A program made the translations under genes and the position numbers. Positions 1 through 64,000 of a DNA stretch of 64,000 nt are shown here, piece by piece. Below the pieces are notes generated by a model. The model searched no databases and was not told where the DNA came from. It saw only the letters and a program-made list of their open reading frames with translations. Each line of letters opens with the position of its first letter. Positions within the stretch are counted from its first letter, which is position 1. Origin of the DNA: Macrostomum lignano (taxonomy: Eukaryota); the NCBI GenBank assembly GCA_002269645.1, contig NIVC01000578.1, positions 76,549-140,548 on the forward strand, read 5' to 3'.

Positions 1-526
1 AGCTGAATATAGGAATAATTAGCAAGCTTTTTCTCTGAAAAAACTCTAAGGAGACAAGCTGCAAGTCTCTCAACTCTCGGTGCAAAAACAGTTGCGCCAG
101 CTTGTGAAAACGTCGTGTATTTCTAATTTTTTCGGGTGAAAAAGCAAACAGAGCTTTTGATTGCTCGATCGAAATTTTGAGTGCTGAGGACCCTGAGAAG
201 TGCATTGGGTTAGGGTTTCACGAAACGATTCCAGATCGATAACTAGCAGCTAGTCGTGAGAATAAGAAGTGAAACTTACTCAATGTCATATTTTTCCAGT
301 AAAATCTTTGAGTAAGTATTTCTCCAGACAAAGTCAACTTTGCAAAATGGATGCATGTTAAAACCAGAATCCACTACATGGAAATCTGTTACACTAAGGA
401 TATTTTGCTTTCTAACTCTACGATCTGAGTCGAAGTTTCTACGATTGTGTTTTTCTCGAATTTCAATGTTTGTTCTGAAAACACTCGCTCGCACTGTCGT
501 TGCTTATAAGCCTTGACGCTGCTCAG

Positions 527-3500
527 TTAAGTAGTCGAGGTCTGGTTTTGATTCATTGTGGACCCGTTGCCAGGCAGTGTGTTGTTGAGATCGTCCACCT
601 TTGACGGGCCGTGTTTGATGATGGTGAAGATCTGGAGTGTGAATCATGGCGAATTGCTTGATTTTCGTAAGCCCTCTAAAAGCCCTAGGACAGAGCGGCT
701 TACCTTACTACCGAAGACGATAATAACCACAGTGGTGCAGCAGAGAAAGATGCAGCCATTGATGAGGAGAAAACGCACGTTGACCTCGCTATTCGGCAGC
801 ACGAACGCCATGGTCACGCCAATAGCGCCCATCACCAAGGTGTTGTACACGCAAACGCCAATTTTCTTGGAATCGTTGAGGCTCTCAACGTGCACCATGC
901 GGGTCTCCCAGGCAAAGAATATGCCAAAGATGAGAAGCAGGCCTGCCAATTCAGAATAATGTACTTAAAGGTAACGATTATGCAAAAAAAATTTATTGGC
1001 GTACTCATGTGCACAAGACATTAAAAAGGCTGCAAGTTCGACCAGTTTTCTCACGGTCTCCACCGCACCTGCAAATATATCAATAATTGAGGCTATTGAA
1101 ATCTGTGAGGTTATGTGGACCTTGAGAACCCTATTGAGCCGACAGTAAGCCTGTGGAGTTCACCGAGCATAATCTATCGTTTCTTACTCGACTGAACAAC
1201 ATAAATTTATGACTCAACGAAAACTTGACGCTTGCCTTTGATCCCGAGAAAAATTCCGGTCCACATGACCGAATTGTTGCAGTCACACTCCTGAATTTCC
1301 TGGGATTCGATTGTTCCAGAGCTGAGCCACTCCTGGATGAGCAGGGCGACGGACATTCGATACGAATGGACAGCGGATATTCGATGGAACAGGAAAGTGG
1401 CACAAAATACCTACTCACCACAACGGCTAACTGAGTGATTTTGACTTTGATGGGGTCCTTGACAGCCCAGACTATGAAGACGATGATGTCAGCCAAGACG
1501 ATTGCCAGAACCATGGCCACCAGGTGCATATCCTTGATTGACTGCAATCAAATATTATGATTTGGCATGCGCATTGAGCTAGGAAAACTATTAAGTGTGT
1601 GGTGCTCGGTTATACTGAATGAATCAAAGTTGAGCATGATTGTCCTAAAAAACTCAGCTTACCACTCGGCGCAAATTTTTTGTCGTGAAGATGATGTGCA
1701 CCCGCCAAGTCTTGGACAGCATGGCTCCATAAGCCACCGAGTAGCCAATGCACAGGCAGATCGTCTGCAGCCAGCAGTAGACTGCAGAGTTGCTCCAGTG
1801 TCCGGAGATGGCGCTGAAGATGCTGGACATGTAGCACATGATGCATCCGACAGCCATTAGGTTGTTGATATTCGGCGAGGACATCTTGATGAAGCGAAGA
1901 TGGCGGAAAGCTAAGTTTACGCCAATCGAAGAGATGGTGAGAGCCACGCCGACAGAGCAAAGAAAAATTATGACGATGGCGTTGCTCCTTGGAACCGAGA
2001 TGCGATACGTGACTCTCTTGGGCATGTCGCTGGGTGGCTGACCACCTGTGCATGGTTTTAGCTTAATTAAGTATCCAACAGCAGAGTAAAACGAGTTGCA
2101 TAACTTGAAATTCAGTAAGCCTAGCTTTTTAAAAGCGAGCTTTTTGATACCATGCTCGACAGTTCTTTTTTATGAAAAAAGACTCACCAGCGAACACCAA
2201 ATCCTCGTACCACTCAAGCTTATCCGCGTAGGTGTCAATAAGGGCAACCGGTACGCCCTTAAAGCCTAAAATTTCGGTTATAAAACACTATATTGCAGTT
2301 ATATGGAGCGATGGTGTGAATTAGGCATGTAAAAATCACATCGACTCTCACTTCGAATCTGGTAAGCGATCGCGTTAGCCAGGCGATCTCCATTCTGGTC
2401 CAGCTTTACGCGACCCTGCGAATACGATTTTTAAAATACCAAATCTTCAGCTCAGATCATCAATAATTCTTCAAGTCTTGCACTTTGTCACTTACAGTTA
2501 GTCCATAAAAATCGACAGCTCTGATATTCTTCAACAGTTCAGTTTTGAATGGACTGCTGTCCAGATCCAAAGCCGTTGAGTAGGCGTGCTTCATCAGCGT
2601 TTTGTTAAGCGCAATGGCCGCAACAGTCATTGCGTCCAAACGCGTAGCAAGGCCTCTGATCGAGACCACACTTTCGTTAACCAGGTGGGGGTACCGTCGT
2701 AGGAAGCTGGCGAACAGGCTGTTGATGGGCTGGCGTTTTGGGTTGCAAAGAACGGCTTTCGTATTAGTAAACTGAATTAAAACTGCATTGTAAGTATTTA
2801 AGTATTGATCAGTAAGATCGATTTTCAGTCAGTCGCTATCAGACGCAAACTCACCACCTGGCCGATTCCAGTTTCATTGTCAAAGATATCAAAATGAGAC
2901 CTAAAATAGAGCGAGCCCTCTGCTCCATCGGCTAGCATCTGGCTGCTGCAGGTGTCCTGCAGATTGTGTGAGAAGGTTCGCGTAAATCCCAGTTGGATCC
3001 AGAAGTAGCGAGGTCCAACCGCGTTGTTCATCTTAAGCTGTTTAGAAAAAAAGGAAGAATTTTTTCTGAAATCGCATGTCGATATCTATTCTTACTTGGT
3101 ATGTGCACTATAACGGTGCAACGGCGCTCACCAGACATTCGAACTTTGTCCCAGTTTCGATATTTCCAGCTCGAACGACGATAAAAATTCGAATGTTCAT
3201 GTTCTGGAAGCGTTTGGTCAGTTCAAGATAAAATCTGTTCTACTCGTAGCTAATTAATGCTCTTGAAAGTTTGAAAATTCTTTGCGATACAAAAGCGTAC
3301 CAGCAATTGTTTCAGACTGTCTTCCGGATTATGTTGATAAACAGCTTTGCTCAAAACAGTAATCTTATTCTCAGCTAGCAAAACCTCCAACTGTTGTGTA
3401 ATCTAAAATCGGTTTTGGATGATAGTGAAGTTATATCCATATTTTCCGAAGAAAGAGAAAATGTCATGAAAAAATTTCTGAGAAAAAACGTAGAAGTGAC

Positions 3501-5600
3501 TTGTATAGACCACGAAACTCGAAACTCGAAGCGTCGGACGATCTGGTCAGAGCTCAGTCAGCAAAGTGAGTTCTACCAATGAGACATTGATGGCTAAGAA
3601 CATCGGTCAGGACTGGTGCGTTCTGACTTGGATTGCACCATTGGCGATTAATTTATGCGCCCATATAGAATAAAATACGGGCGTATATGACAGACGGGCT
3701 AAATAGCTAAAAGCAGCTGTTGAGATATCAAGACAAAACATGGAGTCTCAAACAGCAAGCTAAACGATGGAAAAATCGATATACGAACCGCCTTAAAGTT
3801 CGACAAAACACCTCTTCGGTCAATGGAAATCGACATGGGACGGATTCGAGGTGCTCTAAAGATTGGCGGCAATGAAGGATGAGACAGGAATAAGAAGTTT
3901 TGCCTCCACACCCTGCGGTACAGCTTCAGTCTGAAAACATTTAAGCTGGTAGAAAACTTGCCAAGCCTGAAAAAAAGAAGACCCTAGTAAGATTATTGAT
4001 ACCATAAGAATTTCGTCACAGGAGAGATAAAGAGACTTTCAACAGACTCAAATTCTGGTTGAGATGTCAGCGCGCTGATGATGATGATGATTCATGACCG
4101 TCAAGGAGTTGGCGAGCAGGTGCATTACTCTAAATGCTGCATGCAGTGCGGGGAACTTCTGCTGTGCGATAAAACCGTCACTGGATTCCACGACACAAGC
4201 GCCATGGAGAAGCCAAAATTCATTTGCGAATCTGCAGAATTCAGACTATAAGAATTAGGGCTCGGACAATGACTTTGTAGATATCAGGCAGGGTATTGAG
4301 GCACTGGTACCTTGACGTCTGTCGATATCAGCCAGGGTATTGGGGGCACTGGGACCTTGACGACTGTCGATATCAGCCAGGGTATTAGGGCACTGGTACC
4401 TTGACGTCTGTCGATATCAGCCAGGGTATTAGGGCACTGGTACCTTGACGACTGTCGATATCAGCCAGGGTATTGGGGGCACTGGTACCTTGACGTCTGT
4501 CGATATCAGCCAGGGTATTAGGGCACTGGTACCTTGACGTCTGTCGATATCAGCCAGGGTATTAGGGCACTGGTACCTTGACGTCTGTCGATATCAGCCA
4601 GGGTATTGGGGCACTGGTACCTTGACGTCTGTCGATATCAGCCAGAGTATTGGGGCACTGGTACCTTGACGTCTGTCGATATCAGCCAGGGTATTAGGGC
4701 ACTGGTACCTTGACATCTGCAGATATCAGCCTCAGGGTATTGGGGTACTGGGACCTTGACATCTGCAGATATCAGCCTCAGGGTATTGGGGTACTGGTAC
4801 CTTGACATCTGCAGATATCAGCCAGGGTATTGGGGTACTGGGACACTGACGTCTGAGAGTTTTTTTCGAGGCTTTTTAGACTCACCGCGGAAACTCCGTC
4901 ATAGTCGCTAGCGAGAAGGCCCACATTTTTCCAGTTGTATCGCTTCAAAATTTGTATCATACCCACCAGATAAAGGCTGTTAGACGTGGTGGTTCGTGAG
5001 AAGTACGGATAGACGGACTTGTCCGCCAAAGCGGGGGTAGTGGCTGTGGCGCTAATCTGGAATAAGGATAAGCGTATGTGGAATTCTATATTAGAGTCAA
5101 ACTCAAACACGGAAATGAACCTTGGAATGGCCCAAGAATGAAAGAGCATAAAATTGAACGACTAATCATACCTGGGGCAGGTAGTAGTAGCCCCCGGCCA
5201 GCTCGGACAGAACCACCGCCTGGTTTGAGTAGGCAGGCCCGAACAGAAGAGCTTTGTTCGGTTCGTTCACGTAGCCGTCAATGAACTTGCGAAGCGCGCT
5301 CCCCTGCAGCTCCTATGGCAAAGAAAGAAAGGATTTTGACTGCGAACATAATTTCAGGTTGCCAATCTCATCAAAACTCACCTTTTCGGCGCAGAAGAAA
5401 GAGGCATCAATGCGAAACGTATAGTTAAACTCTGGCTGCGCAGTCACATTGTTAATGTAGTCGAGGGCGAAGGAGTAGTATTCGACATCGAACCGGAGTG
5501 TGGCGTTCTTTGAGCAGATAACCAGGGTGTGCACAGTTGTGCGGTTGTCCGATTGAGCTCTTACTGTCGCTATTAACAGCAACAGAAGCAGATATCGCAT
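527..5600 (-). CDS. Class C GPCR, GABA-B-receptor-like (signal peptide + Venus flytrap + 7TM), ~750 aa, 14 exons
   Basis: Frame-consistent exons: 5600-5382, 5312-5172, 5056-4886, 3402-3301, 3203-3132, 3037-2855, 2771-2496, 2415-2352, 2265-2188, 2045-1663, 1541-1419, 1332-1236, 942-704, 631-527 (2253 nt incl. stop). GABA-B-like motifs: FGPAYS, QISATATTPAL..YPYFSRT, GPRYFWI, YGLTGRV...NGDR, GGQPPSD, SPNINN, YGAMLSKTWRVH, IKGLLLIFGIFFAWETR, LNDSK. Acceptor of exon 7 could be slightly further 3'. Confidence 0.85.
4277..4856 (-). repeat. 44-bp minisatellite, family A, in GPCR intron 3
   Basis: ~13 copies of gtcgatatcagccagggtattagggcactggtaccttgacgtct; reverse complement matches the array at 20020-20931. 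Confidence 0.9.
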
Positions 5601-5671
5601 CTTGGCGCAGCTCTTGTAAGTCAGGTATAAGTTCTGTTGTAGGCTTTCTCATCTTGTCACTTCAACTCCCC

Positions 5672-5679
5672 TTTATATA
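5672..5679 (-). promoter_or_regulatory. Candidate TATA box of the GPCR gene
   Basis: TATATAAA on minus strand ~70 nt upstream of the ATG at 5600. Confidence 0.4.
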
Positions 5680-6021
5680 GAAAGTCGAGCCTTCACCGTT
5701 TATCCAACAGCAAAAAAGGGTTTTGCGAAAATTTAGACAATGGCGTGACTAGCATTGCTCTAATTCGATACTTCAGGAAAGACACCTGCCTTTCTGTTCT
5801 CATCCTTCAGCTAACGGCTGATGAGCAAGTCATGCGAAGGGTGTTGAAGCTTTGAGAACCGTTTTTTCAACATAATTTCGAATCAGCGCCGACAATTTAG
5901 AACTCTCGAGCACATTTGGAAAGACAGCTTAAACCAAAAATTATCTGTGTTTTAAAAAATTTTACAGTTGGCGCTGAAGAAGTGCTTTGGTGAGCAGCAC
6001 AGCTTTATCCATTATTTAATC

Positions 6022-6051
6022 TATAACCATAGATACTCATCTATGGTTATA
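6022..6051. repeat. Perfect 13-bp inverted repeat (collapsed MITE-like)
   Basis: tataaccatagat-actc-atctatggttata; near-identical terminus to the element at 41778-41919. Confidence 0.5.
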
Positions 6052-6079
6052 TACCATCAGGGTTCTAACAAGGTTATTG

Positions 6080-9000
6080 GTTTTCGGCTAGAGTTAGAAA
6101 TAGGGATAGAACTAGTGAATGAAGAATGAGTGAATGAGTGAGCTTTTATTCCATGTAGTATCGCTCGATATTATCGCTCGAGCTCATTGCCCATTGCTCA
6201 CGCTCTGTACACGTTGCTGCTCTACCGTAACTTTAAAGTACACTTGCTGGTGTTTTAGCCCTTGGGTTGGGGTGGCTGCTTATTGATCAGCTTATATATA
6301 TTCGTCTCGCCTATTTTCTGCTCTTGACTTTGGTTTTGTCTCGCATAGAGACGCCTAACCGCAGTACCCCTGTGAAACTTGTCTCTGCCTGGCCGAAAGC
6401 TTGTAATGAGTTAGTAGGCTGGGTTGGCGGGTAATAGTGGATCAGGAAGGGCTGTGGGTAGCTGTATAGGAAGGCAGGCCTATACCTGTTCCAGTTGGTG
6501 CTCTGCATGACGGTCTACCTCGGAGTGCCCTCTGAGCGAACAGCCAGCGACCTATTAAAGCTGGAGTGTGCCAGAACCAGGACTGAGTCTGAACAGGACG
6601 AGACCGTTGGCAGGGTCACTATAGAAATGGCGGGTTGGCGAAGCAAAGGGTGAAATAGTCCCGGCGATTAGCCCTCCTGCCGCTTCAAAGATAAGAGACT
6701 GTCTTGGCAAGAGTACCCGGGGGTGGTGGGTGGTCGGCCCCAGCTGGTAGCCACGGCTCTCGGTCTTCGGACCAACCCTAATAGGCTTTGGGGCCAACTA
6801 ACCGGATTTTTTGGGCACGGGCTTCCTGACTGGTACGTCGAACCCTCGCTGTCCCCGGGGAGGTTTAGATAAGCCAATTGGGTTTGGGGTAGGCGTACGC
6901 TCTGAGGGTCGGGGGTAGGGCCCGCTCTCGGCCTGACTGGCGCCGCTTGCCCGGCTCGATGTACAGTCCTCTTAGCTAATTAGGATCTTAGTGTACATTA
7001 GTACACTCCCAACCTGGAACCTATATTTCTCTAGTGGCGTAAGAGCCTTTTTCAATGGCTGAGGCGCCGGTTTACTTATTACTGTACTGTACTTCTGCTC
7101 TTGACTTGCTTCTTTAACGGAAAGAGCTAGGCTAAGTATTGCGGTTAATGATTCGGACTACTAGTTACGGGAATTGGGGGAAACGGAAACCGTAGGGGCG
7201 GGTGTGTATAAAAGCTGGCACTGGCACATTGGACACATTGGACACCCCTTTTTATAACAAAATTAGATATGAAAATGCAGAATAAACTTGCGGAGATACT
7301 TTTAAATAATTTAAAAAATTGATAATAATAGAAATGACATCCTTGCTTTCGTGATAGATGATTTGTTAAATATTCTTTGTATTATCGTTTTTTGTACATG
7401 TTTAATTTGGCATTCGATTTTTTAAAATAATCGCACATGCAAAAACTGCAGCTTGCAATGCATTACACTGTGATTTTACTACCCCGAAGGTTCTGTACTA
7501 CAGGCGTACCGATTTAATGCTAAATATGCCTGATATATGAAATGATCAAACTAATAGTCAGAACTCAATTTTCCATAAAATGATGAAGCATTCTGCTCTT
7601 ATCAAAAAACCACAACTTATTTTGTTAGGATTACTTCATGAAGAACGAACTTTGGATATTCCAAATTGCAAGTATTTCTATATTAAAAAAGTTAATACAT
7701 TGGCAGATTATTTGATGAAAAAATTGCACCCAAAAAGTTTTTTTTACTTTGTAAGATGATGATTAAATTAATAATTTCCAAGCTTCTTCTTTTATTAGTT
7801 CAATTACTTTTTGTATGATTTCAACCAACAAAAAAAGGAATAGCTACTCAGTGAAAGTTCAAATTACAGTCTCTTCTTTATATACAATCCTTTTAAGAAA
7901 ACATTATTATGAATAATTTGCCAAGTCATGATATTTAAGAAATTGTGCTAATCATTTAAATTATGAGTTAAAAATGCAAGCATATAAGTAAAAAATCTAC
8001 CTCACAGACCAAGAAGTCTTTTTACTGAAAGTTTATATGTGACGCTTTGAAAAAACAACATATAAACCATCTTCACATAACATTTATTGTCATTTATTTC
8101 AGACCTAAATCCTTTAGCACATAAATATTCTGCACGTATGTTGCAGGGTATACTTCCTTCTTCTAAAATCCTACAAATGCCACAAAGTTTTAATAGGCAA
8201 ATTTATTCGTATTGTTTATATTAATATTTCTATATTTATGAGAAGTTTTCCAATAAGAACAAGTTCCCAATCAGTAAAACACTATATTTTAATTCTAATG
8301 TCCAAAATTATGGCATTCTAAGGGACCAAGTGATAGGTTTTAAGCTACTATTAGCACCTGCATGATTTATTTATTTAATACCTACACATTCCTTAATGTC
8401 TATAGTTCGTCTAATTGCCTAATTGCTAACCCTAATTCTAGCCTTCTTGGCTTACAAGTTTGAGTCTTCACAGCATATTATTCAATTCAAGCCCTACTAA
8501 TTTTATTAGCCTCTCTTAATTTTATAAAATAATAATTTTCTTTAGTGTAACTGCTCCAAAAATTTCAACTTTAATTTAAGTGGTGTGCCGAAACACCACT
8601 TGCACCATTACAGCCGTCTATAATTTTTTGTGCTAATTGGTTGACCACTTTCAATAATTTTCTTGGGTCAAGAGTGTGATATATGCATATTGCAGCATGA
8701 ATTTTTTAAAGAATCCCTAATTTTATACAAGGAATCATATATATTTATAGAAAGTTAGCTCTTAGAGTAGAGATAAAGTACATAAGACTATTAATAGCAA
8801 CTTTTCATACAATTGCTTATGGTAATGATTTCTATTGTTATAAAGTTACAAATAAATAAAAAGTTACATTGCATTTAAACTGTACTTTATGAGTTGTAAG
8901 CCTTTCAACTCAGAGTGCACTTCAATTGCTTTAATATACATTGCTAGATGTTATTTAGCATTTCTTTGTTATTTATCATTTAACTCATTGCATTGTTTAA

Positions 9001-10047
9001 TTGCTAATTTCATTTGCTCAGCTGCAATATTTATTACTTTTTTATTAATGCCAATGTTTGTAATACTTTTTCTCCCCATTTTTAGTGTTTGTGGTATTCT
9101 TTTGTCAAATTTTAATTTTCCGCTGTATCTATCTTTACAAAAAATTGTACCTGTAAACTTATGGTTTTTTGCTTACAATGGTGCTGTACTAAATTATATT
9201 TATTTCCTTGTTAGATTCTCTAAATTGAAAAAGTAATGCACTGCTTTATTATCATGCATATTGAATATTAAGGATAGTTAGTATTCCTTCCTTGAAAAAG
9301 ATTCTAGAGTTGGATTCTATTTGATAAGAGAATAAATAATTTATTGAGTTTAAATGTTTTTAAAACATTAATTAATTGCATTTTGATGGAAATCACAACT
9401 TAAAAAAATTATTCGTTTTTTTATTTAAGACACGGGGGATTTTAAAAATCCATATTAACAGCAAATCAAACATTATGGGAGAGAGAGAGAGAAGGATTAG
9501 ATTCACTTTCACCATTGCTGTTGATTTATGGAAAGGCAGTAAACAAGCCAGAGCAGCTGCAAATAGTCAAATATGCCATGTCCGGCAATAAAATTCTGCA
9601 ACTAGTCTGCTGCTCACTTTTTCCAACGTTTATTGAGGACAAGAAACGGCATTTAATGTTTCTATGTTTTCTGTAAGTGCACCAACTAGGTAAATGAAAA
9701 TGACGTACCGAAAGTAGTTCGACAATAAAGCAAGTTAAGAAATGAATTTAAATGTAGAATAAAACTTGTTGATACTACCAATCTCATGGTTGTTAGAAGT
9801 ATATGAAAAAGTGCAATTATAAATAAATATTTACATTTTTATTCGAAAGCCAAAGTATATTTATTCAAGCAAAACAACGATCAAAACTCGATTTTTGTTA
9901 ACATAAGGGGTGTCCAATGTGCCAATGGTGCCCTGCTTTTATACAGACCCCCGTAGGGGCAAACTTAGGGCGGCCCACTGGACTAGCCACACAACGCGAT
10001 CCCGCGCGGTCGTTTCGAAGCCACAGTCCCGTCAGCAGACTGACACA
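6080..10047 (-). mobile_element. Possible LTR-like remnant (~1.2 kb without the nested TIR element)
   Basis: Minus strand starts TGTG at 10047, has TATATAAG near 6291-6300 and AATAAA at 6145-6150. Sequence of similar GC character flanks both sides of 7200-9950. No TSD or coding region found; left boundary uncertain. Confidence 0.3.
7200..9950. mobile_element. Non-autonomous TIR DNA transposon with 10-bp TSD (MULE-like)
   Basis: Imperfect ~50-bp TIRs (gggtgtgtataaaagc...ttggacacccctt / aaggggtgtccaa...gcttttatacagaccc). TSD ccgtaggggc at 7190-7199 and 9951-9960. AT-rich interior without an intact ORF. Superfamily inferred only from TSD length and G-start. Confidence 0.75.
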
Positions 10048-10112
10048 TATGTAAACTAATGAAAATGCAATACTCTTAATAGCTTCTGCAAGGACCGCTG
10101 TAGCATAATATA

Positions 10113-10302
10113 CAGCAGCGTAAAAATCAAAGATCGTGTAATTTTTTTAGGTTAATTTCCTGGAAATATACCAACCTACACTATTGAGATAGGAAAAAAT
10201 CTTTTTTTCATCACAAAATCTATAATTGCATTTGATCTGAAGCAGTGAAGATTAGGCCTACCATTTTTTTAAATTTAGCTTGTACAGCATGTTACTCTGC
10301 TG
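10113..10302. mobile_element. Tc1/mariner-type MITE
   Basis: TA|cagcagcgtaa ... ttactctgctg|TA, 190 bp. Confidence 0.45.
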
Positions 10303-11356
10303 TATTTTTTGCAGTGAAAGTTTCACCACATTGACACATTGTTTATTTTATTTTATAAGCCCAAGGCCAAGGCAAACTCTCAGTCTTCTTAAATCTCAAG
10401 TGGCATTAGCTGAAATTTTTGCTTTGTTCTTTCTTGAATAAAGCATATTTGTGCCACAGAAGATGCCAGACCTAATCATTGAATGTTAATTTAGACATAG
10501 GCATTATCATAGGGGGTTATCTCTTATAATATAATTATTAAAAAAGCAAAAACTAGGCTATCATTGTCTGGCAAGTGGCAATCAAAGCCAAAGGGCATGC
10601 TTGGAGGGCCTCAACTGAAAAAAATTGATGATATGATAAACTAAAAATTAATTAATTAGAACTTAAAACTAAAAGTTCTAATTAGGGTTTTAAAAAGACA
10701 GCTATATATTTATAATCTTAACTAGGCCCTAGGCCCTTAGTTTTTTTAAATTGCTTGTCTTTATCCTATATTTGTTTAAGTTAGCATAATTAACCATAAC
10801 TAGGCCAGCAACTAGACAATAGTTTTATCTAGAATGCATATTTGTTGGCCAATATATAATAATAAGAAAAAGATATATTTTTTGTTGGCTTATTATTTTA
10901 TTTAATTAGGCCTAATTAATATAGGGTATAGGGCCTAGGGCCTAATGCATATTTTTTATATTGCTTGCTATTCAATCAATAAAATAAGTTATATATTTTT
11001 TGTTTCAATTTTCCATGTTTTTGTTTTATTCGTTTTATTACTTTATATTACACATATATAATTACATTTATGCCTAATACCTGACCAAGGTAAGTTGCAA
11101 AAATTTAAAAAATTAAAAATTTACAAAATAGTAAATGTTAAGAAGTGGAAAAGAAAAAGGGCAGAAAAGGAAAGAAAAAAATGAAGAAAAATATAGGGAA
11201 AGAAGCAAAAACATACCATGTTATAGCTAAAGCCAGAGGCAACTAAATTGCATTTTTTGGCAAAACTAAGTTGCATTAACTAGGTAAATTTTGAAGTTTG
11301 GCATGCTTGTCTTTTTACATTGTCATTGTTTGTTCTTGGTTAATTTTTGTGATATA

Positions 11357-11428
11357 CTTACATTGACAACTAGCGGAATGGGCGACCCTCGCCTCCCCGC
11401 TGTGTCTACGGACCACCCTTACATTGAC
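11357..11428. other. 50-bp GC-rich insertion between 11-bp direct repeats
   Basis: cttacattgac at 11357-11367 and 11418-11428. Minus strand of insert has hairpin GGCGA-ggg-TCGCC followed by CTAG. Confidence 0.5.
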
Positions 11429-11674
11429 GACACCTTAAGTAATATATTATTCATATATAGTATAGGGTAGAGCCTAGATTTAACTCAAACAGGGCATAAT
11501 ATTATCAAGTATTTTTGGTAACTTGTCATATATCTACTTGTTTTTTAGCAAAATATTATATAATGAAGTAGGCCTATATATAGGAAGATAAATTATTAGG
11601 ATTAAGATATTAATAATAATTAACAATACAAAACTCTTATATGTAAATAAATTCCTAGACAATTATACTATATA

Positions 11675-12519
11675 TTTGAGTGAGCCAAAAGTTTCTAAAA
11701 TCTTTTTGAATCCAACCTCAGTTAACTTTTGTATATGGAAAAGCTTAAAAGCAGCAACCATCTACTATGTTGTTAAATAGCCTAATCATCATTCTTTAGC
11801 TTAGCATTGCTCAGTTTCACTTGACTTAGCTGCAAGGAGGCTCCGTGCATCCAGAAACAGTGAGGAGGCATTGCCGCCCATTTTGCTAACCCCTGGCGAC
11901 CACGGGTAGCTAGTGCTATGGTGTCGTGCAGGGAGTTCCAGTGGCGCTGGCATCCGCAGCATGGTCCCCCTCCGGAGAGTCCAGGAGGTGGATTGTCACT
12001 CGCCCGGTAGCTGTCTGGCCCTATTTTCTGGGAGGTCATCCCACATGGCATGGCTGTAAACACAGAGGTCATCTGCAGCAAACTGGAGTAGGTTGCCCAT
12101 TTGCTGCAATCCGTGTACCTGGGGCTCTGTGACAAGGTGCTTCTGTTTGACAATGCACAACCTCACAAAGCAAGACTCACCTAAGCCAAGCTGGCAAGCA
12201 TGGGCTTCAGTGTTTTATCCCATCTACTATACTTGCTAGACCTCTTGCCATGTGACTACCACGTGTTTAGGTCCCTCTAGAGCTTTTGCAATAGACAGTG
12301 GTTCACCAGCAAGCAACATGTAGAGCAGGCAATGTAGAAATGGATAGATTCAAGGCTTGCAAGCTTCTAGAGGGAGGGGATTGAGGCATTGCCAGCAAGA
12401 TGGGAAAGGGCCAGGGCCTTGAATGGCAACTACATCACATCACTGTAAACTGTTTTTTCTTGAGACTATTTGTTACAGTTTTCAAATGTTTAAATCCTAG
12501 AAACTTTTGGCTCACCTAA
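11675..12519 (+). mobile_element. Internally deleted, heavily mutated mariner
   Basis: TA-flanked TIRs (gtgagccaaaagtttcta / tagaaacttttggctcac). Relic frame IFWEVIPHG...VLLFDNAQPH...HLLYLLDLLPCDYHVFRSL*...LPARWER...GNYI with several stops. Confidence 0.8.
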
Positions 12520-12533
12520 TATAATATGTAGTA

Positions 12534-13865
12534 CGAGGGGTGCGCAAAAAGTTTCGGCAACTGGGTTCCCAATTGCAGATAAATTGTTAGTAAATCTTAA
12601 AACGTTATCAAAGTCCTTCAATGTAATCTCCGCCACGTTCTATGCATTTCTGGTGACGGCGGATCCATGCCTCGAAGGCAGCGCAGTACTCTGAAGCTGG
12701 CATGGTGTTCAGCTCTAAATTAATGTGGCGAGCCAGGTCTTGGGGCTGCTGAAAATGGCATCCAGCCATGCGTTCGGTCAGCTTCGGGAATGCCCAGAAG
12801 TCGCAGGGTGCCAAATCAGGACTGTACGGAGGGTGCGGTATCACTTTGAGCTTGTTATTGGCCAAAAAGCTTGTTGTCATGGCCGCAGTGTGGCTGGAGG
12901 CATTGTTGTGGTGCAAGTGAATTCTGCCACTTTGGAGGTGGGTTGGCTGCTTTTCCATGACTGAAGCCACGACTTTAGACAAAACCTCGCCAGTATAGAA
13001 CGTGGCATTGACGTTCTGTCCATTTGGCACCATAACAACTGTCTCTGGCCCATTGATGCTGAAAAAGACGATGAACATCTGCTTCCTTGAGCAAAACCCT
13101 GGGCGCAGAACAGTTGGACGGTCTTCATCGGAACCAATCCAAACCTTGTTTTGGTTTTTGTGAGGCACTTGGAAGTAGTAAAACCACTTCTCATCACCAG
13201 TCACAACATCAGTAAGTTGTTTAGTGCCACCTTTGCCAAAGCATCACAGAAATTCTTGGCTGCATCGAACCCTCTCCTGCTTCTGCTCTGCTGTCAGTGC
13301 ATGAGGTACCCAATGGGCCGTGACCTTGCGGAGGCCAAGATGGTCATGCAAGATGGTTTGGACACTGCCATCAGAAATGCCAATTGTTTGGCTAAGTAGT
13401 GCAACAGTGATATTGCGATCTTCGTCCACTAGCTGTCACATAGCAACAATGTTCTGCTCGGTCACAGATGTCATTGGCCTCCCAGAACGAGGGCTGTCGG
13501 TCATGGAGCATCAACCAGCACTGACCAATTCAATCCAATGGGCGACAGTGCGGTACAAAAGGGGCTTGATCTGCTACAACTTGGACTAGCTCGGCATGAA
13601 TTTTGGTGGCGTTTTCTCCGAGCTGCAATCGCATGAAAACATAAAATCTCCACTGATCAGCAGTGATATTTTCCATTTGAAGGCTGAAAACGAGACTGTA
13701 TGTTAATCAAAATGCTCTAGGAAGCGAAAAAATCAATGCAATAAGCTGAAAATTTATGAACAAACGCAAAATATGGTCATATTTATGAGATTAAAAAATG
13801 GCTACGTTTAAACTTTTATTTAAAAAGTTATGAGCCAGTTGCTAAGACTTTTTGCGCACCCCTTG
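12534..13865 (-). mobile_element. Full-length (1332 bp) pseudogenised mariner
   Basis: TA TSD, ~31-bp TIR cgaggggtgcgcaaaaagtttcggcaactgg. Motifs RSGRP, WVPHAL, TGDEKW, HHNNA (second catalytic D changed to N), HPPYSPDLAPCDF. In-frame TGA stops (probably from CGA) and one 5' frameshift. Confidence 0.92.
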
Positions 13866-14938
13866 TATGAAGCCAGCTATAAATATTATTGTTAGTGCCA
13901 TTGTGCTATGCATATAATTCTCAATCCTTTAGTCTATTCACTAGACTTCCCCCTAGTCTATCTAATAGACACCCCCTTAAAATATTAGTATAATATATAA
14001 TGTATGTATGATCTGCATCCATAGAACAATAGAACATAGTGGGGACTATATATTAGAGGTAGGCCTATGATTTTGATTCTGAATCTATAATTTCTAGATT
14101 TTTAATTCCTAACATCCTAAAAAATCCTAGGATTATTAGGATCCCAATCTTATCCAATCCTAAAATATTTGACATTGTCTCATCTATATATTAATTCATA
14201 GATAAATATTCTAATCTCATTCTTATATTTTCAAAAAATGATCAATCTAACCTCTATAAGATATTGTCCTATCCCTAGCTAAGGAATGCAAAATTAATTA
14301 TATAAGCTGTTGATCTGCCTTGAAGTATAGCAAACATAATTTGTATTATAATTATCTAAAGAACAACATCTTTGTAGTTTATTTTAATAAGAAATACCTT
14401 TCAGTTAAAAAGAAATATCTTATCTTTTATCCCTATTAATTTAGAGCTATTTTAAGTGGTCTCTTCTATGATATAGTGTTTACATTGACATAAAATCTAA
14501 TTTTAGATTATCACAAGATTTAAATCATGGCATATTTTATTAATGTGTTAAATATCATTAAATGACATAAAATATGCTTTAAAACTCAAACTATAAATTT
14601 ACATAGTGTTACTATTATTGGCATTTTAAATTTCAGACCCTGATGCCAATGACATTATAATTTAATGGCAATCTATAAAGGGGATATGATTTATGAATTT
14701 CAGTCATAGCCAAAAAAAATCTAGTTAAAGGTGCACTAAGGACAAATACACCACCTTTAAAATGCATGAGCAAAAATGCAAACCTGACAACCAAATAGTA
14801 AAGTCTCAAAACTGTAATTATAGTGAATGCAAATATCAAGCAATACAATCTGTAAAGTCAAACATTTTGTCATTTGTCATTTCATGTAAATCACTGAGCC
14901 TGCTTCAGAAAATACAAAATTATTTACCATCAGTGGAG

Positions 14939-17900
14939 ATGCTAATTGTAAGTGCTATTCCATATTTACATATAATTTTCAATATTGCCATTGTGAACCT
15001 GCTTTGCACCAGAAATCTCAAACAAAAGCATATTGAGCTACTTATAGTAGTTCCATTAAGTTGAGCCAGCCCTAGCCTAGACTCCAATTCTCCAAAAACT
15101 GGCATTGCAATTCGCAGAAAAACCTCAGCCCGAATCCGGCCAACCCAGTCTACCTGGTGGAGTTCTGCAGCACCCGCCTGCTGCTGGACTGCCCGCTGGA
15201 CTTTGGCCCCCTGCTGCGCTGCTGCCCCCGGCATCCGCTGCTTGTCGGCGAGGCGTCGCATCAGCCAGCCGCCGAGGCGGAGGGCAAGGCGTGGCCAGGG
15301 GATTCCGCCAGGCCCGACGGTCTGGTGAGTTTGTGGAGCTTTGACTGTCAGGGTTAAATGCAGCTATAAAGCTGATGGTTTCCTTAATGGTACAAATGCT
15401 ATGCAAGTATTTAGCTTTTTTGTCGGAACATCGTGGGCGCCAGTTGGTAACCAGAGTAAGCGGTGGCGATAAAAATGTAGCGGTAGTAGTAGTAGTAGTG
15501 GTAGTAGCAGCAGCAGTAGTAGCAGTAGTAGCAGTAGTAGTAGTAGTAGTGGTAGTAGTAGTATTATTAGTGGTAGTAGTTTTAGTAGCAGTAGTAGTAG
15601 TAGCAGTAGTAGTAGTAGCAGTAGTAGTAGTAGTAGTAGCAGTAGTAGTAGCAGTAGTAGTAGTAGTATTATTATTATTAGTAGTAGTAGTAGTTGTAGT
15701 AGCAGTAGTAGTAGTAGCAGTAGCAGTAGTAGTAGTAGCAGTAGTAGTTAGTAGTAGCAGTAGTAGTAGTAGTAGCAGTAGTAGCAGTAGTAGAAGTAGT
15801 ATTAGTGGTAGTAGTAGTATTATTAGTGGTAGTAGTAGTTGTAGTAGTGGTATAATGTATCACTTATTTATGATATAATCTAGCTCAGGTCTCTCTAATA
15901 CTTTATCCGTAATTAATTGTCCCCTTCAATTTTAACTCCAAGTCCCACCTGCGGCTTTGTTACAGCCATTCAAAACCGTGGAAGGCGTGGAGCTCCTCGA
16001 CGCACCACCCTGCGTGTCGATGCCCTTCAGCACCAAGGTGAGTCCAACTGAGGCCATTATGCATGGCCTCTGCTTCTGTGTCGATCGCACTTTTACAAGC
16101 TAGTAGAATTTGTGCCAAACCCTTGCAGCACTGCCCGGTGGTGTGGAGCACCGTTGACGCCGTGCTCATTTCCAGCTACCACGCCATCCTGGGCATCCCC
16201 TACCTGACCGGCTGCACCGATTTTGCTGGCAGAATTTTTGCCACCGAGCCGTCTATCGAGTTTGGCAGGTGATTTTGCTTCTGCTGTCAATTAGTGACCC
16301 GTGTCTGAGGTGTTCTCAAGGCTGCACTTTGTTATTGCTCTGCTTGTTAACTTGTTTTTATAGGCAGATTCTGGAGGATTTGGCCAACTCGGTGGACCAG
16401 CTGCCTCACTGCGGCAAATTGGAGGACGTGGTGAAGCGACTTAGGTAGGCTATGAGCATATTTCTAATCGTATATGAGGCTTTCGAGCAATTGGCATTTT
16501 AACTGACTGCCAGTGAGATGGTATACCGACAGGCAGATATTGACATGGCTTGGCTACTGATACGGCTGACAGACATGTTGGCAGCTACTGACAAAGGAAC
16601 TGAGAGCTTACTGTAACTGTCAGAACCCATCTGACACAGAATAGTATCTGTCAGAAGCCATCTGACACAGAAGAGTATCTGTCAGAACCCATCTAACACA
16701 GAATAGTATCTGTCAGAACCCATCTGACACAGAAGAGTATCTGTCAGAACCCATCTGACACAGAATAGTATCTGTCAGAACCCATCTGACACAGAATAGT
16801 ATCTGTCAGAACCCATCTGACACAGAAGAGTATCTGTCAGAACCCATCTGACACAGAAGAGTATCTGTCAGAACCCATCTGACACAGAAGAGTATCTGTC
16901 AGAACCCATCTGACACAGAAGAGTATCTGTCAGAACCCATCTGACACAGAAGAGTATCTGTCAGAACCCATCTGACACAGAAGAGTATCTGTCAGAACCC
17001 ACCTGACACAGAAGAGTATCTGTCAGAAACTATCTGCCACAGAAGAGTATCTGTTAGAACCCATCTGACACAGAGGAGTATCTGTCAGAACCCATCTGAC
17101 ACAGAATAGTATCTGTCAGAACCCATCTGACACAGAAGAGTATCTGTCAGAACCCATCTGACACAGAAGAGTATCTGTCAGAACCCATCTGACACAGAAG
17201 AGTATCTGTCAGAACCCATCTGACACAGAAGAGTATCTGTCAGAACCCATCTGACACAGAAGAGTATCTGTCAGAACCCATCTGACACAGAAGAGTATCT
17301 GTCAGAACCCACCTGACACAGAAGAGTATCTGTCAGAAACTATCTGCCACAGAAGAGTATCTGTTAGAACCCATCTGACACAGAGGAGTATCTGTCAGAA
17401 CCCATCTGACACAGAAGAGTATCTGTCAGAACCCATCTGACACAGAAGAGTATCTGTCAGAACCCATCTGACGCAGAAGAGTATCTGTCAGAACCCATCT
17501 GACACAGAAGAGTATCTGTCAGAACCCATCTGACACAGAAGAGTATCTGTCAGAACCCACCTGACACAGAAGAGTATCTGTCAGAAACTATCTGCCACAG
17601 AAGAGTATCTGTTAGAACCCATCTGACACAGAAGAGTATCTGTCAGAACCCATCTGACACAGAAGAGTATCTGTCAGAACCCATCTGACACAGAGGAGTA
17701 TCTGTCAGAACCCATCTGACACAGAAGAGTATCTGTCAGAACCCATCTGACACAGAAGAGTATCTGTCAGAACCCATCTGACACAGAAGAGTATCTATCA
17801 GAACGCATCTGACACAGAAGAGTATCTATCAGAACCCATCTGACACAGAAGAGTATCTGTCAGAAACTATCTGCCACAGAAGAGTATCTGTTAGAACCCA

Positions 17901-20900
17901 TCTGACACAGAAGAGTATCTGTCAGAACCCATCTGACACAGAAGAGTATCTGTCAGAACCCATCTGACACAGAGGAGTATCTGTCAGAACCCATCTGACA
18001 CAGAAGAGTATCTGTCAGAACCCATCTGACACAGAAGAGTATCTGTCAGAACCCATCTGACACAGAAGAGTATCTATCAGAACGCATCTGACACAGAAGA
18101 GTATCTATCAGAACCCATCTGACACAGAATAGTATCTGTCAGAACCCATCTGACACAGAAGAGTATCTGTCAGAACCCATCGCCCCATCCTCCCTAGAGA
18201 GGCGGGCCACCCGCTGGCGGACCAGGCCGAGAACTGGATGCCGGTGTTCACGGCAGCTCAGGTGCAGTCAGCATTCGACAGCGTCCAGCGAGTATCGTTC
18301 AACCAGCGAGTCCAGCTGCTCAACGACCTGCTGCTCACCCCAGTCAGCTCGGGCTTCTGCATCGGCGGCTGCAACTGGCTGATCGAGAGCGACTTCCACA
18401 GAATGGCCTACATGTCCGCCTCTTCGCAGTGGACCTGCCACCCCCTGCCCATGAGCTGGCAGGCTCTGGTCGGCTGCGACCTGCTGCTGTTTAACGGGGC
18501 CTGCCTGCTGCCGGGCCAGACTCCCGACCGATCAGTGGAGGACATCTGCTCAGCTCTAGTGACCGTGCTCAGCCAGGTGAGTCCTGCTTTTGGCTGTGTT
18601 GCTGAAATTGGCTGCTCATGACTGATTGGGGCTGCTCATTGACTGATTGGGGCTGCTCATGAATGATTGGGGCTGCCATGACTGATTGGGGCTGCTCATG
18701 ACTGATTGGGGCTGCTCATGACTGATTGGGGCTGCTCATGACTGATTGGGGCTGCTCATGACTGATTGGGGCTGCTCATGACTGATTGGGGCTGCTCATG
18801 ACTGATTGGGGCTGCTCATGACTGATTGGGGCTGCTCATGACTGATTGGGGCTGCTCATGACTGATTGGGGCTGCTCATGACTGATTGGGGCTGCTCATG
18901 ACTGATTGGGGCTGCTCATGACTGATTGGGGCTGCTCATGACTGATTGGGGCTGCTCATGACTGATTGGGGCTGGAACTGACTGCTCATGATGCTTAGGC
19001 CCCTCACCCTAAATACTAACTGTCGCATCCCCATCCCGCTCGCGTCGGCACTGCAGGGCGGCAGCGCTCTGTTTCCCTGCCGGCCGTGCGGCGTGCTGTT
19101 CGACCTGCTGGAGTCCATCTCCAACCACCTGGACGCCAAGGGCATGCGCCGCTACCCCATGTACCTGGTCTCTGCCCGGGCCAAGAACAGCCTCAGCTTT
19201 GCGGACATCTGCGGCGAGTGGCTGTCAGCTGAGCGGCAGAAGCGGCTGTACACGGCTGATGTGCCGTTCGGGCACGCCGAAGTGAGACCCGCTTAGGGGC
19301 TGGCTTCTCTTATGCTGCCTAATTAGGTCTATCTCTCCCAGTCTCCTCTCTTCCCCATCCCTTCCAATCTTATATTTTCCCATGCCTTCCAGTCCCCTCT
19401 CTTCCCCATCTCCTCCAGTCCCCTCTCTTCCCCATCTCCTCCAGTCTCCTCTCTTCCCCATCTCTTCCCATCTTTCAGTTCCCCTTTCACCTTATCTATC
19501 AAAATTTTTGCCCTCTACATCACCCAGTAAGTCTCTATGGACCTTAATAACTTATTCTCTACTCTCCTTCCCAGTCTCTAATGTTTTCCCATCCCTCTTG
19601 TTTTTACTTTATGTCTGCCTCGCGACTCACGCCTTTGCCCCACCTCCCCCCTCACCCCAGATGCTTCAGCAGAACCAGCTCCAGCAGTTTTCCAGCCTGG
19701 GCAGCGACTTCGGCCGGCAGTGCAGCCAGCCCTGCATCGTGTTCGCCACCGACCCCTGCCTGCGCCTTGGCGAGGCCGTTCACCTGGCCGCCGCCTGGGG
19801 CCGCGACCGGGCCAACGCCCTGTTCCTCACCGATCCGCAGTTCGCCGACGTGCAGACCCTGGCGCCGTTCCAGCCGCTGGCGATGCCCGTGAGGATTCCC
19901 TGACTACAGCTGCTTAATGTACAGTGTGTGCCCTCTGCCCCGCACTGTGCACTGCGAACTATCACTTATCCCCAGTTTTATCGCAGTTTTATGTCAGGGC
20001 CCGAGTGCCGAAAAATACCCTGGCTTACACTGTATATCCTCAGGTGTCAGGGTCCCAGTGTCCCAATGCCCTGGCTTATACCCTCAGATTTCGGGGTCCC
20101 AGTGCCCCAATGCCCTGGCTTATACCCTCAGATTTCGGGGTCCCAGTGCCCCAATGCCCTGGCTTATATCCTCAGATGTCAGGGTCCCAGTGCCCCAATG
20201 CCCTGGCTTATATCCTCAGATGTCAGGGTCCCAGTGCCCGAATGCCCTGGCTTATATCCTCAGATGTCAGGCCCCAGTGCCCCAATACCCTGGCTTATAT
20301 CCTCAGATGTCAGGGTCCCAGTGCCCGAATGCCCTGGCTTATATCCTCAGATGTCAGGGTCCTAGTGCCCGAATGCCCTGGCTTATATCCTCAGATGTCA
20401 GGCCCCAGTGCCCGAATGCCCTGGCTTATATCCTCAGATGTCAGGGTCCTAGTGCCCGAATGCCCTGGCTTATATCCTCAGATGTCAGGCCCCAGTGCCC
20501 CAATACCCTGGCTTATATCCTCAGATGTCAGGGTCCCAGTGCCCCAATGCCCTGGCTTATATCCTCAGATGTCAGGGTCCCAGTGCCCGAATGCCCTGGC
20601 TTATATCCTCAGATTTCAGGGTCCCAGTGCCCCAATACCCTGGCTTATATCCTCAGATGTCAGGGTCCCAGTGCCCGAATGCCCTGGCTTATATCCTCAG
20701 ATTTCAGGGTCCCAGTGCCTCAATGCCCTGGCTTATACCCTCAGATTTCAGGGTCCCAGTGCCTCAATGCCCTGGCTTATACCCTCAGATGTCAGGGTCC
20801 CAGTGCCTCAATGCCCTGGCTTATACCCTCAGATGTCAGGGTCCCAGTGCCTCAATGCCCTGGCTTATACCCTCAGATGTCAGGGTCCCAGTGCCCCAAT

Positions 20901-22232
20901 GCCCTGGCTTATACCCTCAGATTTCAGGGTCGCTAATTAGGAAGCTAATGCATCGCTAATTAGGAAGCTCCCTGTGCCCCTGACTTATATCCTCAGACGT
21001 TCACAGACCCTGGAGGTCATGCATCGCACAGAAATCCCCGGGGTCAATTTTCGGACACGAGGCTAAGCCCCAAATTCAGGATCGTGTACTGGCCGTTTTG
21101 AACTGCAGGTTCACCGCTTCACTATGGACATGCGGATGCAGCCGTCTCAGGCTGCTGATGTGCTCAGCCTGCTCAGGTGCGGTCGCCTGGTGATGCCGGA
21201 GGCCTATCGCCGCCTCGACTGCCATGGCGGCTGTCCCGTGAGCTACTCGCAGTACCTGTCAGTCATGCAGTTCCCTCTGGATTCGTCCGACCAGCTGCTG
21301 GAGCTGAGCCCCGCTCTGGCCAGGACTGTCCGGCCTGTCCGAGTCGGAGACAGACAGCTCGCACTGCTGGTATGTTGATACTGACTGTGACACTGGTTGT
21401 AGCACTGGTTGTGGCACTGGTTGTGGCACTGGTTTTGGTACTGGTTTTGGCACTGGTTGTGGCACTAGTTGTGGCACTGGTTGTGGCACTGGTTGTGGCA
21501 CTGGTTGTGGCACTGGTTTTGGCACTGGTTGTGGCACTGACTGTGGCACTGGTTGTGGCACTGGTTGTGGCACTGACTGTGGCACTAATTGTGGCACTGG
21601 TTTTGGCACTGGTTGTGGCACTGGTTGTGGCACTGGTTGTGGCACTAGTTGTGGCACTGACTGTGGCACTGGTTGTGGCACTGGTTTTGGCACTGGTTTT
21701 GGCACTGGTTTTGGCACTGACTGTGGCACTGGTTGTGGCACTGGTTGTTGCACAGTGTTGCACTGTGGTCCATTAACTGTGGTACTTATTGTGGCACTGG
21801 TTGTGGCGCTAATTGTAACTTTCCTCCTGCTGCTAGGAGGGCGAGGTGACGATGGGTCGCAGCGGTCGGCGCCGTCTGGAGCCGCTCTCCGAGGCGGCCA
21901 AGTCGTCCGGCTCCACCGGCGGGGCTGTCGGCTTCGGCAGCGGCAGCGAGCTGAAGCCCCTGCTGGCCGCGGTGGAGAGCTCCCAGACGGCCAAGCCGCT
22001 GCTGACTGGCCAGCTGCGGCCGGAGGAGCTGGTGCGCCAGCTGCGCGCCAGGAACTTCCCCGGCGCCAAGCACGAGCTGGCGGAGGACGGCTCCTGGAGC
22101 ATCTTCCTGGAGGTCGGGCACCAGGAGGCGCTGATCACGGGGTCGGCCGGGGCCACGCATGTCTACTGCGACGACGAGAAAATCCGGCTGGTTGTGCGCG
22201 AGTCGCTGCTGGCCTGTCTGGTGCTGGTTTGA
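14939..22232 (+). CDS. INTS9: Integrator complex subunit 9
   Basis: Exons 15118-15324, 15966-16037, 16129-16268, 16364-16444, 18198-18576, 19057-19281, 19661-19888, 21109-21369, 21837-22232 with consistent phases. Motifs LLLDC, VDAVLISSYH, RIFATEP, SSGFCIGGCNW, GGSALFPC.P.GVLFDLLE, FADICGEWL, FQPLAM, KPLLTGQL. Candidate 9-nt first coding exon ATG CTA ATT|gtaagt at 14939-14947 is less certain. Confidence 0.9.
15477..15850. repeat. (GTA/GCA)n microsatellite in an IntS9 intron
   Basis: Interrupted gtagtagtagca tract. Confidence 0.95.
16617..18180. repeat. 31-bp minisatellite (~50 copies) in an IntS9 intron
   Basis: Unit cagaacccatctgacacagaagagtatctgt; ends ~17 nt before the acceptor at 18197. 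Confidence 0.95.
18611..18988. repeat. 20-bp minisatellite in an IntS9 intron
   Basis: Unit atgactgattggggctgctc, ~18 near-identical copies. Confidence 0.95.
20020..20931 (+). repeat. 43-44-bp minisatellite, family A, in an IntS9 intron
   Basis: Unit cagggtcccagtgccccaatgccctggcttatatcctcagatgt, ~20 copies. Confidence 0.95.
21380..21810. repeat. 12-bp minisatellite in the last IntS9 intron
   Basis: Unit actggttgtggc. Confidence 0.9.
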
Positions 22233-22371
22233 CACTACTGATAGTAGCTTGAATTTGGCGGCGCTAGAAATTAAACAAGTGCATTTGTTAATTTGAAATA
22301 TATTTGTCAGATATGTATTACTGATATGCATTATTGTTTCTTATTTATTGCTTGTAAAGGCAATTATATGT

Positions 22372-23188
22372 TGTCATTAGTGGAAATAGATAAATAAGAC
22401 AGCCACATTGTGCAGTCATCAGTGTACATAGATAGATAAGACAGCGGCATTGTGCAGTCATCAGTGTACATAGATAGAAAAAGACAGCGGCACTGTGCAG
22501 TCATCAGTGTACATAGATAGATAAGACAGCGGCATTGTGCAGTCATCAGTGTACATAGATAGAAAAGACAGCGGCACTGTGCAGTCATCAGTGTACATAG
22601 ATAGATAAGACAGCGGCATTGTGCAGTCATCAGTGTACATAGATAGATAAGACAGCGGCACTGTGCAGTCATCAGTGTACATAGATAGATAAGACAGCGG
22701 CACTGTGCAGTCATCAGTGTACATAGATAGATAAGACAGCGGCATTGTGCAGTCATCAGTGTACATAGATAGATAAGACAGCGGCATTGTGCAGTCATCA
22801 GTGTACATAGATAGAAAAGACAGCGGCACTGTGCAGTCATCAGTGTACATAGATAGAAAAGACAGCGGCACTGTGCAGTCATCAGTGTACATAGATAGAA
22901 AAGACAGCGGCACTGTGCAGTCATCGGTGTACATAGATAGATAAGACAGCGGCACTGTGCAGTCATCAGTGTACATAGATAAATAAGACAGCGGCACTGT
23001 GCAGTCATCAGTGTACATAGATAGAAAAGACAGCGGCACTGTGCAGTCATCAGTGTACATAGATAGAAAAGACAGCGGCACTGTGCAGTCATCAGTGTAC
23101 ATAGATAGATAAGACAGCGGCACTGTGCAGTCATCAGTGTACATAGATAGATAAGACAGCGGCACTGTGCAGTCATCAGTGTACATAC
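22372..23188. repeat. 42-bp minisatellite filling the IntS9-SNX4 gap
   Basis: Unit gtgcagtcatcagtgtacatagatagataagacagcggcact, ~19 copies. Confidence 0.95.
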
Positions 23189-23245
23189 AGGTCTATAGTT
23201 GGGTCAGCATTAATTTTACAAGCCTGGAACTTCCGCAACCGCAGC

Positions 23246-26200
23246 ATGGCTGAGCCGGCAGCTCCCGAAGATCCGCAGCAGCAGCTGCAGACCCAGTCTG
23301 AGCAGCAGCAGCCGGTGCAGTTGTCGCTGCCGAAGCCCAGCGGCCGCTACCTTCGAGTCCGCATCGCTGACCAAGAGCGCTCGCCTGACGACCGAGTCGC
23401 CTACGTGGTGGAGACGCGCGTGCTCGACCAGGAGGCGACGCCGCAGGAGCTGCGCGACCTGCTGGGCAGCCACGCCCTGCAGACGTGCCGCTACTACTCG
23501 GACTTCGATCTGCTGCGCGGCTTCCTGGAGCTGAAATATCCCGACTGCCTGATCCCGCCGCTGCCGGACAAGCTGTCCTCCTACGCGCCCTGGAAGATTG
23601 CCGGACAGAAGTTTGACCAGGTCTGCTGACTCTGCTGTGTTTGCATTCTTGTCCCTAATCCACCTTTCAGAATCTCTGATAATCCGCCTTTGAGAATCTC
23701 CGATAATCCACCTTTGAGACTCCGATAATCCACTTTTGAGAATCTCCGATAATCCACCTTTGAGAATCTCTGATAATCCACCTTTGAGAATCTCTCTGAT
23801 AATACACCTTTGAGATTATTCGCCAGGCTCAAACAGCAGTCCATTCAAGCCAACCCCATCTTCCGTCCCGCAGGACTTCCTCGACAACCGCCGCTTCGGC
23901 CTGGAGCTGTTCATCAACCGGGTGCTGTGCCATCGCCGCCTGAGCTTGTGCCAGCAGGTGGTGTCCTTCCTTCGTCACGACTCTGAATGGCGCCTGCGCG
24001 TCTTCACGCCGGCCATTGGCCAGCAGCTGGACGCCGCAATCTCCGCGCGAAGCGCCGCATTTCGCTTGCGCTCGCCGCTGCCCGCCGTAGCGACGATGCG
24101 GACCAACGCGGCCGCGGTTCGGGCGGCTGTTCAGGTGAACCTGTGGGACATCTGGGGGGCTTATCAGTGAGCTGACTGGCTTATCAGTGAGCTGACTGGC
24201 TTATCAGTGAGCTGACTGGCTTATCAGTGAGCTGACTGGCTTATCAGTGAGCTGACTGGCTTATCAGTGAGCTGACTGGCTTATCAGTGAGCTGACTGGC
24301 TTATCAGTGAGCTGACTGGCTTATCAGTGAGCTGACTGGCTTATCAGTGAGCTGACTGGCTTATCAGTGAGCTGACTGGCTTATCAGTGAGCTGACTGGC
24401 TTATCAGTGAGCTGACTGGCTTATCAGTGAGCTGACTGGCTTATCAGTGAGCTGACTGGCTTATCAGTGAGCTGACTGGCTTATCAGTGAGCTGACTGGC
24501 TTATCAGTGAGCTGACTTAGCCACTTTAAGGTGCTTATCAGTGGAGGATCAGGATCAATCAAGCAGGCTTAGCTCAGAGCCAAAGTCCCCATCCCGCATG
24601 CCCTCAGGCGGTGGCCAAGGCCTACGAGCAGCTGGTGGCCCGGCACTACCGCATTCACCGGCTCCATTCAACCCTCGGCGGCATCCTCAGCGACTGGTGC
24701 GGCCTGGAGGAGGACCCGGCATTTGCTGACGCCCTGCAGACGGCCGGCCACTACATGGACGTCTATGCTAGCGGAGCCGATTCCGCGGTTGGCGAAGACG
24801 ACGAGCTGCTGAATCGGCTGCGCGAGGCCGCCGGCTTCTGCGACTCCGTGGCTGGCCTCTGCCGGCGCCTGGAGCTCAAGGTGAGCTGCTGCTGGTCTTC
24901 TTATTAGCTTTTATGTGGTTGAACTGGCATGGGGATTCCGCCTGAAAAATTGCCCAAGAATCGCCACTCCAAAACCAGATGAGAATTCTCCTGTCCCACC
25001 AGATAAGAATTCCCTTGCCCACCCAGGTGAGAATTCCCCTGCCTACCCAGATAGGAATGTCCCCTGCTAACTCAGGTGAGAATTCCCCTGCCCACCCAGG
25101 TGAGAATTCTCCTGCCAACTCAGGTGAGAATTTCCCTGCCCATCCTGGTGAGAATTCCCCTGCCCATCCTAGTGAGAATTTCCCTGCCCATCCTGGTGAG
25201 AATTTCCCTGCCCATCCTGGTGAGAATTTCCCTGCCCATCCTGGTGAGAATTTCCCTGCCCATCCTGGTGAGAATTTCCCTGCCCATCCTGGTGAGAATT
25301 CCCCTGCCCATCCTGGTGAGAATTCCCCTGCCCATCCTGGTGAGAATTTCCCTGCCCATCCTGGTGAGAATTTCCCTGCCCACCCTGGTAAGAATTCCCC
25401 TGCCCACCCAGGTGAGAATTCCCCTGCCCACCCAGGTGAGAATTCCCCTGCCCACCCAGGTGAGAATTCCCCTGCCCACCCAGGTGAGAATTCCCCTGCC
25501 CACCCAGGTGAGAATTCCCCTGCCAACTCAGGTGATAATTCTCCTGCCAACTCAGGTGAGAATTCCCCTGCCAACTCAAGTGAGAATTCCCCTGCCAACT
25601 CAGGTGAGAATTCTCCTGCCAACTCAGGTGAGAATTCCCCTGCCCATCCTGGTGAGAATTTCCCTGCCCACCCTGGTAAGAATTCCCCTGCCCACCCAGG
25701 TGAGAATCGCCTTCCCCAACTTATAGCACGATGTAAGTGAACAGTGACTTACAATTTAATCTATTTTTAGCACGGGGCTACACGGGTTGTAGCCTAGTGG
25801 TTAGAGCGCCGGAGTCACGACTTGAAGGTCGGGAGTTCGTTTCCTCACCCACTTGTCATGCCGCAGCCTTGTACTCACTTGTTGTTGTTAAATGGGGTGC
25901 CTAGCAGTGCGGGGTGCTCGCTCACTGTACTCACTTATTGTACTCTGCACCCCCCGGCTTACCCCTCCCCTGTTATTCCTTTTATGCCAACGTGGCCGCA
26001 TATGATTGGCTGAGGCCTGAAGGCCCTACTTGGAGGGCCAAGCGTTTTTGCACTGCCAAAATCGATACTGACTCCTGAGTCATTATACCACTTGGAACAA
26101 TTTGAGTCCTTAAGCAAGACACTTGTAACTCTGCATGGCTTCAGTTCACCCAGCTGTAAAATGGGTGCCAGCATTAGCTGGGGTAATTGAGGGTGTGTGG

Positions 26201-26761
26201 CGACCCCCCCCCCCCAGTCCTTGGACTGAACAGCCGTACGCAGCCTTCAGCTGCGCCGCGCAATGGCTGCGGCTGAGCTGTCGGTTGCACAACTGTCCAT
26301 TTGGGCAGGTGTGATCAATGATTATTATCGTGCTATCAACAGTAGTCTGTATCGCAGGCATATTCTGCATTTGTTTATCGCAGATTCTCAAAGCCGAGCA
26401 GCTGGAAGACGCCATCGCAGCCAAGCGGGACGAGAAGCGCCGGGTGGAGACGGACAGCTACGGCTTGTCACTGCGAGGCCTCCGCACGCGCCTGTTTGGC
26501 GCCCAGGACGCGGAGCAGAAGCGAGCGGCCCTGTATCAGCTGGAGACGGACATCTCCCAGCTGGAGGCCGGCCTGGCCACCGCCCGCCGGAGCCTGGACG
26601 CCGGCAGCGCCTCCGTGGACTCGGAGATGGCCGACTTTCAGGCGCAGCGCCGCGTTGACCTCGGCCGCCTGGTGGCGCTGCTGTGCGAAATGCGCGCCGA
26701 GAAGCTGCACCGCGCCTGCCGCATCTGGGCGCACAGCCGGGACACGTTTGCCCGCGTGTGA
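23246..26761 (+). CDS. SNX4: Sorting nexin 4 (PX + BAR), ~428 aa
   Basis: Exons 23246-23620, 23874-24134, 24608-24880, 26384-26761, all phase 0. PX motifs RYYSDF and IPPLPDK; DFLDNRRFGLELF; SNX4-type ALQTAGHYMDVYAS and SLRGLRTRLFGAQDAEQK. Confidence 0.88.
23655..23815. repeat. ~24-26-bp short array in SNX4 intron 1
   Basis: Unit gataatccacctttgagaatctcc, ~6 copies. Confidence 0.85.
24157..24517. repeat. 20-bp perfect array in SNX4 intron 2
   Basis: Unit ggcttatcagtgagctgact, ~18 identical copies. Confidence 0.95.
24975..25710. repeat. 24-bp minisatellite in SNX4 intron 3
   Basis: Unit ccaggtgagaattcccctgcccac and variants, ~30 copies. Confidence 0.95.
25784..26280 (+). mobile_element. tRNA-derived CORE-type SINE
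   Basis: tRNA-like head 25784-25849 with A box TAGCCTAGTGG and B box GGAGTTCGTTTCC. MIR/CORE-like block gtccttaagcaagacactt...ttcagttcacccagctgtaaaatggg at ~26105-26166. 3' end approximate. Confidence 0.65.
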
Positions 26762-27154
26762 GAGGGCTGGGGGCTGCTAAGCCTGCTTTAAAGTCTGGGA
26801 GCATCACGACTTTACTAAAATAAGTTTTATGACTTGAAGGGTCCTGTTCGGTCGTGAACTGTTGCAAAATTCTCACCTGTATATTTAGCGCGAGGCACGT
26901 GATTGGCCTTTGCTTGCAGCCCAGATGCTTTAATTGTATAATATTGCAGTGCGATCTTGTTATCTACCAATGTCAAGTAAAAGTTATGCGCGTGGTTTTG
27001 CGCTACAGGCTTTCTGTAATTCAATTTCTGAATGCGTTATGATAATGATTTAAACTTCTCTAAATCAATGTCAGCATTGTGTACGAATTTCTCGAATAAC
27101 CTCATCATTGCATTGTAAATTTATCTGTGTATAATGATCACGTTGTTCAGGTCC

Positions 27155-27727
27155 GCAGTTGCTGGGCCAGCCTCCCAGATCCTCGTTGCTAAGCCAGCCT
27201 CCCAGATCCTCAGTTGCTGGGCCAGCCTCTCAGATCCGCAGTTGCTATGCTAGCCTCCCAGACCCTCAGTTGCTATGCCAGCCTCCCAGATCCTCGTTGC
27301 TAAGCCAGCCTCCCAGATCCTCAGTTGCAGGGGCCAGCCTCCCAGATCCTCAGTTGCAGGGGCCAGCCTCCCAGATCCTCAGTTGCAGGGGCCAGCCTCC
27401 CAGATCCTCAGTTGCAGGGGCCAGCCTCCCAGATCCTCGGTTGCTATGCCAGCCTCTCAGATCCGCAGTTGCTATGCTAGCCTCCCAGATCCTCGTTGCT
27501 AAGCCAGCCTCCCAGAGTGTCAGTTGCTAAGCCAGCCTCCCAGATCCTCAGTTGCAGGGGCCAGCCTCCCAGATCCTCGGTTACTTTGCCAGCCTCCCAG
27601 AGTGTCAGTTGCTGGGCCAGCCTCCCAGATCCTCGGTTACTTTGCCAGCCTCCCAGAGTGTCAGTTGCTAAGCCAGCCTTCCAGATCCTCAGTTGCTGGG
27701 CCAGCCTCCCAGATCCTCAGTTGCTGG
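27155..27727 (+). repeat. 28-29-bp minisatellite, family B, 3' of SNX4
   Basis: Unit gccagcctcccagatcctcagttgc+(3-4 nt); same family at 61224-61487. Confidence 0.9.
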
Positions 27728-28159
27728 GGGCCGTCTGCAGTGCCGGATTGCAGTCGTATTAGTTAAGTCTTCGTTTTCTTGAGTTGTATAAATTTATACG
27801 GCAATTCAAATTCGTACAGATAAATTTATTTTCCGAATTCGGCTACTTCTAATTCGATTCGAAATACACAGACAGATATGACTGCTGGTTCCTCAGTTCA
27901 GAAGTCTGCTCTGGTTCACGGCATTTATCTTTGGGAATTAAAACTTAAGTGCAGGGGATTTTTTCCGATGAGAAAATGCTTACCTTGGATTCTGGCAGTA
28001 CAGTGGCAGCCGTGCGCCTATTGGATGCGATTTTTGTTGCCATGGGAACCTGCCCGGGTAGAAGATGCGCTGATTTTTAACTATGAAAATAGAGTCGTTG
28101 AGCGCTGTTGTCCTGCTCAACTTTTTGATAGCTGTTCCAACCACCTAAGGACCGCCATT

Positions 28160-31020
28160 ATGCCGAGGCTAGCAAGTGAGTTACTAATAGGTTTAGTTTT
28201 TGTAATTCTAAACATGTAGTATAGGTTGTTAAATTTAACTGTACTTAAAAGTCGTGCAACTTACGCACTTTGCTCATGTAAAAAAGAAACTGTTAAGCAA
28301 AACTCTAAAGAACTAATTGTGTTTATTTTGACTCCACCCTCCGGTGAGAATGCGTTATGTGTAAGATAGTGTGTAAGATCTGTTTAAGATGTGTGTGTGT
28401 GTGTGTGTGACACTAAGATGTTGTGTAAGGTAGTGTGTAAGACACATCTGGTGTGTAAGACACTAATATGGTGTGTAAGACACTAAGATGGTGTGTAAGA
28501 CACTAATATGGTGTGTAAGATTGTGTGTAAGACACTAATATGGTGTGTAAGATAGTGTGTAAGACACTAATATGGTGTGTAAGACAGTTTGTAAGATGAC
28601 ACTAAGATGGCGTGTAAGACACTAATATGGTGTGTAAGACACTAATATGGTGTGTAAGATTGTGTGTAAGACACTAATATGGTGTGTAAGATAGTGTGTA
28701 AGACACTAATATGGTGTGTAAGACACTAAGATGGCGTGTAAGACACTAATATGGTGTGTAAGATGGTGTGTAAGACACTAAGATGGTGTGTAAGACACTA
28801 ATATGGTGTGTAAGATTGTGTGTAAGACACTAATATGGTGTGTAAGACAGTTTGTAAGATGACACTAAGATGGCGTGTAAGACACTAATATGGTGTGTAA
28901 GATGGTGTGTAAGACACTAAGATGGTGTGCAAGACACTAAGATGGTGTGTAAGACATTAAGATGGTGTGTAAGACACTAATATGGTGTGTAAGATAGTGT
29001 GTAAGACACTAATATGGTGTGTAAGATAGTGTGTAAGACACTAATATGGTGTGTAAGATAGTGTGTAAGACACTAATATGGTGTGTAAGATAGTGTGTAA
29101 GACACTAATATGGTGTGTAAGACACTAAGATGGCGTGTAAGACACTAATATGGTGTGTAAGATGGTGTGTAAGACACTAAGATGGTGTGTAAGACACTAA
29201 TATGGTGTGTAAGATAGTGTGTAAGACACTAATATGGTGTGTAAGACACTAAGATGGCGTGTAAGACACTAATATGGTGTGTAAGATTGTGTGTAAGACA
29301 CTAATATGGTGTGTAAGACAGTTTGTAAGATGACACTAAGATGGCGTGTAAGACACTAATATGGTGTGTAAGACACTAATATGGTGTGTAAGATTGTGTG
29401 TAAGACACTAATATGGTGTGTAAGATAGTGTGTAAGACACTAATATGGTGTGTAAGACAGTTTGTAAGATGACACTAAGATGGCGTGTAAGACACTAATA
29501 TGGTGTGTAAGATGGTGTGTAAGACACTAAGATGGTGTGCAAGACACTAAGATGGTGTGTAAGACATTAAGATGGTGTGTAAGACACTAATATGGTGTAA
29601 GATTGTGTGTAAGGTAGTGTGTAAGATCTGTTTAAGATGTGTGTGTGTGTGTGTGTGACACTAAGATGTTGTGTAAGGTAGTGTGTAAGACATGGTGTGT
29701 AAGACACTAATATGGTGTGTAAGATTGTGTGTAAGACACATGGTGTGTAAGACACTAATATGGTGTGTAAGATTGTGTGTAAGACACTAAGATGGTGTGT
29801 AAGACACTAAGATGGTGTGTAAGACACTAAGATGGTGTGTAAGACACTAAGATGGTGTGCAAGACACTAAGATGGTGTGTAAGACACTAATATGGTGTGT
29901 AAGACACTAATATGGTGTGTAAGATTGTGTGTAAGACACTAATATGGTGTGTAAGACAGTTTGTAAGATGACACTAAGATGGTGTGCTCGATTGCCGCCG
30001 CAATTCTCAGGATGGTTTCTGCTCGTCTTTCTTCTACTGAACTGCTGGTGGTCTGCCAGCTACGGCTGCCGCTCTCCGTGGCACCGCCTGGAGACGCAAA
30101 GCTGCCTGAGCGGCTCGCTGGCGCTGTGGACGAGACCGTCGGGCTCAGTCCTCGACTGCGTGCTCGAAGCCGAGCGCTCGAGCGGCCTGCAGCTGGCCCA
30201 GTTCGACTCGGACACTCGCCAGTGCTCGCTCTTCCAATACACCGCAGTGTGCCACCTTATCGATGGACTCGCTGCTGCAGAGAGCTTGCAGCCCCGCCGC
30301 TGTGCCGCATTCGCCAATGCCAGAGCCGCCAAGTTCCTCACCTTGAGCAGGAAGCTCATGCTGGGTGTGGGCTCGAAGCTGAGGGCCGCCTGGGTGATGA
30401 GCGACGATGCGGACGCCAGCAGGAGCAACTTGGTGTGCGGCCAGACGCAGCAGTGGATGTCGGAGAATGTGGAGTGGAGCAGCGAGGGAGTCAAGCTCGA
30501 CGGAGCGTCGTCCAAGATGTGGCTGGAGAACGTGGAGTTCGCGAGCGTGCAGCAGGGTCTCACGTGGCTGCTCAGGCTCAAGCGGACTGTCCGAGTGGAG
30601 GCAACGCTGCTCGAATCCTACAACTGCGACTCCCCGGGGGATCGGGGCGCGGCGTTTTGGGACGGCTGGACAGGCGGATGGGGCCTGTACTTCTTCAGGG
30701 TCGCTTCATCTTACTTTGAGTACTTCACACCTTCTGCCACGAACTCGTTTGACCCAAATGAATTCGTTGAGGTCGGCGTCACTTCGGCGTCTCCGTCAAG
30801 CCGCGACTTCTTGTCCAACTCCGGGTTTGTGCCGCGGTCTGCTGTGAACACCGGTACTCAGCGTACCGCTGCCGTGTCGACATACCGCTGCATCCGCTTG
30901 GGATTTCGACCTGGCGACTCGCGAATGCTGAACGGCACAATGCAGGCGGTGGCCGTCATGAACGTCACGATGACGGAGGCTGAGATTAACAGCTTCTTCA
31001 GTCTGGTGCGCTTGCCCTGA
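28160..31020 (+). CDS. Secreted PAN/Apple-like + ConA/LamG-like jelly-roll protein, ~341 aa
   Basis: Exon 1 ATG CCG AGG CTA GCA A|gtgagt (28160-28175) joins in phase to ttctcag|GA TGG (30011-31020), giving signal peptide MPRLARWFLLVFLLLNCWWSASYG. PAN-like DCV...AQFDSDTRQCSLF; LamG3-like GVKLDG...IRLG...LNGTMQAVAVMNVTMTEAEI. Confidence 0.7.
28357..29986. repeat. ~20-bp degenerate satellite (gtgtaagacactaatatggt) in intron 1 of the PAN-LamG gene
   Basis: 1.6-kb array with (GT)n blocks at ~28391 and ~29640 lying in a duplicated variant segment. Confidence 0.95.
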
Positions 31021-31717
31021 TATGCTGCTGCTGAGTTTTCAGTTTTCTGACACTTGAGTTGACCATTTTTCGCCTTTTGGATTTCCAATTGGGCTCTGTC
31101 CGAGGTTGACTCCCACAAACTTCTTAAGCTAATGTTAAAGATTCTGCCGGAACCGTTAAGCAGGCAGTCGTCTCTTGTGTTATTTTTTACATTTATTTTT
31201 TCTCGGATGCGCAAAGTTTTTTTATGGCAATACCCAATTCCGTTTAAATCCGTTTAAAGAAAATAACTGTATATTTGCGATCTTGGCCCCATTATTAGCA
31301 TTTCCCAAGCCAATTGTCTATGGCCCGAAATGGGTCTGTGGAGCAACCAGTTTGAGAATCTGGGTGCGCAATCCATCATCCAAAATATATCCTTCTTGTA
31401 TTCGCTAAGACTGCGTCATCCTCGTCACCGGTGTTGGCTTTCTGGTTTTCTGTTTTTTGCCTCTTCGCCGTTCCGATGGGCTTGACTCTCTCGACAGCTT
31501 TTTATACTCGTATTTCATACCATAGTAATGGCGTTTGTTCTGTCTATGGACAAATCTTGCTATGAAACTATTACAAAACTGAATATAAACATAAACAGCA
31601 AGCGTGCTTGCGAGGTTGGAATTTTTGCACGCCTAAATTCTGAAATGAAATGACTCAATGAGACAATGAACAGCAAGCCTTCGATAGCCTGGCCAAGGAG
31701 TTCTATAATTAGCAACA

Positions 31718-31860
31718 TGGAGTGGAAACGAGTTTTTCAGTTTTATCTCATGAGGCCAGACTAGCATAGACAGAGTCAGACAGAGCCATAGACATTCAGT
31801 GCTGGCTCCTTATCTTTAAAATAGGCGTGGCCTCATGAGGTAAAACTTGCTTCCACTCCA
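31718..31860. mobile_element. MITE-like inverted-repeat element
   Basis: tggagtggaa...ttttatctcatgaggcca / tggcctcatgaggtaaaa...ttccactcca. Confidence 0.5.
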
Positions 31861-32759
31861 GATCCAGATTGCTATGGTTATGGTCCATCTTACATGTAAG
31901 TGCCTACGGTAGATAGATGTCTTTTAACTTGGCAATTGTGGCCGGTCACAGAGAGGGACAGTAGTGTCTGGCAGTGGCACCCCGTGCTTGCGTTATACAC
32001 CATTTTACCCTCGATTTTGAACAAGGAGAACTTCGAAACCGACAAACTCCTCTTTAATATTGACACAATGGTCGGGCACTCAAAATCTACTATCAATATT
32101 GAGAGATCAAGCTTCAATTTTGACAAACTCTGGTTCAATTTTGACAACACACGTTTAGTCAACTTCTCCTGGGAGAATTCGGTAACAAAGTAATCCAATG
32201 AAAGCCTGAACAGAGCGTAAGTTATCTGTGCAAAATCAGCTCATTCTGATTTTGTTTTTGGGGTCAACAAGTATTAATAAAAAAAAATTTCTCCATCCTT
32301 TTACACACAGACTAAAATAGCCTGACTGGTTGGGCCGCAAAGTCCGATTCTATTTTGACAGAGTTGCTTCAAAACTGACACTCCATTGTTTGTGTACCCC
32401 AAAAAGTCTGAACTGAGTTTACAATCAATTTTGCCTAAGATTTAGAAAATTCTAATTAAGAATCGTTAAGCTTGGAAATTTCGAGGCGGTCTTTTGTCTA
32501 TGGCAGTTTGTTTTTTATCCATGTCTTAAGGCAGCCTGCGCCTCGAATCTAATTGGCTACTGCTTCAGTTTTTACCATCGATGGTTGGTCAGACCAACGT
32601 ATGCACATCTTGTCACGGAGGAATTCAAAAGAGCATGAAAACAGCAGCTCTCGCTCTGCTCGTGTTTGTCACTTTTGATTGCTAATCTGAAGCACTAATT
32701 TAGTCAGGATGATTGATAGCGATGCCACTGAAGCTTTTTTAAGAGGAGCAGAAACAGCA

Positions 32760-32870
32760 TGGCCGCCGCAAAAATCAGTCTGTGTCCTTCCAGGACCGAC
32801 AGCGCCTGATTTCTGCTCATGAGAACCGAGAGACGACTTTGTGCATCTGGCGAATCAGTTGGGGATAAAG
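32760..32870 (+). pseudogene. Tc1/IS630-like transposase N-terminal HTH fragment
   Basis: GRRKNQSVSFQDRQRLISAHENRDDFVHLANQLGIKRR resembles the Tc1-type HTH. ATG is out of frame; no DDE domain seen. Confidence 0.4.
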
Positions 32871-33491
32871 AGGAGGATTACGGCACATCCGCTCTCTCAC
32901 TTCTGCTCGCAAGCTTTTGCAGATTCGCAAAAAAATTAACGTAGTTTTTTTTCTTTTTACGGCTCGAATCAATAATGGGCATTTTAATAACTCAGTCATT
33001 TATTCGCAAAAAATATAATATATATAAGACTAAACCGCTCTTCAGCTCATAAATCATGAACACTGGAGCAACTGAGCTCACAGGATAAGCCCACAGCAGC
33101 CCCGCCAGGATTCAGTTTGAGTTATTATACTTGTCAAAAAAGCACAAGCGCGGATGCTGGTGGAAGTGGGGAGCAGTGCTGGCTACAGTTGCTGCCCAGC
33201 AGCTCTCCGTGGGCCAATTTTAATTGACTGGCTGCCAACCCTGAGGCCAGCAGCTGCGGAGCCGCGCCTGCTGCAGCCGCGGTGCCTGCAGGCTGACGGG
33301 GATTTATTGGAATTTATAAATTTATAAAAGCTGTCGTTGAGAATCTTGCATAAGTGCCCTGGTTAGGGCCAGGGTTGTTGGGGCCGGGGGGCGTGTTGTG
33401 AAGCTGAGAGACTGCAGAGGATTGAGACTAGCTCGTAGAGGGCAGAAGAGCATACTTTTGACACGTTTTGGCATAAGCACGCTGTCATTGA

Positions 33492-33782
33492 TTTGACTCA
33501 ACTGCTCTGGCTTGGGGGCTTGGCTTGACTCAACTGCTCTGGGTTGGGGGCTTGGCTTGACTCAACTGCTCTGGCTTGGGTGCTTGGCTTGACTCAACTG
33601 CTCTGGCTTGGGGGCTTGGCTTGACTCAACTGCTCTGGCTTGGGTGCTTGGCTTGACTCAACTGCTCTGGCTTGGGGGCTTGGCTTGACTCAACTGCTCT
33701 GGCTTGGGGGTTTGGCTTGACTCAACTGCTCTGGCTTGGGGGTTTGGCTTGACTCAACTGCTCTGGCTTGGGGGTTTGGCTT
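33492..33782. repeat. 32-bp minisatellite
   Basis: Unit ttgactcaactgctctggcttgggggcttggc, ~9 copies. Confidence 0.9.
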
Positions 33783-34609
33783 GGGTGGTGTGTGCGAGGT
33801 AGGGGTTGGCAGTGGGGTGCGGGGAGGGTGCGGGGCAGGGGTTGACAGTGAGGCTGGTGGTGGGTGCACTGTAGGGGTTGGCTCTTACTCGTATTCCAGC
33901 GTCCTGTGCTTCACAGGCTTATCCTCTTGCTATTTCGCTCGCCTATTTTTCAAGTTTTTTCATCCTAGGAGTACAAGCGTCACTTTTAATCAGAAAGATA
34001 CACTCTCGCAACTCTCGATACGTTGCTGCCCAGCGAGAGCAGTAGGTTGAATTTCTGTTGACCATCCGCTAGTTTACTTTAAACGAGTGGGAAAGAAAAC
34101 GAGTATAGGGATAATGCTTGAATCTTTGTTTCGGACCGTCAAGTATCGCCGATCCTATACGAGTAAGAGTTGTCGGTATCTGAGAATCTCTTCGGCTCAA
34201 CATTTATTTAAAAATTCAGAAATTTTTTTTAGACCATTCACGCTGCTTAATACGGGTCGGGCACCGCACAGTTTGCGCGCTCTCTGTTGCTTCGTGCACT
34301 TTGCACGGCCTTGTGTACTTTCTCCCTCACTCGACGTTGCTCTGCCCCGCGCGCACCCACCTCCCCCGATCTGGGTTTGTCTGTTTCCGCGGAGTCGATT
34401 TTTAATTACTTTTTTGTGGCCTCATCTATCCTTGTTTATAACTGCTACTTTTTTCCCTTAATTCTTGTTGATCGCTTTTTTATTTGTTTGCGTCGAAATA
34501 CATTCGTTTTTACTGTCCAAGTTTTTTATCGCTTGCGCGCTTCGCCCTTGCCGCTGGGAATGATAAGAGTCGGATTTGCGGCACGAAGTCTTGGTTCGAT
34601 TGAGTATAT

Positions 34610-35060
34610 TTGATTTCAATCTAAGCCGAGTCTCAAGCTTCCGTGAGTTGACGGAGAGTTTAACTGAATACGAACAGCCGAGTGACTCATGTTGTAGTCT
34701 TCGTGCTGTTCTTCTCGCAAAGACTGGCCCGTCTTTCGGTACGAATAGTAAAGTGTGGAGCCCCAAAAATTGCTTCGATTTTTGATCAGCGCCCCGATTA
34801 TGCTGATCCTTTTGCAGTCCCTGAACAGAATTAGGCAGTTGTAGAAGAGCCTCGCTGTGGCCTTGGAAGACTCCGAGTATTTTTGGAGTCTTTTGGCTCT
34901 GGCCTTTTACATCAGGTTGTCCAGGCACCAGTAGCCGCTCCAGTCCCAGCTGTTCACGCCAATCGTGATGATGATGTTGCTGGGTTGGCACGGTAGAACT
35001 CGAAGCCGCGGCACGGAGCGAAGTACGTGGTGGTGTATTGTTGGGGAACCTGGCGAAAAT
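34610..35060 (-). pseudogene. Degenerate reading frame, weakly SGNH-esterase-like
   Basis: TTYFAPCRGFEFYRAN / (1-nt shift) PSNIIITIGVNSWDW...NLM*KARAK...RISIIGAL...; one frameshift near 34980 and one stop at 34907-34909 in ~150 codons. Confidence 0.3.
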
Positions 35061-35737
35061 TTCTTCGTAGAGAATCTGCGTCATTTTAATCTAGAAAAAT
35101 GCAAAAGGTTCTCAGGAACGAAGGAGTAGAAATTGGCTTTTAACTTGGTGCCTGCATGCACTGAAATTCTAAACTGATACAAGCTTATTTTGCTTCAGGT
35201 GGTAGCCTTGGAATTCTGTTGTCAGCGGCTTGCACGAAGGGCATGAGAGTATTTCTACCTGATGAATTCGTTTGTGGCTGTTTTACATCGCGCCCCTTGT
35301 CCAGAATGACGTCATCCAGGTTGGTCCGTCTGACGGGTCCAAAAAGTCCATTGAAGCCACCTGACAACTGACGCTGAACTGTTTAACCTCCTAGGACCCA
35401 GCAACGTACGAGTAGACCACGCCGCCGACAGAATCCAGGGCACTGGTGTCAGCCAATGATCCTCCTGTCCTCACCGGTAGGCTGTCTGGCGACAGCACCT
35501 GGCTGTGGGCAGTGCGACTCGGAGCAGCTGCTGATGAGGCCTACAAGCTGGGGTCGCCGACGACGCAACAGGTCGCTTGGACGGACTGGATCGGCTCGGC
35601 AATGTAGAGCGTCGCCTTGGCTACTCAGTCGTCGCTGATCTTGAAAGCGCAGCGCAACATTCTGTTCGAGCAAGTATGAACGGGGTAGTTTTAACAAAGT
35701 TCTAAGGTCTGGGAGACCCAGAAGGCTTGTGCTGGCT

Positions 35738-35829
35738 TCCGGCGTTTCCCCCTCCGGCGATTCCCTTTCGACGTTTCCATTCCCTTCCGAAGAAACGCCG
35801 GTAGGGAAACGCCGGAGGGAAGTGCCGGA
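35738..35829. repeat. Short palindromic element with internal ccggcgtttc repeats
   Basis: tccggcgtttccccctccggcgattccct pairs imperfectly with ggtagggaaacgccggagggaagtgccgga. Confidence 0.55.
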
Positions 35830-36835
35830 GAGAAAATGTCCTTAAGCGTCCTTTTGCAAACGATTTGACACGAATGGGAGGCTTTAATATTGAATGGCGT
35901 GCGTACTGGGCGTGCAGCCCTGAAGAGCCTTTTTAGCTAACTGCAAAATTTAACTTATACGAGAATGTTGCAGCCTTTTTATCCTCCAACCAGTAAATAT
36001 AGTAGCCCTACTGTAGGACTCTAGGCTCAGGATGTTGGCTTAGAAAGCTGCAGTTGAAATTTATTGAATTTTCTAGCCGAAAATTGATAAAATTCCACCT
36101 TGCCGAAAATTATTGTTGAGGAATAATTGTGGGCTACTGAAAAAGCTGTATAGATAGCATTATGAAGCTGATAATAAAGTTTGAATTTTACACAAAATTT
36201 TGCGTCTATATTTGTTATAATTGTGCACCTGGCTTAATAAACGCTTTCGATACTACTGGGTGATTTTACATCAATAATGAGTGGGACTAAGTGATGATGT
36301 TCGGGATGATGGGAATGATCAGGGTATTGGACTTTGAGGGGATGCTCAGTTAAAACGGTTTTGAGATGCAGCAATGCTGAAGGGAGTGAGATACAGAATG
36401 ATGCTAAGCGGGAATGATGCTAATGGGGGATGACGTTGAGTGGGAATGATTCTAAGGGGGGATGATGCTGAGAGGAAGTTGCCCTATTGTGTGGAGTTTT
36501 TATCGTTTTATGGAAATTAATAGCAAAGCGCTTTTCACTTACATGGACATTGTTGAATGGGATTCTAGTGAGGTGAGGGATTCTACAAACTGAGATTTTA
36601 CCTTGTTTAAATTACTTTGATTCAGTGCGTGTAATCTTTGCAGACCACAGTGAAAACACTGAAGGATCAAAAAAGCATAGTATACAAAAATTTAGAGGCT
36701 GACATCTTCAAAAAATTGCCATAAGTTTTGTGTAACAACGTACATTGTCACAAACAGAAAAAAACTATAGTCACCATCTGGAAAATTCCGCAGCTAAAGG
36801 GTTTATGCATGGAAAAGCATGTCTGATTTCGTAGA

Positions 36836-39800
36836 TCAAGAAGTGTTGGATGACCCGGTTTCCTTTTCCGAACTCGGCGATCCAGCGGCAATGCTATCGA
36901 TTGAGCAAGGCCTCCCATACCAGTCCCGGACTGCATCCAGCAGCCAACCTCGCAGCACAGCCGTCCTATCGATAACCTTTTGAATTCTTTCTTTCAGTCG
37001 TCGTTTCAACTCGACATCATGGCAGTACAGCGCCGCTGTGACCAGCTCCTGGGCGTCTGCGTCCGCTCGCACAGCCACGTCTCTGATCCAGCCATGAGCT
37101 TCCTCGATGCCCACTTTTAGCTCAATTCGGAGACACTGGAGAAGTGCGTCAAAGTTCACAGAAAAATTTGTGTAATAATTCTCCAGTTGAAAAATTACGC
37201 ATTCAGACATCCGTCTGGAAATGAAGGAATACGTTGGGCGCTGATGCAGTGTGAAGCAAAACTTCCAAGCCGAGTCGGAGTTACAGAGATGTTGCCAAAC
37301 TAGCTCCGTCGCCGAGCTCGAGACTGGCTTCTCAGTCGGCCAAGAGAAACCTCGCCTAACTTTGTGCAATCTGCACCCGATGAGAATATCGGCTGCCGCA
37401 TCCTGGAGGCCAAATTTCAGACACGCAAGGACTCTCAGCGATTCGCGAGCGGTTCGAGCGCAATCGGGCAGTTTTCCTATCAAATCCAGGAGTCCCAGAT
37501 GCGATTTGGAGCTGCAGTCGTAGTCAGACAGGAACATTAGCGCTTCGCGAACAACATCGTAGATCTCGTGGTACTCGATTTTATTTGACTTTGGCGATGG
37601 GTTTTGTGCATGCATGTATGGCAGCACAACAAATGGATGAAAGTAGAACATGTCGCCATCGTTGATTGATCGCAGAGTGCTCATAAACTGTATTACTAGC
37701 TCGTCAAAGTTTTCTGTCAAGTGAGTCAGTGCTCTAGCAATGGTTTCAAGAAAAGCCTTCATCTCCTCTGCTGCTTTCGGTTCCACACCCTTCAGGTACA
37801 GAGCCGTGTCGCAGAGAAAGAAATGGTCTAAAATTTTTCCTTCTCCGTTATTATGCCCGGCGTTTTTCTCAACTGAGTCCCGAAGAATCTTGAGCGACTT
37901 CTTTGTGAGGCTGATAAGATTTTCTGGCCGCCATCGCTCGCGTGGTGTTGTCTCAAGCATTCGGAATGTGGTAGTCTTGACGTGGTATGCCTTCAGTCCT
38001 TGAATATTGTAGGAATCTTTGCTGCTGATAACCTTCTTCACCAGATACTTGAGAATGATAAACAGCTGCCCTTGGACAGTGTTTAGACTTCTCAGAAGAA
38101 GCTTCTCCAGAAATGTTGTGCTGACTCGAAGCTGTCTTCCTGCCTGATTTTGAGGTGCTGCGTGCACCACATGGCAGTGTGTAGAGGCGAGCGCCTGTTC
38201 CAGGGACAGAAGCAGGGACTCTGGAACTTCGGAGTCCACGACTCTGTCCGGCAGCAGCGGCGCAATCGGGGGGTAGCAACAGACCCGACGCGCGTCCACT
38301 AGGTCTACGGCGGGCTTCAACACGGATCCCAACAGCGGTTCGGCAGGATTCGATGCTGTGGGATGGATTTAATTTACAGTTGCATCTCGTAGTTGTGAAA
38401 CAGAGTGTAAAAGCTTTAGTATATGGGTTATTAAAGCAAGCCAATTACCGAAACCAGGGCAAAAAATGTGACCATTGGTGTACTCCACTTGTTCGTCTTC
38501 CACCAAATCGCATCGGCATACGCCCCTAATGTGGTAATCTCTTCCAGAGATAAGCCTCATCACATCAATGTCGGACTCAATGTCTGTCGTGCCATCCAGG
38601 GCGGACAGATTGTTGCCCCAGCTTTCGGAATAGCTTCCCACGACAAATACTTCATTGTCACGCAGGCGCCTTCGCAGAATATCCTGCAAAACGTCTGCGA
38701 CCGCGGCTTGAGCTTTGGCTCGAGATTCCGTAAACCCGGACTGCGATAGGCGCCTGTGTAGAAGCATGCTGAGCTCATTTTCTTTTTGCAGCACCCTGAA
38801 ATGCAAAATTTTAACTGCCTATAGTCTCAAAAAATTCAAAACAAGCAAGTAGAATAGTAAAAAAGTACAATGAAAATTAGCTTCTTTTTGTTGTTTCAAA
38901 TCGAAACGACTTTAAATACGTCAAAACTTTAAATCAGTTTTGACGTATTGCAACTGTTTTAAAACAACTTTATGCTAGAGATCTCTTATAGTTAACATTT
39001 AGCCATGCAGGGTAGCTTCAAGCGCTTGTAAGCCAGGTGTCTCATTGTCGCAATACTGGCTAATTTTCAGTTATTATATATCCCACACAGGACTAAAATG
39101 TTCTTACGCTTTTTCATCTGACTTCAAATCGCAGGAGTCCACTTGAGGTTGACTCGTGGGTGAATCTGGCATCCATTTCTCATCCAGTAAGTTGTTTTGT
39201 TGAGCCACCGCCACGGCACCTGAATTAGCGGCTTCTTGGCCACTTTGCTTGTCTTCGACTAATCGCACAGAGAGTAGTACTTCTTGACCCTGCTGAAGAC
39301 TGCTTTCGGCACCGGCTTCCATTAAGGACTTGACCACCCTTTCGTGACCCTGTACAGCTGCAAAAACCAGTGGAGTTATTCCATTGGCCTGGGTCACATC
39401 AACGTCTGCTTGTGCATCGATTAATTCCGTCACCACCTCCGCACTTCCTTGGTACGAAGCCAAATGTAGAGGAGTTAATCCATCGGCTGACTTGATATCG
39501 ACATTGGCTTGAGCTCTAATCAGCTGTTTTGTGACTCTTAACTCATTCACTTGAGCAGTAGCGTGCAAAGCTGACATCCAATTGCCTCCTATCAAGTCCA
39601 CGTCAGCCGGAGCTTTGATGAGTAAATCAACAGCTTTAGTGTGACCTTGATGCGAAGCGATGAACAATGGAGACTCACCGTCGTTTGACATTGTGTCAAT
39701 GTCTGCTTGAGCTTTGATGAGAGAGTCTGCCACTCTGTCGTGCCCGTTTGCACAGGCAATAAACAGTGGCGTTGCGCCACTAGCTGTCTGGGTGTCCACA

Positions 39801-41074
39801 TGGGCTCCTTCCCTTATGAGAAGATTGACAACCTTTAGATGCCCTTGCTGAGCTGCAATAAAAAGAGGCGTAGCGCCCTCCCGTTGCTGAACGTTCAGTT
39901 CAGCCTTAGCATCAACAAGAGCCTGAGCAATTTTGAAATGACCAATTTGGCATGCGACGTACAGTGGTGATTCGTTGTCAACTTGCCTCAAGTTTACATC
40001 TGCTCTCGATTGGATGAGCAGACTCACCACTTCACTATGTCCGCGGTGAGTGGCAGCTAGCATGCAGGAAACTCCAGAGTTGTCTTGGCTGTTAACATTT
40101 GCTTGGGCCTCAACGAGTGCTTTCACAACTCTATGGTGACCCCGAGACGATGCGATATGAAGCGGTGAAGTACCTGTGCACTCTTGAGTATCGAAGTCTG
40201 CTAGCGCTTTTATTAAGACATTCAAAACTTCGTGATGGCCATTTTGTGATGCAACGTAAGACGGCGACATGCCATTGTGCTTGGAAAGATTAACATCAGC
40301 GCTTGCAGCAATCAGAGCCTGTACAACACGGCGATGTCCATTCTGAGATGCGAGATACAGTGGCGAGCAGCCTTTGGCATCTTGAGAGCTCAAATCAATT
40401 TGAGCCGTCAAAAGTAGCTCCACAACTTTCAAGTGACCCTCCTGCGATGCAATATAGAGAGGTGAAATTCCGACAAGATTAGCCACATTTGCGTCCGCTT
40501 CCGCCTTGACGAGCGCCCGGACGACCTCGTGATGCTGGCCGAATGAAGCAGCGTGCAGCGGAGAAACAAGAACTCCCTTATTGATGCAACGGTCGATGTC
40601 AGCTTGAGCTTCGATGAGGAGTTGAACGATTCCAATATGGCCTTCCTGCGACGCGATATACAGCGGTGATGCGCGAATACCTTCAACTTTATTCACATCG
40701 GCTTGAGCTTTGATTAGCAAGTCTGCTAGGAAGTAATAACCATTCTGAGCAGCAAGGTACAGAGGTGTGCATCCGTCTGAGTCCAATAAATCAATGTCAG
40801 CTTGAGCTTCAATCAGTCGTTTTAGAACTTCAAGCCTACCTATACTGCATGTGAGGTGCAAAGGTGAAAACTGCTCGCCTAGAACAGGTAATTCGACGTC
40901 AAGGTTGTTCCGAGCTTCCAGATAGCGGTCCACAACGGTAAGATTGCCTTCCAAGATCGACCGCATGAATTGCTCGTCCGTCGGATAGGGAACATCAGCC
41001 TCGGGTTGGTCAGGCTCAGAGGCAATCATGAAAATAGTGGCTATCCATTTGATCACTTCTTGTATTAGCGACAT
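36836..41074 (-). CDS. Ankyrin-repeat / cGAS-like (Mab-21, cGLR) nucleotidyltransferase fusion, ~1277 aa
   Basis: Exon 1 41074-39108 (16 clear + 1 degenerate ANK repeats) ends AAA GC|gtaaga (phase 2). Exon 2 tttcag|G GTG CTG 38795-38449 carries GSYSE...SDIDVM and ends TTC G|gtaatt (phase 1). Exon 3 ccacag|CA TCG 38355-36836 carries VDLV, RVSTTFLEK, LK, AYHVKT, W..ENL, DHFF. Confidence 0.8.
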
Positions 41075-41777
41075 GGCCGCTTTTTTAGTTCAAACAGAAA
41101 CCAAGCCTTTCAGTAGTTAATTCTATCAGCATAAGCGCGTTTCTCTGACTCTGTTAGTCGTCGCGAGCTATTCTGTTTACAATCTTTTGCGCGTCAAAAG
41201 CAGCTTAGTCCTATTTTTATTGCAGAGTTGAAGCTACAGTGTGTACTGAAGTTTCTACCCCCAAGCATATGCGCGTGATAATGGCCTCATAAATCTGCCT
41301 GGAAATTCGTAGCATCTAGAAAAGAACAGAATTAAATAGACCCGTCGGGCAAGCCTGCTTCAGTTCACTCGCGTACATTCTTGTGCGCAGCCGGGCGCCT
41401 CCATTGGCTACGAGTTTTGATTCTATGCCGGAATTTGCTAGCTCATTACAAATTTGCATGCTACACACGACCGGTAGTACACCACTATAGCAGCCAGCCA
41501 GCATGGAAGCATACAGTGCGATGATCTTTAAACCATAGGCAGACGGATGGCCGTTTTCATCCACTCTGTCTACGTCCAAGCTAGACGGCATAAAATCAAT
41601 CTCTATGGGCCAGATTCGTTAGATTTGTCACCACAGCCGTTCCCGACGACTAGAGGCCGAAAACGGCCATATAGATCTTATTTACAAGGACTACTGACTA
41701 CTATATATGAATCAGATTAAACATGCCTTTTGAGGGATTTATGAAAATAACTCCCGAAGAAGGCATGTTTTATCTCA

Positions 41778-41919
41778 TATAAACCATAGATAAACTCCGG
41801 GATAATATTAGATAATACCCCGGAGTTATAATATAATCCTGCAAATACAAAAAAGAAGTGTCTATGGCCAAAATGCCTACTAACTGAGAGGTGGGGTCGA
41901 GGGTTATCTATGGTTTATA
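41778..41919. mobile_element. MITE (~140 bp) with 16-bp TIR
   Basis: tataaaccatagataa ... ttatctatggtttata. Further hairpins inside and immediately to the left (41702-41780). Confidence 0.5.
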
Positions 41920-43524
41920 ACCATATTTATAATGAATAGAACTTCTATTCCTTCATCTATATGTATCTAACACACCAATAAGGCAACAATATGTTTTGAA
42001 GTGAAACGAAACCGTCGTTAGCAAGAGGATGGGAGAAATCATCCAGCCTTGGCAGCAACACCCAGATGCACAAGATCTGCATGCCTAAAAATAAGCCCTG
42101 ATGATCGGCAAGCGAGAAGCCCAGCCATGCGACCCTCGCGTGATGCATGAATCTCCTCTGGCCGACGGCTCCTATTGGGCCTTCCACTTTCTTCCCCTAT
42201 TCCTCGTTGCTCGCGTACAGTCTGTTAACTTATAAAATATACTGATTGAAGAGGAAAGATCCTCGCCTGAAGTTTGAGAATGTGACTCTAGATAGAGATC
42301 ACACAGAGAAAGTTACCATCGAGTCCATTGTTCGTTGTCTTCCTGAACTGTTGGCAGAAGTAACGATTATGTGGGAAAAACCCTTATAAATTGTCGTTTC
42401 AGTTTCTCACAGTGAATGATAAAGTACATGCACAGAGTAGATAGTTTACAGTCGATTAACAGCCACCACGAAATAAGAGCCAGGAGACTGTTCTAGACTG
42501 AAAAAATGTTTTCTGTGGCTGCTAGACTGAACGAGTGTGTATTTTACTGAATTTAATGCAGAAAAACAATGCAGTTAATGTGAACTGAGGTTGACTATAA
42601 TAGTATAGTAGTCAAAAGTAGTCAACTAGTCAAAACTAAACTAAAAGTAAAATTCTCGTATAAAGCAGTCCGTATAAATGTATTAAATTAGCGAACAGAC
42701 ACTAAATCTAAGCGAGACTACTATCCGTCGGGAACGGTTATAAGCGCCTAAAACTGCAGTCAAATAGAGATTTCAAGCCACAAATTGAGCTTCGGTAAAC
42801 ATTGAGCCGTTGAAAATCGAAAAAGATCGATAAGAAATTAACGAATTTAAGCTCCGCTAAGGATCAAAATACTTTGTACCGGTCTGTCAATTACCTTACT
42901 GCAAAAGTTACGCTTATGCGTTACACATAGCTAAGTCTTAAGCTACCGAAGTCTGAGGATCTACGTATAAATACAGTAAATAATTAGTCTTTCCAGGTAA
43001 ACCGTGCATGTCTAAGGCCGCTGAAAAGCTGAGGCATAAGCAATGAGCAATAATCAACACGCAAATCGTACTGATGCAACAGGGACAACCGCTTTGCGTT
43101 GCAATAGGTATTGGCCAGATGGGAAGTTTTCAGGATTTTTGGCACAATACGACGCTCGGATAGCGTTATAAGCTTTATAAGCTTTTATAAGCTCTTATAA
43201 GCTATAAGCTATCATAGTACATCCGATATGTGAATATCGTCCGAAATGCAGAAGAAGAATAAAAAATATTTCTCTTCCAGGTTGGTTTACAGTTTTTTTC
43301 AACAAAATGTTTGAAAACCGTTCAAAATACAGTGGTTGCAAAGACCCACTTTCAACATAGCACTGAATAGGGCTTTCACCAATAGGTGTCCGGTAACATT
43401 TCAAGATAAATTAGCTCGGAAAACTTAACACAATTCGCGAGCGTAGGGCCCTTCCATCCTAGATTTCTACACAAATTTACTCAACAATCGCTGAAATTAT
43501 TTAGAGTGCCTGGTATTTGTCCCA

Positions 43525-45972
43525 TCAAGTCTGAGCGTCCCAGCCCCACTCGGGGTGAATGCGGTAGTGCCCCGGGCTTGCTGGCTGCAGCTCTCGCAGA
43601 CGGGCAGGCGCTGGCGTCGGCGCCGTTGCCTTCGCTGCTCTTGACTCCTGCGGCTTCGTGCCGTGCCAGCTGGTGAACTGCCAGCGGTTTGCCCGGCTGC
43701 CGGGGCTGAGCTGCCTGATGTACTTCAGTGTTGTTGTCGCTGGAGTTGTTTCTGAAGAGTTTCTGAAATAGCATACCAGCACATCTAGAATTATCGTCTC
43801 ACATTCGCGACTTTATACAGTTATAACTACTGAGTAACTATGGAAGCCGAGTCATAGATAATGACTATGGTTTTTATGTGAAAAATACGCACTAAATAAA
43901 TCCCGACGAGCTTTAAATGAATGTGCTTAAGTTTTTTAATTCTTTTTGCGTGATCTGTTTTTTTTGCCTTTCGATTTGACGGCGCAAATTCCTTCTATTT
44001 TAGTTATCTACGTTAACGATTGCAGCAACACACTTAGCACTCACTCTGAAGTTCGTGAAAGCAGCTTCGCGGTTGTCTCACCGCCTGGACGCCGCTCTTC
44101 AGCGCTATCAGCATCGCGCGATCCCTTGGCTTGACTGTCTGGCATCAGCCTGAGCGCTCGCCGCACAACGCTGAGCTCTGCTGGCGAGGCATTTTTGGTC
44201 AGCTGCTGGGCTCGAGCCAGCGCGTGCGAGCTGGCGCTGCTGCCACCTGCCTGTTGAATGAGGGGTTGTCGCGTGGTTCACACCTATGAGGGCTACCTGC
44301 AAACTCACAGACTGTGCATTTCATTCCTGACGATTACAAAGTCAGTGTCTCTGTACACTCTGTGTGAGCGTGTGTATGAGTGCCTGTCTGCGTTCAGTAT
44401 CCGCCCGATTGTATGTGCTCACAAGTCAGTGGAATGTGCAAAACTTTCTCAACCGCTGGTTGTGGGGCGATGTCCCAAGGTTTTCCTCAACATGCAGCTT
44501 CCTCAGAACAATTTCCATCTCCTATTCTTAAACTCTTATCATTAGTTTTAATATCTACTAAAGTCTGCGTTTCCTATACTTGCAATCCAATTACAATCAG
44601 AGACACCCTTGTAACCAGGGACGTCGCCATCGGGGGGGAAAGACATGTCCCCGAGTAAAAGCTATGGGGACATGATAAGGCTTTGTCCCCCCACCCCACC
44701 TTGTGATCTGTGATGGAAATCAATAATTTTGCTTCGGGGTGACAAAACATAGCGCCTGCGGCGCCAAAATGATTGCCTGGGGTGCCAAAATGAGCGCTGA
44801 CAACACCGATTCTGAAAATAATGTACATGTAGGAGTTTGTTGTTAAACGAGGGTGGGAAGCCAGGGGCCCCCGCGGATCAGCCCAAGTAGGGCTCTGCCG
44901 CTGGATCTGTCTGTGGGCGATACTACCAGGGGCATATAAGCCCGAGAGGCCACGGTTGGGACCAGGTCTCAAGGCCTGGTGAGATATTGGGGCTACTAGC
45001 TCAAACCTATGGACTAAGACACCGCTGAACAACAGTGGAATCAGGGACGTTGCTAAGATTGAGTCCACCCAAGCCACCCCCAGCAGACAAGTCCCGGGAG
45101 TCGCGCAAAAAGATTGGAGTTTAGAAGCGGTTCGAGAGCGGGGAGACCACGAAGTCTACGGAAAAGGCTTTAGATTGGAGCGAGTCTGGGCAACTTATTT
45201 ACCAAGGGCGAGTCTCCTAACAGGTAGCCCCCCGTACTAAGCCTCCCATAGGGCTGCGAGCCATACTTGTACATGTAGAATTCTTGGCTTTGTCCTCCAC
45301 ACCAAAAATCCATGGCGACGCCCCTATTTGTAACATCAGAACCTGTTGCATTGTCGGCGACTCCAGCTGACAGGCCACATCATCCGCGAGGACTCACCCT
45401 AATGGAGAGAACCTGGGCGTTTCGTCGACTGCCTACTGGCTGACGCCGGCACCCCTGACTCGTTGTTGGCATTGCGTACGTTCGCGCCCAGGTCCAGAGG
45501 CGAGCCCTGTGACGCTGCTCTCTTTTAGCGCTAACTGACAGTGTATAAATTTTTGTTTGAAGTCTTGCATGTACGATAATGTTGCTTACCGTGGTGCCCG
45601 GTAGTTCTGGAAATCGTTGCGTTGCCAGAGCAACTTTTAATGACGATTTGCCTTCGACTTTGGCAGTTGCCTTTGACTGCGGCTTCTGCTCCGCTTTTTT
45701 GTCAGAATTTTCAGCTAAAAGTTTCCGGGATTATGGTTATTTTGGTCTGTAATGGCCTTATTGAATACGATCTTTGAGTAAACATTGGCTCGCTACTCAG
45801 TTGTAATGTTTTTTTTACCGGCGCGTCTTCCGGCCGTCTCGGGTCCAAAGTTGTTCCGAAATTCCTCCTTCAGCTGTTGCCGACGCGCGTTCGGTACGGG
45901 GGCGTCGAACTCCGGTGGCAGCTGCCATTTCACGAATGCAGCGGCACCTGTTGCGAAGGATTGGCTGGCCAT
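43525..45972 (-). CDS. Unknown small multi-exon protein (ends ...PGHYRIHPEWGWDAQT)
   Basis: Phase-consistent exons 45972-45819 (MASQSF..KWQLPPEFDAP..EEFRNNFG), 45714-45590, 44250-44045 and 43762-43525 with GT-AG ends. Use of sequence at 45510-45343 is ambiguous. No family recognised. Confidence 0.5.
44616..45326. mobile_element. hAT-type MITE, 711 bp
   Basis: TIR cagggacgtcgccat / atggcgacgccccta. 8-bp TSD cttgtaac (44608-44615) / tttgtaac (45327-45334), one mismatch. Confidence 0.75.
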
Positions 45973-48069
45973 TTGTGCAGCTGAGGGGCGCCTGCTGCCG
46001 GTCTGGGTGAGCTGTTTCTTGGGTATTCTACACTCGGCAAGCTTCGTTTTTTCAGCTTATTTAAAATGCATACACTGTAGGGTCTATTGATGATGTACAT
46101 TAATTCAAGTTTTCATTTCGTAGCCATTGGACTGAGAGAACGATGTAGATCTGCCCGCTGCAACTAAAGTTGAAATGAAGTGGTGGTACGCGCATTGAGC
46201 TGCAAGTGTGGGCTTTAGTCTGCAAATATAATGTTTATCAGCTACCCCATTGCTCGGGTTGGCTACTAAAGTCTGAGGGATTGCTGTATTGATTTATGCA
46301 GAACTATTCGCTAGAACTATGCGCATGTAGTAAAGATCGGCAAAATAATAAGCGTAGACCTGCTGTCCTTGTGGAAGTGTTGAGACAATGAGGGTGCATT
46401 TTGGGTGACATATCCATTAAATGGCACCATAAAAGTTTTCTGAAGCGTCATTTCCATCGCACAGGGGTTGTGTCCAATTGCAGTGTTATTTCCCCTAAAT
46501 TACATGTAACAGTATACATATACATGTACACGTACGTAACTGAAAGACGTGTGTACATGTACACGTTAATGAGACTGCAGTTCTGCAATAGTATAATATA
46601 TTCATTGCAATTAGAAGTACAATCCTACTCCTGTAAACAACTAGTAGAGAATGTACATGTACAATGCTACATGTTCATTATTCGCAGGGAATTTTTGATG
46701 CTGGGGCACCGACAATTGAAGTAAGCGTACAATGTCTTACAATAGATTGTTCATGTACTCAGTTGCAATAACAAATAATTGCATTGAAGTGCAATGTACG
46801 GTCATCAGTCACGTATGGTCCAACCCAACTCGGTTGAAGAACAAAGGCGAGATTTGCGCTTCCTCATACTTTGGACTTTGGTGGAAATGACGTAGTGGCA
46901 AATGACAAAGGTCTCTACGGAAATCGAGTTTATTCTGATAATTGTATAAATTTATATTTTAAATGTTAATACAAATTGTATTGTCGACTTCTGGGACCTT
47001 AAAGACTTAATTACTCAGTGAGAAAATCGGTTAAAGCATTTCTTTTAGTCAAAAGAGAAAAGAGAATAGAAAGCGCGCAATCAACTAGACACTAGAGTCC
47101 TCAGTAGCTCTTGGAACTTTTCACTGAAGGTTTGATGACGAACTGTCCTCATTTTGAATACAATTTTGAAAAAGCCATTATGCTATTTTTTATAAAAGGC
47201 TACCATCCCTCCTCTTGTCTTGTACGTCAGACGACCAATCTCTAACCAGCAACCTGGTGTGCTTGCATATTTTGTTATGACACATAAACTTAATATTTTT
47301 TTCCTCTGGACGCGCTCAACTCAAATTGTGCAGTTTCTAACAATGGACTTACCATAACTGAGGTGGGGCGGAGAAAAGAAAATAAATGATTTGAGAATTT
47401 GAAAGTTGGGGTTTCCTCGAAACCGGTTAGCGTTGCGTTCGCACGAATGAAGCCGTAAAAATCGCGCAGACGAATCACAACGAAATTCTTCTCCTGTTTT
47501 ACTCCGACAGCCGGGTTCTTAAGTCCGGTGGGGAGGGTAGTCGTAATCGTAGCGGAGCGGTCGTAGAGCGGCGCGGTCGTTCAAAGCGATGAAACACCGT
47601 AAATTCAGACACCGTAAATTTTGCGTCGATTTGCAGAGCTTGTTACTTGTCAGTAGGGTAGTTGCTGCAACCACCGTAATTTACGTATTACGGAACGTTA
47701 ATGGTCTCAGAGCTTTCTTTGAGATGAGAACTTTGGTTATTTTATGCCCCACGGGCAAATGACTTCAAGAAATACTATGGCTTTAGTCAACGGATAAATA
47801 TGGAGTTATTAATTGTCTTTATTATTAAGTGAAGCAGGCTTATTAAGTAAAATTATTATTATTGTTAATCAAACTAACTTGTAATATTAAATTCCAGACG
47901 AGGATAAATTCACGGGCGCCGGTGCGCAAGACTGTTAGAAGATAGAAGTAAAACTCAAGTTGGTAAATGTAATGACAAAACAAAGAGAGAGAAAGCGCGA
48001 AAGTAAAAACACATACTTGGGACGACTCGTCACAAGCAGAATAAATAGGAAATAAAATAGCATGAACAT

Positions 48070-48220
48070 TAATTGGGGGAAACACTGGACAGACTGCTGG
48101 ATTAAAAATACATGGCATGGACACTTCGGGTGGACGGCTTTGTCGCAATGGGGAAAAAGAAGACTTAAACAAATTTCCAACGGAGGGGGAACAAGCCCTG
48201 TCCAAAAGATGGAAGTAATG
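48070..48220 (+). mobile_element. Possible decayed non-LTR retrotransposon C-terminal zinc-knuckle fragment
   Basis: LKIHGMDTSGGRLCRNGEKEDLNKFPTEGEQALSKR loosely resembles LINE CCHC tails; most Cys/His lost. Confidence 0.25.
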
Positions 48221-48436
48221 TTCAGCAGCTGGATGTCCACTTGATGAAAATGAGGAACCAAAAATCACATAGTGGACACGAAAAAAATAATGTTCCTTTT
48301 GCATGCGTTTTAAAAAGTTATTAAATAACTGTTAGTTATTACCGGATAGAAGCGGATAGAGCGAAACTACTAACTCGCGGCAAATCGTCTTTATAAACTT
48401 CTATTTCGAAAACTTTTCCAAATACATAGCTCTATA

Positions 48437-48615
48437 ATATATTGGCCAAACAGGCTAATTGCCTGAGCCAAATTCTCTTACTACTACTTACTACTACTAC
48501 TCGCCGCACAGATCCCATTCTATCGAAATAATATTAATATTAAATACACTGACATATACTGGCCAAACAGGCTTCTTGCCTGAGCCAAATTACTACTACT
48601 ACTACTACTACTAGT
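48437..48615 (+). repeat. Two copies of a ~40-bp hairpin followed by a (CTA)n tail
   Basis: ggccaaacaggc....gcctgagccaaatt(cta)n at ~48443 and ~48560. Confidence 0.55.
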
Positions 48616-50482
48616 TACGTTCACTGGTGGCACCCAACTGCCACATAACCTTGATTTTAAGTTCAGGCTTCTTCTGCTCAGTCTGTCATTACTAGTGTGC
48701 ATTGTGCAACAATTCGATTGTGTAGTTCTGTAGTTCTATGTGGTTTGTCCAACACAGGCAACCAACAGTAAGGTCTCTAGTGAGATTTTGAAAGTTATAT
48801 TTTTGCAGATTGTTATTGTTAAATGTTATGGTGACAGTATATAAAAAGGAATATGATTATTTTTACAGTCAATGCATTAGACACTATGTGGGCCTAAGGT
48901 TTTAACTTAATGTTACCATATAAATTGCAAAACAGTTATTTTTGTAGTCACTAGGCCTATACTAGGCCCTATATATAAAAAGCAAAATGGCTATTTTTAG
49001 TCATTAGTAAGAAATTCATTTACATTCATTAATATCCAATATACTTATTGTTGGCAATTTTTTTACATTTGCTAAAAGTTTAGGGCCTATTCAATGTAGG
49101 CCTAACACTTTTCTATGCAACAGGGTTATCAATCCTAAATGTAGTCACTATCCTTCCTGTTCAATAGCTCTCTCAGTCTGTCAACATATATGCAAAAAGT
49201 GGATGCCTTGGCTATAGAACTCTGGGTGCATGTGCACTGGCCCTTAAAAAAGTTTGTTAGGTAGGTCTTCAGTAGGTCATTCTTATTATTGAACTCCTTG
49301 CTAGCCATAGAATAGTTGAAGGTGGCAAACAGGTGATAATTGGTAGGATATAAGATCTAGTTTGTACAGTGGGTAGGGAAGAATTGCCTAGCCTACCTAG
49401 CTCAAGCAGCTTTTAATAGGTCAACTTGTGTGCCTTATGTGCAGGTGGGTTATTATGCAACAAGATGACCTAGCAACATTCAAGAATCTAGGTGTATTTT
49501 AGCTAGTTTCTGTTGCAAGCATTTAAGCTATTAGTAAAAAGTAACATTGATGCTCTTGTTCTTTGGTAGTAGCTTCCATATGATTATTCCTTTTGTTTAG
49601 GCCTACCAAAAGATTGAAAGCATAACCTTCTTGGGGTGCAACTTAGCCTTGGCCTCTTGCTTTAGTTTTGCATTGGAATCAACCCATTGTCTATTCTTGA
49701 TTGCATTAAATATTGACATAGAAGCACAATTTTTGTCATTTATTATCATATCATCTAGCCAATCTAGATGGTGGGATTGGAAGAAGATAGTAAAAGCAGC
49801 CTCAATGAGCCAGTCCATGTCAATAGAAATCAGCTAGTGGGGCACCCAATATCCTAGCTTTGGCTTCTTATTCAAAAGGTGAAGGTAGTTGGCAACAATA
49901 AAGTGATGCATACCCAGTTGCGTGGCCAGCTCATATGTGATCTGCCAGGTTTTATAGGGCCTACTCAAGCAGTTGTTCCAATGTACCATTTTCAAGCCCT
50001 ATTGGAATAAGTTTCAAAAACCCGCAGACGCGCGACACAGGTACCAAAATTGTGCCCTCAAAAGTGCAACACGACACCAAATTTTGTTGACTAGGGGTGG
50101 CGACACGCGACACAACACCGATCACCAATGTCTATTGACCAAATGACTAAGGGGGGGGGGAGGATGCCACAGCAGCCACGTTGCAATTGACAATTCATGT
50201 TCTGCCATTCACTCCCGACACCTAGACCATGGGGCGAAGGACAAGAGTATTTCTTTCAATTTTGTGGAAAAAGAAATGAAATTTAAAAACAATAAACAGT
50301 AAAACAACAAAGGTACAACACTTAAAAAAACAGCGCACGCATTGTAACTAACAAGTAACATTTTTAAAAATTATATTTGAAGTATTAGTTACTTTACTGT
50401 CAAAATAAAAAAGAACAATTCAAGAACTAGTTATTATCAAACATGTTTAAAGCATTTAAATACCGAGAAACAACCATAAACA

Positions 50483-53842
<3,360 letters not shown>

Positions 53843-56535
53843 CAATGTTTGCCTCAAATCCTAATTTTACATGTATGTACACTATTTTACGTTTAACTCT
53901 ATCCTAACTATTAACAAGTTGTTGTTTGAGTTTGACCTTGGATTTTAGAATACATGCAAAAATAATTCCAGGGGAATTTCCAGGAAATGGAGTTCCCCGG
54001 GTTCAAAATCCGCGGGTTTCAACAGCTTGTATTACAATAAAACACAGTTTGCAAGGATTTGGCTACAGATCCAGGCCGCAATGGGACACATGACAACGCC
54101 AGTTGCTAAGTTGTCATACTATCGCGTTGCTTGATGTGATGCATGACAACACCAGGTTTCCACAGTGTTGCACAACGCAACACACCACTTGACACCACTG
54201 TCGCGCCATGCAACACCAGGAGAATCCAAAAATGCAACAGATGGTCGTCTGTGTTTTGTCAACTTATTCCAATAGGGTTTTCAAGCTATCAGCTAGCCAC
54301 TACATGGCTTGTCTTCAAGGCACTCATCTTTATCTTTGAATTGCTTGAACCAACTATTGGCAATCTGATGAGTAAGGGTTCCTGTACCAAATGCAACTTT
54401 GATGCCAATGGCCAATTGTTTTGCATTTTTGCCAAAGTGAAAATTGTAAAGAAGCAGTAGGCACTATAGGTCTTTTGAGAGCAAAGTATCTTTCACAGCT
54501 TCCTAATGGGAAATACCAATTGGGAATGATAGGATATTCTTGAAGGATAGACAGAATACTTGGTGGACAATGTCTAGAAGATAGGCAAAATGCCTATACT
54601 AGGTAACATGCCATGGGGATAAAAAAGTAGCATACTTCTATTGAAAAAATATGTCCCTTTAGGGATAAAGGCAGAATGCCTTTCAAAAAAACAAATAGTA
54701 AACAAATTTCTATTTTAAAAAGAACTATTAAGCACTTGGAAAGAGGCAAGCAAAGGCAAAAGGCTAGGAGCAAGTTGAAGTTTTTGCTTTTTTGTCAGTT
54801 TATATAATAAGAAAATAAAAATAGTAGAATCATTAATAACAAATATAGTATTTATATGAGTCTTTTAAAGCAATATATACAAAACAGTTTTTCCAAGTTT
54901 TGACACTGAAAGTCATCCACTTTGCTGGGTTGATATCATCTATCATCAATGATAAAGACAAAATAATTACCCAAATAAAAATTTAAAGTTTATAATACAA
55001 GAAAGCTTACTCTATTAAGACAAAATGTTTAGGATATGTGCACCTTTACCATTTGGATTGCAAATACAAATTGTGTGGCTTTTGTTGGCTTGCAGAGTGC
55101 ATCTAGAAATAAGCAAAAGAGCAAAAGCTGTACTGGGCCAATAAGAGAATTATGGAAGGAAAGTCAGATAACATAACTCAAGAATAGGAATAGCTGTGCA
55201 TTGAATTGATATGATTTATACACCCTACTAAAGGGTAAAGCACAGACCATATAAAATTTAAACCAGTAAAGTGGAGAAACTGTGGGCCATTTCCCCCATA
55301 AGAAACGTCCGTATGCAGGATTCAGACTGTGGCAGATTGCAGTCCGGTTCACTGAGAAAGGCACTGAAATCAATTTTGGCAGGTACAAATCATGCAGATG
55401 CAGCAGTCAATGTCCTCGTCCTCTTCTGCGCAGGTTGCAGGTGGCTTGCAAAGGCAGCAAAAAATCGATACAATTGCTCCTGGGTACCACTGCCCTTTGC
55501 ACATTTGCTGAGAGGCATTAAATTGCTCAATGAAGCAAGATGGAGAGAAGTGCTAGGAGCAAATTCTTGATGATGCTGACGGCTGAAAGCCTTCTTAAAG
55601 GATAGCTACGATCCATATTTACTTCAGCTCATCGTCCTTCGGAAATGAGTGAAAAAATACTCCAGTCGAGCAGCCAAAAGCACAGAAATTGCCACTTGCC
55701 ACACTTTCTGGTGCTTTCCTCTTTTTTCTTGGAGCTGGCTGCATAGATAAGAATGCTTGTTTGAGAGTTTAAGTTTAAAGTTTTAAGTTTTATCATAGAA
55801 AATATTGAAACCATGTGCATGGTATTCAGGTACCATGGTACGAGTATTGCGACACCATTGAGGACTGAATATTTCAACGAAAAATTACTTCCAAGAAGTG
55901 TACACATTTTAAACTAATTTGAAATCGCATTACCACTTCTCACACTCTCTGGCTGGTGCAGCTATAATAATCAGCTAAGAGTACAATTTGCTGAGTTGCC
56001 ATAATGTCTAGTTGACAAAATGCCGGTTGACGAAATGTCCGTTCACCTGTTTGAGAGATTTTTGTGGGATATTTTTGCAAGTGGATATTTATCCCCCTGA
56101 GGTTTTAAAACTCTATAATGAGTAAATTGTAAGCACCGACCCGCTTGAAAATGAGACAGTCACTACCATTTTTTGTCCCACATATCGATCGAAGTGGGGC
56201 AGCAGGGGAAGGACCATTTTTGTGTTTCTGTTTTGTCCCACAACGCGGTCTTGGACCCCCCCCCCAAATATGAATTTCTTTAGAAAAGCTTGCTTGCCAG
56301 ATGGCGATTTGGTCAGCAAACGAAATGCCTTCCGCAAGGCCTGCATTTGTACTGAAATTAGTAGAGATCTTGAATGTTCAAAACAGCTGGCAAACAGGTA
56401 TTGAAAAAACTAGAACTACTGTGTGTGGTCCAAATTTGGTTGTTATATTAAAATGTACGAAAATCATTGATGGATTGCCAATCAAACCCCGCAGCCAGCA
56501 GTTTGGAGGCCCCCCAAGCAGTTCTCCGCAGTCCC

Positions 56536-59500
56536 ATGAGCAACCCGCACCGGCCCAGCTCTGGGGCCAGCGCCAACAGGCACAGCAATGCCCCCGGCGG
56601 CGCCTCCCGGAATGAGGCCTTCCTGATGGTGGGGCCGAACTTCAAGGTTGGCAAGAAGATCGGCTCTGGTAACTTTGGCGAACTCCGGCTGGGCAAGAAC
56701 ATCTACAACAATGAGCACGTGGCCGTTAAACTGGAGCCGCTGAAGTCCAGGGCGCCGCAGCTGCATCTGGAGTTCCGCTTCTACAGCGAGCTGGGAACCA
56801 GCGAGGGAATCCCGCAGATTTTCTATTTTGGCCCGACACACAAGTACAATGCGCTGGTCATGGAGCTGCTGGGGCCCTCGCTTGAGGATCTGTTTGACAT
56901 CTGCGACAGGCACTTCAGTCTCAAGACTGTGCTCATGATTGCTGTACAACTGGTGAGTGCTCAAGACTGTGCTCATGGTTGCTGTACAACTGGTGAGTGC
57001 TCAAGACTGTGCTCATGATTGCTGTACAACTGGTGAGTGCTCAAGACTGTGCTCATGATTGCTGTACAACTGGTGAGTGCTCAAGACTGTGCTCATGATT
57101 GCTGTACAACTAGTGAGTGCCCAAGACTGTACTGATGAGTGCTCAAGACTGCTCAATGCTTGCCGACTCGCCCTCAGCTGCACCGCATTGAGTACGTGCA
57201 CTCGCACCGTCTCATCTATCGCGACATCAAGCCGGAGAACTTCCTGATCGGGCGGCAGACCACCCGCAGACAGCACATCATCCACATTATCGATTTCGGT
57301 CTGGCCAAGGAGTACATTGACAAGGACACTGGCAAGCACATCCCGTACAGAGAGCACAAGAGCCTCACCGGCACTGCTCGGTACATGAGCATCAACACGC
57401 ATTTAGGCAAGGGTGAGTAGTTGCAGCTGACTCATAGAGTATCCTTTAAGGTGTGGGTCAGCTGACCCATCGAGTATCCAATTCAGCTTGTGGGTCAGCT
57501 GACCCATCGAGTATCCAATTCAGCTTGTGGGTCAGCTGACCCATTGAGTATCCAATTCAGCTTGTGGGTCAGCTGACCCATCGAGTATCCAATTCAGCTT
57601 GTGGGTCAGCTGACCCATCGAGTATCCTTCAGTTTGCGGGTCAGCTGACCCATCGAGTATCCAATTCAGTTTGTGGGTCAGCTGACCCATCGAGTATCCA
57701 ATTCAGTTTGTGGGTCAGCTGACCCATCGAGTATCCAATTCAGCTTGTGGGTCAGCTGACCCATCGAGTATCCTTCAGTTTGCGGGTCAGCTGACCCATC
57801 GAGTATCCAATTCAGTTTGTGGGTCAGCTGACCCATCGAGTATCCTTCAGTTTGTAGGTCAGCTGACTGATTTAGTATTATTCAGTGTACTGCAGGAGTT
57901 GATAACTTAAGAGTAAGTAATCTTCTCTCAACGGTAAAGCTGTTTCTAATTATCGAATGCTGATTAATACCCAGTCTGGCGTAATTCGGTGTCCCGCGGG
58001 AGCTCGCGAATTCAATTCTCCTTTAGTAATTCTCCATCGCCCCCCTCCTGCCCAGAGCAATCCAGACGCGACGACCTGGAGGCTCTGGGCCACATGTTCA
58101 TGTACTTCCTGCGCGGCAGCCTGCCCTGGCAGGGCCTCAAGGCCGACAACCTGAAGGAGCGCTACCAGAAAATTGGCGACACGAAACGGGCAACGCCTAT
58201 TGAAGTGCTGTGCGAGGGTTTCCCCGGTGAGTGCCGAGTGTGACTGGAATCTAGTAATTATTAGGAATCTCCCATATCGTAGTGGCATTTTCCCAAAAGC
58301 TTCCTGATCCCAAATATCCTATCTGTCACTTCCCGATCCCAAGTATCCTATCTGTCAACTCCCGATCCCAAATATCCTATCTGTCACTTCCCGATCCCAA
58401 ATATCCTATCTGTCAACTCCCGATCCCAAATATCCTATCTGTCACTTCCCGATCCCAAATATCCTATCTGTCACTTCCCGATCCCAAATATCCTATCTGT
58501 CACTTCCCGATCCCAAATATCCTATCTGTCACTTCCCGATCCCAAATATCCTATCTGTCACTTCCCGATCCCAAATATCCCATCTGTCACTTCCTGATCC
58601 CAAACATCCTATCTGTCACTTCCCGATCCCAAATATCCTATCTGTCACTTTCCGATCCCAAATATCCTATCTGTCACTTCCCGATCCCAAATATCCCATC
58701 TGTCAACTCCCGATCCCAAATATCCTATCTGTCACTTCCCGATCCCAAATATCCTATCTGTCACTTCCCGATCCCAAATATCCTATCTGTCACTTCCCGA
58801 TCCCAAATATCCCATCTGTCAACTCCCGATCCCAAATTCCCCAAACGCCGCAGAGGAGCTGGCCAGCTACCTTCGGTACGTCCGCGGCCTGGACTTCTAC
58901 CAGGACCCTGACTACGCCTTCCTGCGCTCGCTGTTCACTGAACTGATGGCCAAGAACGGCTGGTCCTGCGAATGGGACTTTGACTGGCTGTCCCGGCAGG
59001 AGCAGACCGTAAGCCAATGAGTCGATGAGCTCTCATAGCTTCGACCTTTATATGTTTGAGACGGTTTGTGCCTTGCCGAGGGAGATAAGCGAGCAGTTAA
59101 AGACGGACTGACTGAATGCTTTATGGGCGAGAGAGAGTCTAAATTGGCGATGCGGAAATCTGATGGTTGATGCGCTTTACGGGGCTTCTAAACTTCAGAA
59201 ATCGTTTTCTTTAGAAATTGATTAGTGTTTATTTAAGCTACTTTTATAAGTAGAAATTAGAAATTTTATCCTATTTATATTTATATTGTTCTGTTTTTTG
59301 GTCCCCGCAGGGCACCCCAGTCAGCGGCGGCGCGGATGCTGATGCGAAAGCCCGGCACGGGCCGTCCACTCAGAAAGTAAGCTGCCCAGCAGAGTACTCA
59401 TTATTCCAGCTTTCCGCCCCTGGCATTCCAGCTTTCCACCCCTGGCATTCCAGCCTTCCGCCCCCTGGCATTCCAGCTTTCCGCCCCTGGCATTCCAGCT

Positions 59501-61903
59501 TTCCGCCCCCTGGCATTCCAGCCTTCCGCCCCCTGGCATTCCAGCTATCCGCCCCCTGTAATTCCAGCTTTCCGCCCCTGGCATTCCAGCTTTCCGCCCC
59601 TGGCATTCCAGCCTTCCGCCCCCTGGCATTCCAGCTTTCCGCCCCCTGTAATTCCAGCTTTCCGCCTCTGGCATTCCAGCTTTCCGCCCCTGGCATTCCA
59701 GCTTTCCGCCCCCTGGCATTCCAGCTTTCCGCCCCCTGGCATTCCAGCCTTCCGCCCCCTGGCATTCCAGCTATCCGCCCCCTGTAATTCCAGCTTTCCG
59801 CCCCTGGCATTCCAGCTTTCCGCCCCTGGCATTCCAGCCTTCCGCCCCCTGGCATTCCAGCTTTCCGCCCCCTGTAATTCCAGCTTTCCGCCTCTGGCAT
59901 TCCAGCTTTCCGCCCCTGGCATTCCAGCCTTCCGCCCCCTGGCATTCCAGCTTTCCGCCCCTGGCATTCCAGCTTTCCGCCCCCTGGCATTCCAGCTTTC
60001 CGCCCCTGGCATTCCAGCCTTCCGCCCCCTGGCATTCCAACTTTCCGCCCCCTGTAATTCCAGCTTTCCGCCTCTGGCATTCCAGCTTTCCGCCCCTGGC
60101 ATTCCAGCCTTCCGCCCCCTGGCATTCCAGCCTTCCGCCCCCTGGCATTCCAGCTTTCCGCCCCTGGCATTCCAGCCTTCCGCCCCCTGGCATTCCAGCT
60201 TTCCGCCCCTGGCATTCCAGCCTTCCGGAGATTCACTCTGATCTCTGGAGAATTCACCTCTAAATTCACCCTGATCTCCGGAGAGTTCACCTCTAAACTC
60301 ACCCTGATCTCTGGAGAATTCACCTCTAAATTCACCCTGATCTCTGGAGAATTCACCTCTAAATTCACCCTGATCTCTGGAGAATTCACCTCTAAATTCA
60401 CCCTGATATCTGGAGAATTCACCTCTAAATTCACCCTGATCTCTGGAGAATTCACCTCTAAATTCACTCTGATCTTCGGAGAATTCACCTCTAAATTCAC
60501 CCTGATCTCTGGAGAATTCACCTCTAAATTCACCCTGATCTCTGGAGAATTCACCTCTAAATTCACCCTGATCTCTGGAGAATTCACCTCTAAATTCACT
60601 CTGATCTCTGGAGAATTCACCTCTAAGTTCACCCTGAACTCAGCTCATACAAAGCCGCAAGAGGCTGTCAGCGGCGCAGCATTTACCTGAGCCCCCCGTC
60701 CCCACTGCCGCAAGCAGCAGCCCGAGACCCCGCACCGGTTCCGCGATCGAACCACTCGCTACCAGCGGGAGGTTGATCACAATCGAGCTTTCGAATGCAG
60801 CGCCGAAACGGACAGGATGGTACTCTGATGGAGTAAAGCTGCCTACTTAGTAGATTTAGACTAGCATGTCCGCTATGAGCTACTGATGACTAATTTCAGT
60901 AGAGTAATGCGCATTTTAAATGCTTTATTAAATTCTTTCCGATTGATTATTCGGTTGCCTAAGCAATGTTATGCAGCTACTCTGATTGAGCACACGCCCT
61001 CTGCTCAACCATCAGCTGACCAGCCTCAATAACCAGGCGGCCGGACTCACCGCCGAGTGCGTTGCCAATAGAAACAATTTAAACAAAAGAACCTGCGGCA
61101 GCCTCTCTGCTGAGCGGCCAGTCGCCTCCGTGCGCGTGATTGCTTTTATTGATTCCACAGAGTTCCTGTTTATTATAAGCTTTTTTGTTTCGGTTTGGTT
61201 CTGACTGATGTTTGGACTTGCTGGACCAGCCTCCCAGATCCTCAGTTGCCAGACCAGCCTCCCAGATCCTCAGTTGCCGGGCCAGCCTCCCAGATCCTCA
61301 GTTGCCGGGCCAGCCTCCCAGATCCTCAGTTGCCGGGCCAGCCTCCCAGATCCTCAGTTGCCGGGCCAGCCTCCCAGATCCTCAGTTGCTATGTCAGCCT
61401 CCCAGATCCTCAGTTGCTATGCCAGCCTCCCAGATCCTCAGTTACTATGCCAGCCTCCCAGATCCTCACTTGCCGGGCCAGCCGGTCAGATCCGCCGCTA
61501 TTTCCCCCCATCCTATTGATTGTCCAGTGGCTGCTGGTTGCCCGCTCCCATAGCTACAACTGAGTTGCTATCTCACGATCCTAAAAGGCTCGTAAAAGGA
61601 TCCTAAAATTCAATTCAATCGCGTGACCCCTTCCGCCCCCAGGTGATCAGTTCCATGGCCTTTGACCAGGTGGGCGGCGGAGACGCGGCAGGCGCCGGCC
61701 AGACGTCCCGCCAGCCAATCGCGGCGGCCGGCGCCGACGCCGGAGGCGATCAGGAGGCCGACGAGGTGGGCAGCGGCGAGGCCAAGTGCTGCTTCTTCAG
61801 GCGGCGACGCAGGGCTGGGAAGAAGGCGCAAGAGCAGCAGCAGCAGCGCGCGGCGGCTGGCAAAAGCCGGGCTGATCAGCATTTGCATGCGCCGCTCGCG
61901 TAG
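56536..61903 (+). CDS. CSNK1G: Casein kinase I gamma (gilgamesh-like)
   Basis: Exons 56536-56952, 57178-57412, 58056-58226, 58854-59008, 59311-59376, 61016-61135, 61643-61903. Motifs [82 protein letters not shown] and C-terminal [10 protein letters not shown]. In-frame upstream ATG at 56470 also possible; tail exons less certain. Confidence 0.92.
56920..57150 (+). repeat. 40-bp tandem repeat spanning the CK1 exon 1/intron 1 junction
   Basis: Unit ctcaagactgtgctcatgattgctgtacaactg|gtgagtg, 5 copies plus degenerate tail. Confidence 0.95.
57450..57870. repeat. 34-37-bp array with 14-bp palindrome in CK1 intron 2
   Basis: Unit gtgggtcagctgacccatcgagtatccaattcagctt; gggtcagctgaccc is self-complementary. 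Confidence 0.95.
58300..58837. repeat. 29-bp minisatellite in CK1 intron 3
   Basis: Unit cccgatcccaaatatcctatctgtcactt. Confidence 0.95.
59401..60225. repeat. 22-23-bp minisatellite in CK1 intron 5
   Basis: Unit ccctggcattccagctttccgcc. Confidence 0.95.
60226..60637. repeat. 33-bp minisatellite abutting the previous array
   Basis: Unit ctctaaattcaccctgatctctggagaattcac, ~12 copies. Confidence 0.95.
61224..61487 (+). repeat. 29-bp minisatellite, family B, in the last CK1 intron
   Basis: Unit ccagcctcccagatcctcagttgccgggc; same core as 27155-27727. Confidence 0.9.
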
Positions 61904-62084
61904 CGCCGCCGTAGAGGGCGCGCGTCACAGGCGCTTCGGTCTGCTGTTTTTTGGCGAAACTCAGAATTTTCCTTTTTCATTTTCTTGGTTCGCATTCGCC
62001 TACTTCAAGTAGGCAAGTTTGGGACTCCAGCGTGTACTGGGGGTAGAATTTGATAAAATGCTGCAGATTGGCTATTAGTTTCAT

Positions 62085-62385
62085 CAGTATTGGCAGATTG
62101 GCTGGCAGTTTTGAGTATTGGCAGATTGGCTGGTAGTTTCATGAGTATTGGCAGATTGGCTGGCAGTTTTGAGTATTGGCAGATTGGCTGGTAGTTTTGA
62201 GTATTGGCAGATTGGCAGGTAGTTTTGAGTATTGGCAGATTGGCAGGTAGTTTTGAGTATTGGCAGATTGGCTAGCAGTTTCATGAGTATTGGCAGATTG
62301 GCTGGCAGTTTTGAGTATTGGCAGATTGGCTGGTAGTTTCATGAGTATTGGCAGATTAGCTGGTAGTTTCATGAATATTGGCAGA
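62085..62385. repeat. 28-30-bp minisatellite
   Basis: Unit gagtattggcagattggctggcagtttt. Confidence 0.9.
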
Positions 62386-62814
62386 GGATCGGCCCGCAAG
62401 CTCAGCTATTTTACCTCGCTGAAACTAAAGGCTCAGGCCGTTTATAATTTATAATTTATAACATTTTTTACATTCGCTCCCTGCGAGCTGGTTGGTGTCC
62501 ACCGCGGGCTCCGCATATTCCATGCTTTTCAGCGTGTGCGGTTAATGTGACTGCCGCTTACTTTTATTGGAGACAAAACCCAATATTGTAACTCACTGCC
62601 CCGCTGCTTCCGCTGCAGCTTCTGCGACTGCAGCTTTTGCTTTGCTTTGCAAATTTCTGCCGTTTTTGTTATTTTTATCTACTGTAGCTTCCGCCATGCG
62701 ATGGTCTGAGGGGTCGAGTGGGAAGATTCTGGCCTGCCAAAATTTCATATTGGAGGCCTCTCAATCATAGTATCGGCGCCTAGTAGTCACGCATTTGTGG
62801 TAGGCTTTGAGGAC

Positions 62815-63125
62815 TACTCAGGGTAGATTTTGAAACTACTTGGGGTAGATTCTGGGACTATTTAGGGTAGATTCTGGGACTACTTGGGGTAGATTCTGGG
62901 ACTATTTAGGGTAGATTCTTGGACTACTTGGGGTAGATTCTGGGACTGCCTAGGGTAGATTCTGGGACTACTTAGGGTAGATTCTGGGACTACTTAGGGT
63001 AGATTCTGGGACTACTTAGGGTAGGTTCTGGGACTGCTTGGGGTAGATTCTGGGACTACTTAGGGTAGATTCTGGGACTACTTAGGGTAGATTCTGGGCC
63101 TGCTTAGGGTAGATTCGGAGACTAC
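62815..63125. repeat. 22-bp minisatellite
   Basis: Unit gggtagattctgggactactta. Confidence 0.9.
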
Positions 63126-63424
63126 TCAGAGTGGGTTAAAAATCAGCGTTCCCCCTACTCGATCCCCTGGCCATTCCTCAGACATGAATCCGTACGCGGA
63201 GACAGACATGGCTTACACAGAGTTCAAAGTATTTGACAACTGCATAAATGTACTTTAGCCGGCCGCATCGGACCAAAATGAGAGCCTCTTGGCTCTGCAG
63301 CTGCAGACGCCAGTTCAAGCTGGGCGTTGCCTGCCGCTGTATTGCATAACGAACTTGATGTCTCCAGATTCCAATTGCGCGGTTTTTTTATCACTTTTGT
63401 GTTTGTAACTAATTTTGCTTCCAG

Positions 63425-63476
63425 TTTTTATCCTTGTGCTCATTATTATCGGAATTATAGTCGGCATTGAGCCCGG
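63425..63476 (+). CDS. Internal exon encoding a transmembrane helix; gene continues beyond the window
   Basis: ttttgcttccag|TT TTT ATC CTT GTG CTC ATT ATT ATC GGA ATT ATA GTC GGC ATT GAG CCC GG|gtgaga = xFILVLIIIGIIVGIEPG. Upstream exons not resolved. Confidence 0.45.
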
Positions 63477-64000
63477 GTGAGACTCTCAGCTCCCAGTACT
63501 GTGAGACTGTCGGCATTGAGCCCAGGTGAGACTCTCAGCTCCCAGTACTGTGAGATTGTCGGCATTGAGCCCGGGTGAGACTCTCAGCTCCCAGTACTGT
63601 GAGATTGTCGGCATTGAGCCCGGGTGAGACTCTCAGCTCCCAGTACTGTGAGACTGTCGGCATTGAGCCCGGGAGGGACTCTCAGCTCCCAGTACTGTGA
63701 GACTGTCGGCATTGAGCCCGGGAGGGACTCTCAGCTCCCAGTACTGTGAGACTGTCGGCATTGAGCCCGGGAGGGACTCTCAGCTCCCAGTACTGTGAGA
63801 CTGTCGGCATTGAGCCCAGGTGAGACTCTCAGCTCCCAGTACTGTGAGACGTCGGCATTGAGCCCGGGTGAGACTCTCAGCTCCCAGTACTGTGAGATTG
63901 TCGGCATTGAGCCCGGGTGAGACTCTCAGCTCCCAGTACTGTGAGATTGTCGGCATTGAGCCCGGGTGAGACTCTCAGCTCCCCCAGTACTGTGAGATTG
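63459..64000 (+). repeat. 49-bp tandem repeat containing that exon's 3' end and donor
   Basis: Unit gtcggcattgagcccgg|gtgagactctcagctcccagtactgtgagact, >=11 copies, runs off the window. Confidence 0.95.

What the first reader, a model, noticed from the sequence alone, without database searches (positions are those of the whole stretch)
36836..41074. Hidden ankyrin-array + cGAS-like (cGLR) fusion: candidate innate sensor coupled to nucleotide second-messenger synthesis
Seen: three ORFs listed separately join through two canonical introns with matching phases (39107-38796 phase 2; 38448-38356 phase 1) into one ~1277-aa protein: ~17 ankyrin repeats, linker, Mab-21 domain, helical tail. The nucleotidyltransferase signature looks intact: GS lid (GSYSE), two acidic residues (SDIDVM), third acid (VDLV), and RVSTTFLEK / AYHVKT lysines matching cGAS RLSFSHIEK / SYHVKT. 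Established: cGAS and invertebrate cGLRs are Mab-21-fold enzymes making cyclic dinucleotides that signal through STING. Inference: the ankyrin array is a protein-sensing or autoinhibitory module replacing direct nucleic-acid sensing. Accessory-domain fusions to cGLRs occur in invertebrates, so novelty of this exact architecture must be checked. No STING-like gene lies in this window.
Basis: partly seen in the sequence, partly recalled or inferred. Interest (0 to 1): 0.9.

Follow-up and report, generated by a model that had tools for sequence, protein, structure and literature searches.

The report
Flatworm ankyrin–cGAS-like enzyme gene
This is a real three-exon gene of the flatworm Macrostomum lignano that joins about 16 ankyrin repeats to a cGAS-like enzyme domain, but it is one of hundreds of such genes in this genome, and the family has already been catalogued and partly screened in the 2023 census of cGAS-like receptors.

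Summary
On the minus strand, three ORFs join through two canonical introns (39107-38796, phase 2; 38448-38356, phase 1) into a stop-free 1277-aa protein. A deposited UniProt model uses the same two junctions, and a paralogue whose model comes from transcripts has both introns in the same phases.

The N-terminal half has 16 Pfam ankyrin repeats. The C-terminal half folds confidently (pLDDT 81) and its best structural matches are human cGAS, then a coral cGLR and MAB21L1. The Gly-Ser, Asp-Ile-Asp and third-Asp motifs are invariant in 27 of 27 paralogous domains.

It is not a new architecture:
- The window is from Macrostomum lignano, which has at least 150 Mab-21-type loci.
- Li et al. 2023 list ANK-cGLR fusions and record Ank domains in M. 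lignano cGLRs.
- They cloned five M. lignano members (30-37% identical to this one); none is among their 15 active enzymes.

Enzymatic activity and a sensor role therefore remain inferred. Three points are still of interest:
- Two probes found no STING in this genome.
- A conserved ~265-aa C-terminal domain has no structural relative.
- The enzyme core is not basic, unlike the nucleic-acid-sensing cGLRs.

Verdict: a new member of a known kind, of moderate to low interest.

The parts
41015..41074 (-). Start codon (ATG 41074-41072) and a short N-terminal hydrophobic helix (MSLIQEVIKWIATIFMIASE).
   Evidence: Read and translated. Similar 'M..hydrophobic..[FL]MQA' N-termini open several paralogue models that begin with Met. 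This favours ATG 41074 over the 5' extension in P0001.
39275..40969 (-). Ankyrin-repeat array: 16 Pfam repeats plus an N-terminal capping repeat (residues ~36-600).
   Evidence: Pfam Ank E 4.8e-100 with 16 stretches, and Ank_2 E 4.2e-126. The region before the enzyme module ranges from ~270 to ~860 aa among paralogues.
39108..39274 (-). Acidic, low-complexity linker at the end of exon 1 (residues ~601-656).
   Evidence: Translation; pI 4.9 for residues 601-690.
38796..39107 (-). Intron 1: 312 nt, GTAAG...TTTCAG, phase 2.
   Evidence: Read. P0001 uses the same junction. P0005 has a phase-2 intron at the equivalent place.
38449..38795 (-). Exon 2: N-terminal spine helices and the first part of the nucleotidyltransferase N-lobe. 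It carries Gly709-Ser710 (38638-38633) and Asp731-Ile-Asp733 (38572-38564).
   Evidence: Sequence read. GS and DID are invariant in 27/27 paralogous domains. In the AF2 model GS follows strand 49-52 and DxD opens strand 77-81.
38356..38448 (-). Intron 2: 93 nt, GTAAT...CCACAG, phase 1, with one in-frame TAA.
   Evidence: Read. P0001 has the same junction, and the transcript-derived P0005 has the identical 'GF|AS' junction.
37715..38355 (-). Rest of the Mab-21/cGAS-like core: the third catalytic Asp789 (38305-38303, 'VDLV'), RVSTTFLEK, AYHVKT and the Mab-21_C helical lobe (residues ~772-985).
   Evidence: PDB phmmer hit to cGLR1 8gjw, E 3.6e-5, spanning VDLV to the C-lobe. hhalign against cGAS references gives 96% probability over C-half residues 170-303. 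Foldseek finds human cGAS with prob 1.00 and TMt 0.56. D133 (C-half numbering) is invariant in 27/27.
36914..37714 (-). Conserved family-specific C-terminal alpha/beta domain (residues ~986-1252) of unknown function.
   Evidence: It is conserved together with the core in all full-length relatives. AF2 gives pLDDT ~80 overall and 85-98 over most blocks. There is no significant structural match in the PDB (best E 0.4) or the viral library (best E 1.4), and no Pfam hit.
36836..36913 (-). Disordered, non-conserved C-terminal end and the TGA stop (36838-36836).
   Evidence: pLDDT below 50 for C-half residues 597-621. Column conservation is 0.04-0.22. The stop was read.

Best explanation
Shown:
- The locus is one three-exon gene of Macrostomum lignano encoding a 1277-aa cytosolic protein.
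- Its parts, in order, are a short hydrophobic N-terminal helix, about 16 ankyrin repeats, an acidic linker, a Mab-21/cGAS-fold nucleotidyltransferase core and a lineage-specific ~265-aa C-terminal domain.
- The core keeps the full Gly-Ser / Asp-x-Asp / Asp metal-binding signature.
- It belongs to a very large, deeply diverged family found only in M. lignano. The enzyme-plus-tail module stays constant while the ankyrin array varies in length.

Inferred:
- The core is an active nucleotidyltransferase that makes a nucleotide-based signal, most likely a cyclic di- or oligonucleotide, as cGLRs do.
- The variable ankyrin array is the ligand- or partner-binding part that controls the enzyme, probably by recognising a protein or other non-nucleic-acid cue, because the core is not basic.
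- Because no STING was detected, whatever reads the product would be a different receptor.
For: Gene structure:
- Canonical, phase-matched introns give a stop-free 1277-aa product.
- The same junctions appear in deposited model P0001.
- The same intron phases appear in paralogue P0005, whose BOX15 model comes from RNA-seq transcripts (PMC5730564).

Domains and fold:
- Ank E 4.8e-100.
- AF2 model of the C-half: pLDDT 81, pTM 0.83.
- Foldseek's top 19 hits are all cGAS with prob 1.00, followed by Sp-cGLR1, MAB21L1, MiD51 and bacterial CdnE.
- The C-lobe profile aligns to cGAS at 96% probability.

Active site:
- G53/S54, D75/D77 and D133 (C-half numbering) are invariant in 27/27 domains, although most paralogues are only ~45-55% identical to this one.
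- Their strand positions fit the pol-beta NTase layout.

Family and published context:
- At least 70 scored loci with open frames, from 1094 candidates.
- At least 150 Mab-21_C matches over the cut-off.
- The pre-enzyme region varies from 272 to 864 aa.
- Li et al. [quoted passage not shown]
- The core pI is 6.8 (family median 7.7), against >8.5 reported for dsDNA/dsRNA-sensing cGLRs.
- The nearest relatives outside Macrostomum pass both Pfam Mab-21 models.
Against: - No biochemical evidence exists for this protein.
- The five M. lignano relatives screened by Li et al. (NTase constructs, pooled nucleic-acid ligands) are not among the 15 annotated active enzymes. Insolubility, a missing ligand or the missing ANK array could equally explain that.
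- The N-lobe carrying GS and DxD does not align to cGAS by sequence profile (prob <1%).
- This protein scores below Pfam's Mab-21_C threshold and none of 21 members hits PF03281.
- No STING was detected, so the canonical downstream pathway appears to be missing.
- Mab-21-fold proteins such as MAB21L1 and MiD51 are not known to be catalytic.
- There are no junction-spanning reads for this exact locus.
Confidence: 0.55

Rival explanations
1. The Mab-21 core is a non-catalytic scaffold or nucleotide-binding module, like MAB21L1 or MiD51. On this view the protein works through protein-protein interactions of its ankyrin array and C-terminal domain, for example in signalling or cell-death complexes, and makes no second messenger.
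For: - MAB21L1 (5eom) and MiD51 (4oag, 5wp9) are among the structural matches.
- Five relatives were screened and none is listed as active.
- No STING was found.
- The N-lobe is strongly diverged from cGAS.
- Some family members are fused to caspase or death domains.
Against: - The Gly-Ser, Asp-x-Asp and third Asp positions are invariant in 27/27 domains that are otherwise about half identical. That pattern is hard to explain without catalysis.
- Li et al. state that the inactive Mab21L1/2/3 group lacks a predicted functional active site.
- cGAS chains outrank MAB21L1 and MiD51 in the fold search.
Confidence: 0.25
2. The enzyme is active but has a different chemistry or logic from cGLR-STING. 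It might make linear 2'-5' oligonucleotides as OAS does, or nucleotidylate a target. The ankyrin array could even act as the receptor for the nucleotide product, as the ankyrin domain of RNase L binds 2-5A (that comparison is from my own knowledge).
For: - The NTase triad is intact.
- No STING was detected.
- The core is near neutral.
- The loop between GS and DxD is long and modelled with low confidence (C-half residues 63-74), unlike the shorter spacing in cGAS.
Against: - No specific similarity to OAS or RNase L was found. The structural matches are cGAS, cGLR and Mab-21.
- The idea is speculative and was not testable here.
Confidence: 0.12
3. The ankyrin ORF and the Mab-21 ORFs are expressed as two separate mRNAs, for example by spliced-leader trans-splicing at the intron-1 acceptor of a polycistronic precursor. 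The fusion would then be an artefact of the gene model.
For: - M. lignano has widespread SL trans-splicing, and ~7% of transcriptional units encode several genes.
- Exon 1 reads straight into a TAA after the donor site, and an in-frame Met lies 10 codons into exon 2.
- There are no locus-specific junction reads.
Against: - Many transcript-derived BOX15 models carry ANK and the Mab-21 module in one ORF.
- P0005 has the same three-exon layout and phases.
- Reading frames match across both introns.
- Li et al.'s domain table records Ank_2 inside the same accessions as the cGLR domain.
Confidence: 0.07

Closest known systems
M. lignano ANK-cGLRs in the Li et al. 2023 census (PAA86972.1, PAA45980.1, PAA57558.1, PAA93208.1, PAA68676.1; PMC9980059 Tables S2, S3)
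   Same: - Same species and same family: BLASTP E 1e-43 to 2e-70, 30-37% identity over ~300-425 residues.
- Same GS / D-x-D / D motifs, and the constructs run on into the same C-terminal tail.
- Ank_2 domains are recorded for three of these five accessions and for other M. lignano cGLRs; the stored table is truncated.
   Different: - The window's gene belongs to a different, unscreened subclade; its closest paralogues are ~50% identical.
- Its array is longer (16 repeats).
- Li et al. tested truncated constructs without the ankyrin array and report no activity for them.
[quoted passage not shown] 2023, Fig. 4C)
   Same: A cGLR nucleotidyltransferase core fused to ankyrin repeats, interpreted as protein- or ligand-interaction modules.
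   Different: - A cnidarian with 42 cGLRs and 7 STINGs, whereas no STING was detected in this flatworm genome.
- I found the C-terminal tail domain only in M. lignano.
Human/mouse cGAS (e.g. PDB 6ct9, 4o69)
   Same: - Best structural match: prob 1.00, TMt 0.55-0.57 over ~400 columns.
- The C-lobe motifs RxS..xEK and YHxKT align.
- The GS, acidic pair and third acidic residue are in the expected strand positions.
   Different: - Only 13-16% identity, and the N-lobe cannot be aligned by sequence.
- No basic N-terminal tail, and the core is near neutral (pI 6.8).
- Extra ankyrin array and ~265-aa tail.
- A longer loop between GS and DxD.
MAB21L1 / MiD51 (non-immune Mab-21-fold proteins)
   Same: Same fold, found at lower rank in the structure search.
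   Different: - The Mab21L group lacks a predicted functional active site (Li et al.), whereas this family keeps the triad invariant.
- The genome's likely Mab21L orthologues are separate loci scoring 102 bits on Mab-21_C (C401, C402, C835).

Membership tests
cGAS-like receptor (cGLR), Mab-21 superfamily CD-NTase | cGAS/Mab-21 bilobed nucleotidyltransferase fold | tested here: met
   AF2 model pLDDT 81, pTM 0.83. Foldseek against the PDB: human cGAS E 2e-5, prob 1.00, TMt 0.56, then Sp-cGLR1, MAB21L1, MiD51 and CdnE.
cGAS-like receptor (cGLR), Mab-21 superfamily CD-NTase | Complete active site: G-S, [DE]-h-[DE] and a third [DE] on neighbouring strands | tested here: met
   G709-S710, D731-I-D733 and D789 are present and invariant in 27/27 paralogous domains. 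GS follows strand 1, DxD opens strand 2 and D789 lies in a later strand. D789 aligns to the VDLV strand of cGLR1 8gjw. Caveat: GS and DxD were placed by topology, not by a significant sequence alignment, and I could not superimpose coordinates.
cGAS-like receptor (cGLR), Mab-21 superfamily CD-NTase | Match to Pfam Mab-21 (PF03281) and/or Mab-21_C (PF20266) above the curated threshold | tested here: not met
   This protein scores 21.0 bits on Mab-21_C against a cut-off of 24.1 and has no PF03281 hit. 19 of 21 family members hit Mab-21_C at E<=0.1 (best 2.4e-6) and none hits PF03281. Homology is nevertheless supported by profile-profile alignment and by the fold search.
cGAS-like receptor (cGLR), Mab-21 superfamily CD-NTase | Ligand-stimulated synthesis of a nucleotide second messenger | not testable with these tools
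   Li et al. screened five relatives as NTase constructs. None carries an 'active' note in Table S3.
cGLR-STING pathway | A STING receptor encoded in the same genome | tested here: not met
   The PF15009 six-frame search of G000 gave 0 candidates. The human STING ligand-binding domain as a query gave a best E of 2.1, in a frame with stops. The same kind of search found at least 150 Mab-21_C loci, so the method does work on this genome. Absence is not proven, because a diverged or unassembled STING could be missed.
Ankyrin-repeat proteins | Tandem 33-residue ankyrin repeats | tested here: met
   PF00023 E 4.8e-100 with 16 stretches; PF12796 E 4.2e-126.
Mab21L1/2 developmental orthologue | A ~360-aa stand-alone, highly conserved Mab-21 protein without a complete active site | tested here: not met
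   This protein has 1277 aa, extra domains and an intact triad. The strongest Mab-21_C loci in the genome (102 bits, ~410-aa frames) lie elsewhere.

The most novel reading that the evidence does not exclude
Macrostomum lignano has a radiation of hundreds of catalytically competent ANK-cGLRs that signal without STING. In this reading the variable ankyrin arrays act as a diversified recognition repertoire for proteins or other non-nucleic-acid cues. The nucleotide product would be read by an unknown receptor, possibly the orphan C-terminal domain, or effector domains such as the caspase or death domains fused in some members. This would be a cGLR immune system wired differently from any described. 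It would also contradict the published view that cGAS and STING are either both kept or both lost (Wu et al. 2014).
Probability: 0.3. Interest if true: 0.7.

Novelty: new member of a known kind. Interest (0 to 1): 0.35.

Why it matters
As a single gene it adds little, because ANK-cGLR fusions, including those of M. lignano, are already in the 2023 cGLR census. The wider context is more useful:
- Flatworms are usually described as having lost cGAS and STING together, yet this early-branching flatworm carries hundreds of cGLR-type genes with an invariant active site and no detectable STING.
- Each gene couples a variable ankyrin array to a constant enzyme-plus-orphan-domain module.
- M. lignano has a published transgenesis method (PMC5730564), so it could be used to ask what a cGLR does when STING is absent and whether ankyrin arrays can serve as cGLR ligand sensors.

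Tried and rejected
- **N-lobe alignment:** profile-profile alignment of the N-lobe to cGAS, local and global, was not significant and was mis-registered: it put the query's DID on the third-Asp strand of cGAS. I did not use it.
- **Exact-sequence look-ups:** neither the 1277-aa product nor P0005 was on record among encoding contigs. I mapped P0005 onto genomic DNA instead.
- **PADLOC defence models:** no hit for the C-terminal half.
- **C-terminal tail:** no significant fold match in the PDB or the viral library. The best PDB hit was the TRIF N-terminal domain (E 0.4, prob 0.35), which I do not accept as a match.
- **P0001's 1509-aa model:** its extra ~250 N-terminal residues map to 46041-43526 at only 73-100% identity and splice into an internal acceptor near 41015. 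Paralogue N-termini favour ATG 41074, so I treat the extension as a probable merged model.
- **Neighbouring long ORFs:** those at 19.9-23.8 kb, 24.9-25.7 kb and 59.4-60.6 kb fall in minisatellite arrays and have no credible Pfam domains. I found no functional partner gene in the window.
- **Poly(A) signal:** no canonical AATAAA within ~500 nt downstream of the stop. I did not pursue this.
Full report
**Observation.**
- A stop-to-stop ORF list shows three minus-strand ORFs at 39104-41089, 38369-38818 and 36836-38368.
- Intron 1 (39107-38796) runs from GTAAG to TTTCAG and is phase 2. Intron 2 (38448-38356, 93 nt) runs from GTAAT to CCACAG and is phase 1.
- Joining the three exons from the ATG at 41074 gives 3834 nt, which encodes 1277 aa plus a TGA stop with no internal stop.
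- Intron 2 is a multiple of three with one in-frame TAA, so ORFs 2 and 3 share a genomic frame.

**Organism and independent gene models.**
- A search of the protein collection identified the source as Macrostomum lignano.
- P0001 differs at the 5' end. About 250 extra residues map to 46041-43526 at only 73-100% identity and splice into an acceptor near 41015.
- Several paralogue models that begin with Met open with the same kind of short hydrophobic helix as the window's MSLIQEVIKWIATIFMIA.
- The GenBank 'BOX15_Mlig' models of the paralogues were built entirely from RNA-seq transcripts with StringTie/TACO, TBONE and TransDecoder (PMC5730564). Many of them carry the ankyrin array and the Mab-21 module in one ORF.
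- I mapped one of these, P0005, onto its own locus (C2078). It has three exons, a phase-2 intron just upstream of the 'ELS..LH' helix, and a phase-1 intron at the identical 'GF|AS' junction with the same GGTAATT donor.
- No junction reads could be obtained for this exact locus. The fusion is therefore well supported, but indirectly.

**Domains.**
- The N-terminal half has 16 Pfam ankyrin repeats (E 4.8e-100).
- The C-terminal half gives only a sub-threshold Mab-21_C hit (21.0 against 24.1 bits) and no PF03281 hit. Of 21 family members, 19 reach Mab-21_C at E<=0.1 and none reaches PF03281.
- A sequence search of PDB chains finds cGLR1 (8gjw) at E 3.6e-5. The alignment starts at 'VDLV', which matches the strand carrying that enzyme's third acidic residue.
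- A profile of 27 paralogous domains aligns to cGAS and cGLR reference sequences at 96% probability over the C-lobe. It pairs RVSTTFLEK with RLSFSHTEK and AYHVKT with SYHVKT.
- The N-lobe does not align by sequence (probability <1%).

**Structure.**
- An AlphaFold2 model of the 621-aa C-terminal half, built on 21 family sequences, has pLDDT 81 and pTM 0.83.
- Foldseek against the PDB returns human cGAS chains as the top 19 hits (E from 2e-5, prob 1.00, TMt ~0.55 over ~400 columns). Sp-cGLR1, MAB21L1, MiD51 and bacterial CdnE follow.
- In the model, Gly-Ser follows the first strand (49-52), Asp-Ile-Asp opens the second strand (77-81), and the third Asp sits in strand 132-135. This is the pol-beta nucleotidyltransferase layout.
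- The loop between GS and DxD is longer than in cGAS and is modelled with low confidence.

**Conservation.**
- Across 27 paralogous domains, most of them ~45-55% identical to this one, G53, S54, D75, D77 and D133 (C-half numbering; full-length 709, 710, 731, 733, 789) are invariant. So are R192, S194, E199, Y239, H240 and K242.
- This is the strongest argument here for a working active site, because the non-immune Mab21L group lacks a predicted functional active site.

**C-terminal tail.**
- Residues ~986-1252 are conserved together with the core in every full-length relative.
- Modelled alone, the tail folds into a confident alpha/beta domain (pLDDT 85-98 over most blocks).
- It has no significant match in the PDB (best E 0.4) or the viral structure library (best E 1.4), and no Pfam family.

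**Family size and distribution.**
- The enzyme-plus-tail module hits at least 70 scored loci with open frames, out of 1094 first-look candidates.
- The window's gene has two near-identical copies elsewhere (C2174 and C2435, 99-100%). This fits the assembly's known redundancy.
- In an exhaustive search of 1.84 billion representative proteins, 206 scored E<=0.001. The five distant full-length relatives whose source I looked up, down to 28% identity, are all from M. lignano.
- Outside the species only the core (residues ~115-280) matches. Those hits are ~650-1000-aa proteins that pass both Pfam Mab-21 models, including one from the bivalve Mercenaria.
- The region before the enzyme module ranges from ~270 to ~860 aa among paralogues. 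The pattern is therefore a variable repeat array joined to a constant enzyme module.

**What is already known.**
- Li et al. [quoted passage not shown] They report that 87% are stand-alone, with ankyrin- and TPR-fused forms as minor architectures.
- They state that 'most platyhelminthes' have only Mab21-like proteins.
- Their Table S2 lists Ank_2 domains in M. lignano cGLR accessions.
- Their Table S3 shows five M. lignano proteins (entries 89-93) cloned for the 140-enzyme screen. These are clearly the same family as the window's protein: 30-37% identity, E 1e-43 to 2e-70, same motifs.
They were therefore not among the 15 active enzymes. The constructs begin just before the enzyme core and so lack the ankyrin array, and they were tested with pooled nucleic-acid ligands.
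- The architecture, and this species' family, are thus already catalogued but uncharacterised.

**STING and charge.**
- A six-frame search of the whole genome with Pfam STING_LBD gave no candidates. The human STING ligand-binding domain, recalled from memory and so approximate, gave only noise (E 2.1 in a frame with stops).
- The same kind of search readily found Mab-21_C, so the method works on this genome. Absence is still not proven.
- Published work says cGAS and STING were lost together in flatworms, based on Schistosoma (PMC4117786). Planarians lack both (PMC13563047).
- The enzyme core has pI 6.8 (family median 7.7) and the whole protein 5.6. Li et al. report pI >8.5 for dsDNA/dsRNA-sensing cGLRs and suggest non-nucleic-acid ligands for acidic ones.

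**Interpretation.**
- The gene structure, architecture, fold, invariant triad and lineage-specific expansion are shown.
- It is inferred that the enzyme is active, that it makes a cyclic nucleotide signal, that the ankyrin array senses or gates, and that the role is immune.
- I put about 0.55 on that mechanistic reading. The main rival is a non-catalytic scaffold (0.25). Smaller weights go to a different chemistry (0.12) and to two separate transcripts (0.07).
- Some distant family members are fused to a caspase domain (P0097) or a death domain (P0032). If those models are real, they hint at cell-death or immune wiring.

**Verdict.** The gene is a new, unscreened member of a known and already catalogued kind. 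The most interesting open reading is that this large cGLR radiation works without STING.

Noticed in passing
Not in the window: P0097 (PAA93319.1, BOX15_Mlig026614g1) and P0032: A distant family member of 2111 aa combines ankyrin repeats, the Mab-21-like module, more ankyrin repeats and a C-terminal caspase (Peptidase_C14) domain. Another, of 1960 aa, carries a death domain. These could be real effector fusions or merged gene models.
   Followed up: partly
window 41015-41074 (-): The protein starts with a short hydrophobic helix (VIKWIATIFMIA). Several paralogue N-termini share it ('..[FL]MQA' or 'FLEWLLNFVGAFCMPVF', some with Cys pairs). It may be a membrane-association or lipidation element.
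   Followed up: no
window 43526-46041 (-): Low-complexity coding-like segments match the extra N-terminus of deposited model P0001 at 73-100% identity. They may be an upstream gene of the same transcriptional unit, or exons wrongly merged in that model.
   Followed up: partly
window 4276-4855, 16613-18181, 18610-25707, 27148-29986, 56920-63997: The gene sits in DNA packed with minisatellite arrays (periods 20-50 nt, up to 50 or more copies). The long 'ORFs' at 19.9-23.8 kb, 24.9-25.7 kb and 59.4-60.6 kb are repeat artefacts without credible Pfam domains.
   Followed up: yes
window 52570-53738: A ~1.2-kb GA-rich low-complexity tract explains the extreme GC and AT skew of the 52-54 kb bin.
   Followed up: yes
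window 12608-13243 (-): A remnant of a DDE (mariner/Tc1-like) transposase ORF: DDE_3 E 1.8e-5 and Transposase_1 E 8.3e-5, both below the curated cut-offs.
   Followed up: no
G000:C578:543746-546532 (+), outside the window: A second paralogous ANK plus Mab-21 locus lies on the same contig about 430 kb away. Several other contigs (C2028, C558, C1673, C877) carry clusters of two to four copies, which suggests tandem duplication.
   Followed up: no
P0155 (Mercenaria mercenaria XP_053407825.1): One of the nearest relatives outside the flatworm is a bivalve Mab-21 protein fused to a trypsin-like peptidase domain. This is another example of an accessory-domain fusion in invertebrate cGLR-like proteins.
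   Followed up: no
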